A stretch of DNA of 64,000 bases, taken from assembly GCA_020630065.1 (NCBI GenBank), contig JAHDCC010000001.1, positions 38,706 to 102,705 on the forward strand. The letters run 5' to 3'. This document shows, piece after piece, positions 1-64,000 of this stretch. The notes below the pieces were generated by a model. The model made no database searches. It worked only from the letters and a program-made list of their open reading frames with translations, and was not told the origin of the DNA. Source of the stretch: Acidimicrobiales bacterium. Its GTDB lineage: Bacteria > Actinomycetota > Acidimicrobiia > Acidimicrobiales > SZUA-35. Numbering within the stretch: position 1 is the first letter of the stretch; every line of letters starts with the position of its first letter. A program made the position numbers and the translations under genes.

Positions 1-7
1 AAATAAC

Positions 8-1171
8 ATGCCAACCTTTAGAGACATGCTGAGCGAGACCAAGTCCGCCATTACCGAAGTAGATACCGATCAAGCAGAAAAGCGCCGGGCAGAAGGTCAC
101 GTTATTCTTGACGTTCGAGAGCCAGACGAGACCGCACAGGGGACAATCCCTGGAGCGGTCACGCTCGTACGAGGAATGCTTGAAGCCTCTATCGAGAACC
201 GGATTCCCGACAAGTCGACTCCGATCATCGTCCACTGTGCTAGTGGAGTCAGATCGGCGTTTGCTGCCAAGACGCTAAACGAACTTGGCTACGCCGACGT
301 TGCCTCGATGGCGGGTGGATTCAACAAGTGGAAAGACGAAGGCCGAGAATGGAGCGTGCCTTCCACCCTCGATGAGGATCAACGGAATCGGTACAGCCGC
401 CACCTGCTTCTGCCCGAAATCGGTGAAGAGGGCCAGCTGAAGTTGCTTGACTCTAAAGTGCTTTTGCTTGGAGCCGGTGGTTTAGGATCGCCAGCAGCCC
501 TTTACTTGGCTGCTGCTGGCGTAGGAACCATCGGGATCATAGACATGGACGTCGTTGACGAGTCAAACCTCCAGCGACAGATTCTCCATAACCGAGATCG
601 TGTTGGTGAACGTAAGGTCGACTCAGCCAAGAAAACCCTGGTTGGTCTCAACTCTGATATCAACGTGGTTACCTTCGACGCCCGTCTCGGGGCAGACAAC
701 ATTATGGATATTCTGGCAGATTTCGACGTCGTTGTTGATGGCGCCGATAATTTCCCAAGTCGATACTTGCTCAATGACGCCTCGGTCAAACTAGGCATTC
801 CGGTCGTCCATGGTTCGATCTTCAGATTCGAAGGCCAGATCACGGTGTTCGACCCTCTCGACGGTCCGACCTATCGAGACTTGTTACCAGAACCACCGCC
901 TCCCGAACTCGCTCCCAGCTGTTCAGAAGCCGGCGTGTTGGGTGTTCTGCCCGGCATCGTAGGTTCCATTCAAGCACTTGAAGCAATCAAAGTACTTCTC
1001 GGGTTAGGAGACTCTCTGCGGGGTCGCTTACTTGCCTTTGACGCTTTGGAGATGAGCTTTAGAGAATTTAAGCTCAATATCGACCCAGACAACAAGGTGA
1101 CGTACGAAAACCGCGAGTCGATAGAAATCGTCGAACTCGACGGACTCTGCATGCCAAGTTTCACCCCGTAA
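8..1171 (+). CDS. moeB: MoeB/MoeZ-family sulfur-carrier adenylyltransferase with N-terminal rhodanese domain
   Basis: N-terminal rhodanese (DVREPDE, CASGVRS) fused to ThiF/E1 domain (RYSRHLLL, GAGGLG, SNLQRQ, GADNF, SCSEAG). Confidence 0.9.
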   Translation: MPTFRDMLSETKSAITEVDTDQAEKRRAEGHVILDVREPDETAQGTIPGAVTLVRGMLEASIENRIPDKSTPIIVHCASGVRSAFAAKTLNELGYADVASMAGGFNKWKDEGREWSVPSTLDEDQRNRYSRHLLLPEIGEEGQLKLLDSKVLLLGAGGLGSPAALYLAAAGVGTIGIIDMDVVDESNLQRQILHNRDRVGERKVDSAKKTLVGLNSDINVVTFDARLGADNIMDILADFDVVVDGADNFPSRYLLNDASVKLGIPVVHGSIFRFEGQITVFDPLDGPTYRDLLPEPPPPELAPSCSEAGVLGVLPGIVGSIQALEAIKVLLGLGDSLRGRLLAFDALEMSFREFKLNIDPDNKVTYENRESIEIVELDGLCMPSFTP

Positions 1172-1293
1172 ACCTACTCTCTAAGCACCTGACAGCTCGG
1201 TCGCAAATTGGCCGAACTGTTGGGTTTCTTAGTGCGGCGGGACCATACTTATGTGAGTTTTGTGCTCCCGTCAGATCCCGTCGGTAGTTTAGG

Positions 1294-2103
1294 ATGTACA
1301 TGTCAGAACAAGCAGTTAGTCACGAAGAACAGCCGGTCTCCGGTTCGCCTCGTGAGAATGCTATGCAAGCTACCCTCCAAGCTGGAAAAGAGCTTCTCAG
1401 GGAGCGTGGACCTGCGATAACACTGACCAACGTGCCCTTAGAGGAAGCGATTAATCTTGCCGGGTCCCCACGGGCTTCGGTGTACCGGGCATGGCAGGGT
1501 TACGGCGAGGGCGACAGCGCACGAGATAACTTCCATGAAGCCCTCGCCTGCTATTTGCTTGAAGAGGAGCTGGCAGGTGGACCTACAGCGGTTCTGTTTC
1601 TCGAACAGCAACTCGAAGCTTTCGTAGAGGCCTACCCGGCGGAGCGTCTGGCTTCACTGCCCGTAGAGGAACGTCAAGAACTATTACGTATGACCATCGC
1701 GTCGCTGGGTGTTCTTGCAGTCCAAACTACGGGCTCAAAGAGCTGGCATGCTCGAATAGCCGTCGCCGCCGCGATCGCGTCTCAACCAGAAGACCAAATA
1801 TCTCCGCGGCTTAAAGAGGCGTATCTTAGGGGCGAGCGTGAGGCGAGCGAACGATACCTTCCGCTTTACCAAAAAATGGCGTCCCACTTCGGCATGAGAA
1901 TCAAAGCAAAATACACGCTCAATCACTTTGCATCCGCTGTCCTTGGCCTTGCCGAAGGAACCCGGGCTCGTGAACTGTACCTTTCAAGCCACGTTCCGCC
2001 GCTCGACGAGACATGGGGCTTGTTCAACACCTCGGTTCTCGGTTTGGTACGCGAATACTTCGAAGCAGATCCAGAACACCCCCATCCAACGTTCCTGGCA
2101 TAG
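1294..2103 (+). CDS. hypothetical protein, TetR-like fold (possible transcriptional regulator)
   Basis: 269 aa ORF; N-terminal HTH-like segment (LEEAINLAGSPRASVYRAW) followed by an all-helical C-terminus. Confidence 0.55.
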   Translation: MYMSEQAVSHEEQPVSGSPRENAMQATLQAGKELLRERGPAITLTNVPLEEAINLAGSPRASVYRAWQGYGEGDSARDNFHEALACYLLEEELAGGPTAVLFLEQQLEAFVEAYPAERLASLPVEERQELLRMTIASLGVLAVQTTGSKSWHARIAVAAAIASQPEDQISPRLKEAYLRGEREASERYLPLYQKMASHFGMRIKAKYTLNHFASAVLGLAEGTRARELYLSSHVPPLDETWGLFNTSVLGLVREYFEADPEHPHPTFLA

Positions 2104-2115
2104 GGCTTTTGTCGC

Positions 2116-2847
2116 TTGTTCAGTTCTCGCCGTCCGAACAAGCCAATCCCACCCGATAGCTTCGTGGCGTACTACGGCGAAGGAGTGCGAGTTGTCGCGC
2201 CGCTTGTCGTTCCTGTCGTACCGTTTGGTCTGGTCCTTGGATACCTGATCACCCAAACACCCATAGATCAGTTCGCTGCGTGGTCATCATCGTGGATCGT
2301 GCTCGCCGGAGCAGCCCAACTCGCTGCGGTCGAACTTCTTGGAGAAGAGGCGTCAGCGGTAGTGATCATCACAACCGTGCTAGCGATCAATGCAAGACAC
2401 CTGCTGTATTCAGCAGCCATAAATACAAAATTTTCACAACTTCCGGTATGGTTCCGCGCCGTCGGAAGTTACTTCCTTCTCGACCAGCTATTCGCCGTCG
2501 TCGAGCCACTCCCTGCGAATATTCGACAAGAGCGCTTGATCGGAATCTGGTTGGGAGCCGGTTCGACGCTTTGGCTTGGATGGCAAACTTCGGTTGCGGC
2601 AGGCATCTGGATCGGGGACGTTCTTCCGACTGAATGGTCGTTGGGCTATGTGGTGCCCCTACTATTCGGTGGACTAATGGCGCTGAGTATTAGAAACACA
2701 GCCGGATTTGTTGCTGCAGGAACTGCAGGACTCGTAGCGGTCTTAGGGGCAAGTCTTCCGTCCGGAGTTGGCCTGGTTGTAGCGATTCTGGTAGGTGCTG
2801 TAGCGGGAGCAACTTTAGAGGCGTTTGGTGATGAACCCAATGCGTGA
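2116..2847 (+). CDS. azlC: AzlC-family branched-chain amino acid exporter subunit
   Basis: Motifs PFGLVLG, AGAAQL and INARHLLYS; hydrophobic helices. Confidence 0.88.
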   Translation: MFSSRRPNKPIPPDSFVAYYGEGVRVVAPLVVPVVPFGLVLGYLITQTPIDQFAAWSSSWIVLAGAAQLAAVELLGEEASAVVIITTVLAINARHLLYSAAINTKFSQLPVWFRAVGSYFLLDQLFAVVEPLPANIRQERLIGIWLGAGSTLWLGWQTSVAAGIWIGDVLPTEWSLGYVVPLLFGGLMALSIRNTAGFVAAGTAGLVAVLGASLPSGVGLVVAILVGAVAGATLEAFGDEPNA

Positions 2848-3145
2848 ATGGTTGATAATCGTTGGTGCTGGACTAGGCACCTATATGTCTCGGGCGTTGT
2901 TTCTGCTGCTCGGTGACAGAGTAACTATGCCGCCGTTTGTGAAACGATCGTTGCGCTATGTGGCTCCAGCAGCGTTCGCTGGGATCGTGGCTCCTGGTGT
3001 CTTGATAGGTGAAACGGGTACCGAAATCGAGAAAGTTCTGGCCATGATTGCAGCACTCCTAGTTGTGTGGAGAACCCGTAACTTGGTGGCTTGTATGATC
3101 GTTGGTATGGCCACACTATGGCTGCTTCAATGGCTAGGGCTGTGA
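2840..3145 (+). CDS. azlD: AzlD-domain exporter subunit
   Basis: GTYMSRA and LRYVAPA motifs; overlaps the azlC end; ATG at 2840 preferred over 2825. Confidence 0.85.
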   Translation: MREWLIIVGAGLGTYMSRALFLLLGDRVTMPPFVKRSLRYVAPAAFAGIVAPGVLIGETGTEIEKVLAMIAALLVVWRTRNLVACMIVGMATLWLLQWLGL

Positions 3146-3284
3146 TTTGAGGTCCCGATTCAGGTTTCTTGAGCGTCGGGCAGCAAAAAGCTAAGGCCGG
3201 TAATTTTTTCGACCGATACACCGTCCGGTGGGTAAAGAAACCGCCGCCGAATGTACCCTACGACAAAGCTTCCGGTGATCATAC

Positions 3285-4550
3285 ATGTTGCGTTGGACAG
3301 AGCTAGCCCGTCTGGCTGGCCTAGCTATTGGTGTCATGATGTTGGTCTCACTGATTCCTATTGGATCGGTATCTGCATCCCAACAGTCGATAACAAGCGG
3401 AACCCCGATTGACTCGTTGACAATTAGCGGCCGAGGATGGGGTCATGGGCGTGGCATGAGCCAGTACGGTGCTCTTGGGTACGCCTCTGCCGATCATTGG
3501 ACCGCTACCGAGATTCTGGATCACTACTACGGGGGTACATCCTCCGGCCCGATCCCGCCGTCGGCCGTTATCGACCCACTAGCCGTTCGCGTAGACCTGC
3601 GGTATATGCACGGCATTGATACGACCGTGTCAATTGGCGAAGGGGGATTGGAGCTTCTAGAAACGGACGGCTCAACAATCGCCAACATCGAACAGAACGC
3701 AGTTCGTCTTCGATCTGACGGGGCTGGCTTCGTATTGCAGACATCCGACTCGTGTGATGGCTCGTGGAGTACATCTCGTCGACTAGAGGAAACAACAATT
3801 CAGATCCGGTCGAAAGTTTCACAACAGCCTGGCTATGCCTCAGATCAGAAAGAACATTTATTGCGGGTTTGTGGCCCTACCTATGACGTGTGGTACGACG
3901 GGTCGATCCAGTCAACCACACAGGGGGGTGAAGCTAGGACAGTAAGCGTCGTGCCGGTAGAAACCTATCTGCGAGGTGTCGTTCCAAACGAAGCGTTTGC
4001 GTCGTGGCCAGAGGCATCGCTTCAAGCACAATCTGTAGCAGCTCGCTCCTACCTAATGGCGGGAGATCGTCGTCAACTGCCATACGCCGATACATGCGAC
4101 AATACCCGCTGTCAGGTCTACGATGGCCTTTTCAGTGAACGCCGTTCTAACCACACTTCGACACACCCCCGAACCGACAAAGCGATCGAAGAGACCGCTG
4201 GAGTTGTGAGAGTGAAGCCTTCAGGGCAAATCGCTCGCACCGAGTTTTCATCAAGCAGCGGCGGCTACACGGCAGGAGGGGACTTCCCAGCAGTTGAAGA
4301 TCGTGGTGACGCCCTTGGAGGGAACGTCAATCATTCGTGGACTGTACAGGTGAGTACCGACGCATTGGAGGCGTACTACAATTCTGGCGACCTTCTAGGT
4401 GTTGAGGTAACCAAACGAAACGGACTTGGGGCTTACGGCGGTCGAGCCGTCGAAGTAGTCTTCACGTTTGAAACGAAATCTGTAACCGTCAGCGGCAACG
4501 TTGCCCGTCAACGGTTGGGTCTCAAGTCCGACTGGTTTGTTGTCAACTAG
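3285..4550 (+). CDS. SpoIID/LytB-domain secreted protein (peptidoglycan lytic transglycosylase-like)
   Basis: Signal peptide; GWGHGRGMSQYGA, YLRGVVPNE, AQSVAARSY and CQVY motifs. Confidence 0.88.
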   Translation: MLRWTELARLAGLAIGVMMLVSLIPIGSVSASQQSITSGTPIDSLTISGRGWGHGRGMSQYGALGYASADHWTATEILDHYYGGTSSGPIPPSAVIDPLAVRVDLRYMHGIDTTVSIGEGGLELLETDGSTIANIEQNAVRLRSDGAGFVLQTSDSCDGSWSTSRRLEETTIQIRSKVSQQPGYASDQKEHLLRVCGPTYDVWYDGSIQSTTQGGEARTVSVVPVETYLRGVVPNEAFASWPEASLQAQSVAARSYLMAGDRRQLPYADTCDNTRCQVYDGLFSERRSNHTSTHPRTDKAIEETAGVVRVKPSGQIARTEFSSSSGGYTAGGDFPAVEDRGDALGGNVNHSWTVQVSTDALEAYYNSGDLLGVEVTKRNGLGAYGGRAVEVVFTFETKSVTVSGNVARQRLGLKSDWFVVN

Positions 4551-6352
4551 CGGTTCCCTGAGGCACCATTTCGCCGTTGTCCAAACCGAAGTGAACGCAA
4601 CGCGAGCCGCTTGTGGGCTGACGGTAAGGTTGGGATAATCGACCCGCCAGATTCCAATACTTCGGAACCTTGTTCCCAGATAGATCCCAGGTGTTGACCG
4701 TTAGGCAGTTCACTCCTGAGCTGAAGTGAACGAACCAGTCTGCTCTTTAGCGGGCGGCCTTCGTCTTGTTGGTCGGCGCTGCCTGCGGATCGTTCCCAAC
4801 GTGTCCAACCGTCGGTCAATCGTTGAGCCTCCGCGTAGGTAGGCGACTCGATTGTGCGTAACGCGGGCCAGCACAGTGATGCTGTTGTTGGGCCAAGATT
4901 GATCCATGGTTCGATATCTTCAGCGAATGCAACTATACCGATCGCAATTTCGTCTATTAGTCGCCGTATTTCGCGGTGCCCGATGGTTGACTGGCGGGGC
5001 GCCCCTAACAAGTTGATGAATTCGGAGCTTCGCATACGATCGGCGAGTTCGACGTTTCGGTTCGGCGAGAACGCCCAACCTTGCGTGTTTGAACTAGGGG
5101 AGTCCAAGAGGCCCAGACAGAAACCCGACACCGAAATTCCTAACTCTTTAGGGAGGATCGACTCAAGGTATGAGACGTTGTTGTCGTCCCATCCGAGGTC
5201 TAGAAGAGCGATATGGTCTCCTGGTTCGATCTTGTTGTCTTGTAGAAACTGTCCAATTTCAATTTCTGATGGATCTTGCCACATGTTGTGGCTTGGGCGA
5301 ATCCGGTCTGTTAACGCCGTGCCTACTCTGGAGACAAGTTCTTCTCCCAAATAAAGACGAGGGGCGACAATTACGTGGTCTGGGATGTTGCGCCGTGTCT
5401 GCCATGCGACCCAGCCAATGAATCCTGCCATCATCGGGCCGAGGGAGTAGTAGCCGACGTCGGCCGGGGTTACCTTGTCGGCCACTTTGGATTGATGATT
5501 CGCCGCTAACGACAACGCAACAGAGTCGACGCCGGTTCTGCGTTCGGCACACAATTCGACCGGTCCGGTTGTCACTGACTTCTCAGCGATCGACAGCCGG
5601 TCTGTTGAGGCGACGTTGATGTCGGCTGCTTGGGCCTCTCCAATGTGAAGAATTTGATGAGGCTGAAATGATGTTCGTTCAACGATGGAGGTGAACAGAC
5701 TGCCGTCTTGTTTTGTTCGACCCGTTTGTGAAGATAGGAACAGATACTCCCAGTCATATCCGGCTGAGCGTAACATCTTGGCAACCAGTCCGTGAGGGAG
5801 CGACGTGTCGGCTGTGAAAGCAACAGCTAGCCCTTTACGTCGAACTCGTTGATGGTAGGCCAAGATGTCGGGGTTAGCGACGGCTAGTTCTTGTTCGAGC
5901 TGAAGCTCTACTTGAATTGGTTTTTTGCCGAATAGTTCTGGTGGCAGGAACTCTTGTAACTCGGAGCTTATTTCGGCGATGCCAACTTCGGTTCGCCCGG
6001 CTTCGGCCGCCTTTTCTCGGGCCCGGTCTTCTGCGGCCTGGCGACAACTGACGTAGTGATCAACATTTTCAGCGGTTGTTAGTCCGATCCGGTTAGCGGT
6101 CAGAAAATGAACATCGCTAGGTTCAACGACTCGCCGTACAAGCGCTGTATCGAATATGTCAAAGCTAACCAGCCGGATGTGCCGATTGAGCAGTCTGTTG
6201 TTTCGACGCGGTCGAGCCGGTCCGTTAGGGGGAATTCTGGTTGTCACTGGAACTTTCGGATATTGCCTTCGCCTATCAATTATTACAAAATACAACCCCT
6301 TTGTTACGTCACGAAGGCGCTTTTTCTGGAAAAACCTCTGAAATAGCGCCAA
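4547..6352 (-). CDS. HAD-like hydrolase-domain protein associated with surface polysaccharide genes
   Basis: SFDIFDT (HAD motif I), FLSSQ..TK and HIGE motifs; start uncertain. Confidence 0.6.
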   Translation of the reverse strand: MALFQRFFQKKRLRDVTKGLYFVIIDRRRQYPKVPVTTRIPPNGPARPRRNNRLLNRHIRLVSFDIFDTALVRRVVEPSDVHFLTANRIGLTTAENVDHYVSCRQAAEDRAREKAAEAGRTEVGIAEISSELQEFLPPELFGKKPIQVELQLEQELAVANPDILAYHQRVRRKGLAVAFTADTSLPHGLVAKMLRSAGYDWEYLFLSSQTGRTKQDGSLFTSIVERTSFQPHQILHIGEAQAADINVASTDRLSIAEKSVTTGPVELCAERRTGVDSVALSLAANHQSKVADKVTPADVGYYSLGPMMAGFIGWVAWQTRRNIPDHVIVAPRLYLGEELVSRVGTALTDRIRPSHNMWQDPSEIEIGQFLQDNKIEPGDHIALLDLGWDDNNVSYLESILPKELGISVSGFCLGLLDSPSSNTQGWAFSPNRNVELADRMRSSEFINLLGAPRQSTIGHREIRRLIDEIAIGIVAFAEDIEPWINLGPTTASLCWPALRTIESPTYAEAQRLTDGWTRWERSAGSADQQDEGRPLKSRLVRSLQLRSELPNGQHLGSIWEQGSEVLESGGSIIPTLPSAHKRLALRSLRFGQRRNGASGNR

Positions 6353-6410
6353 ATAATTGCTTGATGTATTACGTTCTCGGTCAATAGATAGCGGCTACTA
6401 TGGTTGATCG

Positions 6411-7391
6411 ATGACTTCACTTCCAGATACCAAAGCCAGCCTGTCGCTGCAAGACGGGTCAGTCTATGTCGCCGGTCACCGAGGTTTAGTTGGATCGGCG
6501 GTCACTCGGGCGCTAGTCCAATCGGGGCACACAAACGTACTGACCGCCACTAGGGCCGAACTTGACCTTCGGAACCAGGCGGCGGTCATGTCCTGGTTCG
6601 AAAAGAATCAGCCGTCATATGTGGTGCTAGTTGCCGGGACTGTCGGTGGAATTATGGCAAACTCCACTCGACAGGCCGAGTTTCTCTACGACAATCTGAT
6701 GATTCATGCCACGGTGATCGAAGCCGCCCGGCAGACCAACGTCGACAAACTTTTGTATCTCGGAAGTTCGTGTGTGTACCCGCGATCGGCCACACAGCCA
6801 ATCACGGAAGATTCGCTCCTAACCGGCCCCCTGGAACCCACAAACGAAGGCTACGCGATAGCGAAGATATCGGGCATCAAACTCTGCCAGTTCTATCGAG
6901 AACAATATGGCTGTAATTTCATATCGGCCATGCCAACAAACCTCTACGGTCCAAACGACAACTTTGACTTGACGTCGAGTCATGTTCTGCCGGCGCTGAT
7001 GCGAAAGTTCCACGAAGCAAAGAAGGCTGGAACGCCACGCGTGCCTATTTGGGGCAGTGGTTCGGCAAAACGAGAGTTTCTTCACGTCGATGATCTGGCA
7101 TCTGCGTGTCTCCATCTGATGGAACACTACGAGGATTCCCGACTTATCAACGTCGGTACCGGAGTGGACTGCTCAATCAGAGAGTTGGCAGAAATGATCG
7201 GTTCGATCGTTTACCCCGAAGCCGAACTTGACTTCGATACTTCTAAACCCGACGGAATGCCTCGTAAAGTATTGGACGTTTCCCGGATCACCGAACTTGG
7301 TTGGAAACCATCAATCGAGCTGAGCGAGGGTATTCGACAAACCTATGAGTGGTATGTGGCGAACGAGCAGACTGCTCGCGGCGCCTCATAG
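6411..7391 (+). CDS. fcl: GDP-L-fucose synthase
   Basis: [45 protein letters not shown] and KPDGMPRK motifs. Confidence 0.96.
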
Positions 7392-7415
7392 GCGTGTAAC
7401 TACAGACGGCGAAAT

Positions 7416-8648
7416 TTAGCCTTCTATAAGGGGAGTGTCGGTCGACAGCTTGAAGTCGAAGGCGACCCGCCCTCCGATAGCGCTGCTACTACTCACGTTG
7501 AAGCTCAATTTTTGATCTATCCGATGATATTCATCTGCTTCGTCGGGGCTTTGCAACACAAATGACGCCATATATTGGCCGTCGAGAAGTGGCAGGTTGT
7601 CGATTGTAAACTCGACGGTGTGTTCTTTCCCGCCCGCTTGACGTACGTCCAGGTCGCCTCCGGTGATGTCGGATGTTGAAATGTTGGTCAGCAACATTCC
7701 TTGATGGTCATGCAGCACGAGTCGAGCACGAACATAGTCGAGTTGAGGCTGGGTGGTGAATGAAGCGACAAAGGTGATGGTGTCGCCGGTCTTAAATTCG
7801 GTTTCTCCGCCGGGACCCCGAACAGCGGTTTGCTTTAACGAGGCAAGCGGCTCTCCATCTGGACCCACTGGGCGTTGGCCATGGTCGTCTGGGACCTGGT
7901 GGCCACGGTCTGCCAGGGACTGCCGGTATCGGGTCACCGCTTCATTGACGTCTCCGAAGTGGATCATCTTTCCTTGGTCGAGCACAACGGCTTCGTCGCA
8001 GAGAAAACGAACTTGTTCCGGCGAGTGGGTTACGAGCAGGATCGTGCGGCCTTCAGCTTGGAAACCGCGTACCCGTTCGATGCATTTGCGTTGGAACGCC
8101 TCGTCGCCGACGGCGAGAACCTCGTCGATAAGTAAAACGTCAGGTTCGAGGTTCACCGCGACAGCAAACCCCAGACGGGCGTACATTCCTGAACTGTAGT
8201 ACTTGACCTGGGTGTCAATGAACTCTGACAGCTCGGAGAACTCGACGATGTCGTCGAAGATTTTTTCGACGTGTTCCCGGGAAAATCCAAGAATGACACC
8301 GTTGAGGAAAATGTTTTCTCGACCGGTCAGGTCGGGGTGGAACCCGGCTCCTAACTCAAGCAAAGCAGATAGGCGACCTCTGACCCGGACAACCCCTTCG
8401 GAAGGGCGTACCGTCCCTGCAATGCATTTAAGAAGCGTACTTTTGCCGGAGCCGTTATGTCCGAGAACTCCCAACGTCTCGCCGGTCTTGACCGTGAAGT
8501 TGACGTCGGTCAACGCAGCGAAGTCTTCGACCACCGATTTCCGGTACGTCAAGAATCGTTCTTTGAACGTCTTCCCCGGCTCGGAGTGGGATCGAAATTG
8601 TTTGGAGACGTGATTAACGTCGATGGCGATATCTGCAAAGTCGACCAT
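7416..8648 (-). CDS. wzt: polysaccharide export ABC ATPase with C-terminal Wzt carbohydrate-binding domain
   Basis: GHNGSGKST, YSSGM signature, DEVLAVGD; C-terminal beta-rich extension. Confidence 0.92.
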   Translation of the reverse strand: MVDFADIAIDVNHVSKQFRSHSEPGKTFKERFLTYRKSVVEDFAALTDVNFTVKTGETLGVLGHNGSGKSTLLKCIAGTVRPSEGVVRVRGRLSALLELGAGFHPDLTGRENIFLNGVILGFSREHVEKIFDDIVEFSELSEFIDTQVKYYSSGMYARLGFAVAVNLEPDVLLIDEVLAVGDEAFQRKCIERVRGFQAEGRTILLVTHSPEQVRFLCDEAVVLDQGKMIHFGDVNEAVTRYRQSLADRGHQVPDDHGQRPVGPDGEPLASLKQTAVRGPGGETEFKTGDTITFVASFTTQPQLDYVRARLVLHDHQGMLLTNISTSDITGGDLDVRQAGGKEHTVEFTIDNLPLLDGQYMASFVLQSPDEADEYHRIDQKLSFNVSSSSAIGGRVAFDFKLSTDTPLIEG

Positions 8649-9553
8649 CAGATTTCTTCTCCCAGGTTGGCTTCTAGCCGGTCAAATATTTTGAAACCAA
8701 GCAGAAGAAGACCCATTGAAACCACGAAGGCCATACTAAGGTTTCCGACATACCAGAGTGTGCCTTCGTCGATCAGTATGCCAAACGTTTTTTCGTTGTC
8801 GATAGTACGCTCAAAGTTGGTTGGGTTGTACACCACACGATGGAACACCGTCACTACCGGAGTTAACGGGTTTATCATCGCCATACGCCCGATAGGAAGC
8901 TTGTCGGCCTGGCCAGCGTAGGGGTAAATAATTGGTGTCAGCCAGAACCAAACCATCAGCCCAAGTTCTAGAAAATGTTGGACGTCTCGAAAGTAAACAT
9001 TTAGCGCTGAAAGAAACAACCCCAGTCCGACGCTGAGTAACAGGGTCACCAAAATCGCCGGAATGGTGAGCCAAAGCATCGACCATTCGGGGGCTTGCCG
9101 GAACACGGCGAGACCAGTTAAGAGAATGATGAGCTGAAAGCAGAACGTGACGCAGTTCGCTCCGATCGAAGCCAAAGGCAAAATCTCTCGTGGAAACCAG
9201 ACTTTTTGTACGAGCGGTCCGTTGCTGGTTATCGAAGTCGTCGCGGCGGTAAGACCAACCGAAAATAGGTTGTAGACCAGCAGCCCGGAGAGTAGGTACA
9301 GCCCAAAGCGTTCTATCGGGGACTGGATAATAACTTTGAAGACGATTGTGTAAACCACCAGGTAGAGCAGAGGATTGAGTAAGGTCCATGCAAACCCGAG
9401 AACGCTGCCCTTGTAGCGAACTTTAAGTTCACGCTGGATTAGGCTCAGAAGCAGCTCTCGATAATTCCAGATGTCTGTCAAACGTTGGCGAAGACCGGCC
9501 GATCGCGTGCCATTCTCGAGGAGCGGTGGAGGTGAAAGTTCAGCAGTGGTCAT
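8648..9553 (-). CDS. wzm: polysaccharide export ABC-2 permease
   Basis: RELKVRYKGSVLG, FRDVQH and TPIIY motifs; coupled to wzt; ATG 9553 or TTG 9562. Confidence 0.92.
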   Translation of the reverse strand: MTTAELSPPPLLENGTRSAGLRQRLTDIWNYRELLLSLIQRELKVRYKGSVLGFAWTLLNPLLYLVVYTIVFKVIIQSPIERFGLYLLSGLLVYNLFSVGLTAATTSITSNGPLVQKVWFPREILPLASIGANCVTFCFQLIILLTGLAVFRQAPEWSMLWLTIPAILVTLLLSVGLGLFLSALNVYFRDVQHFLELGLMVWFWLTPIIYPYAGQADKLPIGRMAMINPLTPVVTVFHRVVYNPTNFERTIDNEKTFGILIDEGTLWYVGNLSMAFVVSMGLLLLGFKIFDRLEANLGEEI

Positions 9554-9647
9554 TCCTGCCAAGGCTAACCGATACTGTCAAAAGCTGGTGTTTTTGCGGG
9601 TATATCGAAATGCTCAAGCTGGTTGTTAACGTCGGCTGGTGGGGGGT

Positions 9648-10688
9648 TTATGCCGCGATAGCGCCGCCGACCACACGATCTTCTTGGTAGAAGACAACCG
9701 ACTGGCCACGAGCTATCGTCATCTGTGGTTTCTGCCACATCAATGTGGATTCGTTGATGTGGCCAACGATTCTGGCCCCATGAGCCGAGGCTTGAATAGT
9801 CAACTCTTTGCTGGTTGGTTGGACTGTCCAAGACACTTCATGTAGAGGCTGGGACACAACTAAAAGTTCTTCACGGCTTCCAACCGTGACCACCCCGGAC
9901 GCAGCGTTTCGATCGATCACATACCGGCGAGTTGAGTTTCCGCCAAGGCCTAGTCCTTTACGCTGACCGATTGACAGGAGTTCAAGCGATTCGGTTTCAC
10001 CAATAGTTGTGTCGGTTGCCGAATCAACGATGCGAGCCGAACGCAGCGGAATATGTTGACGTAGAAATTTTTGCCGACTGGTCACCGCATCATCTTCTGG
10101 CTCGGTTGGGATGAAGCAGACATTTTGACTGTCTGGTTTGTCTGCGGTGTAAAGTCCCAAGTCCTCTGCTTTTCGTCGAACCTCAGCCTTTGTCAGCTCG
10201 CCGACGGGAAGCATTAGCCGCGTTAGTTGGGTTTGATCCAGCATGTGGATGACATACGACTGGTCCTTGTGGTGGTCGGCTCCGCGGGCGACGTAGAAAT
10301 GATTGCCTTGGGTGACTACCCGCGCGTGATGGCCGGTAGCTATTGTTTCGAAACCAAGGGCGTCAGCGCGTCGAAAGAGTTTGTCGAACTTGATGTGCCG
10401 GTTGCATTCGATACAGGGGTTGGGCATCTCAAGGTTTTTGTATGCGTCTATGTACGGCTGGTAGACGTGAGTCTCGAAGTCATCACCGAAGTTAAATACA
10501 TGATGTTCGATTTCGAGCTGATGGGCGACCCGTCGGGCGTCGTCGACGTCGGAAACTGAACAACACGTCGAATCTCCACTCCACAGCTTAAGAGTTACCC
10601 CGACGACGTTGTGTCCTTGTTCGACCAGTAGGGCGGCTGCAACTGTTGAGTCAACGCCGCCTGACATGGCGACTAGTACATCACTCAT
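9648..10688 (-). CDS. mnmA: tRNA U34 2-thiouridylase
   Basis: SGGVDS, PNPCIECN, ATGHHAR, KDQSY and GQRKG motifs. Confidence 0.95.
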   Translation of the reverse strand: MSDVLVAMSGGVDSTVAAALLVEQGHNVVGVTLKLWSGDSTCCSVSDVDDARRVAHQLEIEHHVFNFGDDFETHVYQPYIDAYKNLEMPNPCIECNRHIKFDKLFRRADALGFETIATGHHARVVTQGNHFYVARGADHHKDQSYVIHMLDQTQLTRLMLPVGELTKAEVRRKAEDLGLYTADKPDSQNVCFIPTEPEDDAVTSRQKFLRQHIPLRSARIVDSATDTTIGETESLELLSIGQRKGLGLGGNSTRRYVIDRNAASGVVTVGSREELLVVSQPLHEVSWTVQPTSKELTIQASAHGARIVGHINESTLMWQKPQMTIARGQSVVFYQEDRVVGGAIAA

Positions 10689-10776
10689 AGAACTAGCCTA
10701 GGTCAGCCGACGTCTAAATCGTTATGGCCGTCTTGAAACGATGGGAGTAGTTGATTGGAACGACTAAGGTGTCGGT

Positions 10777-11952
10777 GTGGTTTCATCTTCTTTCAAGCGC
10801 CCTCTCCGCATCGGGATTGATGCCACTCCGCTTTTTGGACAGCCGACTGGGGTTGGGGCTGTTACGAAGTCGATCGTCGATCGGGTAGAAGACTCCTCAG
10901 AGATTGATCTAACCCTGGTGCTGGTTAGTTGGAACGCTAAACGACTGCTGGATTCTTCGCCTATTGTTCGAGGTCGTGATGTTCGGTCTGTTAGATACCC
11001 GGCTCGAGCTGTGCATCAGCTTTGGCAATACTTCGACCACCCCGCGGTCACCGGTTTTGATGTGGTGCATGGAACCAACTTTGTGGTGCCGCCTGGGGGC
11101 GGCGCGTCAGAGTTGGTTACGATCCATGATCTGACCGCATGGCATATGCCCGAGTTGGTTTCTTCCTATTCGTTGGCGTATCCGAAACTCGTTGATCGCG
11201 CCATTGGTAGAGGCGCCCACATCCACGCGGTTTCTCAAGCGGTCGCTGACGAAGTGATCTCTACGATCTCAATCGAACCTGGCCGGGTCCATGTCATCCC
11301 GAATGGTCTGGATTTTTCTCCGAACGATTTAGATGGCCAAAAACCCAAGTTGGCTCGAGCTGGTCGGAAACTAGCTGGAGGCGAGTATGTCCTCTGTCTG
11401 GGGACAATCGAACCGAGAAAGGACCACCCGGGTTTGCTGAAAGCCATGCGGCTGGTCTGGGCCGAGCAACCTGATATCAAATTGGTGGTCGCTGGTGGTG
11501 ATGGATGGGGTGTACAGGCTTATGAGCAAGCGGTTTCCGATCTGGGCCTGATCGACGATAGCCGGATCATTCGGATGGGTTATGTCACCGATGATGAGCG
11601 GTTGAGTTTACTCGCCGGGGCCGAATGCCTTGCTTATCCGTCGCTCTATGAGGGCTTTGGGTTGCCTCCGCTTGAGGCGATGGCGTTGGGTACTCCGGTG
11701 GTGGCGACTGAAATACCCGCTGTCGCCGAGGTTTGTGAAGATGCCGCTGTACTGGTTCCTGTCCGAGACGCTGACGCATTAGCGGCAGGGATTCTGAACG
11801 TTCTGGATAACGGGGCTGCCCGTTTCGACGCCCTGGGTCGCAAACGGGTCGAGGCGTATAGCTGGGATTGTTCTGTCAAACAGCTTCTGACGTTGTATCA
11901 CCAGCTGGCGGATGGGGCGTCGCGTTACCAGGAACGGGCAGTCCACCGTTGA
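10777..11952 (+). CDS. GT4-family glycosyltransferase
   Basis: TIHDL, LGTIEPRK and YPSLYEGFGLPPLEAMA motifs. Confidence 0.9.
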   Translation: MVSSSFKRPLRIGIDATPLFGQPTGVGAVTKSIVDRVEDSSEIDLTLVLVSWNAKRLLDSSPIVRGRDVRSVRYPARAVHQLWQYFDHPAVTGFDVVHGTNFVVPPGGGASELVTIHDLTAWHMPELVSSYSLAYPKLVDRAIGRGAHIHAVSQAVADEVISTISIEPGRVHVIPNGLDFSPNDLDGQKPKLARAGRKLAGGEYVLCLGTIEPRKDHPGLLKAMRLVWAEQPDIKLVVAGGDGWGVQAYEQAVSDLGLIDDSRIIRMGYVTDDERLSLLAGAECLAYPSLYEGFGLPPLEAMALGTPVVATEIPAVAEVCEDAAVLVPVRDADALAAGILNVLDNGAARFDALGRKRVEAYSWDCSVKQLLTLYHQLADGASRYQERAVHR

Positions 11953-12704
11953 TTGATTTGTTGGAGCGTTAAGCGTATGCCGAACACGGTGGTCAAGTTC
12001 TCAGCAGTGAGGACGTCGAGTATCGGGCCCGATATGGCATGCCCGGCCGGGGTGAGTAACAGGCAGTGGGTTGTTGACGTTGGAATGTCTTCGACTTGGT
12101 GGGTGACTAAGACCCAACTTGGGTGACCGATCTGGCCGAGATTGTCGAGGGTCGAGACCAAGGCTTCACGTCCGCCGATGTCGAGTCCGGCCGTGGGTTC
12201 ATCGAGGATCAGCGCTGCGGGATCAGGCATAAGGCTGCGAGCGACGAGAACTCGTTGCCGCTCGCCACTTGAGAGCGTCTGAAATGTTCTTGTCGCATGG
12301 TGGGGGAGTCCGACGTCTGTCAGTAACTCGTCGCTACGTTTTCGATCTTCGACCGTGTAGGTGTTCCACCAGGGTTCGAGGGCTCCGTATCGGCCACATT
12401 GCACGATTTGCGAAGCGGTGAGCTGTGGCCGTAACCGGTCGGCTAACGAAGCCGCCGATAGGCCAATCTTGGCTCTTAGGGGTCGGATGTCAACGCGGCC
12501 AAGCTTGTTCCCGAGCACGGTTAGATCACCGGTGGAGGGGTGCTCGACGAGTGATGCTATTCGGATCAGCGTCGATTTGCCACTTCCGTTAGGTCCGAGG
12601 ATCACCCAGCGTTGGTTGGGAAAGACCGACCAGGTGATGGGTCCTAGAATTCGATGACCTTCTCGGACGAATGTCACACTATCTAGGTCGATGATTGGAC
12701 TCAT
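11925..12704 (-). CDS. ABC ATP-binding protein (ModF/YlmA-like)
   Basis: GPNGSGKST, LSSGERQR, LDEPTAGLD and VTH motifs. Confidence 0.88.
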   Translation of the reverse strand: MSPIIDLDSVTFVREGHRILGPITWSVFPNQRWVILGPNGSGKSTLIRIASLVEHPSTGDLTVLGNKLGRVDIRPLRAKIGLSAASLADRLRPQLTASQIVQCGRYGALEPWWNTYTVEDRKRSDELLTDVGLPHHATRTFQTLSSGERQRVLVARSLMPDPAALILDEPTAGLDIGGREALVSTLDNLGQIGHPSWVLVTHQVEDIPTSTTHCLLLTPAGHAISGPILDVLTAENLTTVFGIRLTLQQINQRWTARSW

Positions 12705-12774
12705 AGCAAGAGGTTAGCGGCACAGTTTAGTCGACCACTCAGTTGGCTCTACTGCTGGCCGATAGAGTTACCGT

Positions 12775-14145
12775 ATGCCTGGTGACAAGAAGCGTTTCGT
12801 AATTATTGGTGGCGGCCCTGGAGGTACAGCGTGTGCGACACATGCTGCACGTTTGGGAGCAGATGTGACGGTCATCGAAAAGGATATTGTTGGCGGCGCC
12901 GCTCACCTTCTTGACTGCATCCCGTCGAAAGCCATGATTGCTACTGGCAGCGTAATGGCTGACATGAAATCCGCTTCGGAGATGGGCCTGTTTAACGTTG
13001 ACGCCGGGTTGGATTTCGAGGCGTTACGTAAACGGATTAGTGGTATCGAAGACCGCCTCGAAGGCTCGATGACACAACTTTTGACCAGTCAAGGCGTAAA
13101 GGTCATCGAAGGCACTGGCCGAATGTTGTCCGAGACGTTAGTTGAAGCGACCGCCAAAGACGGATCCACTACTCAGATCGAAGCGGACGTCATTGTTTTG
13201 TCGACGGGTAGCCGCCCTCGGGTGCCTGACTGGGCTCCCGTAGATGGCGAACGTGTGTTGACGACCCGGCATGCGTACCCGCCGCCGGAGTTACCTAAAC
13301 ATCTGATCGTGATCGGTTCCGGGGTTACCGGGGTGGAATTTGTTCATATGTTTCAGTCGTTCGGCTGTGAAGTGTCACTGATCGTTAGCCGTCAACAGGT
13401 CCTCCCGGAGAAAGACCCTGAAGTCGCAGGCGTGCTTGAACAGAGCTTCTTGGACCGTGGCGTCAACCTTTTGATCGGGGCCCGGGCTGAATCGATAGAA
13501 AAGTCCGACGACACCGTTCGGGTTAATTGCAGCGACGGCCGAATTGCGGAGGGCAGTCACGTACTGCTGGCGATCGGTTCTATCCCAAATACCGACAACA
13601 TCGGCCTTGAGAACACGTCGGTCGATCATGAATGGGGATATGTCAAAGTTGACCATAACTGCCTGTCGTCGGTATCAAATATTTATGCGGCGGGTGACAT
13701 TTCGGGCAAACTACCTGTGGCTTCGGTTGCTACCGCTCAAGGGCGTAAGATAGCCGAGCACGCGATGGGTCTTCACAAAGGGCCTCATCGTCATATCGAC
13801 TATGAGAAGGCAGCGTCTGCGATTTTCACGAACCCTGAGATCGCCGATGTCGGTGTCGCAGAGGCTGATGCGTTCGCTGAAGGCCGTAAGATCCGAGTGA
13901 CCAAGGTGCCGTTTGCGTCGTCGGCTAAAGCGTTGATTAACAACGACAGTCGAGGTTTTGTGAAAGTGGTTTCCGATCCGGCTACCGGCGTTGTGATTGG
14001 TGGGTCGATTGTGGGTCGTCACGCGGCCGAACTTATTTCGGTTCTGGCATTGGCTGTGACCGCTGGGCTTACGGTGTCCGATTTGGCCGAATCGTTGTTT
14101 GTTCACCCAGCGTTGTCCGAGGTTCTAAGCGAAGCCGCCGAATAG
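12775..14145 (+). CDS. lpdA: NAD(P)H-quinone oxidoreductase, actinobacterial LpdA-like flavoprotein
   Basis: GGGPGG FAD motif; GGAAHLLDCIPSK with a single Cys; GSGVTG; C-terminal HPALSE. Confidence 0.85.
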   Translation: MPGDKKRFVIIGGGPGGTACATHAARLGADVTVIEKDIVGGAAHLLDCIPSKAMIATGSVMADMKSASEMGLFNVDAGLDFEALRKRISGIEDRLEGSMTQLLTSQGVKVIEGTGRMLSETLVEATAKDGSTTQIEADVIVLSTGSRPRVPDWAPVDGERVLTTRHAYPPPELPKHLIVIGSGVTGVEFVHMFQSFGCEVSLIVSRQQVLPEKDPEVAGVLEQSFLDRGVNLLIGARAESIEKSDDTVRVNCSDGRIAEGSHVLLAIGSIPNTDNIGLENTSVDHEWGYVKVDHNCLSSVSNIYAAGDISGKLPVASVATAQGRKIAEHAMGLHKGPHRHIDYEKAASAIFTNPEIADVGVAEADAFAEGRKIRVTKVPFASSAKALINNDSRGFVKVVSDPATGVVIGGSIVGRHAAELISVLALAVTAGLTVSDLAESLFVHPALSEVLSEAAE

Positions 14146-14174
14146 GCGAACAAAGACAAGCGAGTATCAGTGCC

Positions 14175-14663
14175 TCAGGTCGTGGCGTTGTGTTGAAGAT
14201 AGTCGTCTAAATTCAGCAACGCGGTCTGTAGATTTTCTGTTGCCGTTTTGATCAGTGGTCGGCTGATGGGTTTAGCCCACCATTTTGGCTCGATGCCGAT
14301 GTGCCATTCGATGGTTGTTTCCGTTCCGTTTTCGATGAGGTGGACGGTTTCGGCCATGCCGTTGAGTAAACCCGGTTTGATTTGGGTGACCGTCATTCCC
14401 CAGGTCTCGTTTGGTTTCCAAAGCGTGATTTGTTCGGTGACGCTGAATTGGTCTTGTTTGAGTTCTCGTATGGAACCGACACCGTGGGGCTCTGCACTTG
14501 TGAAGGCGCATCGGGTGAATCCAGGAAACCAGTCTGGCCAGGTTGAATTATCTGCCAGTACTCTCCAAATATCATCTGGTGGAGCCGTGATCGTAGTGGT
14601 TTCTTTGATCTGAATCGGTGCGCCGGGTATCCAGGTTGGTCGTTGCGGTTTGATAGTGGCCAA
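14175..14663 (-). CDS. SRPBCC (polyketide cyclase/START-like) family protein
   Basis: ITAPPDDIWRVLAD...WPDWFP and GVGSIR motifs; GAGGAG RBS before TTG. Confidence 0.85.
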   Translation of the reverse strand: MATIKPQRPTWIPGAPIQIKETTTITAPPDDIWRVLADNSTWPDWFPGFTRCAFTSAEPHGVGSIRELKQDQFSVTEQITLWKPNETWGMTVTQIKPGLLNGMAETVHLIENGTETTIEWHIGIEPKWWAKPISRPLIKTATENLQTALLNLDDYLQHNATT

Positions 14664-14678
14664 GGTTTCTCCTCAAAT

Positions 14679-14715
14679 AACTGAACACGTTCATTTTAGC
14701 TGAACGTGTTCAGTT
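14679..14715. promoter_or_regulatory. tandem TetR operator (perfect 15-bp inverted repeat; each arm contains TGAAC-N2-GTTCA)
   Basis: AACTGAACACGTTCA-ttttagc-TGAACGTGTTCAGTT between the divergent SRPBCC and tetR genes. Confidence 0.8.
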
Positions 14716-14743
14716 TCATGGATCGGGGTCTATCATTGACGAA

Positions 14744-15331
14744 ATGTCGTCAACGAGTAAGGCCGATGAAACAGCACGACGGATTGCAACGGTGGCCGCT
14801 GACCTTTTTTTAGAACAAGGATTTGAGGACACCACAATCAGCCAAATTGCCGATGCCGCCAACGTCGCAACCGGAACGGTTCTCCTGCACTACGGATCTA
14901 AGGTTGAACTGGCTACCGGCGCCTTCGCTCGACAGATCGCCGAGACCGTAACGGGGGCATCCAGGTCTCTTCCCGACGCCGATATTGTTACACAGCTACG
15001 CCACATCGTCGGAACGTTGTACGAATGGTACGACACCCACGCATCGGTCGCTCGAGTTCTTCTTCAGCAAGCATTGTTCTCCGAGGGCCCGTGGGCAGAG
15101 AAGTACAACGCCACGGTTTCTGAAACCGTGAAGCTCTTTGCTGAGCTTGTGAACACTCATCGGATAGCCGGGGCGATCGACATCGACATCGACCCGGCGC
15201 TGGCGGGGGAGGGGATCCTCGCCGACTATCTACTGGTTTTACTGCAAGGCATTCGAGGGTTATGGCCTGATGTTGAATCTCAACTCGACCATTTCGTCGC
15301 TCTCACAAAGCAGCGTCTTTCCTTGACATGA
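14744..15331 (+). CDS. TetR/AcrR family transcriptional regulator
   Basis: LFLEQGFEDTTISQIADAANVATGTVLLHYGSK HTH. Confidence 0.93.
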   Translation: MSSTSKADETARRIATVAADLFLEQGFEDTTISQIADAANVATGTVLLHYGSKVELATGAFARQIAETVTGASRSLPDADIVTQLRHIVGTLYEWYDTHASVARVLLQQALFSEGPWAEKYNATVSETVKLFAELVNTHRIAGAIDIDIDPALAGEGILADYLLVLLQGIRGLWPDVESQLDHFVALTKQRLSLT

Positions 15332-15354
15332 CGGTTTCGATGTAAAGCTGGTGT

Positions 15355-17109
15355 CTACTCGATGGTGACGACGATATCGCCGCCAGCGACTGAATCGCCG
15401 ACCGCTACGTTAACAGAGGTGACCTTGCCAGAAGCATCAGCAGAAATATTGTTCTCCATCTTCATAGCTTCAAGAACGAGCACCGTGTCGCCGCTGGAAA
15501 CTTCGTCTCCTACCTCGACGTTTACCTTTACTACGGTCCCTTGCATCGGAACGACGACGTCGCCTGACCCTCCGCTCGCGGCCTGAGATTTCCGTTTGGC
15601 CTTTGCGCCGCCCGAGGCAGCTTCTGGCACCCAGACAGCCACGTTGAATAACTTGCCGTCGACCTCGACATCAACGACTCGGCGAATCTTGTTTTCTTTC
15701 TCGATGCCCGGACCGCTGGATGCCTCGATAGGTCCATCAGTGCTGCTGAGATCCAAAGATGACTCGACCCATTTGGTTGAATGCGTGCCAGCCCGGAAAT
15801 CGTCATGATCGATGATTAGAACGTCGGCGGGAATCGTGGTCTTGACCCCAACAATCTCGAATTCGGCCAGCGCTCGTAAAGTCCGTTCGATTGCAGTCGC
15901 CCGGTCGGGTCCCCAGCAGATGAGTTTCCCGATCAGGTTGTCGTAAAATTGGCTGACGACATCACCGGCTTCATATCCGCCGTCCCAGCGAACACCGTAA
16001 CCCGACGGAACGATCAGATGGTCGATCGGTCCAGGTGAGGGAAGAAAAGCACCGCCAGCTGGATCTTCAGCATTAATTCGGACTTCGATAGCGTGCCCAG
16101 AAATCGTTACGTCGTCTTGGGTAAACGGAAGAACGGCTCCGGCTGCGATTTGAAGTTGTAGAGCGACCAGATCGACATCGGCCACGATTTCGGTAACAGG
16201 GTGTTCGACCTGAAGTCGAGTATTCATTTCAAGATAGAAGTACTCGCCGTCTTGATACAAAAACTCGACAGTACCGGCGTTCGTATAGTTAGAACCAGCC
16301 CCGACCTTGACCGCATCGGCTCCCATTGCCGCAACGATTTCATCGCTAAGCCCAAATGCGGGAGCTTCCTCAATCAGTTTCTGATGGCGGCGCTGGGCAG
16401 AACAGTCTCGGGTGCCTAAGTAGACGCCATTTCCGTGTTCATCGAATATGACCTGAATTTCGATGTGTCGGGGGTTGGTGAGATAACGCTCGACGTAACA
16501 TTCATCGCGACCGAAATAGGCGGTGGCTTCACGTTGAGCCGACTCCAGGGCATCTGCGGCTTCTTCAGCCGAGTTGACAACCTTCATGCCGCGTCCGCCG
16601 CCACCGAAAGCCGCCTTGATGGCAACCGGCCAGCCGTGTTCGTTCCCGAACGCAACAACTTCGGCCGACTCGGACAAGAAATCGGTGTTGCCGGGAACAC
16701 CACTGACGCCGACCTTTTCGGCGGCCGCTCGGGCGCTGATTTTGTCACCCATGACTTCGATCGCCTCAGGCGGAGGACCAACAAACTTCACACCACGGTC
16801 GGTAATGCTGCGAGCGAAATCGGCGTTCTCTGAGAAGAACCCATACCCAGGGTGGACGGCATCGGCCTTTGACGTCTCAATAATCCCAAGAATTTTGTCG
16901 GTGTTGAGATAGCTCTCCGCCGCAGTTTCTCCGCCGAGAGCGTACGCCTCGTCAGCCAAGCGAACATGTAGGGCATCTTGATCGAGTTCGGAATACACCG
17001 CAACTGTTTTGATGCCTAGTTCTTTACACGCACGTATTACACGAACAGCGATTTCGCCACGGTTCGCAATAAGCACCTTTGAAAAAGGGGGCTTAGGATT
17101 ATCGGTCAT
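15355..17109 (-). CDS. bccA: acetyl/propionyl-CoA carboxylase alpha subunit (biotin carboxylase + biotin carrier)
   Basis: ANRGEIA, HPGYGF, GGGGRGM, EMNTRLQVEH and the C-terminal EAMKM biotinylation site. Confidence 0.95.
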   Translation of the reverse strand: MTDNPKPPFSKVLIANRGEIAVRVIRACKELGIKTVAVYSELDQDALHVRLADEAYALGGETAAESYLNTDKILGIIETSKADAVHPGYGFFSENADFARSITDRGVKFVGPPPEAIEVMGDKISARAAAEKVGVSGVPGNTDFLSESAEVVAFGNEHGWPVAIKAAFGGGGRGMKVVNSAEEAADALESAQREATAYFGRDECYVERYLTNPRHIEIQVIFDEHGNGVYLGTRDCSAQRRHQKLIEEAPAFGLSDEIVAAMGADAVKVGAGSNYTNAGTVEFLYQDGEYFYLEMNTRLQVEHPVTEIVADVDLVALQLQIAAGAVLPFTQDDVTISGHAIEVRINAEDPAGGAFLPSPGPIDHLIVPSGYGVRWDGGYEAGDVVSQFYDNLIGKLICWGPDRATAIERTLRALAEFEIVGVKTTIPADVLIIDHDDFRAGTHSTKWVESSLDLSSTDGPIEASSGPGIEKENKIRRVVDVEVDGKLFNVAVWVPEAASGGAKAKRKSQAASGGSGDVVVPMQGTVVKVNVEVGDEVSSGDTVLVLEAMKMENNISADASGKVTSVNVAVGDSVAGGDIVVTIE

Positions 17110-17899
17110 GAACGCTCCACTTCACGGGCCACAAGAAACGAGATTCTACCCTGTTGTACACGTCGCTCAGACCGGGTCGACCAATAACGATGTTGTAGCC
17201 GAGGCCCAACGGGGCGCCTCGGAGGGATTCACTCTTATAGCAGACTATCAAACCGAGGGTCGAGGACGATTCGATCGGTCCTGGTTTGCATCCCCATGTG
17301 ACTCACTTTTGCTGTCCACTCTCGTTCGTCCTAGCTTTGAGCTAGTTCCCGTCATCCCGATGTTGGCTGGATTAGCGGTGCAAGAAGCTGTCCAACGGTT
17401 AGCTGTAGAAACTGAACCAGCGGCCGTTGGCCTCAAATGGCCAAATGATGTGATTCTAATCGATCGTTCAGACGCCAAAATTGCTGGAATCCTGGCTGAA
17501 TCGACCATTACTGGAGACGTGGCATCAGTGGTCCTAGGCATTGGAGTAAACATCAAGTTTTCGACCAGCCTCCCAGACGAAATCGCTCACAAAGCAGTCT
17601 GCTTAGAAGACCTGGGACTCGTCGATGACTCCCAACAGCATGTGTTGACCGCCGTATTAGCAAGCCTTGAACGCTGGCTTTCGCTTGCTGAAGCTTCTGG
17701 ACCGTCCGCAATCTTGGCCGAGTACGAAAAACGCTGCACTACGGTGGGTAAAAACATTACATTCACGGGTGCTGATGGTGAAACCGTCACTGGTCGAGCA
17801 TCGGGACTCGACCCGGCAGGCGGGCTGCTTGTTCAAACGGCATCAGGAACCCGAACAGTTTTTAGTAGTGATATCTACCACATAGGTCTCACGACCTAG
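17108..17899 (+). CDS. birA: biotin-protein ligase, no N-terminal HTH
   Basis: TGSTN, QTEGRGR, KWPND, KIAGIL and GIGVN motifs; ATG 17108 is the nearest start before the conserved region. Confidence 0.92.
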   Translation: MNAPLHGPQETRFYPVVHVAQTGSTNNDVVAEAQRGASEGFTLIADYQTEGRGRFDRSWFASPCDSLLLSTLVRPSFELVPVIPMLAGLAVQEAVQRLAVETEPAAVGLKWPNDVILIDRSDAKIAGILAESTITGDVASVVLGIGVNIKFSTSLPDEIAHKAVCLEDLGLVDDSQQHVLTAVLASLERWLSLAEASGPSAILAEYEKRCTTVGKNITFTGADGETVTGRASGLDPAGGLLVQTASGTRTVFSSDIYHIGLTT

Positions 17900-17924
17900 A
17901 CCGACATGCCGACTTGAGAGACAT

Positions 17925-19313
17925 ATGGTTCTTTCCATCTCTCAAATAAAGCAAACAATTTGTGTTGGTTTGGTCGTCGCTGCGTGTATGGCGGTGACGT
18001 TTCCACTAGACGCAAGCGCTCAAACAGCCGAACCTGCGCTGGATCCAACACAGAACCCTTCCGCTTCAACCGTGGTTCCTGAGACAACTACGACTACGGC
18101 TAGCCCTGCTTCGTCGGTGTCGCCTGAAGATCCGACATCTACGACGACCGAAACTGCGTCCGAAGCTCCGCCATCAACGACGATCCCGGACCAGCCGCCG
18201 ACAGATTCGACCACAACTTCGACACTGATCGAACCAACAACAACGGTTGAGCAGCTAGACGCCGCTGAAGGCGAACGATCCCGCGGCGGCTACAGCTCAC
18301 AACCTCCGTTTGTGCCTGATTCGGTTAACCCAGCAAAGGTCGAAGCCGCCCGACAGAAACTCGCCAAAGCAAACCTGGAACTGGCCGAAGCGTCAAAGCT
18401 AATCGAAACCCGTGATGCGACCCTCGAAAGTATCAACTCTCAAGTGGATCAACTCGCCGGCGACACCTCAGAAATGATCAATCAATCAGCGAACCTTCGT
18501 ACTGACGTCCAAGACATGGCGGTAGCCAATTTCCGAAACCCGACTCTCGGGTTCCCTAAGCCAGATATCGAAGACCCGTCAGATGCCATCGTCTACCGCC
18601 GCCTGGTTGCCTTTATTGCCAGTAGAAACGACGAGATGGCAGAACAGTTTGATTTACTCCACAGCCAGCTATCCGACGAAGAGCGGCAACTGGTTGCAGA
18701 AACCAGCCGTCTAAGTGGCGAACGAAACCAGGCACAGATCCTATTCGAACAACGCTCAATCGCTGTCGAACAAGCTGAGATAGAGCTTGAAACATACGAG
18801 GCTGCCGGAGAGTTCTATGTACCAAACGCCGTGTTTCCTATCGCTGCCGGGTACGACATGCCGCTGATTAACTCATACGGATTTGACCGGGCAAGAGGTA
18901 CCGCAGATTCCCATTGGCACGAGGGAATCGATATTTTTGGTCCGCGTGGAACCGAACTTTACGCCGCCGAGACAGGGGTAATCACCAATGTGGGAAGCGG
19001 CCGCCTCGGAGGTCTTGTTATTTCACTGGTCGGCGACAGCGGTACACGATGGTACTACGCCCACCTCGACGGGTTTGCCCCAGGGCTTTCAGAAGGACAG
19101 GTAGTCCAAGCTGGTGACGTCATTGGGTATCTGGGTGACTCCGGAAATGCTCGTGGAACGCCGCCGCATCTACATTTGGAAATACATCCGCCAGAAATTC
19201 GGGTCATCAACCCGTACCCACAGCTAAATGTGCTGGCTCAACGAGACCTTGTTACGAGAGAGCAGAATCAGATCGATGGGGATGGATCAGGACAGAAAGT
19301 GTCGATAAGCTAA
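17925..19313 (+). CDS. secreted M23-family peptidoglycan endopeptidase with Thr-rich linker and coiled coil
   Basis: Signal peptide; HEGIDIF (HxxxD), YYAHL and HLH motifs. Confidence 0.9.
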   Translation: MVLSISQIKQTICVGLVVAACMAVTFPLDASAQTAEPALDPTQNPSASTVVPETTTTTASPASSVSPEDPTSTTTETASEAPPSTTIPDQPPTDSTTTSTLIEPTTTVEQLDAAEGERSRGGYSSQPPFVPDSVNPAKVEAARQKLAKANLELAEASKLIETRDATLESINSQVDQLAGDTSEMINQSANLRTDVQDMAVANFRNPTLGFPKPDIEDPSDAIVYRRLVAFIASRNDEMAEQFDLLHSQLSDEERQLVAETSRLSGERNQAQILFEQRSIAVEQAEIELETYEAAGEFYVPNAVFPIAAGYDMPLINSYGFDRARGTADSHWHEGIDIFGPRGTELYAAETGVITNVGSGRLGGLVISLVGDSGTRWYYAHLDGFAPGLSEGQVVQAGDVIGYLGDSGNARGTPPHLHLEIHPPEIRVINPYPQLNVLAQRDLVTREQNQIDGDGSGQKVSIS

Positions 19314-19339
19314 AGATCCACCATTATGCATTTGTTCCT

Positions 19340-20644
19340 ATGTCGTTCGTAGTCGGTCTCGTTATCGTCATTCTGCTTGTAGCGGCTAATGGCTTCTTCG
19401 TGGCGGTTGAGTTTTCGCTCGTAGCTTCAGATCGTTCGAAGTTGGCGAGCCTCGCTAAAGAAGGCAAGTGGCCGGCAAAGGCGGCCCTTGCCGCCATGAA
19501 ACAACTTTCGTTTCACCTTTCCGGTGCCCAGCTGGGCATAACTGTCACTAGTCTCGTGCTCGGCTATTTGACAGAGCCGGTAGTGTCGAAGCTAGTCGAT
19601 CCACTGATCGAAACCGCAGGTGGGTCGAGTGGTTCGGGAGTATCGATCGCCACCGCGTTAGTAGTGGCGACGGTCTTTCAAATGCTTGCTGGCGAACTAA
19701 TCCCCAAAAACTTGGCGATCTCTCGACCAGAGACCACCGCTCAGCTCCTGTCTCCGGCCGCCCGTATTGTCCACGGCATCCTCCGCCCGCTGATCGTGGC
19801 GTTCAACGGCACCGCCAATTGGACGTTACGGTTATTCGGTCTTGAACCTCAAGAAGAACTCGAATCGACCCATTCGATGGACGATCTCGAATACTTGGTT
19901 CGTTCCTCAGCTGAAGGGTTAACCCCAGACGCGATGGCTGTTCTCACGCGAACGTTTCGCTTCGGTGAGAAGACGGCAGCCGATGTTCTAACTCCACGAG
20001 TTCATGTTCGTTCTGTGTCGTTTGCGTCGTCGGTAGGGGAGCTCATCGACGAAATGCGACAGAGCCGCCACTCTAGATACCTGGTTGTTGGCGCCGATCT
20101 AGACGACGTCAAAGGGATGGTGTCGGTCCAGGCTGTCTTCGATCTACCCATCGAGCAGCGCTACCAAACGATGGTAAGCGAGATTGTTCAGCAACCTCTT
20201 ATTCTGCCTGAAACCAAGTCGCTATTTGACGTGTTGGACGATTTCCAACTCGACGCCGCTCAGCTAGCGGTCGTCATCGACGAACACGGCGGAACCGCAG
20301 GAATTCTGACGTTGGAAGATGTCTTAGAAGAAATTGTTGGCGAAGTCGACGACGAGTTTGCTAAAACCCCGGACATTCTTATCGGCGCAGACGCCGGTGT
20401 ATTTGTTATGGCGGGAACGTCAAGGCCAGATGAGGTGGCTGAAACCGTTGGACTAAATATTCCCGACGGAGAGTACGAGACGATAGCCGGGTTTGTGCTC
20501 GACCAGTTAGGTCGAGTTCCGGCTGAAGGTGACCATTTCGAATTTGATGGTTGGATGATTGAAGTCGCAGCGATGGACAAGCTGCGAATAGCATCGTTGC
20601 AGTTTGTGGCGCCCGGATATGTTGCATCCGAGAGGCTTTCATGA
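19340..20644 (+). CDS. CNNM/TlyC (hemolysin-family) CBS-domain transporter with CorC C-terminus
   Basis: NGFFVAVEFS, AQLGIT, GELIPK, DEHGGTAG and YETIAG motifs. Confidence 0.92.
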   Translation: MSFVVGLVIVILLVAANGFFVAVEFSLVASDRSKLASLAKEGKWPAKAALAAMKQLSFHLSGAQLGITVTSLVLGYLTEPVVSKLVDPLIETAGGSSGSGVSIATALVVATVFQMLAGELIPKNLAISRPETTAQLLSPAARIVHGILRPLIVAFNGTANWTLRLFGLEPQEELESTHSMDDLEYLVRSSAEGLTPDAMAVLTRTFRFGEKTAADVLTPRVHVRSVSFASSVGELIDEMRQSRHSRYLVVGADLDDVKGMVSVQAVFDLPIEQRYQTMVSEIVQQPLILPETKSLFDVLDDFQLDAAQLAVVIDEHGGTAGILTLEDVLEEIVGEVDDEFAKTPDILIGADAGVFVMAGTSRPDEVAETVGLNIPDGEYETIAGFVLDQLGRVPAEGDHFEFDGWMIEVAAMDKLRIASLQFVAPGYVASERLS

Positions 20645-21744
20645 CTGCAGTAACTGTTCCGCTACTGTCTTCTGAAGCGCACGTCACCGGATGGGCTTTG
20701 GCTGGCTTTTTGATCGCAGCGACGGTGCTGATTTTTCTCAACGGTGCGTTCGTCGCCTACGAGTTTGCTGTTCTGGCAGCGAAACGACAGGAACTTGAAG
20801 CAGGCAAAAAAGGTCGAGTTCGAGAAGCCGCCCTTGGCAGCTTGTCCGACTTATCAATGCAGCTTGCGGGCGCACAGCTAGGTATCACGATCGTATCCCT
20901 CGGACTGGGTTACGTTGCTGAACCTGCGTTCGAGTCCATAATCGGCCCCTTAGCTGAACGGTTCTTCAGCGAAGAAGTAACGTCGATTGTCAGTCTTGTC
21001 AGTGCACTATCGATTGTCATATTTCTCCATCTCGTGTTCGGGGAAATGGTGCCGAAAAATTTGGCGTTGGTCGCCCCGAACGCAACTTTACGATGGTTGG
21101 TTTTGCCATATCGGGCCTATCTATGGTTATTCCGGCCATTGGCCACGCTTCTGAATTCGATCGCTAACTTGGGTTGCCGGGCGGTAGGAGTTGAACCTCG
21201 GGACGAGATTGTGGCTGTCCGTTCCGTGACCGAACTTTTGGACATCGTCTCGACCTCGTCGGAAGAGGGCACCATCGAGTCCGATAGTGCCGAACTATTA
21301 CATGGTGCGTTGAATTTTTCTCAGCGAATGATCGGCGAAATCGCGGTACCTATTTCGGAGCTAACCTCGGTAAGGTTCGGGGCGACTCCAGCGATGCTCG
21401 AGCGAGTTGTCGCCTCCAGCGGTCAGATCCGAATACCTGTTCTTGGTCCGACTAAACAGCACCAGCTGGTGGGCTATTTTAATGCCAGAGATCTTCTGCA
21501 TATCGATCGATCTGATCGGATCGCCCCAATGCCTAAACGGTTTCTGCGGCCGGTGATTGCGGTACCTCACGATCGGTCGTTGATAGAGGTTCTTCGGACG
21601 TTACGAAGCCGGCGTAGACCGTTTGCCGTCGTGATCAAAGACAGATCGCAGCTGGTCGGCATGGTCTCGGTTGAGGAAGTGGTCGAAGCGCTCCTGCCGG
21701 ATTCAGACCTGGCCCACACGAGTGGCCAAGAAGTAGAGATTTAG
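20641..21744 (+). CDS. second CNNM/TlyC-family CBS-domain protein
   Basis: NGAFVAYEFA, AQLGIT and GEMVPKN motifs; ATGA-coupled to its paralog. Confidence 0.9.
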   Translation: MTAVTVPLLSSEAHVTGWALAGFLIAATVLIFLNGAFVAYEFAVLAAKRQELEAGKKGRVREAALGSLSDLSMQLAGAQLGITIVSLGLGYVAEPAFESIIGPLAERFFSEEVTSIVSLVSALSIVIFLHLVFGEMVPKNLALVAPNATLRWLVLPYRAYLWLFRPLATLLNSIANLGCRAVGVEPRDEIVAVRSVTELLDIVSTSSEEGTIESDSAELLHGALNFSQRMIGEIAVPISELTSVRFGATPAMLERVVASSGQIRIPVLGPTKQHQLVGYFNARDLLHIDRSDRIAPMPKRFLRPVIAVPHDRSLIEVLRTLRSRRRPFAVVIKDRSQLVGMVSVEEVVEALLPDSDLAHTSGQEVEI

Positions 21745-21796
21745 TTTCAACGGCGTAGACACACTGGCAACAGAATGAAGATGAGGTCCCAATCGC

Positions 21797-22981
21797 GTGT
21801 CAGCCCCTAACTACAGTCAGACCGACCGTCGAGCTTTACAAGCCGTGGCAACCCAGTTCTTTGTTAATGGCGCCGTTTTCGCTTCGTTCCTGCCCCGGTT
21901 GCCGGAGGTGCGTGACCGTATCGGAGTCAGTCTCGATTCGCTTGGTCTTATGATCACCGCGGCGTTGGCGTTTGGGCTGTTGGGAAGTGTGCTCGCAAGT
22001 CGACTAATTGGCTGGTTGGGCACTCGATGGGTAATCATCTACGGCGCCGTTGTTTTGACCGCAGCTGTCCCCCTGATCGGGGTTGCGTCCGGCCCGCTGC
22101 TATTTGTTGCCGCATATGCAGTTGTCACTATCGCTGATGTCTTGGTCGACGTTTCGATGAACCTGCAGGCCTCTTGGTTGAGTGAGCGTCGGCATGTCCC
22201 GGTTATTAACCGTCTGCACGGCCTGTGGAGCCTGGGAACCGTAATCGGGGGAGTGCTGGCCGTTCAGGCTGCGCGATGGGGAATTTCGCTACAGACACAT
22301 CTACTTGTTGTCTCCGGAGTCTTGATCTTGGCGGTTCTATTCGTCGGTTCTGGCGTCCTCAAGGTGGACGAAACCACGTCGTCAAAGAAAGAACCTAAAC
22401 CAGAACAGGCCAACAGTAAACCTGTGTTGGCTACCAGAACCGGTCTACTACTTCTCGGCGTCGCTGGTGCTTTCTCAGTCACAGCCGAAGGCGTTTCACA
22501 TGATTGGGCTGCATTTCGATTAGCCGATGACCTTGGTGTGTCTAGCGGATCGGCTGGTCTGGGCTTTGTTGCGTTTACTGTAGGTATGACTGTTGGAAGG
22601 TTCTACGGCGATTGGGCAACGACCAAATTGGGAAGCGAACGGCTGCTGTCGATCGCCATTGGTTTGTCTTTGGTCGCCCTGGTTGGTGCAGGGCTTTCTC
22701 CAATCCGTTGGGTCGTACTGTTGTCATATCTCGCAGCCGGCGTAGGGATAAGCACCTTCTTCCCACGTCTTTACGACGAGGCAGCACGGTTTAAGGCCAA
22801 ACCTGGTGTTGGACTCGCTTGGCTAACGGGCGGGACTCGAGTCGCGTCGCTGTCGGTCCCGTCGATAGTAGGGTTTCTGGCTGCCTCCCGGCTGTCAGTC
22901 GGCGTCTCCACAGTACTAGTGACGCTGCCCTGTGTCTTGGGGCTGTATTCGGTATCCAAACGTCTTAGCCCTCGCCGTTAG
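21797..22981 (+). CDS. MFS transporter
   Basis: About 12 TM helices; DVSMN, LHGLWSLG and GRFYGD motifs. Confidence 0.88.
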   Translation: MSAPNYSQTDRRALQAVATQFFVNGAVFASFLPRLPEVRDRIGVSLDSLGLMITAALAFGLLGSVLASRLIGWLGTRWVIIYGAVVLTAAVPLIGVASGPLLFVAAYAVVTIADVLVDVSMNLQASWLSERRHVPVINRLHGLWSLGTVIGGVLAVQAARWGISLQTHLLVVSGVLILAVLFVGSGVLKVDETTSSKKEPKPEQANSKPVLATRTGLLLLGVAGAFSVTAEGVSHDWAAFRLADDLGVSSGSAGLGFVAFTVGMTVGRFYGDWATTKLGSERLLSIAIGLSLVALVGAGLSPIRWVVLLSYLAAGVGISTFFPRLYDEAARFKAKPGVGLAWLTGGTRVASLSVPSIVGFLAASRLSVGVSTVLVTLPCVLGLYSVSKRLSPRR

Positions 22982-23113
22982 CGGGTCAGTACGCCCAGTC
23001 TTGTCGTCGACGAGACAGCGAAACTGAAACGACGCAAGCGGCTACAACACGCGTTTGGAGGATAGTTGGAACTACCTGGCACTTGTTTGGTTCGGTGTCC
23101 GTTTGAATACGGT

Positions 23114-23881
23114 CTACGCACCGATCGAGTGGTAGCCGCCGTCTACGTGAATAATCGAACCAGTCGTTTGAGGGAACCAATCTGAAAGCAACGCGACACA
23201 AGCTTTTGAAACACCTTCAGTGTTCGTTACATCCCATCCGAGAGGAGCGCTTTCTTGCCATTTCTCTTCAAATTTGGTGAAACCGGGGATCGATTTGGCT
23301 GCCATGGTCTTTACTGGTCCAGCAGCGACAAGATTACTTCGAATATCTTGTGGCCCGAGTTCTCTCGCTAGATATCGGTTTAACGATTCTAACGCAGCCT
23401 TGGCGACTCCCATCCAGTTGTAGGCAGGCCAAGAAACTGTCGCGTCGAAGGTAAGTCCAACGATTGAACCACCTGAGGTCATCAACGGCGATACGAGGTC
23501 AGATAGCGATCGGAGCGAGTAGGCCGAAACCTCTAATGCAGTGGCGACATCGGACCATTCTGGAGCGAAGAAGTCGTCTCCGAGGCAGTCTGCAGGCGCA
23601 AATCCAATCGCGTGGAGGGCTCCGTCGATCGATCCCCACTTCTCGGTTATAGCTGCAGATACGGCTGCAGCCTGCTCAGAGTTCGTGACGTCTAATTCGA
23701 GTACTTCCGGTACAGGGTCCAATTTCTTGGCGGTGCGTTGGGTGAGGCGCAGGCCGCGCCCAAACCCGGTTAAAAGGACTTCGGCCCCTTCAGCTTGAGC
23801 CAACTGGGCGACCCCGAAAGCTAGAGAGGCGTCGGTTAGAACACCGGTGATTAGAATTTTTTTTCCGTTGAGTATTCCCAC
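23114..23881 (-). CDS. fabI: enoyl-ACP reductase (InhA/FabI)
   Basis: ITGVLTDASLAF, YNWMGVAKAALES and HVDGG motifs. Confidence 0.95.
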   Translation of the reverse strand: MGILNGKKILITGVLTDASLAFGVAQLAQAEGAEVLLTGFGRGLRLTQRTAKKLDPVPEVLELDVTNSEQAAAVSAAITEKWGSIDGALHAIGFAPADCLGDDFFAPEWSDVATALEVSAYSLRSLSDLVSPLMTSGGSIVGLTFDATVSWPAYNWMGVAKAALESLNRYLARELGPQDIRSNLVAAGPVKTMAAKSIPGFTKFEEKWQESAPLGWDVTNTEGVSKACVALLSDWFPQTTGSIIHVDGGYHSIGA

Positions 23882-24009
23882 ATCCCTATGACTATCAGCA
23901 GATCTAAATAGTTACGACCTTTTGTCGCCTAATCTTGTCTGGCGAGGGTGGTGCCTGGATCTCGTTCGATTGTGTCAGCGTAGGTAATATCTCGTAGGAT
24001 CATCTTGGC

Positions 24010-25161
24010 ATGGCCATGAATCTGTTTGATACCGCACAGCAAAAAGTCGTCCCGTTCGAACCAGGACCGATCGTAACGATGTACACATGCGGCATAACGC
24101 CCTACGACGCTACCCACGTTGGTCACGCCGCCACGTACCTCACCTACGATGTGCTTCAACGAAGACTTCGTGACCTTGGCCACGAAACTAGGTGTGTGCG
24201 AAACGTGACAGACGTCGATGACGACCTGTTACGAAAGGCCAAAGAGCTCGATATCCATTATTTGGACCTGGCGGCGGCTGAAACGGCAAGGTTCGATGAT
24301 GACATGGTGGCTCTCGGAGTCCTACCAAGCTGGAGCGAACCTAGAGCTACGTCGGCGATTTCTAACATACGTTCATTCATCCATCGGGTTCTGGAAACCG
24401 GGCACGCCTATGCCATCAACGGGGCTGTTTATTTCGATGTGGCGTCTTGGCCTCGGTTTGGGGAACTGTCCGGTCTGGACCGCGACACGATGCTTACTCT
24501 GGCCGCCGAGCGGGGCGGAAACCCCGATGACCCGAACAAGAAAGATCCGCTAGATTTTGTGCTCTGGCAGCCTTCGGCCGAAGGCGAACCAGCTTGGGAA
24601 ACCGTTTGGGGGCCTGGCCGTCCGGGTTGGCACATAGAGTGCTCGACGTTGGCTTTGCGTGAACTCGGGGAAACGATCGACCTTCACGGCGGGGGTAGCG
24701 ACCTTATTTTCCCTCATCATGAATGTGAGGCAGCGCAAACAGAAGCCGTGACCGGTAAGCGCTTTGTGCGGCATTGGATGCATCAGGCGATGGTTCGTAT
24801 GGATGGCGAGAAGATGTCAAAGTCGCTTGGCAATCTAGCGTTTGTGAGCGACTTGCGTAAAGAGTACGACCCAAGAGCGATACGTCTCGCGATTCTTCAC
24901 AATCACTATCGAACCGAGTGGGAATGGGAAACAGGCTTGACGATGGAACGAGCATCTGAGCGTTTAGTCCGGTGGCAATCATCGGTCGAATCGTTGGCTG
25001 CTGGAGTAGTTGGCGACGAAGCTGAACGTACCCTGTCGGATGTTCGAGAAGCCTTAGATACAGATTTGGATACGCCCTCGGCGGTCCAATTGATTGATGG
25101 CGCCGTCGATCAAGGCTTCGATATCCGCATGGCTGCCTCGTTGCTTGGTGTCGAGCTGTAG
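24010..25161 (+). CDS. mshC: mycothiol ligase MshC (CysRS paralog lacking the anticodon domain)
   Basis: CGITPYDATHVGH, GRPGWHIEC, DLIFPHHE and KMSKS motifs; only 383 aa. Confidence 0.8.
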   Translation: MAMNLFDTAQQKVVPFEPGPIVTMYTCGITPYDATHVGHAATYLTYDVLQRRLRDLGHETRCVRNVTDVDDDLLRKAKELDIHYLDLAAAETARFDDDMVALGVLPSWSEPRATSAISNIRSFIHRVLETGHAYAINGAVYFDVASWPRFGELSGLDRDTMLTLAAERGGNPDDPNKKDPLDFVLWQPSAEGEPAWETVWGPGRPGWHIECSTLALRELGETIDLHGGGSDLIFPHHECEAAQTEAVTGKRFVRHWMHQAMVRMDGEKMSKSLGNLAFVSDLRKEYDPRAIRLAILHNHYRTEWEWETGLTMERASERLVRWQSSVESLAAGVVGDEAERTLSDVREALDTDLDTPSAVQLIDGAVDQGFDIRMAASLLGVEL

Positions 25162-25259
25162 CTAAAAATCTTGTCCACTGTCGAGCAGCATAATTGACGG
25201 GCTTAGGTCATCTTGTAAATGAGACACAAGCCAAGTGGAGACGCTCTAGACTTCGTTTC

Positions 25260-27221
25260 GTGGCAAATATTGAAGTTAAGCTCCCAGATCTTTCGACCCG
25301 TAGCCTTCCCGAGGGTTCGACAGTAGCCGACCTGGCAGCCGATATTGGGAAACGGCTGGCTAAGGACGCCTTGATCGGTGTTGTCGACGGGGTAGAGGTC
25401 GACACATATGCGACTATCGAGGACGGCCAGACCGTCGAGATCGTCACGGCTGATTCCGAACGAGGTCTCCACACGATCCGACATTCAACCGCTCACGTGC
25501 TGGCACAGGCGGTGCTTGAAATGTGGCCGGGAGCGACCTTCGCTATCGGCCCTCCAATAGAAAACGGATTTTACTACGACTTCGCGCTTCCCGACGGCGC
25601 AACGTTTACCGACGACGACCTTGAACGCATCGAAAAGAAGATGACGGAGATCGTTCGTTCGAACCAACCGTTTATTCGGACCGAAGCCAGCGTCGAAGAA
25701 GCGCTTGAACTGATGAAAGATCATCAATTCAAACGGGACATCATCGAGCGGGTAAGCGGCGGCGATACGGGCGGAGATTTGGTGGGCGAAGCTGATGGAG
25801 ATGTCATCAGCTTCTATCGAAATACCGATTCGTTCGTCGATATGTGTATGGGGCCTCACGTTCCCGCTACTGGCAAGTTGCAACACTTCAAACTTATGAA
25901 GGTCGCGGGCGCATACTGGCGAGGTGACGAAAAAAACGACATGCTGCAACGCATCTACGGAACGGCGTGGGCTTCCAAGAAACAGCTAAAAGAGCACCTT
26001 CACCGGTTAGAGGAAGCGGCTAAACGAGATCATCGCAAGTTGGCCAACGAACTGGATCTCCTTTCTTTTCCCTCCGAGCTTGGTGGTGGCCTAGCTGTTT
26101 GGCACCCCAAAGGGGCAATCATCAGGCGCCTAATGGAGGACTACGCCCGAGACCGGCACGAGACCGGAGGCTACGAGTTCACCTACACCCCTCATCTGGC
26201 GAACGCCGAACTGTTCAAAACCTCAGGTCACCTCGATTTTTATGCCGACGGCATGTATCCGCCGATGGAAATGGACAACGGCACGTACTATCCGAAGCCA
26301 ATGAATTGTCCGATGCACGTTCTGGTTTATCGGTCCCAGCAACGCTCTTACCGAGACTTGCCGATCAGGCTTTTTGAACTGGGCACGGTGTATCGATACG
26401 AGCGGGCTGGCACGCTGCACGGCTTGATGCGTATCCGTGGGTTCACCCAAGACGATTCTCATATCTTCACCACTCAGGAAGACATGGCGGAAGAAATCGC
26501 TAGTTTGATCGACTTTGTCTTGGATGTCCTACGGGCCTTTGGATTCGTAGACTTTCAAGCCAAACTTTCTACGAGGCCAGAAGATAAATGGGTTGGCACC
26601 GAAGAGCTTTGGTCGACGGCAACCGATTGTCTGCGGGCCGGATTGGAACAGGCTTCTCTTTCTTTTGAGGTCGATGAAGGCGGCGGCGCATTCTATGGGC
26701 CAAAGATTGACATCGATGTACGTGACGCTATTGGTCGATCATGGCAGCTTTCTACTATCCAGTTGGATTTCAATCTGCCTGAACGGTTCGAACTCGAGTA
26801 CATCGCTTCGGACGGTCAGCGGCGCCGTCCCGTAATGATCCATCGTGCGCTCTTCGGTTCGGTCGAACGCTTCTTTGGGGTGTTGACCGAACACTTCGCC
26901 GGAAACTTCCCGGCCTGGTTGGCGCCAGTTCAGGTCGCCGTACTGCCAGTGGCGGCTGCTCATGACGCCTATGCCGAACAGCTTGTGTCTGACTTTGAAC
27001 AGCGGGGTTTCCGAGTCGATCTGGTTGCCGCAGATGATCCGCTTGGGAAACGAATCCGAAACAACAAGAAGCAGAAAATCCCGTACGTTCTGGTCGTAGG
27101 TGACGATGACGTCAAAAATTCCACCGTCGGGGTCAACCCGAGAGGCGGCGATGTCGAACGTGACGTGTCAGTCGAATCGTTTATCACGCGACTCTCCGAA
27201 GATATCGAGAGCCAACAGTAG
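25260..27221 (+). CDS. thrS: threonine--tRNA ligase
   Basis: TGS domain; HSTAH, GAYWRG, RDHRK, KPMNCP, AFYGPKID and IHRA motifs; GTG 25260 preferred. Confidence 0.97.
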   Translation: MANIEVKLPDLSTRSLPEGSTVADLAADIGKRLAKDALIGVVDGVEVDTYATIEDGQTVEIVTADSERGLHTIRHSTAHVLAQAVLEMWPGATFAIGPPIENGFYYDFALPDGATFTDDDLERIEKKMTEIVRSNQPFIRTEASVEEALELMKDHQFKRDIIERVSGGDTGGDLVGEADGDVISFYRNTDSFVDMCMGPHVPATGKLQHFKLMKVAGAYWRGDEKNDMLQRIYGTAWASKKQLKEHLHRLEEAAKRDHRKLANELDLLSFPSELGGGLAVWHPKGAIIRRLMEDYARDRHETGGYEFTYTPHLANAELFKTSGHLDFYADGMYPPMEMDNGTYYPKPMNCPMHVLVYRSQQRSYRDLPIRLFELGTVYRYERAGTLHGLMRIRGFTQDDSHIFTTQEDMAEEIASLIDFVLDVLRAFGFVDFQAKLSTRPEDKWVGTEELWSTATDCLRAGLEQASLSFEVDEGGGAFYGPKIDIDVRDAIGRSWQLSTIQLDFNLPERFELEYIASDGQRRRPVMIHRALFGSVERFFGVLTEHFAGNFPAWLAPVQVAVLPVAAAHDAYAEQLVSDFEQRGFRVDLVAADDPLGKRIRNNKKQKIPYVLVVGDDDVKNSTVGVNPRGGDVERDVSVESFITRLSEDIESQQ

Positions 27222-27748
27222 TGGAGTGGCTATGGTCAGGTTGGCGACTCGGTCAACCTGATGGTCTCGGAAGCGACGGCCTACCTCACGCCAACCTTAA
27301 ACCACAACCTGGACTTTCGCTTTTCGAAACGATCGAGCGGTCGGGTCTGCCCGATGAACAGACCTACATTCTTAAGCGTTGGGACAACACCTTCGCCATT
27401 CTCAACGTCTACCCGTACAACCCCGGCCATGTTATGGTGCTTCCACTTGACGCCGTGCCATCGATCACTGACTTGTCAGACTTGGTGTTTCATGAGCTGT
27501 GGGCTTCTGTCCGGCAAATGACCGAGATAGTGAAAAACGTGTATCTTCCAGCAGGACTCAACGTCGGAGTTAACGAAGGTTTGGCTGGAGGCGGATCCCA
27601 GCGGGACCACCTTCATGTTCATGTGGTACCTCGATGGTCGAGTGACACAAACTTTATGTCTACGGTTTCTGATGCCAGAATTTTGCCGGAAACACTTCGA
27701 TCATCGTGGGAACGGCTTCGGGCTGCGTGTCCAAACGAGGTAGACTAG
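27221..27748 (+). CDS. HIT-family hydrolase (Ap4A phosphorylase-like)
   Basis: NVYPYNPGHVM and HLHVHVVPRW..DTNFM motifs; canonical position after thrS. Confidence 0.92.
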   Translation: MEWLWSGWRLGQPDGLGSDGLPHANLKPQPGLSLFETIERSGLPDEQTYILKRWDNTFAILNVYPYNPGHVMVLPLDAVPSITDLSDLVFHELWASVRQMTEIVKNVYLPAGLNVGVNEGLAGGGSQRDHLHVHVVPRWSSDTNFMSTVSDARILPETLRSSWERLRAACPNEVD

Positions 27749-27755
27749 TTAGCGC

Positions 27756-28292
27756 ATGACTAACGAACTGACCTCAGACGATACAGAAGTTGAAGAGCGA
27801 CCGATTGTGGACGAGCTGCCCGAAGATCTTCAACCCGGCTTGGTTGACCCTGAGGACTACGTGTTCCCGAACAACAACCGACGCCGTATCCCGGCGTACC
27901 TATATTTTGGAATCGCAGCTGCGCTTGTGGTTGTCTATTTTGTTGGCGAGTCGAATATCTTGGTAAATAGTGGTTTGTTATTCGCCGCCGCCTTACTCGC
28001 AGTTGTCGGAGCCTATAGTTTCATTGCCGGTTGGGATCTCAAAGTCGATGAACGCGACGCGTTGGTCGCTTCGATCGACCAGGTTGGTTTTCCGGTCGGT
28101 CACGCCTCGGCGCAGATGGGTTGGCGCGGCTTGTTAAGCCGGCCCACGTGGCGCATTTTGGTTTACTCTGCGGACGAGCCGCCCAGTAAACGTGGACTTG
28201 TGATGGTTGATGGGGTCAATGGCGAAGTGATCGAACATTTCGTCGAAGAGAATCCCGAAGACTGGTCCGACGTTAGCGCCGACGACGTCTAG
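27756..28292 (+). CDS. hypothetical membrane protein (2 TM, PepSY-like C-terminus)
   Basis: 178 aa; two hydrophobic helices; W..LVY...VDGVNGEV pattern. Confidence 0.7.
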   Translation: MTNELTSDDTEVEERPIVDELPEDLQPGLVDPEDYVFPNNNRRRIPAYLYFGIAAALVVVYFVGESNILVNSGLLFAAALLAVVGAYSFIAGWDLKVDERDALVASIDQVGFPVGHASAQMGWRGLLSRPTWRILVYSADEPPSKRGLVMVDGVNGEVIEHFVEENPEDWSDVSADDV

Positions 28293-28515
28293 TCAGTCAC
28301 GGCTCGAAGGCCGACAAAATCTTTATTTGACAGGGTTTGAGCTAGCGTATCTACTGTGGTAGAGGCACAAGGTTGTCTAATTTACGAGAAACGACCACAT
28401 GTATTAATCTGAATTGAGGGAAAGCATCTCAATGAGGCTAAATTTTACGTGAGAGTTTTGTGTAGCTACATCTACATCCCCGGACCTTACTTTATGACCA
28501 GGCAGGTTAAGAATT

Positions 28516-29748
28516 GTGATTGAACCAACCGATCTCATCGGAGTGGAGCTCGGACGTTACTCCGTGTGTGCGTCTATTCTTGACAGTACTGGGACACAAC
28601 TGTTGGGATATGCAGATAATTCGATTCTTTCTGCCGAAGATACCTACGGCGGCGATTCCCGATTTCCTAATCCTGGTCCAGCGCTCGCAGCCCTTTGGAG
28701 CAAACTAAAGCTCGACGGAATGAGCAACTTGCGAGTTGCCGTAACCCTAGGCGTCGGTCACGCCGGTATCGGTAGCGGCCCGGCCATCGAACAATGGGTC
28801 GACTCTCTGGCCGTCAAAATCAGCGACCCTATTACTAAGGCCGGTGATCCTAACACCGGTGTGTCATATATCCCGACTCGTCATCTCGGCACCGTAATGG
28901 GCACCTTCCAATCATTGGGAGTCGTTCCAGAACGTATCGAACTACCTCCTGTCGCCGTCGTGCGAGTCATTCCAGCCGTGGAAGACTATTCGGTTTCGGT
29001 GTCTTCGGGAATTGGTTGGAAAGCCCGCATTCACCAAGGGCAAGTACTTGAGGCAGTTGCCTATCCTGATGGGCTTGGCAAGGACGGCGTCCACATCGAG
29101 ATGGGCGGCCAGCCAGAAGTCGAACTACCACAGCTTGAAGGTGTGCAGGTCCCGAGTTCACTTCTTGCCGACGATCGGATCTCAATGGCGACTCTGGCTG
29201 TTTCAGTCGGAGCAGCCAAGGGGCTCCTGACCTCGGGTGGGGGAAACTTCACCACCGCTATTGGAGCCGCAACCGTTGGAGCTGCGCCGCTGGCCGAAGC
29301 TTCAACCCGAGTGGCTCCTCCGGTGACTGCCCCAGTTCCCGCACAAGGCCCCGCTCAATTCCTTTCTCCACGTACTGCTGGCAACGATCAGAACGGCGCT
29401 AGTCCGACAGTCCTGCCAGGTCAGGCCGCTCCGAGTTTCGCTGATCCGGAGCCGATAGTCGCAGAGCAGGGGGCGAGTAGCTTCTCAGCTTGGTCTGATC
29501 AAGAAACCGCAATAGAGTCACAACGCAAGTCGGTGAGTGCTCAAGTTGCGTCACGGCCGTCGGCAACCGGCGTTAACAACGAACGGTTAAGTGAAGGCGC
29601 CACCGGTGCCCTCGACTATTCGGCAGATGAATATACCGAAGACCGTGCGGCATTGTACGAGGATCAAGTGTCTCCGGCACTCAAGGCGCTTGTTGGCTTC
29701 TTAGCTGTTCTCGGTGTCCTACTCCTGCTTGTTCTAGTACTCACATAG
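28516..29748 (+). CDS. hypothetical protein with PilM/actin-like N-terminal region and C-terminal membrane anchor
   Basis: 410 aa ORF; IGVELG start; Pro/Ala-rich linker; terminal TM helix. Confidence 0.55.
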   Translation: MIEPTDLIGVELGRYSVCASILDSTGTQLLGYADNSILSAEDTYGGDSRFPNPGPALAALWSKLKLDGMSNLRVAVTLGVGHAGIGSGPAIEQWVDSLAVKISDPITKAGDPNTGVSYIPTRHLGTVMGTFQSLGVVPERIELPPVAVVRVIPAVEDYSVSVSSGIGWKARIHQGQVLEAVAYPDGLGKDGVHIEMGGQPEVELPQLEGVQVPSSLLADDRISMATLAVSVGAAKGLLTSGGGNFTTAIGAATVGAAPLAEASTRVAPPVTAPVPAQGPAQFLSPRTAGNDQNGASPTVLPGQAAPSFADPEPIVAEQGASSFSAWSDQETAIESQRKSVSAQVASRPSATGVNNERLSEGATGALDYSADEYTEDRAALYEDQVSPALKALVGFLAVLGVLLLLVLVLT

Positions 29749-29892
29749 CAACAAAGAATTCCAAGCAGTTATACGCCGTTTAGTCTTTTTAGACGAAGTT
29801 ATTGTCAGGTTGATTTCCTGAGAGATGTACGGCGGACGCTGTATTGATACTAGAGTGGCGTGTAGGTTTGTAGTTACGAAGGACGTGTTTCT

Positions 29893-30591
29893 ATGTTTGA
29901 CGGAAGTTTTCGAGCACCGATTGATAGAGGCATAGCTCCGATCGGTAAGCGCCTCCAAAAAGCTGGTGTGTCACCTGATGCGGTGACTGCAGTTGGAGTG
30001 GTTATGGCGGCGGCATGTGGTGTCGCTATTGGTTTGGGGCAGTTCCCGCTCGCAGTGCTTCTTCTTATTCTTACCGGTCTACCGGATGCCTTGGACGGGG
30101 CTGTAGCTAAAGCTGGCGGCAAGGCTGGACCTCGGGGAGCGTTTCTTGATTCGGTTTCTGACCGGTTGAGTGACGGGCTTCTTTTCGCCGGTGCTGGTTG
30201 GTTCTTGCTGAATGGTGACAGCCCACGTCTGGTAATGCTTCCGTTTGCTCTTTATCTTGCCGCTTCACTTGTTTCCTACCAAAGAGCTAAGGCCGAAGTT
30301 CTAGGTTTCGACGCCAAGGGCGGTCTTATGGAGCGGGCCGAACGGTTTATCGCCCTCGGTATCGGTTTGCTTTTCAGTCCCATCTTCGTTCCCGTTTTGT
30401 GGATCATGCTTGCATTGACCGCCGCCACAGCCGTCTTCCGGTTTGTCAAAGTATGGAAGCAGGCAAGTGCGGTTAGGGCCGTGCCGCCACGTCGACGCCG
30501 ACGACGTCAGCGTCGAACTGCCCGACCTATTGCTGGCACGTTCCGAGAACGAGCACGTGGGCGAGCTGAGTCTCGTAGACGCAGAAGCTAG
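29893..30591 (+). CDS. pgsA: phosphatidylinositol-phosphate synthase (CDP-alcohol phosphatidyltransferase)
   Basis: DALDGAVAK...GAFLDSVSDR, SYQRAKAE and ERAER motifs. Confidence 0.92.
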   Translation: MFDGSFRAPIDRGIAPIGKRLQKAGVSPDAVTAVGVVMAAACGVAIGLGQFPLAVLLLILTGLPDALDGAVAKAGGKAGPRGAFLDSVSDRLSDGLLFAGAGWFLLNGDSPRLVMLPFALYLAASLVSYQRAKAEVLGFDAKGGLMERAERFIALGIGLLFSPIFVPVLWIMLALTAATAVFRFVKVWKQASAVRAVPPRRRRRRQRRTARPIAGTFRERARGRAESRRRRS

Positions 30592-30615
30592 TTAGCGTCG
30601 ATCAATCGTTCTCTA

Positions 30616-31557
30616 TTGAAACCGGTCTTCGTAAACATACGACAGAGCGTTTCTTCCGTATCTGTGCGTCTGATCAATTTTGTGCGTCCAGGTCCGCTAA
30701 CGACGTTACGGGCGGGTTCGTTTCTTGTTCGCCTGCTCCCGTTGTCACTGGCCTTGCGCCTCGGGTATCATCTCGCAGCCTGGCTAGGGCCGCGACTGAT
30801 GCCTGCTAAAGCCGACCAATTGGGCCGACATATTCTGCGAATAGATCCCGATGTCGAACCTGACCTTGCCGCCGAGGTTCGTCGTGGTTTTGGTTCGTAC
30901 GGTCGGTACTGGGTTGAGTCTTTCCGGTTGCCGACATTGACGGCTAAACAGATTAGTTCTGAGTTCAAAGTCGATCACTACGAACACATTTCGGACGTCC
31001 TCGAGGCGGGTTCGGCCCCTATTCTCGTGTTGCCCCATCTTGGCGGTTGGGAATGGGCTGCCGGATGGCTTAGTCGATACAAGGGGCTTGGGGTAGCGGC
31101 CGTTGTCGAACGCCTCGAGCCGGAAGAAGTCTTCGAATGGTTCGTATCAGTTCGGCAAGGGTACGGCGTGAATGTTATACCACTCGGTTCTTCGGCGATG
31201 GGAGAACTCATCTATCACATAAAGCAAGGGCACATCATCGCCCTAATGGCTGATCGAGACGTTGCCGGTACTGGAGTGGATGTAGAGTTTTTTGGTGAGG
31301 CGACAAAGCTTCCGGTCGGTCCAGCTTTGCTTTCGCGTCGTACTGGGGCTCCGCTGTTGCCGACGGCCGTCTTCTACGACGGATGGGGGTATCGGGCTGA
31401 AGTTGGCGAACCGATATACCCCAATTGGGGCTCTAACCTACGGGCCGATCTGGCCACGGTGACACAGGAACTTGCCGGCCACCTCGAGGATCTTATTCGC
31501 CAAGCTCCCGACCAGTGGCATGTGCTTGAACCTAACTGGCCTAGTGACTACGACTAG
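30616..31557 (+). CDS. patA: phosphatidylinositol mannoside acyltransferase
   Basis: YGRYWVESFRLP, PHLGGWE, ADRD, FFGE and PDQWH motifs; follows pgsA. Confidence 0.9.
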   Translation: MKPVFVNIRQSVSSVSVRLINFVRPGPLTTLRAGSFLVRLLPLSLALRLGYHLAAWLGPRLMPAKADQLGRHILRIDPDVEPDLAAEVRRGFGSYGRYWVESFRLPTLTAKQISSEFKVDHYEHISDVLEAGSAPILVLPHLGGWEWAAGWLSRYKGLGVAAVVERLEPEEVFEWFVSVRQGYGVNVIPLGSSAMGELIYHIKQGHIIALMADRDVAGTGVDVEFFGEATKLPVGPALLSRRTGAPLLPTAVFYDGWGYRAEVGEPIYPNWGSNLRADLATVTQELAGHLEDLIRQAPDQWHVLEPNWPSDYD

Positions 31558-31639
31558 TACCCAGAAGTAACTATTCGGGCAGTGTTCATAGACCGTGCTG
31601 TCAGAGGGTGGGTGGTACTATCTGGCACCGGTTGATGTT

Positions 31640-32248
31640 TTATTGGTTTGCGACGGCAAGAAAAAGCTGATGCACACGATCGTCTTCGGGAATCAACTCG
31701 GGGTGGAACGACGATACCATCACCTGATTCTGGCGGCAAAGCACAGGTTCGTTATCGTAGGTCGCCCATACTTCTACTGCGTCGCCAACTCGAGAAACTC
31801 CGGGGGCCCTGATAAATACAGCATGAAGTTGTGCTTCGGTTTCAAGTTTAGAAGCAATCGATGGTGGCACATTCAGTTCGATGGCTGACTCGAATGAATC
31901 GACTTGGCGCCCATAAAAGTTGCGGGTTACGTCGATGTCGATAGCGCCGAAAGAGGTTTGGTCCGGTGTACCATCCTCAATTTCGTTTGCCAATAAAATC
32001 ATCCCCGCACAGGTTCCCAGCATCGGGAGCTTGTTTTGGACAGCGGCCGCAAACGCCGCTTCGAGGCAATTTGCTTTCAACATTTTAGAAATGACGGTTG
32101 ATTCACCGCCGGGGATTATCAATGCATCGCAAGATAACAGCTGGTCAGCGTTTCTAACCTGAACACTTTCCACCCCACAGCGGTGTAGTGCCTCTTGGTG
32201 CAAAGCAAACGCGCCTTGCACCGCCAAAACTCCGACGGTTGTTACCAA
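31640..32248 (-). CDS. pdxT: pyridoxal 5'-phosphate synthase glutaminase subunit
   Basis: GVLAVQG, PGGEST, GTCAG, FIRAP and FHPE motifs. Confidence 0.96.
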
Positions 32249-33150
32249 CCTCGATCGGCGAGTTTTACGTCGATGTCGTCCATCCCGATTCCGGTCATTG
32301 GTGCACCCAACCCGCGGCTTACTTTCGTCAGGATCTCAGCATCTTCGAAGTTGGTGGTAGCTTCGACGATTGCTTTCGCCCGTGGCGCCGGGTCTTCGCT
32401 TTTGAAAATACCGGAACCCACGAAAACGGCCTCAGCCCCGAGCTGCATCGCTAGGGCGGCGTCAGCCGGTGTGGCGATGCCGCCAGCACAAAAGAGCGGG
32501 ACCTGAAGTTTGCCGGTTTCGGCGATTTCTTGAACTAACGGCAAAGGAGCCTGAAGCTGCTTAGCCCAGTCAAAAAGTTCGGCCTGGTCAGCTTGAGTGA
32601 CCTTTTTGATGTCTCCGAGAATGGATCGGAGGTGGCGGACGGCTTCAACGATGTTTCCGGTGCCAGCCTCGCCCTTTGAACGGATCATGCAGGCACCTTC
32701 ACCAATCCGACGTAGTGCCTCTCCGAGATTGGTAGCGCCACACACGAATGGGGCAGTAAACGCCCATTTGTCGATGTGGTGTGCTTCATCGGCTGGAGTG
32801 AGTACCTCAGACTCGTCGATGTAGTCAACGCCTAAGGACTGCAGGATTTGGGCCTCAACAAAATGGCCGATTCGGGCCTTTGCCATAACGGGAATAGTTG
32901 TGACTTGTTTGATCCCTTCGATCATCTCGGGATCACTCATACGCACAACGCCGCCGTCTGCTCGGATATCGGCTGGTACACGCTCCAGGGCCATAACGGC
33001 TACCGCTCCAGCGTCCTCTGCGATTTTAGCCTGTTCAGGGTTCACGACGTCCATGATGACCCCACCCTTGAACATTTCGGCCAGTCCACGTTTCACACGA
33101 ATTGAGCCGACGGTGGATGGCTGAGCAACAGCTTTGTTGGTTTCTTCCAT
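32242..33150 (-). CDS. pdxS: pyridoxal 5'-phosphate synthase lyase subunit
   Basis: [25 protein letters not shown] and [10 protein letters not shown] motifs; ATG 33150. Confidence 0.97.
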
Positions 33151-33232
33151 GTGGCTCAGTTTACGCGGCGAATAAGCGAGACGGCGAGTCAATTACGTTT
33201 GTATGTTGAATCGTAGAGTTTTAGCTGGTTGG

Positions 33233-34063
33233 CTATAACTCGGCCAGCACATCGATGCGTAGATTTACATCAGAATCTTGATTGTAAACGACCTCATCAT
33301 CCCCGGCCTCGGACCGGGGTGAGACAAACCATGCCGCGTCGTAAGCGGGGATAGCGCCCGGGACTTGGCTGCTCGATGACTTGATTTTCTCAAGTGCTGA
33401 CAGCAGGCCAGGAGGATAGCGGGTCAGAATAACAGCAGAGCCATCTGATAAAAGTTCTCGGTCTGACACATATACGCGATTTATTAGCCGCAAGCCGAGG
33501 GGTTTGGTGACCGGAGCTAGGGGGCCTGTGACCAGCGGGCCGTACATTGAAGACGCTAGTGTTGTGACTTCGGCATCGCCAGATTTGATGCGGGCTACCA
33601 GCTCAGCTATCACACCTTCGAGTTCGATACGAGAGAGGTTTTCGACGAGTCCAGTTGTGGCCAAAATATGGGACTCGCCATCGCACTCTAAGGCAGCAGC
33701 ATTCAGTGCGTCATCGTGGACTGTATATATTCGAGATTCGCTAATCCCACCCGTGAGCGCTAGGCCTTCGAGTAAGTTTACGAGGCGGGCTTCGACCCCA
33801 TTTGCGGTCGATTCGACGGCTCCGACAGATTTGATCAACGCATGCCCGGCCTCTTGCCGACGCCAGAATATGATTCCTCCAGCGAATCCGGCTGCGAGAA
33901 CCAGCGAAACCCACCATGGTAGAGGTGTCACAAACGCAACGAGCAACAACAGGAACGCAAATAAAGCTGCTAAGCCGAGAAAGGAAGTCAGCAGGATAGA
34001 CCTGGTTGATGTCGTGACTGTTGGTTTAGTCAAACTTGCCGTGGTTGGTTCGACCGAGGTCAT
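33233..34063 (-). CDS. HtpX/M48-like membrane protein lacking HEXXH
   Basis: Two N-terminal TM helices; LNAAA, TTGLVENL..IELEGVIA and LTRYPPGLLSALEK motifs; no HEXXH. Confidence 0.75.
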   Translation of the reverse strand: MTSVEPTTASLTKPTVTTSTRSILLTSFLGLAALFAFLLLLVAFVTPLPWWVSLVLAAGFAGGIIFWRRQEAGHALIKSVGAVESTANGVEARLVNLLEGLALTGGISESRIYTVHDDALNAAALECDGESHILATTGLVENLSRIELEGVIAELVARIKSGDAEVTTLASSMYGPLVTGPLAPVTKPLGLRLINRVYVSDRELLSDGSAVILTRYPPGLLSALEKIKSSSSQVPGAIPAYDAAWFVSPRSEAGDDEVVYNQDSDVNLRIDVLAEL

Positions 34064-34156
34064 GTAGATTTGCCGTCCTAAGGTTTTGTGTGCCCGGCTA
34101 GTCCGACGGGTCTACGTCTAGTGTAACGCTACGAATATACTGCTGTTCGTCTTATG

Positions 34157-34441
34157 CTACGGGAGATTTTGGTTGTGTTTCGTCAACCGTTTGAGGTAGT
34201 CGATGGTGTTAGGATCGATCTTGGCCGGTCCCGACGACTTTGTAGCCATCGTCCACCACAGGGCGGATGAAAATAGGGCTACCAAGGTGACGAGAGCCGC
34301 TAGATTACCGAAGCTGTATCGGCCAAACGCTACGAGAACGGCACCAGCAAAGATGAGTAACACCGACGGAAACACTATCAACCTGCGGTGTCGCCTGATC
34401 TTTTCTGGCGGGTAAGTGCCATCTTGATAAAAGCCGTACAT
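34157..34441 (-). CDS. small hypothetical membrane protein
   Basis: 94 aa, two TM helices; TAGACT -10 lies 6 nt before the ATG. Confidence 0.65.
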   Translation of the reverse strand: MYGFYQDGTYPPEKIRRHRRLIVFPSVLLIFAGAVLVAFGRYSFGNLAALVTLVALFSSALWWTMATKSSGPAKIDPNTIDYLKRLTKHNQNLP

Positions 34442-34511
34442 GACGTCAGTCTAGTCGATCCTCGAAACTTCGTTGATCGGGGAGAAGAACGAATCGGCAA
34501 ACGTCGCCAAC

Positions 34512-35582
34512 TCAGATAAGAAGCTGTTGGTAACGGGAAACGTAGGCGTCTGCTAGCCGTGACATCGAGAAGTCTTGGACTCTGTCGGCACCGCTTTGAA
34601 CGAGAGCGTCACGAGCCGGTCCACCGTCAAGGCACTTGAGTAACTGTTTCGCTAACGCTTGAGCGTCTCCGGTTGGGAACAGGGCAGCGTCGGTTCCCTC
34701 GCGGGACACAACACGGTAGGCGGGCAGATCACTGGCCACGACCGGTGTGTTCGCAGCCATGCCTTCTAGAAGAACGATTCCGAAACTCTCTCCACCCAAC
34801 GAAGGAACACAAAAAACGTCGGCCGCTTTTAAGCGAGCGATCTTTTCGGGTTCTGTCAATGCCCCAATCCATTCAATACGCTTATCAAACGCGTATTTTG
34901 AGGTCAATTCTTCGGTCTCCGGCCCCTGACCGGCTACCCAGATCGACACTTCTGGGGGTAGTAGCTGGGCGGCTTTTAGAAGTACCGCAAGGCCTTTGCG
35001 GGGTTCGTGGCGACCCAGAAAAAGAACGGTAGGTCCGGTCTTGTCAGCCGGAAGAACCGTTTCGAAAAGGCTCACCTCAATACCGTTGAACAGTATGTCG
35101 TATGTTCCTCCCAGGTACCTTGATGCCATGCCGGCTGCGTCTGGAGAAACAGCTACTCGTAGATCAAGGCGGTTGGCGAACCGGCGTAAGATTGGTTTTC
35201 CCCACCGGTACGACGCCACATGTCCACTGGCGTGAAATGTTCCGATTAATGGGGTTGGTTTGACCATAACTGAGGTCAGTGTCGGGCCGGGAACAAGAGG
35301 TTCGTGAAGGTGTAGGACGTCGAATTGTCCGTCCCATATAGTTCCGAGTGTTCGTAACTGGGCTGCGGGATCAGGGGCTACCGGCGCGAACGAGCCGTTT
35401 TGGGCATACGGAATCGAATTACCTAGTGGCGTTACCCAAGGTTCAGGTGGTTGTCCATCGCATGGCGACAGGACCTGGGTATCCACACCTTTTGAGCGAA
35501 GTGAACGAGCCAAGCCTAGAACTTGGGTTTGTACTCCACCCCAAACAGCCAGGCTGTATGGACATACGATTCCAACTCTCAC
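34512..35582 (-). CDS. pimA: phosphatidyl-myo-inositol alpha-mannosyltransferase
   Basis: RVGIVCPYS..GGVQ, HLHEP, FLGRHEPRKG and GESFGIVLLEGMA motifs. Confidence 0.92.
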   Translation of the reverse strand: MRVGIVCPYSLAVWGGVQTQVLGLARSLRSKGVDTQVLSPCDGQPPEPWVTPLGNSIPYAQNGSFAPVAPDPAAQLRTLGTIWDGQFDVLHLHEPLVPGPTLTSVMVKPTPLIGTFHASGHVASYRWGKPILRRFANRLDLRVAVSPDAAGMASRYLGGTYDILFNGIEVSLFETVLPADKTGPTVLFLGRHEPRKGLAVLLKAAQLLPPEVSIWVAGQGPETEELTSKYAFDKRIEWIGALTEPEKIARLKAADVFCVPSLGGESFGIVLLEGMAANTPVVASDLPAYRVVSREGTDAALFPTGDAQALAKQLLKCLDGGPARDALVQSGADRVQDFSMSRLADAYVSRYQQLLI

Positions 35583-35775
35583 CTATCCAGACTAACCTGA
35601 TATGGCGTCCCGAAATGCAGCGCCGTTCTGATTGGCAGCAGGTTTACACGCGCGATAGTTTCTTGGAACGTGTGGATCAGACAAATGTCTATCTGGAGTA
35701 CCCTTCTAGAGTCTGGCAATTTAGACATTATGATGTATTGTCGATGAACGTCATCGGACAATAGAGGCACCGACT

Positions 35776-36435
35776 ATGAAGAGCGAAGAAGTATCTGATC
35801 TGTTGCGTAGAGCTATACGTAACGGGATAATCCGGCCCGGTGACGATCTGGTGCAAGAAGATATCGCCAGTCGACTTGGTGTGAGCCGGATTCCGCTTCG
35901 TGAAGCTTTGCGTGGTCTGGCAGCTGTCGGGATTGTCCAGATGAAACCAGGTCAAGGTTTTCGAGTCACGAAGCTGGAATCCGAAGAGATAACTGAGCTT
36001 TATAATCTTCGTCTTCGTATCGAGCCTAATTTCGCTAACGACATCATCACCCATATTTCAAAACCTCAAATCGATCTCTTGGATGATCTCGACAAGAAAA
36101 TGCGGGCTCAAGATGACAACGCAGAAGAATGGGCGAACGCAAATTACGATTTCCACCTCGGAATGTACGAATCGGCTGGCGGTAGTCACACCCTTCGAAT
36201 CGTAAGGCAGCTTCTTGACCTAGTGGAGCCGTATTCACGGATGTATGTGTATGAGTTGCAGAATGTCGATCGGGTACAGAACGAACACAGCTCAATGATT
36301 GAAGCGATTCGTGACGGTGATGTGGAGGGTCTGGATCAGGCGATCTCTCTCCATCTGGTGGGTGCCAGAGATGGATTGGTGGCCGCGATGGCTGCCGAAC
36401 CTAACGTTGACCCGATTACGCTTTTGATGCCGTGA
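35776..36435 (+). CDS. GntR-family (FCD/FadR-type) transcriptional regulator
   Basis: LGVSRIPLREAL wHTH; NYDFH and EH FCD motifs. Confidence 0.93.
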   Translation: MKSEEVSDLLRRAIRNGIIRPGDDLVQEDIASRLGVSRIPLREALRGLAAVGIVQMKPGQGFRVTKLESEEITELYNLRLRIEPNFANDIITHISKPQIDLLDDLDKKMRAQDDNAEEWANANYDFHLGMYESAGGSHTLRIVRQLLDLVEPYSRMYVYELQNVDRVQNEHSSMIEAIRDGDVEGLDQAISLHLVGARDGLVAAMAAEPNVDPITLLMP

Positions 36436-36441
36436 CCCCTC

Positions 36442-36466
36442 GTCGCCGCTAACCGAGGCGACTTTT
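36442..36466 (+). terminator. probable intrinsic terminator after gntR
   Basis: GTCGCC-N9-GGCGAC followed by TTTT. Confidence 0.55.
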
Positions 36467-36691
36467 CATATATTTGCTGCGCGATAGGTAGGTGCCCATA
36501 ATCCTGGGTTCGGTCGCGGTAGTTAACTTGGCCCTGCTCAGGGTGCCGGGTAGTAGACGACGGCTGTGGTTTTAGGTGCAGCGTCGTTGTTTCGCGCTCG
36601 GGTAAGAATAGCCGGAGTGTTCAGGGATAAACAGAGATTCTTCAGTCGCGCTCATCGTGTGTCGGACTTGTTGCAGCCACCAGATTGCCAG

Positions 36692-36721
36692 TTGACGCAT
36701 AAGAATACACTGTATACACTG
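36692..36721 (+). promoter_or_regulatory. sigma70-type promoter overlapped by a GntR-like operator
   Basis: TTGACG(36692)-N17-TACACT(36715); CACTGTATACA overlaps the -10. Confidence 0.7.
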
Positions 36722-36923
36722 TGCGCATGGACACATCGGGAGTGGCGGCTCGGACAACAGGGGGGACGTAAGCACCACCCAGGATCTGGACCGAACTAAT
36801 CTACGTCCAGATCGTCGGAGGTGATTCGTTGCCTTCAGCGTCACTTTTAGTTGTTCAACGGAATGAGTTAAAGGGATGGCCTGGCAAGTAGCTGGGTCGT
36901 AAAAAGCTCTAGGAAGAGGGAAA

Positions 36924-38273
36924 ATGAGACTGAGAAAAAAGAAACAACTGTTTCTGTCAGTGGTTGCCTTCATGTTGTTCGCCTCGGCGTGCGGAGGCAC
37001 CACGGCTGGCGAAGGAACAAGCGACACTAACGAAGACGGAACGGAAAATAGTAGCGAGAGCAGCGGAAATGCCAGTGGCGAAGTAGTCAAGGTAGGCGCC
37101 CTGTTTCCACTTACCGGCTCCGTTGCATCTGCGGGACAGCAAACCCTCAACGGAGTAATGCTCGCTGAAGAAATCGTCAATGGCGAGTTCCCGGAATTGG
37201 CTGACCTGCCGTTGGCCGAGACCGCAGGCCTTCCTAATGTCGGAAACGCTCAGGTCGAGGTAATTTCAACTGACCACAAAGGCGAAGCCGACGTCGGTCA
37301 GGCCGAAGCGGAACGACTGATCGAAAGCGAAGAAGTGGTTGCTCTCACCGGTGCATTCAACTCTTCGGTAACCAAAACAGCATCCGAAAAAGCAGAACGA
37401 CTCGGCATTCCGTTCGTAAATGGATCTTCGTCATCAACGGCGCTGACCGAAGACCCAGAACGAGCAGAGCTGGAATACTTCTTCCGCACCGGTCCGAGCG
37501 ACAAAACTTTCGCTGAATCCTTCTTCAAGTTCCTCGAAGATCTAGAAGAAGAAGGCGAAGATGTTCGAGACGTAGCGTTGCTTTACGAGAACACCGAATT
37601 CGGAAACGAAGCAGCTCGGGTTACCAAAGAACTTGCAGAAGAGTTCGATTTCAATATCGTCGCTGATGTTCCTCACGGAAACGACGTTTCAGACATTACG
37701 CCTGAAGCTCAGAAAATCATTACCGCTGATCCGGACATCATTTTCCAAGCCTCTCAGACCAGTGAAGCAATTCTGTTCATGAACGCCTGGGAAAACAACG
37801 AATATGCGGCTCCAATTCTGGCATACGGTGCAGGATTTAGTGACCCACAGTTCTTCGAATCTGTAGGCACCAAAGCTGACTTCGTAGTCGCCCGAGCAGC
37901 ATGGTCACTCGACGCTGTTTCGGCTAAACCGGCTGCGGTTAATGTCGCCGAGATGTACGAAGAGCGATTCGATCAACCAATGGACGAAAACTCGGCCCGT
38001 ACGTTTACTGCTGCGATGACACTATTCGCCGCAATTGACGCCGCTGGATCTTCTGAACCAGACGCCATTCGGGATGCGTTGACAACACTGAACCTCAGTG
38101 ACAACGAAATCATCATGCCTTGGGAAGGAATTCTCTTTGCCGAGAACGGTCAGAACGAATTGGCGCAAGGAATCGTGACCCAACGACTAGAAGAGCAATA
38201 CGCAGTCGTTTGGCCATTCGAAACAGCACCAACTGAACTTACCTGGCCAGTACCACCCGTATCACAACGCTAG
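36924..38273 (+). CDS. LivJ/K-type ABC substrate-binding lipoprotein
   Basis: Lipobox FASAC; KVGALFPLTG, FFRTGPSD and ENTEFG motifs; strongly acidic. Confidence 0.9.
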   Translation: MRLRKKKQLFLSVVAFMLFASACGGTTAGEGTSDTNEDGTENSSESSGNASGEVVKVGALFPLTGSVASAGQQTLNGVMLAEEIVNGEFPELADLPLAETAGLPNVGNAQVEVISTDHKGEADVGQAEAERLIESEEVVALTGAFNSSVTKTASEKAERLGIPFVNGSSSSTALTEDPERAELEYFFRTGPSDKTFAESFFKFLEDLEEEGEDVRDVALLYENTEFGNEAARVTKELAEEFDFNIVADVPHGNDVSDITPEAQKIITADPDIIFQASQTSEAILFMNAWENNEYAAPILAYGAGFSDPQFFESVGTKADFVVARAAWSLDAVSAKPAAVNVAEMYEERFDQPMDENSARTFTAAMTLFAAIDAAGSSEPDAIRDALTTLNLSDNEIIMPWEGILFAENGQNELAQGIVTQRLEEQYAVVWPFETAPTELTWPVPPVSQR

Positions 38274-38309
38274 AAACTTGAGTCCACTTCGGTCGCAGAA
38301 AGGGAGTAA

Positions 38310-39173
38310 ATGAGCGATCTTATACAAACATTCGTCAATGGTCTAATGCTTGGTTCCGTGCTGGCGTTGGTAGCCGTTGGCCTAACAGTAATCTACGGGG
38401 TAGTAGATATTGTTAACTTCGCTCATGGCGAATTCGTAATGGCTGGGATGTATGCAACATTCGTAGCGTCTTCACAGTTTGGTTTCGACCCATTACTTGC
38501 CATGCCCGTTTCTGCGGCCGTTGTTGGGCTGATCGGGGTATTGAGTTTCTTTACCTTTGTTCGCCCGGCGATGAGGGGTACTCTCCTCTCGCAGATCTTC
38601 GTCACCTTTGGTTTGATGATTTTCATGAGAGGAGTCGCTCAAACCCTGTTTGGTTCGAACTTTGAAACCATCCAAGGCGCTTGGTTGTCTTCTCAGCGAA
38701 TAACCATAGGGGACATCGTTATGCCAGGGCCGCAGCTAGCTGCTGCGGTCGGCAGCCTAGTCTGTACCGGTGCAATTGGCTGGTTCATCTACCGAACAAC
38801 GACCGGTAAGGCGCTCCAGGCGACTAGTCAAGATCCGGATGCAGCATTAATGATGGGTATCAACCCAAATAAGATGTTCGGACTTGCGTGGTTGATCGGA
38901 GGTGCCTCGACCGGTGTCGCCGCAGCTCTCGTGGCTAACTATCAGCCCGTCCATCCGAACGTAGGTCTAGCCTTTGGGCTCACCGCCTTCGTGATTGTCG
39001 CCCTCGGTGGATTCGGGTCGATTGGTGGAGCGTTTCTCGCCGCCTTTGCTGTCGGCATGCTCGAGAATTTCTCTGCCTTCTACGGTGACTCTGCGTACAA
39101 GCAGGTCTGGATATTCGGGCTCTTCATCTTGGTCATGTTGTTTAGGCCTCAAGGATTGTTGGGCCGAGCATGA
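38310..39173 (+). CDS. livH: LivH-type ABC permease
   Basis: GLTVIYG...NFAHG and LGGFGS motifs. Confidence 0.9.
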   Translation: MSDLIQTFVNGLMLGSVLALVAVGLTVIYGVVDIVNFAHGEFVMAGMYATFVASSQFGFDPLLAMPVSAAVVGLIGVLSFFTFVRPAMRGTLLSQIFVTFGLMIFMRGVAQTLFGSNFETIQGAWLSSQRITIGDIVMPGPQLAAAVGSLVCTGAIGWFIYRTTTGKALQATSQDPDAALMMGINPNKMFGLAWLIGGASTGVAAALVANYQPVHPNVGLAFGLTAFVIVALGGFGSIGGAFLAAFAVGMLENFSAFYGDSAYKQVWIFGLFILVMLFRPQGLLGRA

Positions 39174-40231
39174 CTACAACAAATCAAACTACTACTGGCT
39201 CTGCAGCCGATGCTGCAACAAACGAGGGCGTTATGAACGTCAATGGCTTGCCACAAGGCAGCTCAGTCTGGGGAATGGTGCGACAGTACCTGCCGTGGGT
39301 TCTGTTTCTTGGATTCTTTGCCCTCTATCCCATCGTCTTCGACTCTCCGTCTGATCACACACTCGGCATCAAAATGATGTGGTTCGCAATTGCGGCGACC
39401 GGATGGAATATGTTGGGCGGCTTTGCTGGCCAAATCTCCCTGGGACACGCTACGTTCTTTGGAGTTGGCGCTTACGCGGTTGCCTTAGCCGACGAATACG
39501 AATGGAACCCTTGGCTGGCGATGATCCTTGGGATGGGTGTAGCCGCCATCATTGCCGTCATCATTGGCTGGCCTGTCTTCCGGCTTAAAGGTCACTATTT
39601 CACCATCGCTACTATCGGCACCGGAGAGATTGCGTTTCTCCTGGTTCGTAACAGCGAGTTTCTTGGAGGCACCGAAGGGTTCCTCATGCGAAGTGACGAA
39701 GGGTTCCTCAATTTCTATTGGGGAGGTCGACAGAAATGGGAGTTCTACTATCTCGGATTTGTGCTACTTCTTCTTGCGGTCGTGTCGACCGTAATGATTA
39801 GTAAGTCTCGTATGGGCTACTACTTGCAGGCCATTCGGAACAACCAAGAAGCAGCATCTTCACTCGGTGTCCCAATAGCGAAATACAAACAACTTGCGTT
39901 CATATACTCGGCGGTGTTTGTATCCATCGCCGGCTCGTACTTTGCGCAACAACTACAGTTCGCTGGACCAGACGAAGCATTCAGTTTGGACACATCGATC
40001 AGAATCACCATCATCGCTGTAATCGGTGGTGTGCTTAGTAAGTGGGGTCCCATGATCGGTGCGATCGTGTTTCTCTTCTTATCTGAGTGGACAAATATCA
40101 GGTTTGGTGGGAACGGTTTCGACCTAGTTATCTTCGGCTTCATCGTCATGGTTATGGCTGCCTTTGAGCCAAATGGTTTGATCGGGCTCGGAAACCGATT
40201 TGCACACCTACTCGAAAAGGCCAAATCATGA
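39170..40231 (+). CDS. livM: LivM-type ABC permease
   Basis: GFAGQISLGH, RLKGHYF and AIRNNQEAA motifs. Confidence 0.9.
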   Translation: MTTTNQTTTGSAADAATNEGVMNVNGLPQGSSVWGMVRQYLPWVLFLGFFALYPIVFDSPSDHTLGIKMMWFAIAATGWNMLGGFAGQISLGHATFFGVGAYAVALADEYEWNPWLAMILGMGVAAIIAVIIGWPVFRLKGHYFTIATIGTGEIAFLLVRNSEFLGGTEGFLMRSDEGFLNFYWGGRQKWEFYYLGFVLLLLAVVSTVMISKSRMGYYLQAIRNNQEAASSLGVPIAKYKQLAFIYSAVFVSIAGSYFAQQLQFAGPDEAFSLDTSIRITIIAVIGGVLSKWGPMIGAIVFLFLSEWTNIRFGGNGFDLVIFGFIVMVMAAFEPNGLIGLGNRFAHLLEKAKS

Positions 40232-40956
40232 ACCTACTTAGAGTCGAAGGAATAACAAAATATTTCGGTGGTCTCGCAGCGAACAAGGACATAACCTTCG
40301 AAGTCGAAGAAGGCGAACTGCTCGGCGTGATAGGTCCTAACGGTGCCGGAAAGACCACGCTATTCGAACAGATTTCTGGGTTCAAGAAACCAAGCGAAGG
40401 TCGAGTCATTCTCGATGGAAAAGACATCACGGCTCAGCGGCCAGACAAGATTTGCTCTGCTGGTCTTGCTCGGACGTTTCAGATCGTTAAGACTTTTCCA
40501 GAGCTTACCGTTCTAGAAAATGTGATGATCGGGTCATTTCACCGAGAGTCAAGCTCTCGAGCGGCACGTAAGTACGCAGGTGAGGTTCTCGAGCGGGTCC
40601 GGTTCTCTCACAAGGCTGACGCCCTGGGTAAAGAACTGACGTTGGCTGGGCGTAAGCGAGTCGAGGTGGCGCGAGCGGTTGCCACTCGCCCTCGGATATT
40701 GCTGCTCGACGAAGCCATGGCCGGCCTCAACAAGCAAGAATCTGCCGAAGCGGTCGAAGTCGTACGCGACCTTCGTAAGGAAGTAACCGTGGTCATGATC
40801 GAACACGTCATGGAAATTCTCATGCCTCTATCCGATCGGATTGTCGTGCTGGTTGAAGGTCAAAAACTACTGGAAGGTACCCCAGAAGAAATCGCTTCGA
40901 ACCCTCAGGTTCTGGCTGCATATCTAGGAGAACGCTTTGCTGCTCGAAATAAATGA
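40228..40956 (+). CDS. livG: LivG-type ABC ATPase
   Basis: GPNGAGKTT, RTFQ, LLDE and VLAAYLG motifs. Confidence 0.92.
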   Translation: MNLLRVEGITKYFGGLAANKDITFEVEEGELLGVIGPNGAGKTTLFEQISGFKKPSEGRVILDGKDITAQRPDKICSAGLARTFQIVKTFPELTVLENVMIGSFHRESSSRAARKYAGEVLERVRFSHKADALGKELTLAGRKRVEVARAVATRPRILLLDEAMAGLNKQESAEAVEVVRDLRKEVTVVMIEHVMEILMPLSDRIVVLVEGQKLLEGTPEEIASNPQVLAAYLGERFAARNK

Positions 40957-41635
40957 TCTCAAAGTTACCTACGGCGGAGCTATTGCGCTCAATGGTGTTT
41001 CGCTAAACATCGAGCGAGGTGAAGCTGTTGGTTTAGTTGGCTCTAATGGTGCTGGTAAGACGTCCCTATTTAAAGCGATTTCGGGGATCGTGCCAGCCGA
41101 GGGGAGTATCACGTTTGACAACAAAGACCTTTTGGCGTTGAAGGCTCATGAGGTGCCTTCGTTGGGGTTGGCCCATGTCCCGGAGGGGCGTCGGCTGTTT
41201 CCTCGACTCAGCATCGAAGACAACCTTCTTCTCGGCGGGAGTTCTACCCACGTCGTCGATCAGAGTGACTTTGATCGTGTGTACAAACTGTTTCCTAAAT
41301 TGCTTGAACGTAAGACTCAGCTGGCTGGAACGTTATCTGGTGGTGAGCAGCAGATGGCGGCGATCGGTAGGGCATTAATGTCCCGACCAGAGATTTTGAT
41401 GCTGGACGAACCGTCGCTAGGTATCGCCCCGGTATTGGTTGAAGGTATTTACAAAGCGATTGCTCAGTTGCGTGACGAAGGTCAGACCATTCTTCTAGCT
41501 GAACAAAACGTTATGGAGTGTCTGGAGGTCTGTAACCGTACTTACGTCTTGCAGACCGGCCAGGTTGTCACTTCTGGACCATCCGATGAGCTTGCGGAGA
41601 ACGATGAGATCCGCAAGGCCTTTCTCGGGATTTAG
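40937..41635 (+). CDS. livF: LivF-type ABC ATPase
   Basis: GSNGAGKT, VPEGRRLF, LSGGEQQM and DEPSLG motifs. Confidence 0.92.
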   Translation: MLLEINDLKVTYGGAIALNGVSLNIERGEAVGLVGSNGAGKTSLFKAISGIVPAEGSITFDNKDLLALKAHEVPSLGLAHVPEGRRLFPRLSIEDNLLLGGSSTHVVDQSDFDRVYKLFPKLLERKTQLAGTLSGGEQQMAAIGRALMSRPEILMLDEPSLGIAPVLVEGIYKAIAQLRDEGQTILLAEQNVMECLEVCNRTYVLQTGQVVTSGPSDELAENDEIRKAFLGI

Positions 41636-41650
41636 GTCTCCCCTAATGGC

Positions 41651-41697
41651 TGACGGAACGGGCTCCCCGGTGAATGGGTTCCGAGCTCGTTCCGTCA
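41651..41697. terminator. long hairpin between convergent genes (probable bidirectional terminator)
   Basis: TGACGGAACGGGCTC ... GAGCTCGTTCCGTCA, a 15-bp stem with one G-U pair. Confidence 0.7.
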
Positions 41698-41707
41698 TTG
41701 GCCGTTT

Positions 41708-42466
41708 TCAGGCAAGATCTGATATGTCGGTGATAAACATGTGGCCTGGGTCGTGGGTGATCACCTTGTCTAGGCCTGCGTTGAAGACTGCGAGTTGCGG
41801 GGTTACGCCGCAAGCCCAAAACATAGGGACTTCGTTGTCGCCGATTGGGACAGCGTCTCCGAAGTCTGGTTGGGTGAGGTCCGAAATTCCGATTTCGGCT
41901 GGGTCTCCCACATGTAATGGCCCGCCATGAGCATGCGGATACTGTTCGGTGATTTCGATTGTTTTGTCGACGAGATGTGCTGGCATTGGTCTGAACGTCA
42001 TAACCGTCGGGCCAGAGAAAATTCCGGCAGGAATACTTTCGTGGCTGGTTATGAACATTGGAACATTACATCCGAGTTCGATATGCCGTACTGGCAGCCC
42101 GGCTCGTATCAATGCCGCCTCGAAACTGAAGCTGCATCCCAGAAGGAAAGAGACCATGTCGTCGTCCCACCAAGGAGTGACATCTTCGGCTGATTCTTCG
42201 CTTCCGTTGAGCATCACACGGTAACGAGGTAGGTCTTTTCTAAGATCGCTGCCACTAGCAGAAGCTTTGGCTTCGTAACCGTTATCGACCACTTCGATTA
42301 ACGGACAAGGTTTGGGGTTTCGTGTACAGAACAATAAGAAGTCGAATGCAGCAGATCGAGGCACCATTACCAAGTTTGTTTGAACAAATCCGGGGGCAAG
42401 ACCTGCCGTTGGCCCTGGCAGGGAGCCATCACGAATTCTCTGTCGAGTTTCTTGTGCGGGGTTCAT
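41708..42466 (-). CDS. DUF1445/UPF0317 putative hydro-lyase (D-glutamate cyclase-like, YcsI family)
   Basis: RNPKPCPL, GCSFSFE, HGGP, FWACGVTPQ and THDPGHM motifs. Confidence 0.92.
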   Translation of the reverse strand: MNPAQETRQRIRDGSLPGPTAGLAPGFVQTNLVMVPRSAAFDFLLFCTRNPKPCPLIEVVDNGYEAKASASGSDLRKDLPRYRVMLNGSEESAEDVTPWWDDDMVSFLLGCSFSFEAALIRAGLPVRHIELGCNVPMFITSHESIPAGIFSGPTVMTFRPMPAHLVDKTIEITEQYPHAHGGPLHVGDPAEIGISDLTQPDFGDAVPIGDNEVPMFWACGVTPQLAVFNAGLDKVITHDPGHMFITDISDLA

Positions 42467-42499
42467 GGTTGAACTGGGTCCTTTCAGAAATCATTCTAG

Positions 42500-42528
42500 T
42501 TGTATTCACTGTATACAGTGACTACAAT
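42500..42528. promoter_or_regulatory. palindromic operator inside a divergent promoter
   Basis: TTGTA-t-TCACTGTATACAGTGA-c-TACAA; the perfect 16-bp core sits in a TTGTAT-N17-TACAAT spacer. Confidence 0.8.
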
Positions 42529-42573
42529 AAGTGGAACGTTCGACGTTGTTGTCGGTGAGCTATAGGAGATTAC

Positions 42574-44616
42574 GTGTCGCAAAACAATAAAACAGAAGAT
42601 CGGACACCGGCCACGGACGCACCATCGACATCAGCTGATCTCAGCTTGGGTGTCGACGTCGGCGGCACATTCACCGACTTGGCATTATGGGACGGGCATA
42701 ACATAAAGGTTGGCAAAGTCTCATCTACAACCGACGATCAAAGCCGAGGTGTTATCAACGGAGCAACCGAGATAACCCCAGACGGCCAACAAGTCAGTCT
42801 CGTACACGGCACAACGGTGGCTACGAACGCGCTACTCGAACGACGAGGCGCCAAAACGTTACTGATCACCAACACCGGATTCGAGGCGGTAATCGAAATC
42901 GCCCGCCAGAATCGACCTTCGCTATACGACGCCTTCGCAGACCGAGCCGAACCGTTGGTTTCTACTGAACTTCGTTTCGGGATCTCGCTAACTGAAGAAA
43001 CAACAGAAGCCGAACTCGATGAGATCATCGCCGACATCACAACGACGTGCAAGTCTAACGGGGTCGAAGCGATCGCGATTTGCTTACTCTACGCCTATGC
43101 CGACCCTTCCCAAGAACGCCGTCTACGGTCCAAGCTAGTAGAACAATTTGACCTCCCGATCTCGATATCTTCCGAAGTGGTCGCCGAATTTCGAGAATAC
43201 GAACGGCTCTCCACCACGACCCTGAACGCGTTTCTATCACCAGAAGTCGCTAAGTACATGGGAAACCTTGGTGAACGCGCTGAACAGTCCGGACTCACAA
43301 CTGATATTGCCGTAATGCGCTCCTCGGGAGGACTTATTTCCCTACCCAAAGCCGCAAAGCTGCCGTCTTCGATCCTTCTCTCAGGCCCAGCAGGTGGTGT
43401 GGTCGCCGCAGCAGCCTTAGGTAAACAAATGGGTCACGAAACTCTCGTTTCGTTCGATATGGGCGGCACCTCTTCAGACGTATGTCGAGTCGAGAACGGG
43501 CGACCAGAAGTAACCTATAGCCGAGAAATCGAAGGATACGCCTGCCTAATGCCATCGGTGGCAGTCCATACAGTTGGTGCCGGAGGCGGATCGATAGCTT
43601 GGGTAGACGATGGCGGAGCTCTGCGAGTCGGCCCCCAATCGGCTGGCGCATTTCCCGGACCTGCTTGTTATGGGCGAGGTGGCACCGAGCCAACTGTAAC
43701 CGACGCAAACCTTGTCCTAGGCCGACTAGACCCTGCCGCTCAGCTTGCTGGATCACTTACGCTGCGGAGAGATCTAGCGTTCGAAGCGTTTGAGCGTATC
43801 GGGGACCAGATTTCGATGAGCGCAACCGATGTGGCCAAAGGGGTATTGGCAGTTGTCGAATCACACATGACCCACGCCATCCGAACCGTCTCAGTTGAGC
43901 AAGGCACAGATCCACGCCAAGCAACACTCGTCGCATTTGGAGGCGCAGGCGCTCTGCACGCTTCTTCGCTCGCGCGAGAACTCAATATGAAAGGTGTTGT
44001 CATCCCGCCTTACGCTGGTGTGTATTCAGCCTTCGGGCTCTTACTGAGTCCGCCACGAGCCGACATGGCCTGGACAGTGAACCTCGACAAATCCAGCAGT
44101 GGGCTACTCGCCCGCAAGACCGAAGAGCTATTAGAACTAGCCAAGAACCACGTGCTCAACGACAGCGGCCAGCCAGCCGAGGCCGAAGCGGTAATCGTCG
44201 ACATGCGCTACGTAGGCCAAGCCCACGAAACATCAGTTCCATACCAGCAGGACGATACCTGGGAATCCCTATGTCAGAGATACCACGCACTCCACGAGCA
44301 ACATAACGGATTTTGTCGACCAGAAGACGACGTAGAAGCGGTAACGATACGGGCAGAGGCCGTTGGCGCCCCCGCTCTATCGTGGGCTGACCTTCCGGCA
44401 TACACCCCAACAGAAGAACCGAAAAAGCGCCCATCCAGAACCATAGTTGGCACAACTGGGCTGTTACCGGCAGAGGTTTGGTGGCGACCAGCTTTGGAAC
44501 CCGGCACCCGTATCGATGGTCCAGCCATCATCGAAGAGGGCGAAACCACCATTTATATAGACGAAGGCGAACACGCCACCATCCACGAGACCGGAGCAAT
44601 AGAGATCAAATGGTAA
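42574..44616 (+). CDS. hydantoinase A / ATP-dependent 5-oxoprolinase subunit A
   Basis: DVGGTFTD, HGTTVATN, SGPAGG, DMGGTSSD, GAGGGS and GGAG motifs. Confidence 0.93.
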   Translation: MSQNNKTEDRTPATDAPSTSADLSLGVDVGGTFTDLALWDGHNIKVGKVSSTTDDQSRGVINGATEITPDGQQVSLVHGTTVATNALLERRGAKTLLITNTGFEAVIEIARQNRPSLYDAFADRAEPLVSTELRFGISLTEETTEAELDEIIADITTTCKSNGVEAIAICLLYAYADPSQERRLRSKLVEQFDLPISISSEVVAEFREYERLSTTTLNAFLSPEVAKYMGNLGERAEQSGLTTDIAVMRSSGGLISLPKAAKLPSSILLSGPAGGVVAAAALGKQMGHETLVSFDMGGTSSDVCRVENGRPEVTYSREIEGYACLMPSVAVHTVGAGGGSIAWVDDGGALRVGPQSAGAFPGPACYGRGGTEPTVTDANLVLGRLDPAAQLAGSLTLRRDLAFEAFERIGDQISMSATDVAKGVLAVVESHMTHAIRTVSVEQGTDPRQATLVAFGGAGALHASSLARELNMKGVVIPPYAGVYSAFGLLLSPPRADMAWTVNLDKSSSGLLARKTEELLELAKNHVLNDSGQPAEAEAVIVDMRYVGQAHETSVPYQQDDTWESLCQRYHALHEQHNGFCRPEDDVEAVTIRAEAVGAPALSWADLPAYTPTEEPKKRPSRTIVGTTGLLPAEVWWRPALEPGTRIDGPAIIEEGETTIYIDEGEHATIHETGAIEIKW

Positions 44617-46172
44617 ACCGAGACGTAACAACCACAACCGCAATCGATCTCGAAGTAGCGAGACATCGCTTCGCAGCAATAGCTGACGAGATGGGGGGAG
44701 TGCTCCGACGCACCGCCTATTCCCCTAACATCAAAGAGCGCGATGATTTCTCCACCGCACTGTTTGTCGCTGACGGCGAATTGCTAGCACAAGCAGAACA
44801 CATACCGGTTCACCTCGGTTCGATGCCAGCCTCGGTTCAAGCAGTTATCGAATCGTTTGGTGATTCACTACGCCCCGGGGCCCAGTACGCCGTTAATGAT
44901 CCCTACCATGGCGGAACCCACTTAAACGATCTGACGATCGTGCGACCAGTGTTCAAAGGCGAGCATCTGGTCGGGTGGGTAGGGAACCGGGCTCACCATA
45001 GCGACGTTGGTGGTGAAGCCCCAGGTTCTATGCCTGCTCATGCCACCAGACTCGAACAAGAAGGCCATATCGTCGCCCCGATGCTGGCCGCGATTGACGG
45101 CGAATGGGTATCGGACTTTTTAGACCCATTTCTGGAGGCCACCCGAACACCAGAGGAACGAATTGGTGACTTGTCGGCCCAAATCGGTGCAAACGAAATG
45201 GGAGCTGAACGGCTCGTTGAACTAGCAGAGACGTACGGGCCGACCGGTTACCAAAACATTTGCGACGGTTTGCTTTCCTACGGGGAGCGCCTGATGCGCA
45301 GTGCAATCAACAAACTGCCGACGGGTTCGTTCCATTTCGAAGATCATGTTGAAGGCTTCGACCGCCTTCACAAAATTGCGGTGACGGTAACGATAGATGG
45401 ATCCGACCTCCACGTCGATTTTGCTGGCACCGACAACCAGGTCGAAGCTAACTTCAACGCGGTCGAAGCTGTCGCTATCTCGTCACTCTATTACGCTGTT
45501 CGTGTCGCAACCGATCCGACGATTCCAGCTAACGGAGGTTGCTACCGGCCAATCTCGATGGAAGCTCCGGCCGGGTCCATAATCAATGCAAAAGCGCCAG
45601 CGGCAGTAGCGGCCGGAAACGTTGAAACAAGCCAACGAATAGCCGACGCAATACTCGGAGCGTTAGCACAAGCCAACCCAAATCAAGTGCCCGCAGCTTC
45701 GCAGGGAACAATGAACAATGTGTTGATCGGGTCCGACTCGTTCGCTTACTACGAAACCGTTGGTGGCGGTCAAGGAGCTCGCCCAAGAGGCGACGGCCAA
45801 TCAGGTATTCACACCGGCATGACAAACACTAAGAACACTCCGATCGAGAGTCTGTCGTTACATTACCCCTTCCGGATCGTAGGCTACGGACTGCGTGAAG
45901 GCAGTGGCGGTGACGGGCAATACCGGGGTGGTGAAGGCATTGTGCGCGAGATCGAGTTTCTAGAGGCAGCAACCGTGACACTCATGGGTGAACGTCGAGT
46001 AACAACCCCTTGGGGGCTGTCTGGTGGAAAGCCTGGCGCCAAAGGCGAGGACTGGTTAGTGAAAGCCAACGGGAGTAAAGAACTTCTCCCAGGTAAAACC
46101 ACCTTCGAAGTCGATGGCGGTGACAAACTTCGTGTTCTGACTCCAGGCGGCGGCGGCTGGGGCGAAGCATAG
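44610..46172 (+). CDS. hydantoinase B / 5-oxoprolinase subunit B
   Basis: SPNIKER.D, HIPVHLG, NDPYHGGTHLND, HHSDVGG and TPGGGGWG motifs; ATG 44610 overlaps the subunit A stop. Confidence 0.93.
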   Translation: MVNRDVTTTTAIDLEVARHRFAAIADEMGGVLRRTAYSPNIKERDDFSTALFVADGELLAQAEHIPVHLGSMPASVQAVIESFGDSLRPGAQYAVNDPYHGGTHLNDLTIVRPVFKGEHLVGWVGNRAHHSDVGGEAPGSMPAHATRLEQEGHIVAPMLAAIDGEWVSDFLDPFLEATRTPEERIGDLSAQIGANEMGAERLVELAETYGPTGYQNICDGLLSYGERLMRSAINKLPTGSFHFEDHVEGFDRLHKIAVTVTIDGSDLHVDFAGTDNQVEANFNAVEAVAISSLYYAVRVATDPTIPANGGCYRPISMEAPAGSIINAKAPAAVAAGNVETSQRIADAILGALAQANPNQVPAASQGTMNNVLIGSDSFAYYETVGGGQGARPRGDGQSGIHTGMTNTKNTPIESLSLHYPFRIVGYGLREGSGGDGQYRGGEGIVREIEFLEAATVTLMGERRVTTPWGLSGGKPGAKGEDWLVKANGSKELLPGKTTFEVDGGDKLRVLTPGGGGWGEA

Positions 46173-46241
46173 CTTGGTGTTGTGTGTCCGGCGTTCCTAA
46201 AGAGTAGAATCGCTCCCACTCGAGCGAACACGGGGGTTCTG

Positions 46242-46991
46242 ATGTCAGGCCATTCCAAATGGGCAACAATCAAACACAAAAAGGGTGCAGCTGACGCTAA
46301 ACGAGGGAAGCTTTTTGCCAAGCTCATCAAACAGGTCGAAGTCGCGGCCCGTCAAGGCGGCGGTGATGTTGAAAGTAACCCGACGCTACGCACAATGTTT
46401 CAGAAGGCCCGAGACAACTCGGTACCGCTCGACACGATCGAGCGTGCGGTCAAACGAGGCACCGGTGAGCTCGAAGGCGTCAACTACGAATCGATCACCT
46501 ACGAAGGCTACGCCCCAGGTGGGGTAGCGCTTTTGATCGACGCGTTGACCGACAATCGCAACCGGACCGGGTCTGAGATGCGTTCGTTGCTGTCAAAGAA
46601 CGGTGGTTCTCTGGCGGAGCCAGGCGCCGTTGCCTGGCAGTTCGAGCGCAAAGGCATCGTCAAAGTCGCTAGAGCCGTTGAAGAAGACGACGTAATGATG
46701 GCCGGGATGGACCACGGAGCCGAAGACATCGAAGACCACGGCGAACACTGGCTCGTTACGTGCGAACCGCCAGACGTCGAGTCGCTGCGTGCAGCGTTAG
46801 AAGCCGAAGGCATAGAAGTTCTCGAGTCGGACTCGACGATGAAACCAAAAAATTCGATAGAAGTAGCCGACAAAGGTACCGTCACCTCTGTTATGAGTCT
46901 GATCGATATTCTCGACGATCAAGACGACGTTCAAGACATCTACTCGAACATCGACATTCCCGAAGACCTGTTGGAGTCACCGGAAGAATAG
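46242..46991 (+). CDS. yebC: YebC/PmpR family protein
   Basis: MSGHSKWATIKHKK, YEGY and TDNRNRT motifs. Confidence 0.96.
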   Translation: MSGHSKWATIKHKKGAADAKRGKLFAKLIKQVEVAARQGGGDVESNPTLRTMFQKARDNSVPLDTIERAVKRGTGELEGVNYESITYEGYAPGGVALLIDALTDNRNRTGSEMRSLLSKNGGSLAEPGAVAWQFERKGIVKVARAVEEDDVMMAGMDHGAEDIEDHGEHWLVTCEPPDVESLRAALEAEGIEVLESDSTMKPKNSIEVADKGTVTSVMSLIDILDDQDDVQDIYSNIDIPEDLLESPEE

Positions 46992-46994
46992 TTG

Positions 46995-47825
46995 TCAGAC
47001 GCCTAGCAGCCTAGAACGTGTCACGCTGCGCACGCCTCGAGTCAAACTGAGCAACGCGATAATCCATGCCAAGAAACCAATGATCCAGGGCAGATAACCG
47101 GCCCCAAACAGTGAGCCGGTTGCCTGGCTGTAGGCGATCCCGATCAGGGGAAGTGACACGAGCCCTGATGCTTGTTGAGCAGCCGCAGTCGAAGAGACCC
47201 GAGCCGAGAGTCGCAAGACGATCGAAAGGCAAAGCACTAAAAACGGTGGCAATACCCAACCAATCATGATCCACCATTGAGCAGTAGGGAAAAACCAGCC
47301 TCCAACATCGGGTCCGACAAGAACGTTCACGAGTAGCGAATACAAGCCAAAACCAACCAACACCGTGCAGTATCCGGGAAGAACACTAGCGCCGAGTTTC
47401 CCTAAATAAATTTCAGTAGTACTGGCTGGGCAATGAGCTAAGAATTCGCCGGTGCCGCGTTCTCGTTCCCCGACGATAGTAGATGCGCCAACCGCAGTCG
47501 AAATAGTCAGTGGAACGACAATAGCCATCGGAGCAAAAAGAAAGACCGCCAGGGCATATCCAGTTTGGCCTTGAGGAGACTGCCCTTCGATTTGTGCTTG
47601 AGCACTATCTGGGAGAACGGCCAAGGTATCCGACACCTGACTTACGACTTCAACGCTGCCGATTTGGGTGACAGTCAACAGAAGAACCCCAGGGATGATT
47701 ACAAAGAAAAATCCTCCCAAAAAGATCATGGGAGCCCAGAAATCTTTCGCCTGAATAAGTTGCTTGAGATCTGTCTTAGCAACTGTCACAACTCGCGACC
47801 ATCTGATCCCGCTTGAACCGGTCAT
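46995..47825 (-). CDS. ABC-2 type exporter permease
   Basis: IVGERERGTGE motif; about 6 TM helices. Confidence 0.85.
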   Translation of the reverse strand: MTGSSGIRWSRVVTVAKTDLKQLIQAKDFWAPMIFLGGFFFVIIPGVLLLTVTQIGSVEVVSQVSDTLAVLPDSAQAQIEGQSPQGQTGYALAVFLFAPMAIVVPLTISTAVGASTIVGERERGTGEFLAHCPASTTEIYLGKLGASVLPGYCTVLVGFGLYSLLVNVLVGPDVGGWFFPTAQWWIMIGWVLPPFLVLCLSIVLRLSARVSSTAAAQQASGLVSLPLIGIAYSQATGSLFGAGYLPWIIGFLAWIIALLSLTRGVRSVTRSRLLGV

Positions 47826-48820
47826 GACGAAACTCCCACTGATTGGCCCGTCGAAACCGGTGGAAGAGCAGACACCTTAGTTGATTGGCCGGCTTCTCGA
47901 CGAATAGCGAAATAGAGGTCTTCGAGGCTCGGCTCGAACGGCCGGACCGATGTCAACGCAGCGCCAGCACCTACAACCAGGGTTACCAAATCAGGTATGA
48001 CCGCAGCGTCGGTAACCTTCACAACAGCAGTGTCATCTGAACGAGCGTATTCTTTAACCCCGACCGTGTTGGCTAACACATCAAGGCGATCACCAACAGT
48101 TGCGGTAAACGTTACTTCTGTGTCAGGCCAGTATCGGTCTGCGATTTGTTGAGGCTTGCCCGAGATCAAACTTGTACCCGCTTCAATCATGATAATTTCG
48201 TCCGCCAGTCCCTCAGCCTCGGACAACAGATGGGTACACATCAGCACAGTCTGGCCACTCTGGGTCATAGTCCGAATGAGTTCGAGTACTGCCTGAGCCG
48301 ATTCTGGATCTAGGCCTGATGTTGGTTCGTCGAGAAGTAGTAACTGTGGGTCATGAAGAATAGATCTGGCGAGCGCAAGCCGGGTTTTCATACCGGTGGA
48401 ATATCCGCCGACTCGTTGATCTAATGCTTCGGAAATCCCAAAACGAGCGGCACAGGTGCGAATTTTCTGCTCAACGCTGGTCATCTTGGCGAGGCCGTAG
48501 AGTTCTGCGGCGTACAGCAGGTTGTCGTAGCCGCTAAGACGGTCATACAGGGAAGGTTTGGCAGACACGACTCCGCATGACGCTCGGATTAGCTCTCCTC
48601 CGGGGCCGCTCGGATCACGTCCTAGTACATTGACCGTGCCGGAGGTCGGTGTCAAAGCACCGGTGATCAGACGTATTGCGGTGGTTTTGCCTGCTCCGTT
48701 GGGTCCCAGCAGCACAGTAATTTCGCCAGGAGGTGCTACAAGATCCAGGTTGTCGATCGCCTGGATTTGCCCGAAACTAAGGCTGACGGTTTGAAGATTG
48801 ATGGTCGCATAATCTGACAC
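47822..48820 (-). CDS. ABC exporter ATP-binding protein
   Basis: GPNGAGKTT, YSTGMK and LDEPTSGLD motifs. Confidence 0.9.
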   Translation of the reverse strand: MSDYATINLQTVSLSFGQIQAIDNLDLVAPPGEITVLLGPNGAGKTTAIRLITGALTPTSGTVNVLGRDPSGPGGELIRASCGVVSAKPSLYDRLSGYDNLLYAAELYGLAKMTSVEQKIRTCAARFGISEALDQRVGGYSTGMKTRLALARSILHDPQLLLLDEPTSGLDPESAQAVLELIRTMTQSGQTVLMCTHLLSEAEGLADEIIMIEAGTSLISGKPQQIADRYWPDTEVTFTATVGDRLDVLANTVGVKEYARSDDTAVVKVTDAAVIPDLVTLVVGAGAALTSVRPFEPSLEDLYFAIRREAGQSTKVSALPPVSTGQSVGVSS

Positions 48821-48903
48821 TCCGTAGGTATCGACACGAAACCCAACGCGCCTTACTAGCTATTTAGCGCATCGCTGAGCCAATCCGGTAGATTCGTAGC
48901 AGT

Positions 48904-49539
48904 ATGAGCGACGACGACTTTTCCGTAGATGGTATTCCACTTCCGTTGTCGACACCGGACGAAGATGCCTGGGAATCGTACTTGACATCGACGCTAGAGC
49001 AGCTGGGCGCTGATGGCTCAACTGGTCTGACGAACAAGAAGTTGGCCGAGCTTGAACGCGTCGTTGGGGTACAGCTCCCGTTCGAAGTTGGACTTCTTCT
49101 TGTTATGGGCGTGCCCGACACCGACGGCTGGAGACAATGGGGCGAGAACCCGGCTGAGCAGTTTAAAGAGTGGAATACTTGGTTGGTAGAAGGCGTTATG
49201 TTCGACGTTGAACATAACGCCTTCTGGCTATCCTCGTGGGGGCTACGCCCAGATGAACCGGCTCATCGATTCGAGATTGTTGAAGCAGCCGTCGCTGCAG
49301 CTCCGCCACTGCTGCCTATATATGGTCACCGATGTATCCCGCTCACAAAGGCTCGGGGAGAAGAATCCGCCGAATCGAACCCTGTACTTTCGGTCTACCA
49401 AACCGACCTAGTCGTGTATGGCACCGACGTCGCTGATTGGCTCCACAACGAATTCGACGTACCGCTACCGCTTTGGCCAAAGACAGCTGACCGGTGGTTT
49501 CCACTCTGGTCAGAACTGATCGAAACTAACACAAACTGA
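48904..49539 (+). CDS. SMI1/KNR4 (SUKH)-like protein
   Basis: GLT...LAELERVVGVQLP start; APPLLPIYGHR and NPVLSVYQTD..YG motifs. Confidence 0.65.
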   Translation: MSDDDFSVDGIPLPLSTPDEDAWESYLTSTLEQLGADGSTGLTNKKLAELERVVGVQLPFEVGLLLVMGVPDTDGWRQWGENPAEQFKEWNTWLVEGVMFDVEHNAFWLSSWGLRPDEPAHRFEIVEAAVAAAPPLLPIYGHRCIPLTKARGEESAESNPVLSVYQTDLVVYGTDVADWLHNEFDVPLPLWPKTADRWFPLWSELIETNTN

Positions 49540-49645
49540 TCGAATCGTCCTATACCCACATTGCTACAGCCGCCAAACCCGCACTGCGTCAAACCCCACG
49601 AAAATCGATTGGTGAATATGTCGGGCAAAACGGACCAAAACCGGC

Positions 49646-49666
49646 TAGCGTCGTACATGTGTTCGT
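49646..49666 (+). promoter_or_regulatory. leaderless -10 plus LexA (SOS) box-like site at the ruvC start
   Basis: TAGCGT (49646) then TCGTAC-ATGT-GTTCGT (49651-49666), versus consensus TCGAAC-N4-GTTCGA. Confidence 0.6.
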
Positions 49667-50222
49667 ATTAGGAATCGACCCAGGCTTAACTAGATGCGGA
49701 TATGCCGTTTTGCGCCCAGGTAAACGGGGGAAAGCGACTGCGGTAGCTATGGGCGTGCTCCGTACGTCCGCCGAAGACTCCGTCCCAGAGCGTTTAGCCG
49801 AGCTGCAAACCGAAATCCGACTACTCCATGACGAATATCAGCCAGCGGTAGTATCAGTCGAAAAAATCTTCTTCACACACAACGCGTCAACGGCAGTAGG
49901 AGTAGCCCAAGCGTCAGGACTTATTTTGGCTGAATCGGCGGCACGGGGCGCCGACGTGCACCAGTACTCACCAACTGCAGTCAAATCGGTTGTCGCCGGC
50001 GACGGTAAGGCGAACAAAACACAAATCCAAGAAATGGTACAGGTTCTACTCGGCCTGACTGAACTGCCAAAACCGGCAGATGCCGCCGACGCTGCCGCTT
50101 TGGCGTTGTGCCATCTAGCCTACGATCCGTCGCTAGGTCGCAAAACAATATCGGCTGAACCGGGTAATTCTCAAAAACACGGAACCGTTAAAAGCGACGG
50201 TGCCGAGAAGGTCACGACATGA
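49659..50222 (+). CDS. ruvC: Holliday junction resolvase RuvC
   Basis: LGIDPG, VE.IFF, K.QIQ.MV and DAADA motifs. Confidence 0.96.
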   Translation: MFVLGIDPGLTRCGYAVLRPGKRGKATAVAMGVLRTSAEDSVPERLAELQTEIRLLHDEYQPAVVSVEKIFFTHNASTAVGVAQASGLILAESAARGADVHQYSPTAVKSVVAGDGKANKTQIQEMVQVLLGLTELPKPADAADAAALALCHLAYDPSLGRKTISAEPGNSQKHGTVKSDGAEKVTT

Positions 50223-50833
50223 TTGCGTCACTCCGAGGAATGTTGACCGAGCGCCTTGTCGGCGGCGACCGAAGCGTCGGCGTTGATGCCATCGTCGAAG
50301 TCGCCGGAGTCGGATACCAAATAACGATGACCGCAGCGACGTTGTCTCGTCTGCCCTCAGGTGAAGAAGTTGTTGTCTATATCCATCATCACATACGAGA
50401 ATCCGACCAGAAACTGTTTGGGTTTCTTTCGTTAACCGAACGGTCAGCGTTCGAAGGTTTATTGGGCGCTCATGGAGTAGGTCCATCGTTGGCGTTAGCG
50501 GTGTTGAGCACCCACCCGGCAGCTCAACTCGAACGAATCCTGGCTGACGACGATCTGGCCGCGCTGTGCGAGGTGCCAGGAGTGGGCAAAAAAACCGCAC
50601 AACGCCTACTCGTCGAACTGAAATCTACCTTGGTGATCCCAACTGAGGAAACAACCGAAGCGGGTGGTGTGGTCGAAACCGACGGACAGACCGCTATCGG
50701 CGACGTCAGAGAAGCGTTGTCAAGCCTTGGATATTCTTCAGAAGAGATCCGCAAAGCCGTAATTGATCTACCTGCCGATGCCGAAGATTCAGGGCCGCTG
50801 CTCAAACAAGCGCTACGAACATTGGCGGGATAA
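50219..50833 (+). CDS. ruvA: Holliday junction branch migration protein RuvA
   Basis: [27 protein letters not shown] and ALSSLGY motifs. Confidence 0.96.
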
Positions 50834-50837
50834 CTAC

Positions 50838-51920
50838 ATGGCTCGTGACGAATTGATCAACCCGAATAGCAGTCTGGTCAACCCGGAAGTAACCGAAGAC
50901 GACGTAGTCGAAGAGATCAGCGAAGAGTCAGGTCTACGACCGACAAGCCTCGACGATTTTGTAGGTCAGGCGGAACTAAAAGAGCGGCTCGGCATAATTC
51001 TGGAAGCCGCAGCAGAGCGCAAACAAGCCGCCGACCACCTTCTCTTTGGAGGCCCGCCCGGACTGGGCAAGACGACGCTGGCCGGAATTGTCGCCACCGA
51101 ACTCGGCGCTCACCTTCATGTAACGTCCGGCCCCGCTATCGAGCGAGCCGGTGACCTAGCGTCGATCCTAACCAAAGTCGAACGAGGCGACGTTCTGTTC
51201 ATCGACGAAATCCATCGGCTCCCACGGGTAGTCGAAGAAGTTCTTTATCCTGCGATGGAAGACCTCCAACTCGACGTCATGTTAGGTAAAGGTCCAGCGG
51301 CACGATCTATTCGGTTCGATATCGAACCATTCACACTGGTCGGTGCGACGACGCGTACCGGCCTTATCACCGGCCCGCTGCGTGACCGGTTTGGGTTCGC
51401 GTTTCGGCTCGAATACTACGATGCCGCCGATCTTGAACTAATAACATTGAGGGCAGCCGAGGTTTTAGGGGTCGAAATCGACGCTGGGGGTGCGTCGGAA
51501 ATAGCGTGCCGCAGTCGAGGCACGCCTCGAATAACAAACCGACTACTCCGACGTGTACGCGACTACGCCCAAGTTCGAGGCACCGGCAAAATCGATCAAG
51601 AAACCGCGTCTGACGGACTTGCCTTGTTCGGAATCGATGAACGAGGTCTTGATAAGGTCGACCGGACCCTGCTCGACAACCTTTGTAACCGATTCGGCGG
51701 AGGTCCGGTAGGTTTATCGACGTTGGCGATCAGTCTCGGTGAGCCGACCGAAACCGTAGAAGACGTAATCGAACCATTCCTCATTCAACAAGGCCTGCTG
51801 GTACGCACACCACGGGGTAGAGTAGCGACTCCTGCATCGTGGAAACATCTAGGCATGGCACCCCCAAAGGACCAGGAAGTTCTTGACCTCGATTTCGAAC
51901 CTCCTGCCATTATTGATTAG
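50838..51920 (+). CDS. ruvB: Holliday junction branch migration helicase RuvB
   Basis: [34 protein letters not shown] and RTPRGR motifs; ATG 50838. Confidence 0.97.
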
Positions 51921-51958
51921 AGAACCAGATCATTCAAAAAAGGGCGACGGATACACCA

Positions 51959-53686
51959 ATGGGTGAGGAAACCGAAATAGTAGGTCGAATACTAGGAACC
52001 GAAGACGCGACACCGCTGCTGTTTTGGGTAGCAATCGCTCCAGGCCAACATCTTCAACTAGACGACGTGATCGCGGTCGACCGGATTATGCCAACCGGCG
52101 AGACGATCACCGCCTATGGCGTAGTAGGCCAGGTTCGTGCCCGCCATGAAGGCGCCAAATTTCAGAGCGACGTTTTCATGATCGCCGATGGGCGGCTTCC
52201 AGCCGAAGTTTCAGAAGCCGCCGAGATTCAGCTAACAAGAGTCGTCCCAGAAACGTTCGTCCCGCCGTTACCCGGAGAACCGGTGCGTAAAGCGACCGAC
52301 TCAGAGCGGGATGTCGCCCTCGATTTTGCTGACGTTGAACGTCGACTACCTGCTGGGTTGAGTAGGGAAAACGAGCCGATCTATCTTGATCTTGATTTTG
52401 TCGACGGAACCAAAGGTGCCCACGTCAACATCAGCGGCATCTCGGGTGTTGCCACAAAAACTAGCTACGCGACCTTCTTGTTGTATTCGATCTTCAACAG
52501 CGGCGTCCTCGGCGCGTCGGCCACCAACACCAAAGGGCTTATCTTCAACGTCAAAGGCGAAGACCTTCTCTTTCTCGACCATGACAACACCTCGCTCACC
52601 CCAGACCAGCGGGCCCGCTACGGGTTCTTGGACCTCGAACCGCACCCGTTCACCAGCGTCGGCATCATGGCGCCGCCACGGCCCGGCGACCCGAACGCAA
52701 CGCCCCAAACCGGGGCCCGCCAAGTAGGAGTCGAACCGTACTTCTGGACCATCGCAGAGTTTTGCGAACAAGGCTTACTGCCGTTTCTCTTCGCCGACGC
52801 CGAAGACGAGCGCCAGCAATACACCATCGTCGTGCGTTCAGTTACCGAACAACTACGACGGTGTGCACGCACTGGTGACACCTCTGACGGGGCCGTTTCG
52901 ATCAACGGGGTACGAGTCAGAACCTTCGAGAAACTAGTTGAAGTCATCGAAGACATTTTGATCCCAGAAGACCCAGACGACTATGTTGATGCGAAATGGT
53001 CTGGACGGGCAGTCGGCGGCGGAACCATCAACGCCTTTGTGCGAAGACTGTCAGGCTCGACCAAATACATGTCGCAGCTCATACGCGCTGACGTCAATAA
53101 CGCAACCCGCTACCAGCTTGATTTAGACAAAAACCAGTTGACGGTAGTCGATATTCATCAGCTTCATGACCGAGCGAAACGGTTTGTTGTCGGTGTTGTT
53201 CTGCAGCAGGCGTTCGCAGCGAAAGAGGCCTCGGGTGTCGCAGACCCACTCCAGTTCATCGTGCTTGACGAATTAAACAAATACGCACCACGGGACTCAT
53301 CCAGCCCAATCAAAGAAATACTCTTGGACGTGGCGGAACGAGGCCGCAGCCTGGGAATCATCCTCATAGGCGCTCAGCAAACGGCAAGTGAGGTCGAACG
53401 ACGGATCGTCGCAAACAGCGCCGTACGGGTAGTAGGCCGACTCGATAGCGCGGAGGCGGGCCGAGAACAATACGGCTTTCTGCCCGGCCTTCAACGCCAA
53501 CGGGCGACTATTCTGAAACCCGGTTCGATGTATCTGGCACAGCCACGGCTTCCGGTTCCCTTGCTGGTCGAATTTCCATTCCCAGCGTGGGCAACAAGGT
53601 CTTCGGAAGCCAATCTGGCCGGGACAATCGATCACAAATCACTTGGCACCAAAGATATGTCCGATCCGTTTGACGAGGTCCAATGA
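51959..53686 (+). CDS. herA: HerA-family (FtsK/HerA) DNA translocase ATPase
   Basis: N-terminal HAS-barrel-like region; HVNISGISGVATKTS (variant Walker A), FNVKGED, IVLDELNKY and ERGRSLG..LIGAQQ motifs. Confidence 0.88.
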   Translation: MGEETEIVGRILGTEDATPLLFWVAIAPGQHLQLDDVIAVDRIMPTGETITAYGVVGQVRARHEGAKFQSDVFMIADGRLPAEVSEAAEIQLTRVVPETFVPPLPGEPVRKATDSERDVALDFADVERRLPAGLSRENEPIYLDLDFVDGTKGAHVNISGISGVATKTSYATFLLYSIFNSGVLGASATNTKGLIFNVKGEDLLFLDHDNTSLTPDQRARYGFLDLEPHPFTSVGIMAPPRPGDPNATPQTGARQVGVEPYFWTIAEFCEQGLLPFLFADAEDERQQYTIVVRSVTEQLRRCARTGDTSDGAVSINGVRVRTFEKLVEVIEDILIPEDPDDYVDAKWSGRAVGGGTINAFVRRLSGSTKYMSQLIRADVNNATRYQLDLDKNQLTVVDIHQLHDRAKRFVVGVVLQQAFAAKEASGVADPLQFIVLDELNKYAPRDSSSPIKEILLDVAERGRSLGIILIGAQQTASEVERRIVANSAVRVVGRLDSAEAGREQYGFLPGLQRQRATILKPGSMYLAQPRLPVPLLVEFPFPAWATRSSEANLAGTIDHKSLGTKDMSDPFDEVQ

Positions 53687-54873
53687 AGCTGCTTCACACC
53701 AGCGATTGGCACGTTGGAAAAACCATTCGAGGTCGATCACGTGCGGAGGAACACAAAACCGTTCTGGCCGAAATGGCCGACATCGCTGACAACGAAAACG
53801 TTGACGTAATCATTGTTGCCGGCGACCTGTTTGAAACCGCAACGCCGACCGCCGAATCAGAACAGATCGTCTACAAAGCTTTGCTCGATTTTGCCAACAC
53901 CGGCGCTCAAGTTGTTGTGATCGCCGGTAATCACGACAATGCTCGACGTCTAGAAGCGGTAACCCCAGTCTTTCACGCCGTCGGGTCGATCCACGTCGTC
54001 ACGAAGGCAACCCGGCCGTCAGAAGGTGGAACCATAACAATTGAGACTTCCACCGGAGAAACAGCTAAGGTCGCTATGCTTCCGTTTGTCTCCAAGCGAG
54101 GCATCGTCAAGGCAGCCGAACTGTGGGACAACGAAGCGTTCGAAAACTCCCAAAAATACACTGACCGGGTCACAAAAATGATGGCGCTGCTAGCCAACGA
54201 GTTCGACCCGAAGACCATTAATATCTTGGTCGCTCATACTTTTGTTCACGGACAGGCACTAGGTGGTGGTGAACGCCAAGCACATTTCGTTGAAGAGTAC
54301 GCAGTCACCTCACAATCAATCCCAACTACCGCCAACTATGTGGCGCTCGGTCACGTGCACAAAGCGCAGAAAGTGTCAGCCGGGTCGGTCACCCACTATT
54401 GCGGATCGCCTCTTCAACTCGACTTCGGAGACGGTGAAACCGACAAACAAGTAAACCTAGTCGAGCTACGGGTAGGCGCACCAGGAGCAGTCACACCTCG
54501 AATACTTACATCGGGTAGACGACTCCAAACCCTCCGTGGTTCATTGGCCGAGCTGCAGGCCCAAGCTCAGTCTATTTCAGACGACACCTGGCTCAGAGTT
54601 TTTATAGACCAACCAAACCATGCCGGTCTAGCTGACCAGGTCCGACAACTCTTCGGCGACCGCCTAGTCGAAGTCAAAGTAACGAGTGTAAACCCGACAG
54701 TCTCTACAAAACAGCCTCGTCGGATTGGTCGATCGGCGCGGGAACTATTCGCAGAATACCTTTCGGAACGTAATATCGACGACGACCGTCTACTCGACGC
54801 GTTCAATGACCTGGTAGAGGCTGAACTTGACGCAACACAACACGTAACCCCAGGTGGGGACGTCTCAACATGA
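53683..54873 (+). CDS. sbcD: SbcD/Mre11 nuclease
   Basis: HTSDWH, AGDLF, GNHD, VAH, LGHVH and GSP motifs; ATGA overlap with herA. Confidence 0.95.
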   Translation: MKLLHTSDWHVGKTIRGRSRAEEHKTVLAEMADIADNENVDVIIVAGDLFETATPTAESEQIVYKALLDFANTGAQVVVIAGNHDNARRLEAVTPVFHAVGSIHVVTKATRPSEGGTITIETSTGETAKVAMLPFVSKRGIVKAAELWDNEAFENSQKYTDRVTKMMALLANEFDPKTINILVAHTFVHGQALGGGERQAHFVEEYAVTSQSIPTTANYVALGHVHKAQKVSAGSVTHYCGSPLQLDFGDGETDKQVNLVELRVGAPGAVTPRILTSGRRLQTLRGSLAELQAQAQSISDDTWLRVFIDQPNHAGLADQVRQLFGDRLVEVKVTSVNPTVSTKQPRRIGRSARELFAEYLSERNIDDDRLLDAFNDLVEAELDATQHVTPGGDVST

Positions 54874-57761
54874 GACCGGTGCGACTGGCCATGGAAGGAT
54901 TCGGAGGGTTTCGTTCCGCCACAACCGTCGACTTCGACGATCTTGAACTTGTCGCGCTCGTAGGGAAAACCGGCTCTGGTAAGTCGACGATTATCGACGC
55001 TATTACGTTTGCTCTCTACGGGATGGTTTCTCGCTACGACGACGGTCGAAAAGTTCACCCCGTCATCAACTCGCTCGCGACGGAAGCCAAAGTCCAGTTT
55101 GTATTCGAATCGGGTGGAGTCGAATACAACGCCACACGCGTCATTCGTCGGACCAAAACCGGAGCCTCGACCAAAGAAGCCCGCTTTCAAAACCAGCAAA
55201 CCGTGCTGGCCGAAGGAGCGAAAGAAGTGACGGCTGCGGCCGAAGGAGTTTTAGGTCTCGACTTCGCCCAATTCACCAAAGTCGTCGTGTTACCTCAAGG
55301 AAGATTTTCTGCGTTTCTTCGAGACTCGGCCAAAGACAGACGGGTGATGTTGGCCGAAACGCTAGGTGTCAGCCGATACGACGCTATTGGACGGACCGCT
55401 CGAGAAATCGCCAAAAATGCTTCGATCAAAGCCGACGAAAAACGAGCCACTCTCCAACGGTTTGAATCACAGACAGGCGACGTCAAAGCGCTCGAACAAG
55501 ACTTGGATGCACTTCGGAAGATCTCAGTCTTGGTTGAGCAGCGAACAGCGCAAGTTCGAACACTAACCAACGCCAGCGCCGAGTTGAAAACCTCACAGGC
55601 CCAGACAGAAGTCGCTATCAAGAAATTGCAGGCGATAGAGATACCGGCAACGGTTTCAGATCTAGACGACAAGATTTCGGCCGCTCGACAAGCATTAGAA
55701 CGATCATCCCGTCTGGTTGAACAGCACGACAACGAACGAGAACGAGCTATTGCCGCCTTCGAAGCCGGACCAGACGTTGAACGAAGCCAACAACTCCTAG
55801 ATGACTTCGACGCACAAGCCGGCTTTGCGAACCAACTCGGCGACGTCGAAGTCGAACTAAGTCAAGCAGCCAAAAAAGTTGACGAAGCGGAAAAATCTCT
55901 CCTCGGGTATAGCGAGAAAATACAAGTAGTAGAACAGGAACTAGCTGACGCCGAGACACAAGAATCTGAATGTCGAAATGATTTGGCCGATGGCCCTAAT
56001 CTCGATGGAATCAACCTCACCCGTTCCAAAAGACATGAGCTAACCCAACTACAGTCCAAAGTTGTTGAGCAACAAACAACTATCGAAGCTACACAAACCC
56101 AACTACTCGAGGCCCAAAACGCGTTCGAGCTAGAACAAGCAGCCGTCGAGCTAGCGGAACAAAACCATCAACGAGTTGTTGACTCTGAGCAGGGGGCTGC
56201 GCTTCGTCACAGCCTCGTTATAGGCGAGCCATGCCCGGTTTGTGAGACAAACGTAGAACGGCTACCGACGAGTGATCTATCCGGCAATGTCGCTGCTACC
56301 GACGAACAGCGGATCCAGGCCCAACGGCAAGCGGTCAAACGAAAGTCCGAAGTTGACAAGCTCCAACAACTCGGCGTCGAACAGCTTGCTACGAAGCAGG
56401 CCACAGACCATCGAATCGAGGAACTGAACGCCGAGTTAGCTGAAGCCCCGACTGAAACTGACATCAAAAACCTCGAACAACAGGTCGCTCAGTTAGAACA
56501 AGCTATGCGTCAAGCCTCAAAACGTCGAGCAGACCTAACTCAGACGGTCCGTGAACTGCGTTCAGAAGAGTCGTACAAACACGCTGAGCGGCAATCAAAA
56601 CGTGCGGCGGTGACTCTCCAAAAACTTGAGAAGAAACAAGCTGCACTTTCCGGCCAGTTAAGCGTCGTCGAATCTCGACTAGCTACCGCACCCAACCGTG
56701 ACGAACTCCAGGTCGCCATCGCTGAAGCCTTAGAGTTAAAACAAAACGTCGAGCAGAGCCGCCAACGTTATAACGACACGACCGAGACACATACGAGACA
56801 GATCGAATCGCTAGACCTGTTACTCAACGAGGCGACCTCACGGCGAAGTGAATTAACGGCTGCTCGAGACAGCGTCAGCGAACTTAGGCCACCTTCTCCT
56901 ACCAACGATTCGCTACTTAACGACTGGCGGATTCTAGCCTCCTGGGCTACGGAGCAGCTGGCTATTCAGAAGAGTCATGTTCAAAGCCTGGAAGGCGAAA
57001 TCGCTGCCAATGAAACCGCAGTACAGCAGCAGATTGGCGCCATCGGCGACATCATCGACGATTCAGAAACCGCCACAGCCGGTATAGATCTTAGAGCTGA
57101 TATTTCGAGCCTTGACCCTCAAGAAGCTGCCACACAAGTCGAACGGACCGTGGCAGCCGCTATGGCCTCTATCAGCGGACAGCACAAACTGCTCTCAGCG
57201 CAGAGCCACCAGATAAGCCAGATCCAAGATGAACTTGCTGCAGTTGAACAAATACAACAAGTTCACGAGCTGCTAGGTGAACAGCTAAAAGCCAGCAATT
57301 TCCAAGATTGGATCTTGAGCGAAATAGTGACGGCGCTGGCGGATCGAGCTAGTGAACGTCTCTTTGAACTATCGGCTGGACAGTTCTCATTGGTGGCGAG
57401 CGAACTGAATTTCGAAGTCATTGACCATACCAACGGCGATAGCCGCCGTGACGCCAGAACTCTGTCTGGAGGCGAAACCTTTCTAGCTTCTTTGGCGCTC
57501 GCGCTTGCACTCGCTGATGGTATTGTCGAGATGTCCGCCAATATCACGAACCCGCTTGAGTCGCTGTTTCTGGATGAGGGCTTTGGCACACTAGATGACG
57601 ACTATCTTGACATCGTGGCAAGTGCGGTAGAGGAACTCGGCGCCCATGGCCGGACTGTGGTTGTGATCACCCACATCGATGAGTTAGCCGACCGTCTTCC
57701 AACCCGGTTCGAGCTAACAAAGATACAGGGCGACTCTTCGATCAAACGGGTCGATGTATGA
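54870..57761 (+). CDS. sbcC: SbcC/Rad50 SMC-like ATPase
   Basis: GKTGSGKST, LPQGRF, coiled coils, CPVC zinc hook, LSGGE, LFLDEGFG and ITH motifs. Confidence 0.95.
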   Translation: MRPVRLAMEGFGGFRSATTVDFDDLELVALVGKTGSGKSTIIDAITFALYGMVSRYDDGRKVHPVINSLATEAKVQFVFESGGVEYNATRVIRRTKTGASTKEARFQNQQTVLAEGAKEVTAAAEGVLGLDFAQFTKVVVLPQGRFSAFLRDSAKDRRVMLAETLGVSRYDAIGRTAREIAKNASIKADEKRATLQRFESQTGDVKALEQDLDALRKISVLVEQRTAQVRTLTNASAELKTSQAQTEVAIKKLQAIEIPATVSDLDDKISAARQALERSSRLVEQHDNERERAIAAFEAGPDVERSQQLLDDFDAQAGFANQLGDVEVELSQAAKKVDEAEKSLLGYSEKIQVVEQELADAETQESECRNDLADGPNLDGINLTRSKRHELTQLQSKVVEQQTTIEATQTQLLEAQNAFELEQAAVELAEQNHQRVVDSEQGAALRHSLVIGEPCPVCETNVERLPTSDLSGNVAATDEQRIQAQRQAVKRKSEVDKLQQLGVEQLATKQATDHRIEELNAELAEAPTETDIKNLEQQVAQLEQAMRQASKRRADLTQTVRELRSEESYKHAERQSKRAAVTLQKLEKKQAALSGQLSVVESRLATAPNRDELQVAIAEALELKQNVEQSRQRYNDTTETHTRQIESLDLLLNEATSRRSELTAARDSVSELRPPSPTNDSLLNDWRILASWATEQLAIQKSHVQSLEGEIAANETAVQQQIGAIGDIIDDSETATAGIDLRADISSLDPQEAATQVERTVAAAMASISGQHKLLSAQSHQISQIQDELAAVEQIQQVHELLGEQLKASNFQDWILSEIVTALADRASERLFELSAGQFSLVASELNFEVIDHTNGDSRRDARTLSGGETFLASLALALALADGIVEMSANITNPLESLFLDEGFGTLDDDYLDIVASAVEELGAHGRTVVVITHIDELADRLPTRFELTKIQGDSSIKRVDV

Positions 57762-58699
57762 GGTTCGCCGTCGAGGCCTGGTCGCCTGAGTACGGAGTGT
57801 CCGGCGACGAGTCCCAGCTCGATGAACACGCGGAGCCGGTCGACCTTGACGTAGAGGTAGCGGCGAAAAGCTGGGAACCGATTCGGGCCTCCACGCTAGA
57901 CACCATAGAACGAGTTGTGTTTGTGGATGGTGTTCGCAGAATCGACGCCCGAATCTGGGTTGACGACGGCGGGCAATCTCGACAAGGCGTCTGTGCGAGC
58001 GTCGCCGCCGGCGCAGTCGTCTGCACACCACAGAAAGCCACAGTCACAGAAGTTGCCGTATTTAGAGGGTTCTTCACCCAACCTCTCGAAAAGGCGGAGA
58101 ACATCCAGACCAAACACGGCGACTATGTCTATGTGCCGTGTGCGTCGGACCGTCCAGAAGATATCTATCTGGGCATTCACGACCAGATGACGAGTTTGGA
58201 AACTTCACTCCAGGTTGAATCCTCCGAAGCTGACCCGAAAGGGGAGAGTGATGGTGGTGACCTGATCGTTTTTGATGGGCCGCTTCGGGGTAGGAACAGT
58301 CCGAACAGCGTGGGATACGTAAAAACTCAGCATGTGCAGTATCTCCCGGATTCACATCAGCCAATTCTGGGTCGATTGTCGGCCGGGGAACGAACACCGC
58401 TGTTCCACATAGGTGGACGGTTCGGTCGGTACAGCTGGTATTTGAGGCTTCCGAGTGAGCAAACTCATCCATTAGCCGGGATCGTTCGCTGTGAAGTGGC
58501 TGCCGTCGGCCCACCGAGTGAGGCTATTGCTCTTGCGGTGCGGACGTCTGGTGTTTTGCCCTGGTATGGGTCTGAACCTCACAAAGATTCACGGGCACCC
58601 CAGAATCTGTATCCGATAGCGGGACTCGAGAATCAGCTACGCCACCGACTTGGTGATCCACTCGTTCTCGAACGAGCTTTGCGAAACGCTGCTAGTTGA
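57758..58699 (+). CDS. nurA: NurA-family 5'-3' nuclease
   Basis: VFVDGVRR, FDGPL, GYVKT, GERTP, SWYLRL and PQNLYPI..LE..LR motifs; coupled to sbcC. Confidence 0.85.
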   Translation: MRFAVEAWSPEYGVSGDESQLDEHAEPVDLDVEVAAKSWEPIRASTLDTIERVVFVDGVRRIDARIWVDDGGQSRQGVCASVAAGAVVCTPQKATVTEVAVFRGFFTQPLEKAENIQTKHGDYVYVPCASDRPEDIYLGIHDQMTSLETSLQVESSEADPKGESDGGDLIVFDGPLRGRNSPNSVGYVKTQHVQYLPDSHQPILGRLSAGERTPLFHIGGRFGRYSWYLRLPSEQTHPLAGIVRCEVAAVGPPSEAIALAVRTSGVLPWYGSEPHKDSRAPQNLYPIAGLENQLRHRLGDPLVLERALRNAAS

Positions 58700-58723
58700 C
58701 GGCCGACTACATATTGTCGGTCG
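58700..58723 (+). terminator. hairpin after nurA (probable operon end)
   Basis: CGGCCGAC-N8-GTCGGTCG; weak U-tract. Confidence 0.5.
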
Positions 58724-58775
58724 CTAGTTCTTAGTTGGCGTTCTGCTTATTCTGGTCTGTCGGTAGAGTCGCCCA

Positions 58776-59447
58776 ATGCCTACTGAATACTCTGAGTCGA
58801 TGGGGCCGACCGAGCTTGTTGCATCGGATGGTCGAACAATATCGGTCGAAGCTAATGGTACTGAACCAGCTGAAATTCGGGTTAAGGATGGCATAACAGA
58901 TGTTGTGCTTCCGTACCCTGCGGCAGGTTATGGAGGTCACCAACTCGCTCTTTCAAAAAATGAACGGCACCTTGCCGTACACTTTTTCTCGGGGCAAGGC
59001 GACAATTGGATCGAGTTGTTCGATTTTCAGCCTCTCCGCCACGTTAAACGTGTCGAAGTTGAACAGGGTGTTTGTTCGTGGCCCACATTCTCAGATGACG
59101 GACGACTTCTGGCCATAGCCTGCACAGTCAACGCCTCACTAGAGGCGGAATCGTATGGAACCAACGATGGGGACGTCGTCGACAACGCGGTGACGATTCC
59201 TTGGACCACACTCCAAATTTTTGACATCGAATTGGATAGTGCCTTCACAAGCGAAGTCGAGGTCCTGATAGCCAAAGGAGAGCCAATAGAACGGGAAGAA
59301 GACTTCTACGTTGGCAGCTACTTGGGAGTTTCTGCTGACGGAGTCGAAGTTCATATGGCCTGGGGACCGTCGGTGACGGTTCCGTTTCCGCAGGCTGACG
59401 TAGTTGTTGACGGTCCTGTCCCAGCAGGCGGCGTCGAACTAGGTTGA
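58776..59447 (+). CDS. hypothetical beta-rich protein (WD40/PD40-like repeats)
   Basis: LALSKNERHLAV and PTFSDDGRLLAI repeats; TAGAGT -10 lies 6 nt before the ATG. Confidence 0.65.
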   Translation: MPTEYSESMGPTELVASDGRTISVEANGTEPAEIRVKDGITDVVLPYPAAGYGGHQLALSKNERHLAVHFFSGQGDNWIELFDFQPLRHVKRVEVEQGVCSWPTFSDDGRLLAIACTVNASLEAESYGTNDGDVVDNAVTIPWTTLQIFDIELDSAFTSEVEVLIAKGEPIEREEDFYVGSYLGVSADGVEVHMAWGPSVTVPFPQADVVVDGPVPAGGVELG

Positions 59448-59642
59448 GATCCGGATGAGGGAAATAGCTGGTACTTCTAGTAGCAGATGTGTACGAGAAG
59501 TTGGTTTGGTACCAGTCACTGGGTCGAATCCAAGGTGTGGATCAGAGTGGCGTTCCGCTCCGGCCGCTTCAGCCATAGCGGCGGACTCGGGTTGCTCACG
59601 ACCTAACAGAACTTGAGTTGGCACTGATTGGTGATTGATCAT
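59439..59642 (-). CDS. possible small hypothetical protein
   Basis: 67 aa; ATGA overlap with the upstream gene; no recognisable motif. Confidence 0.3.
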   Translation of the reverse strand: MINHQSVPTQVLLGREQPESAAMAEAAGAERHSDPHLGFDPVTGTKPTSRTHLLLEVPAISLIRIST

Positions 59643-60067
59643 AGGTCTTCGGGTTGGATCTGTCTTGCTTCGTGTTGAATGACTACTCTTATTCCCGAGT
59701 GCTGGGATGGCAGAGAAATGGGTGGACTTGTCCCTGGTATTCTGACGTCGGTGGTACCACCTCCAGTGCGGATCACGATCTCAATCCGTTGATTGTTGTT
59801 TGTGTTCAACTCATCGAGAACTGTCTGGAGTACAGAACGTAGCTCGGTATTTGCTGGCAGTGCTTGCCAGGTTTCTTGCACCGATCGATGGATGTCGAGC
59901 TGCTCAGCTTGTTCTCGCTCGGCGTGTTTCTGGTATAGCCGATCTCGGTTGCGTTGAATCTTGTCTTGTTGCTCCTCTTTGTTGGGAGTCGTGGTGTTAC
60001 CGAGCATCACAGCGACCACACCTACGACGACGACAAAGGTGAGGACGAGAAACAGTTGTGCTGTCAT
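59639..60067 (-). CDS. hypothetical single-TM coiled-coil protein
   Basis: GGAG RBS 6 nt before ATG 60067; N-terminal TM helix followed by a charged coil. Confidence 0.65.
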   Translation of the reverse strand: MTAQLFLVLTFVVVVGVVAVMLGNTTTPNKEEQQDKIQRNRDRLYQKHAEREQAEQLDIHRSVQETWQALPANTELRSVLQTVLDELNTNNNQRIEIVIRTGGGTTDVRIPGTSPPISLPSQHSGIRVVIQHEARQIQPEDL

Positions 60068-60381
60068 TTTGTTCTCCAATCTTGGGTTTGGAGAGCCGAA
60101 AGTAGGTTATTTTTGACGGCTCGTGGTTCATGCAGGACATGGGACCCGCTGTGGCGCTTTCGCGGCGTTGAGAGACACAGCCTCGCGAGTCGGAAAATGT
60201 TGGTAGGACGACTTTTCGGATTTAGACAGTGGAACTCGCTGCATGGATCAGTTTGCAAGTTCCTTGTGTTTGTTTTCACAATGTTAGTAAAGTTTCAAAT
60301 GTATTACAAGAGTGTGGGGCTGAGTTTTGATGTATGTGGGTGTCGTTGGACGTAGCTTCTACCATTTGGTAAGGTCTTGTA

Positions 60382-61272
60382 ATGGAAGATCCGTTGGTTG
60401 AGCTGGGCCGCCAACTCGAAGCGGCCCGGAAGAGTAAAGGCTGGTCAGCCCGGATGGCAGCTGAACGCGCCCGGATAAGCCCGGTTTATCTCCGCACACT
60501 CGAAAACGGCAAGAACCCTAATACCGGGAAGCCATCTCAACCCACACCAGAAATCTTGGTTCGAGTTGCTACGGCCCTCAATCTGGACCCAGAAAGTCTT
60601 CTTACCCTTGCTGGTCATGATGCTAAAGGCGTGCTCAACGATGAATCGCTGCCTGCTGTTAATGATGTACGGGCGGCGCTTGATCGAATGTCCTCAATGG
60701 CTAACAGAGTCGGCGATCTTCATCCGTTTATACGTGATCGAGCGGTGTCGGAGGTCGAACGATTTGCCGCCGACTTTCGACGACTCGCTAATGGCAGTTT
60801 CAGATGTCTACCTGAAGAAGAACCGCAATTAACACGTACAGCCCTCAAAGGTTCAACTAAGAGCATCAAGGCGGTCAGTTTCGGCGATGAGGAATGGTGG
60901 TTAGGCGATCGAGGCTCTATCTATCTTGATTACCATGATCGCTTACCTGCGACGGTAAAAGTGCAGCGGATCTTTCTAGTTCAGGAAGAGTGGTGGGAAC
61001 GGCTGAAACCGGTTTTTCGTCGGCATGAGGACGCTGGAGTCGAATGGAGAGTGTTGGCTCCACGTGAGGTAGCCCCGCAGTATCAGAAGGACTTCGTGGT
61101 CTACGACGATCGACTGCTTCGCTCAGTTCCTCTAGGGCCAGTTTCTTCTGCAGAGTTCAAGCCGGCTATTTTTACTCAGGATCGGCTTGAAATCGAGCAA
61201 GCGGTCGAAGAATTCGAGTATCTACAAACCGTTGTTGACTCGTACTACATCGATCGGGACAGATTGTTGTGA
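60382..61272 (+). CDS. XRE-family HTH regulator with C-terminal DUF6879-like domain
   Basis: ARKSKGWS...ISPVYLRTLENG HTH; C-terminal VQRIFLV..AGVEWRV..DFVVYDD. Confidence 0.8.
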   Translation: MEDPLVELGRQLEAARKSKGWSARMAAERARISPVYLRTLENGKNPNTGKPSQPTPEILVRVATALNLDPESLLTLAGHDAKGVLNDESLPAVNDVRAALDRMSSMANRVGDLHPFIRDRAVSEVERFAADFRRLANGSFRCLPEEEPQLTRTALKGSTKSIKAVSFGDEEWWLGDRGSIYLDYHDRLPATVKVQRIFLVQEEWWERLKPVFRRHEDAGVEWRVLAPREVAPQYQKDFVVYDDRLLRSVPLGPVSSAEFKPAIFTQDRLEIEQAVEEFEYLQTVVDSYYIDRDRLL

Positions 61273-61299
61273 ACTAGCTAGGACTAGGCCCATGCTAGG

Positions 61300-61320
61300 C
61301 TCGACGCCTAAGTCGTCGAG
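61300..61320. terminator. hairpin between convergent genes
   Basis: CTCGACG-N7-CGTCGAG. Confidence 0.4.
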
Positions 61321-61374
61321 GGTTATATTCCGTTGCAATCGATGTGAGGCTGTGTCGGGCTGCCACAGAAAGAT

Positions 61375-62433
61375 TCAAGCTTTCTTTCTCCCTGAAGCAA
61401 GTCCAAGAGCCAGAAGAATCAGCAGAACGACAGAGCTGATCAGAAAAGGGAACAAAAGTCCGGGGTTCAGTAGAACTGCTACACCGCTGTCGACTATCGC
61501 CGAATTATCGCTGTACTGAAGAAAGCCAAAGAAGACTGAGCCGAACACGGTAAAACAGGTGAGTATAAACAGAACTTTTGCAACATAGGCATTACTTCGT
61601 TCTCGTTTCCTGGCCAAAAGAAAACTGATGTGATTCGCCTCCTCATTTACTACGTCACGATGCCATTGATGGCGAACTCTCAGTCTGTAGACATCTATGA
61701 GGTACTCGCATAAGTTCCGAACGTCGCCTATGTAGGACTGGCTTCTACCTAAGAAAAGTCGATGCAATTTATGGAGTCGTACCTTTTCGCTAGACACTCG
61801 GCTGAACGAATCGCTAGTGACATCGTCACTATTCGCATCGATATGGCGGCTGACCTGGTTCTGTTCAATCGCAATTAAATAGAGCCCGCAGGTCTCGTAG
61901 AACGACTTTAGACAGGAAATCAAGATGGGGTCACAGGAGTGCTCATCCACACTCTTCATCTCAGGGGTAATAGTTTGTGCGTTGCCAAGAACCTCTTCGA
62001 GAAAGGGAAGGCTTACGATGCTCGCAAAACGGCTGACGTCAAAGTCATAATCTGTTTGGGTGCATTCGGCAATTTTTTCGAATAGTCGATTCTCGGTATC
62101 TTGGATATCTAATTTTTCATCGATTGCGATTCTGTACACGAAGTGGTGTGAATAGATCTGCTCAAAGTCCGTGTCAAATAGACGGACAGCGAGAATGGTG
62201 AGGTCAGTCACATGAAGCTTGATGGGTCCCAAATCAAACTCATACTCCAGATCACTGTGATGGATAGATGGGTGGAAATTCTTTTCGAAACTCTCCCGAA
62301 ACGAATTCGTCATTTTCTGGAGCGGCGCTGTCTGGTTGGGGGCGAGCTCACCATCCAATACATCAAGCTCGCTGCCGAAATCGGCAACAAAAGTGAGATA
62401 GAGAAATTTGGCCGTTTTATCAGAAGGGTTCAT
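61375..62433 (-). CDS. hypothetical CorA-like membrane protein (soluble domain, long helices, two C-terminal TM)
   Basis: About 350 aa, AT-rich; ATG 62433 or TTG 62460; two terminal hydrophobic helices and a basic tail; no GMN motif. Confidence 0.65.
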   Translation of the reverse strand: MNPSDKTAKFLYLTFVADFGSELDVLDGELAPNQTAPLQKMTNSFRESFEKNFHPSIHHSDLEYEFDLGPIKLHVTDLTILAVRLFDTDFEQIYSHHFVYRIAIDEKLDIQDTENRLFEKIAECTQTDYDFDVSRFASIVSLPFLEEVLGNAQTITPEMKSVDEHSCDPILISCLKSFYETCGLYLIAIEQNQVSRHIDANSDDVTSDSFSRVSSEKVRLHKLHRLFLGRSQSYIGDVRNLCEYLIDVYRLRVRHQWHRDVVNEEANHISFLLARKRERSNAYVAKVLFILTCFTVFGSVFFGFLQYSDNSAIVDSGVAVLLNPGLLFPFLISSVVLLILLALGLASGRKKA

Positions 62434-62652
62434 GATCCAAGTTCGCCTAGTCTTCGGCAATCGATCGACGGCGCCTCGTCGGGCGCAAGAAAGCAGTGAA
62501 AGCTGGCTTGGTTCACTGGCTCATCTTCGACAGTTTAGGCGACTACTTCGATGATTCCGAACATGACGACGTTCTCCAGATTGTTGAGAGACGTCGACAG
62601 TCTGTCCAGTCACAAGCAATCAACTCGGGGTCCAAAGCTATGGTGTTGGGTG

Positions 62653-63684
62653 ATGAGCAGTGACCCAAGCCGACTTGACTATTTCGACTATGACCTACCG
62701 GACTCCTACATAGCCCAAACGCCGATTGAACCCCGAGACGCAGCTCGAATGCTGGTCGATCTCGCCGGTACTGATGCGGACCCAACTGATTCAACGGTGG
62801 GTACTTTGGCCAAACACTTGCAACCCGGTGACATCGTGGTAGTGAACAACACCCGTGTTCTAGCGGCCCGGTTACTACTGAAAAAAGAAACCGGTGGTAA
62901 CGCCGAAGTCTTTCTTCTGGAACCAACCGGAGTGGCGAATCAGTGGACGGCTATGGTCCGTCCGGGAAAACGAATCCAGCCGGGCACGACACTCCTGTTT
63001 GAACAAACTCCTATGGTTCAAGTAGGTGAACGGCGTGACGACGGACTGCGAACGGTCACACTTCTTGATGATACCGCTATTGAGAAAGCAGGTAATGTCC
63101 CGCTTCCTCCATATATTACCGAAACGCTCGACGATGAAGACCGATATCAAACAATGTTCGCGGAGCGGCTTGGTTCTGTCGCGGCCCCAACTGCGGGACT
63201 CCATTTCACACCTGAAGTCTGTCAGTCTCTGAAGGACCGAGGGATAGAGTTGGTTTCGGTTGAGCTGCGTGTCGGGCTAGCCACCTTTCGACCCATTAGT
63301 GCAGACGTAATCGTTGACCACGAAATGCATACCGAGACGTATCATATTGAACCGCAAACCTGGGATAGGGTGCAGCAAACTAAGCGCGATGGCGGGCGGG
63401 TAGTCGCCGTCGGTACCACAGTGGTTCGGGCGCTGGAATCGGCGTCCCAATCAGGCGAACTGACCGCCGAAACTTCTCTTTTCATCAACCGCTCGTTTCA
63501 TTGGAAAACCGTTGATGTGTTGCTAACTAATTTTCATATGCCGAAGTCGTCTTTGCTGGTGCTTCTAGATTCGTTCGTTCCAGGGCGGTGGAAAGAACTC
63601 TACGAATATGCCAAGAATGCTGGGTATCGATTCTTGTCGTTCGGTGACTGTATGTTGGTCGAGCGTCGAAGCGGGCGGGAATAG
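62653..63684 (+). CDS. queA: S-adenosylmethionine:tRNA ribosyltransferase-isomerase
   Basis: FDYDLP..IAQ.P, NNTRV, PLPPYI, YQT, AAPTAGLHF, VGTT, TNFH and YRFLSFGD motifs. Confidence 0.96.
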   Translation: MSSDPSRLDYFDYDLPDSYIAQTPIEPRDAARMLVDLAGTDADPTDSTVGTLAKHLQPGDIVVVNNTRVLAARLLLKKETGGNAEVFLLEPTGVANQWTAMVRPGKRIQPGTTLLFEQTPMVQVGERRDDGLRTVTLLDDTAIEKAGNVPLPPYITETLDDEDRYQTMFAERLGSVAAPTAGLHFTPEVCQSLKDRGIELVSVELRVGLATFRPISADVIVDHEMHTETYHIEPQTWDRVQQTKRDGGRVVAVGTTVVRALESASQSGELTAETSLFINRSFHWKTVDVLLTNFHMPKSSLLVLLDSFVPGRWKELYEYAKNAGYRFLSFGDCMLVERRSGRE

Positions 63685-63698
63685 GTGGATAGGACAAA

Positions 63699-64000
63699 AT
63701 GGGATCATCAAAGCTGAACGTCGAAATCGATGCCGTTGACGGCAAGGCGCGGGCGACGACAATTACGACACAGCGAGGCACGATCCAGACGCCTGTGTTT
63801 ATGCCGGTGGGAACCAGGGGAGCGGTTAAAACCCTTGACACCGCTGATATGGAGAACCTCGACACACAAATTTTGCTCGCCAATACGTATCACATGATGG
63901 AGCGACCAGGTTCTGAGCTAGTGCAGAAACTTGGTGGGCTTCACGGGTTTATGGACTGGCAAGGCCACACTTTGACCGACTCTGGTGGCTACCAGATTTT
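63699..64000 (+). CDS. tgt: tRNA-guanine transglycosylase (5' part, truncated by the window end)
   Basis: Manual translation from ATG 63699 gives ...[14 protein letters not shown]...LANTYH...GGLHGFMDW...LTDSGGYQI. Confidence 0.95.

Follow-up and report, generated by a model that had tools for sequence, protein, structure and literature searches.

The question raised by this locus is whether a herA-sbcD-sbcC-nurA cluster lying behind ruvCAB in a bacterium is an archaeal-order resection operon joined to the resolution genes, as proposed in a first-pass annotation, or a bacterial module that came to lie there. In the window (the whole stretch of 64,000 nucleotides that was analysed) the order is yebC, ruvCAB, the four genes, 3.85 kb of cargo and queA. 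The likely answer is a bacterial-type DNA-end-processing cassette (51959-58699), a common module that came in between ruvB and queA by insertion and into which transcription from ruvCAB probably continues. The features of the region are the following:

46182..46991, + strand: yebC (TACO1/YebC family; Pfam PF01709 7e-54, PF20772 1.7e-31)
46995-48820, - strand: ABC transporter pair between yebC and ruvC
48904-49539: unknown ORF between yebC and ruvC
49659..50222, + strand: ruvC, Holliday-junction endonuclease (PF02075 3.5e-45; NF000711 165.3 bits, cut-off 163)
50219..50833, + strand: ruvA (TIGR00084 171 bits, cut-off 85)
50838..51920, + strand: ruvB (NF000868 480.3 bits, cut-off 282, the alignment starting at residue 50 of the long ORF)
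51921..51958, + strand: ruvB-herA spacer, 38 nt
51959..53686, + strand: herA, bacterial-type HerA hexameric DNA translocase, 575 aa (2.4e-148 to PDB 7f6d_B)
53683..54873, + strand: sbcD, Mre11 homologue of bacterial type, 396 aa (TIGR00619 188.7 bits, cut-off 77.65)
54870..57761, + strand: sbcC, Rad50 homologue with CPVC zinc hook, 963 aa (PF13476 85.2 bits, PF13558 38.7 bits)
57758..58699, + strand: nurA, bacterial-type NurA nuclease, 313 aa (4.3e-27 to PDB 7f6d_H; fold match)
58700-58723, + strand: hairpin of 8 pairs (6 G-C) with an 8-nt loop, beginning one base past the nurA stop
58776..62460, mixed strands: variable cargo between nurA and queA
58776-59447, + strand: unknown ORF in the cargo
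59639-60079, - strand: ORF in the cargo
60382-61272, + strand: XRE-type HTH protein in the cargo
61375-62460, - strand: unknown ORF in the cargo
62551..63684, + strand: queA, far edge of the insertion (PF02547 3.4e-106)

An ORF check of the window placed ruvC, ruvA, ruvB, herA, sbcD, sbcC and nurA on the + strand at these coordinates. The herA/sbcD/sbcC/nurA junctions are ATGA start/stop overlaps (53683, 54870 and 57758) and a fourth one, at 50219, joins ruvC and ruvA. The longest ruvB ORF begins at a TTG (50763), but the ATG at 50838 agrees better with the RuvB model and is the likely start, 5 nt past the ruvA stop. The ruvB stop (51920) and the herA ATG (51959) are separated by 38 nt. The hairpin behind nurA is real and only modestly above chance (-19 kcal/mol, z = -1.85, with 11 of 200 shuffles folding equally well or better), and a terminator scan of the whole region gave 15 sites against 14.5 expected; it is a possible weak terminator. 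The seven-gene layout of the first-pass annotation, with its three overlaps, 38-nt gap and hairpin, was borne out, and so were all seven gene identities and the catalytic motifs claimed for HerA, SbcD, SbcC and NurA.

SbcD contains the complete motif set (D8/H10, D48, N83/H84, H185, H224/H226) and matched E. coli SbcD at 7.9e-32 against 4.6e-13 for Pyrococcus Mre11; its TIGR00619 score compares with 61.9 bits for archaeal Mre11 models. The motif set of SbcC is also complete (GKTGSGKST, LPQG, the CPVC zinc hook, LSGGE, LFLDEGFGTLD and ITH), with 2e-26 to E. coli SbcC and 231 bits to TIGR00618, under the cut-off of 478.5 of that model. By these scores both proteins are nearest to E. coli SbcCD. 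HerA had no match to a Pfam or NCBIfam model and none, up to E = 1, to a HerA structure from archaea; its match to Deinococcus radiodurans HerA (PDB 7F6D) covers residues 3-553. Walker A K167/T168 lies within a deviant loop, GVATKTS, identical in D. radiodurans HerA, the catalytic acid of the KGED motif is present and Walker B is D437/E438. Among 24 homologues K167/T168, E201/D202 and D437/E438 are invariant and mean column identity is 71%, which indicates that HerA is under strong constraint.

The motif residues of NurA are W8, D57-G58, D173-G174-P175, K189 and R279-APQNL, and its catalytic residues are invariant in 30 homologues. The AlphaFold2 model (pLDDT 87.4) had D. radiodurans NurA as its top Foldseek match (E 3.5e-20, TM 0.70), so that the last gene has the NurA fold expected of it; the leading PDB folds were DrNurA, TM1739 and Sulfolobus NurA, the latter matching by fold only (E 1e-6, TM 0.43). 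The residues given as essential in PMC9960219 (K175/T176 and D487/E488 in drHerA; D53, K201, R309 and W8 in drNurA) all align to conserved residues of the window proteins. NurA and SbcD each have a single match in the whole genome, the cassette copy.

The archaeal operon has the gene order herA-mre11-rad50-nurA, the same as in the window cassette. This order is the part of the archaeal label that stands; all four proteins are of bacterial type, HerA and NurA being D. radiodurans-like and SbcD and SbcC nearer to E. coli. In Sulfolobus and Pyrococcus the same four functions are described as one co-transcribed cluster (PMC2288612, PMC5448004), and identity between archaeal and bacterial NurA-HerA is put at under 20% (PMC9960219). 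Among the closest described systems, NurA-HerA of D. radiodurans (PDB 7F6D, 7WRW, 7WRX; PMC9960219) belongs to the same protein families and the same bacterial clade. In that species nurA/herA is described as a two-gene operon, whereas in the window herA and nurA bracket sbcD-sbcC; a link of the D. radiodurans pair to sbcCD is left open in the account of PMC4663267. In Oceanithermus profundus, from a different phylum, nurA-hepA(herA) is linked to bacterial sbcD-sbcC, which its authors read as an archaeal-like architecture (Blesa et al. 2017, PMC5448004); in that description sbcD-sbcC come after hepA of the nurA-hepA duet, whereas nurA is last in the window.

The four-gene linkage is conserved. 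The order herA-sbcD-sbcC-nurA on one strand was identified in 50 of the 57 related loci whose downstream flank reaches 7 kb or more. Exceptions are four loci with no nurA match and three with no sbcD, sbcC or nurA within 10 kb. Downstream of herA, sbcD was found in 73 of 80 loci, and sbcD overlaps sbcC in 52 of 62 related loci, by 4 nt in 35 of them, overlap counts that rest on heuristic start calls. Tight coupling is typical of the cassette family. The cassette is not rare, HerA homologues being present in 63 of the 201 Acidimicrobiia genomes sampled and in 89 of 401 of Actinomycetota. In the class sample SbcD was identified in 61 of the 63 HerA-positive genomes, with a single match each time, and in 58 genomes it is on the same contig as herA, within 8 kb on the herA 3' side. 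Co-occurrence of HerA with SbcD is near-obligate; SbcD without HerA was found in 25 genomes. The cassette is thus of the ordinary bacterial kind that is common among Acidimicrobiia and elsewhere in Actinomycetota, and its distribution by family is patchy (20 of 20 genomes in one family, f15, against 0 of 47 in another, f18).

The position behind ruvCAB is a different matter. As the first-pass annotation had stated, ruvB is normally followed by queA (no more than 1.5 kb further downstream in 16 of 26 genomes of this order), and here queA lies 3.85 kb past nurA, therefore the cassette and a variable cargo were inserted between the two. On the 5' side yebC, which usually neighbours ruvC upstream, is parted from it by intervening ORFs. 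No herA follows ruvB in any of the 26 same-order genomes, and among the 62 loci with 3 kb or more of upstream flank ruvB precedes herA in only one. The single relative with the same junction (L004, HerA 92% identical) carries a different cargo, none of the cargo ORFs of the window having a match in it, and the spacer is poorly conserved between the two. In a genome of the same family (G582) the cassette lies elsewhere, the 6 kb upstream of it containing no ruvB, and it is also kept elsewhere in the genome of this order whose HerA is closest among the samples searched (G167). The arrangement looks like a recent local insertion, not a conserved super-operon.

The stronger proposal, a resection-to-resolution super-operon in which selection has united ruvCAB with the four genes so that their joint expression links the beginning of recombination to its end, is very unlikely. 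It would agree with the single strand throughout, with the 38-nt gap, in which the scan found no + strand terminator-like site, with the cassette having no promoter motif of its own and with the recurrence of the junction in L004. Against a conserved unit are the counts above, the family member with its cassette elsewhere, the differing spacers and the unrelated, variable cargo at the same ruvB-queA junction, which resembles insertion and not a selected fusion.

Upstream of herA a PafBC-type DNA-damage promoter motif was searched as TGTC[AG]-N11-TAnnnT within 200 nt, with heuristic start-codon calls (published consensus tGTCgg(N10)tA(N3)T, PMC8635444). It was identified in 26 of 77 loci against 2 of 1540 control windows taken from these loci, and its start at -28 to -30 in 14 loci is a position of the leaderless type. 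The sequence upstream of herA in the window, including the ruvB-herA spacer, has neither this motif nor a LexA motif, therefore damage induction is unsupported for this copy. Most relatives carry a stand-alone cassette, often behind the damage-type motif, and in the window genome and one close relative it was placed between ruvB and queA along with a variable cargo. The window cassette lacks the motif and is probably co-transcribed by read-through from ruvCAB.

By homology, the SbcCD (Mre11-Rad50) complex would find and clip blocked or hairpinned DNA ends, the HerA hexamer would push duplex DNA into the NurA dimer at the expense of ATP, NurA would part the strands and degrade mainly the 5' strand, and a 3' tail would be left for RecA. 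These activities and a role in recombinational repair are proposed on that basis. The knockouts in the two bacteria studied do not fit easily: the D. radiodurans nurA-herA double deletion is described as about 10-fold more resistant to UV and mitomycin C, without the predicted sensitisation, and in vitro resection by the pair is termed weak (PMC9960219); for Thermus the opposite phenotype, UV sensitivity, is reported (Blesa 2017). Between SbcCD and HerA we infer a physical contact, archaeal HerA being described as co-precipitating with Mre11-Rad50 (PMC2288612). Complex prediction for HerA with SbcD scored 0.50 (runs 0.55, 0.50 and 0.22; best of three controls 0.00), with at least 86% contact agreement between runs and partner pLDDT of at least 79. 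In calibration 58 of 80 solved complexes attained the mark, as did 2 of 110 mismatched pairs, and scores up to 0.60 comprised only 7 of the 80 solved complexes and both passing mismatches. The score is a weak one; on the tool's own calibration, values this low are wrong in more cases than they are right unless a strong prior supports them.

Offered as an alternative double-strand-break pathway, the cassette does not take the place of the usual bacterial enzymes, as the same genome has an AddAB/AdnAB-like helicase-nuclease pair (G000:C51; 1104 aa with UvrD and PDDEXK_1, 997 aa with PDDEXK_1). AddAB/AdnAB is a functional analogue, a motor and nuclease resecting DNA ends, of families unrelated to HerA-NurA (UvrD-like motors with PD-(D/E)XK nucleases). 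With such an enzyme present, resection does not have to depend on the cassette alone. The genome (95% complete) also encodes Ku, and RecJ was not found in it; D. radiodurans, in contrast, is said to have no RecBCD/AddAB and to rely on RecJ. HerA and RecC occur together in 13 genomes of the phylum sample against 14 expected, with no complementarity.

That the cassette chiefly destroys linear DNA of plasmids or phages entering the cell, working inwards from the ends as a RecBCD-like barrier or defence, is unlikely but has several points in its favour. Defence systems with a HerA-like ATPase and an effector are known, such as Sir2-HerA and an ATPase-nuclease system, and TdpAB contains a NurA-like fold; the matches are only distant (8xau HerA at E 0.034 over 70 residues; the NurA model to TdpAB chain 8wfd_G at E 2.4e-4, TM 0.40). 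The patchiness by family would fit, as would a restriction-modification pair within the sbcC-nurA junction of one locus (L041), the presence after sbcC in another (L009) of a HipA toxin and a STAND-like NTPase, the Deinococcus phenotypes, which misfit a simple repair role (PMC9960219), and a 2026 review that has bacterial NurA-HerA mainly degrading viral DNA (PMC13748450). However, PADLOC models, which gave this anti-phage reading no support, returned no strong (full-length or high-scoring) match from the cassette proteins, only weak partial ones to generic ATPase regions (HerA to mad8 at 2.4e-9 and to HerA at 1.8e-8), SMC-like matches for SbcC and none for NurA. Moreover, the only SbcD of carrier genomes sits in the cassette, which is kept across whole families with a strongly conserved HerA, unlike fast-turnover defence genes, and the damage-type motif is enriched upstream in relatives. 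Recombinational end processing is preferred.

Least probable of all is a system led by SbcCD for the removal of hairpins, protein-blocked ends and stalled-fork structures, with HerA-NurA as an accessory degrader limiting or attenuating recombination instead of promoting it. SbcD occurs alone in 25 sampled genomes and HerA almost never without SbcD, therefore HerA-NurA is suggested as the dependent partner, and attenuation of double-strand-break repair in vivo by bacterial NurA-HerA is proposed in PMC9960219. The same co-occurrence is nevertheless expected if SbcCD does no more than load HerA-NurA so that resection is productive, a role proposed for the archaeal proteins (PMC3326311).

The ruvCAB genes and the herA-sbcD-sbcC-nurA cassette follow one another on the + strand of the window, as listed below.

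Genes of ruvCAB and the cassette (ORF calls, window coordinates)
49659-50222, + strand, ruvC
50219-50833, + strand, ruvA
ends 51920, + strand, ruvB
51959-53686, + strand, herA
53683-54873, + strand, sbcD
54870-57761, + strand, sbcC
57758-58699, + strand, nurA

ATGA start/stop overlaps join herA to sbcD, sbcD to sbcC and sbcC to nurA, and also ruvC to ruvA. The spacer between ruvB and herA is 38 nt, and no terminator-like site was found in it. An 8-pair hairpin starts one base past the nurA stop, with a stability modestly greater than chance (z = -1.85; 11 of 200 shuffles fold equally well). The layout described in the first-pass annotation (genes, overlaps, gap and end hairpin) is thus reproduced in every detail on the window sequence. 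Upstream of ruvCAB come yebC, an ABC transporter pair and an unknown ORF, in this order; downstream, 3.85 kb of unrelated genes separate the cassette from queA. The unknown ORF (48904-49539, upstream of ruvC) contains a 38-nt near-perfect palindrome at 49188-49225, formed by two 19-nt arms, 95% complementary and without spacer.

RuvC, RuvA and RuvB all score over the cut-offs of their curated models. Neither Pfam nor NCBIfam gave a family for HerA at E <= 0.001, and relaxing the threshold to E <= 10 brought up nothing relevant; these curated models evidently miss this bacterial clade, so that the direct match to a solved protein decides its identity. This match is to D. radiodurans HerA (7f6d_B; 2.4e-148, query residues 3-553 of 575 against 10-603) and includes the unusual Walker A loop GISGVATKTS. 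Residues K167/T168 (Walker A), E201/D202 (catalytic acid after strand beta-2) and D437/E438 (Walker B) are invariant in 24 homologues and align to K175/T176, E219/D220 and D487/E488 of the D. radiodurans protein. By sequence the product is a bacterial HerA of the D. radiodurans type in the FtsK-HerA superfamily, a predicted hexameric DNA-dependent ATPase/translocase.

The last gene had been taken to encode NurA, and the fold agrees with this. An AlphaFold2 model built from 30 homologues (pLDDT 87.4, pTM 0.85) has the RNase H-like NurA fold, its first Foldseek match being 7f6d_G (E 3.5e-20, TM 0.70), followed by 1zup, TM1739 of Thermotoga (3.9e-14), and 2ygk, Sulfolobus NurA (1e-6). The sequence matches D. 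radiodurans NurA at 4.3e-27; with Pfam PF09376 the protein scored 20.2 bits against a cut-off of 21, and 21.2 bits in the genome search ("with its neighbours in the frame"). D57-G58, D173-G174, K189, R279 and W8, invariant in 30 homologues, align to D53, motif II, K201, R309 and W8 of the D. radiodurans protein; the N-terminal tryptophan of NurA sits next to the strand-splitting pin. The product is assigned as a NurA nuclease, with a predicted HerA-stimulated, Mn2+-dependent 5'-3' exo/endonuclease activity. The residues reported as essential in D. radiodurans (HerA K175/T176 and D487/E488; NurA D53, K201, R309 and W8; PMC9960219) all align to invariant residues of the HerA and NurA homologue alignments, and the D. 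radiodurans pair shares with the cassette proteins both these residues and the Walker A loop.

SbcD scores 188.7 bits with TIGR00619 (cut-off 77.65) and its phosphoesterase motifs are complete, D8/H10, D48, N83/H84, H185 and H224/H226 being invariant in 22 homologues. In SbcC the motifs of a split ABC ATPase head (Walker A, Q-loop, LSGGE, Walker B/D-loop and H-loop) and a CPVC zinc hook were all read in the sequence. PF13476 and PF13558 are over their cut-offs and TIGR00618 gives 231 bits, under the cut-off of 478.5, for which reason SbcC is considered divergent and shorter (963 aa). Among the cassettes of loci L004-L083 (loci around HerA relatives from other genomes) SbcC falls into two length classes: most loci have a protein of ~790-850 aa, and the window has the longer form (~946-1000 aa) together with L004, L005, L008, L009, L013, L014, L016, L017, L035, L041, L046 and L053, which implies coiled coils that would differ in length.

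The archaeal operon runs herA-mre11-rad50-nurA, and the first-pass annotation had named the cassette after it. The likeness holds for the gene order, with four contiguous genes on one strand, and fails for the proteins: best matches are bacterial for all four, and SbcD and SbcC are closest to E. coli SbcCD (7.9e-32 and 2e-26), ahead of Thermotoga or archaeal Mre11/Rad50. Only the order, therefore, resembles the archaeal operon.

The four-gene linkage is conserved. In a scan of one genome per species, at least 546 stretches proved to encode a relative of HerA; the 80 best come mostly from Acidimicrobiia MAGs, and also from Nitriliruptoria and one MAG labelled Dehalococcoidia. Among these 80 loci sbcD lies downstream of herA in 73, and herA, sbcD, sbcC and nurA occur in order on one strand in 50 of the 57 that have 7 kb or more of sequence downstream. 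The exceptions are four loci without a nurA match and three without all three partners within 10 kb. Called at E <= 1e-40, HerA was present in 63 of 201 sampled genomes of the class and in 89 of 401 of the phylum, with a distribution patchy by family. Twelve of the 89 HerA-positive genomes of the phylum are flagged as unpublished (G401, G541, G312, G245, G433, G411, G336, G491, G201, G217, G359 and G560), and leaving them out gives 77 of 389. SbcD was identified in 61 of the 63 HerA-positive genomes of the class sample, always as a single match. In 58 genomes it is on the herA contig, less than 8 kb away on the 3' side of herA, and in 3 it is on another contig; 25 further genomes have SbcD without HerA. 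HerA-NurA therefore travels with SbcCD, and SbcCD does not require HerA-NurA.

Relatives from the Aldehydirespiratoraceae group have other genes at the sbcC-nurA junction. Locus L041 presents there (15769-20272) an HSDR_N endonuclease-like gene and an Eco57I-type methylase. Locus L009 presents (15877-19204) a HipA kinase toxin and a STAND-like NTPase 3' of sbcC on the opposite strand; nurA was not found within the flank of this locus, and likewise in L008 and L013. This junction is a possible hotspot for insertions.

The cassette had also been proposed as an alternative to the usual break-repair machinery, and the search of the genome (3.70 Mb assembly, 95% complete) does not favour this. An adjacent pair of genes at G000:C51:113486-119763 (locus L096:4487-10763, - strand) encodes a 1104 aa protein with a UvrD helicase and a PD-(D/E)XK nuclease domain and a 997 aa protein with PD-(D/E)XK only, by domain content an AddAB/AdnAB-class end-resection enzyme. 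A separate 278-aa PD-(D/E)XK protein adjoins it. A Ku gene (PF02735, 160.7 bits) is located on the window's contig at G000:C63:34880-35374, ~3.3 kb before the window start, and the genome therefore also has an NHEJ end-binding factor. The same search of the 95% complete assembly gave no RecB over the cut-off, no RecC and no RecJ match. Since the AddAB/AdnAB-class pair is present, the cassette is an addition to the usual bacterial machinery and not a substitute for it. In the phylum sample the presence of HerA and that of RecC are independent, both occurring in 13 genomes against 14 expected (odds ratio 0.90, among kin that are not independent).

The link to ruvCAB, which had suggested a selected "resection-to-resolution" operon, is not conserved. 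Of the 62 loci whose upstream flank reaches 3 kb or more, L004 is the sole one with ruvB upstream of herA; its HerA is 92% identical to that of the window. A survey covered 29 ruvB loci in other genomes of the order; of the 26 with at least 1.4 kb downstream of ruvB, 16 have queA 3' of ruvB on the same strand within 1.5 kb and none has herA following ruvB. Genome G167, with a HerA 74% identical to the window's, has ruvB and queA adjacent and the cassette on a different contig; G582, from the same family, has no ruvB within 6 kb upstream of herA. L004 keeps the yebC...ruvCAB-cassette...queA frame and shares none of the cargo between nurA and queA, and its ruvB-herA spacer is not conserved with that of the window. 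The simplest reading of these comparisons is not a selected operon but a recent insertion of the cassette at the ruvB-queA junction, with later turnover of other cargo there. The inserted block is not flanked by informative direct or inverted repeats, the cargo ORFs have no integrase or transposase family match, and GC over the cassette (0.53-0.56) shows no anomaly relative to the window (~0.53).

Two damage-response motifs were searched for. The LexA box GAACN4GTTC has 2 matches in the window against 1.8 expected, neither near ruvC or herA, and was found upstream of herA in 0 of 77 relatives. The PafBC consensus is 22 nt long, tGTCgg(N10)tA(N3)T (PMC8635444), and was searched as TGTC[AG]-N11-TAnnnT within 200 nt upstream of herA. 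Of the 77 loci 26 contain it, compared with 2 of 1540 control windows drawn from these loci; an over-strict 8-mer, TGTCRGTG, recovered only 4 of the 77. In 14 of the 26 positive loci the motif starts at -28 to -30, a position as would be expected for leaderless transcripts. L047 and L052 are examples with the motif at -30, and L052, from the cultured carrier Salinilacustrithrix flava, contains all four cassette genes. Because of this enrichment the cassette family looks DNA-damage-regulated, presumably as part of the PafBC (RecA-NDp) regulon, whereas the motif is absent upstream of the window's herA, as well as of ruvC and the unknown ORF at 48904, and the positive loci do not include L004. 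The window copy appears to have lost its damage promoter on landing behind ruvB and probably depends on read-through from ruvCAB. Four RNA runs with the species label (organism A) of two DNA runs that contain this stretch gave 0 reads over 49500-59000, a count that does not bear on expression. The window has a single exact 22-nt match (63635-63656), where chance alone would give about one. It lies at the queA 3' end, 43 nt ahead of the start codon (ATG, 63699) of the following gene, which is found after queA in other members of the order too.

The best-supported reading is that the cassette would be a DNA-end-processing module working like the archaeal system, because of its intact catalytic sites, strong sequence constraint and near-obligate linkage to the only SbcCD in the genome, and because relatives carry a damage-type promoter. 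SbcCD would open or clip DNA ends and HerA would then feed the DNA into NurA, giving 3' tails. Archaeal HerA is reported to bind Mre11-Rad50 (PMC2288612). A HerA+SbcD complex prediction lends weak support with a score of 0.50 against 0.00 for the best control, in a range (<= 0.60) where most passes are false unless a strong prior backs them. A simple repair role is counted against by the D. radiodurans knockouts, in which resistance to UV and mitomycin C is reported to go up, not down (PMC9960219), and the results reported for Thermus conflict with each other (Blesa 2017; PMC9960219). The cassette may possibly be instead a barrier against foreign DNA, as the restriction-modification and toxin genes lodged inside or after it in relatives would suggest, together with the statement of a review that bacterial NurA-HerA mainly degrades viral DNA (PMC13748450); PADLOC, however, gave no strong match (full-length or high-scoring), only weak partial matches to the ATPase region and none for NurA. 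We consider it rather unlikely that the four proteins form one physical "resectosome", with SbcCD bound to the HerA ring and passing the ends that it clips directly to HerA-NurA. On this view about one fifth of Actinomycetota would have a machine for long-range resection that is the third in bacteria, after AddAB/AdnAB and RecBCD, and in this lineage its control would have passed from its own damage promoter to ruvCAB read-through, joining end resection and junction resolution in a single expression unit.

PMC9960219 and PMC11442139 describe bacterial NurA-HerA as restricted to "a few bacteria", among them Deinococcus-Thermus, and in Oceanithermus sbcD-sbcC is reported downstream of nurA-hepA (Blesa et al. 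2017, PMC5448004). Our literature search gave no paper describing a conserved actinobacterial herA-sbcD-sbcC-nurA operon, and some older work may cover the bacterial linkage. The Actinomycetota data are opposite to the former view: a conserved four-gene cassette, holding its carriers' only SbcCD, frequently with a PafBC-type damage promoter and with an AddAB/AdnAB-like enzyme alongside, which makes these carriers a natural place to settle the role of bacterial HerA-NurA. The window's own copy is modest in import. It is a real but ordinary cassette, one more of its kind, whose sole local peculiarity is its placement between ruvB and queA, with the apparently recent insertion and the lost promoter motif.

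Just upstream of yebC, hydantoinase/oxoprolinase A and B subunit genes (window 42574-46172) and an opposite-strand D-glutamate cyclase gene (41708-42466) look like a small 5-oxoproline/hydantoin metabolism cluster. DNA near-identical to window 51000-55000 (0.55-0.99 of sampled words) is present in runs from several studies, labelled as algae, marine and plant metagenomes and as single organisms, which suggests an alga- or marine-associated Acidimicrobiia lineage.
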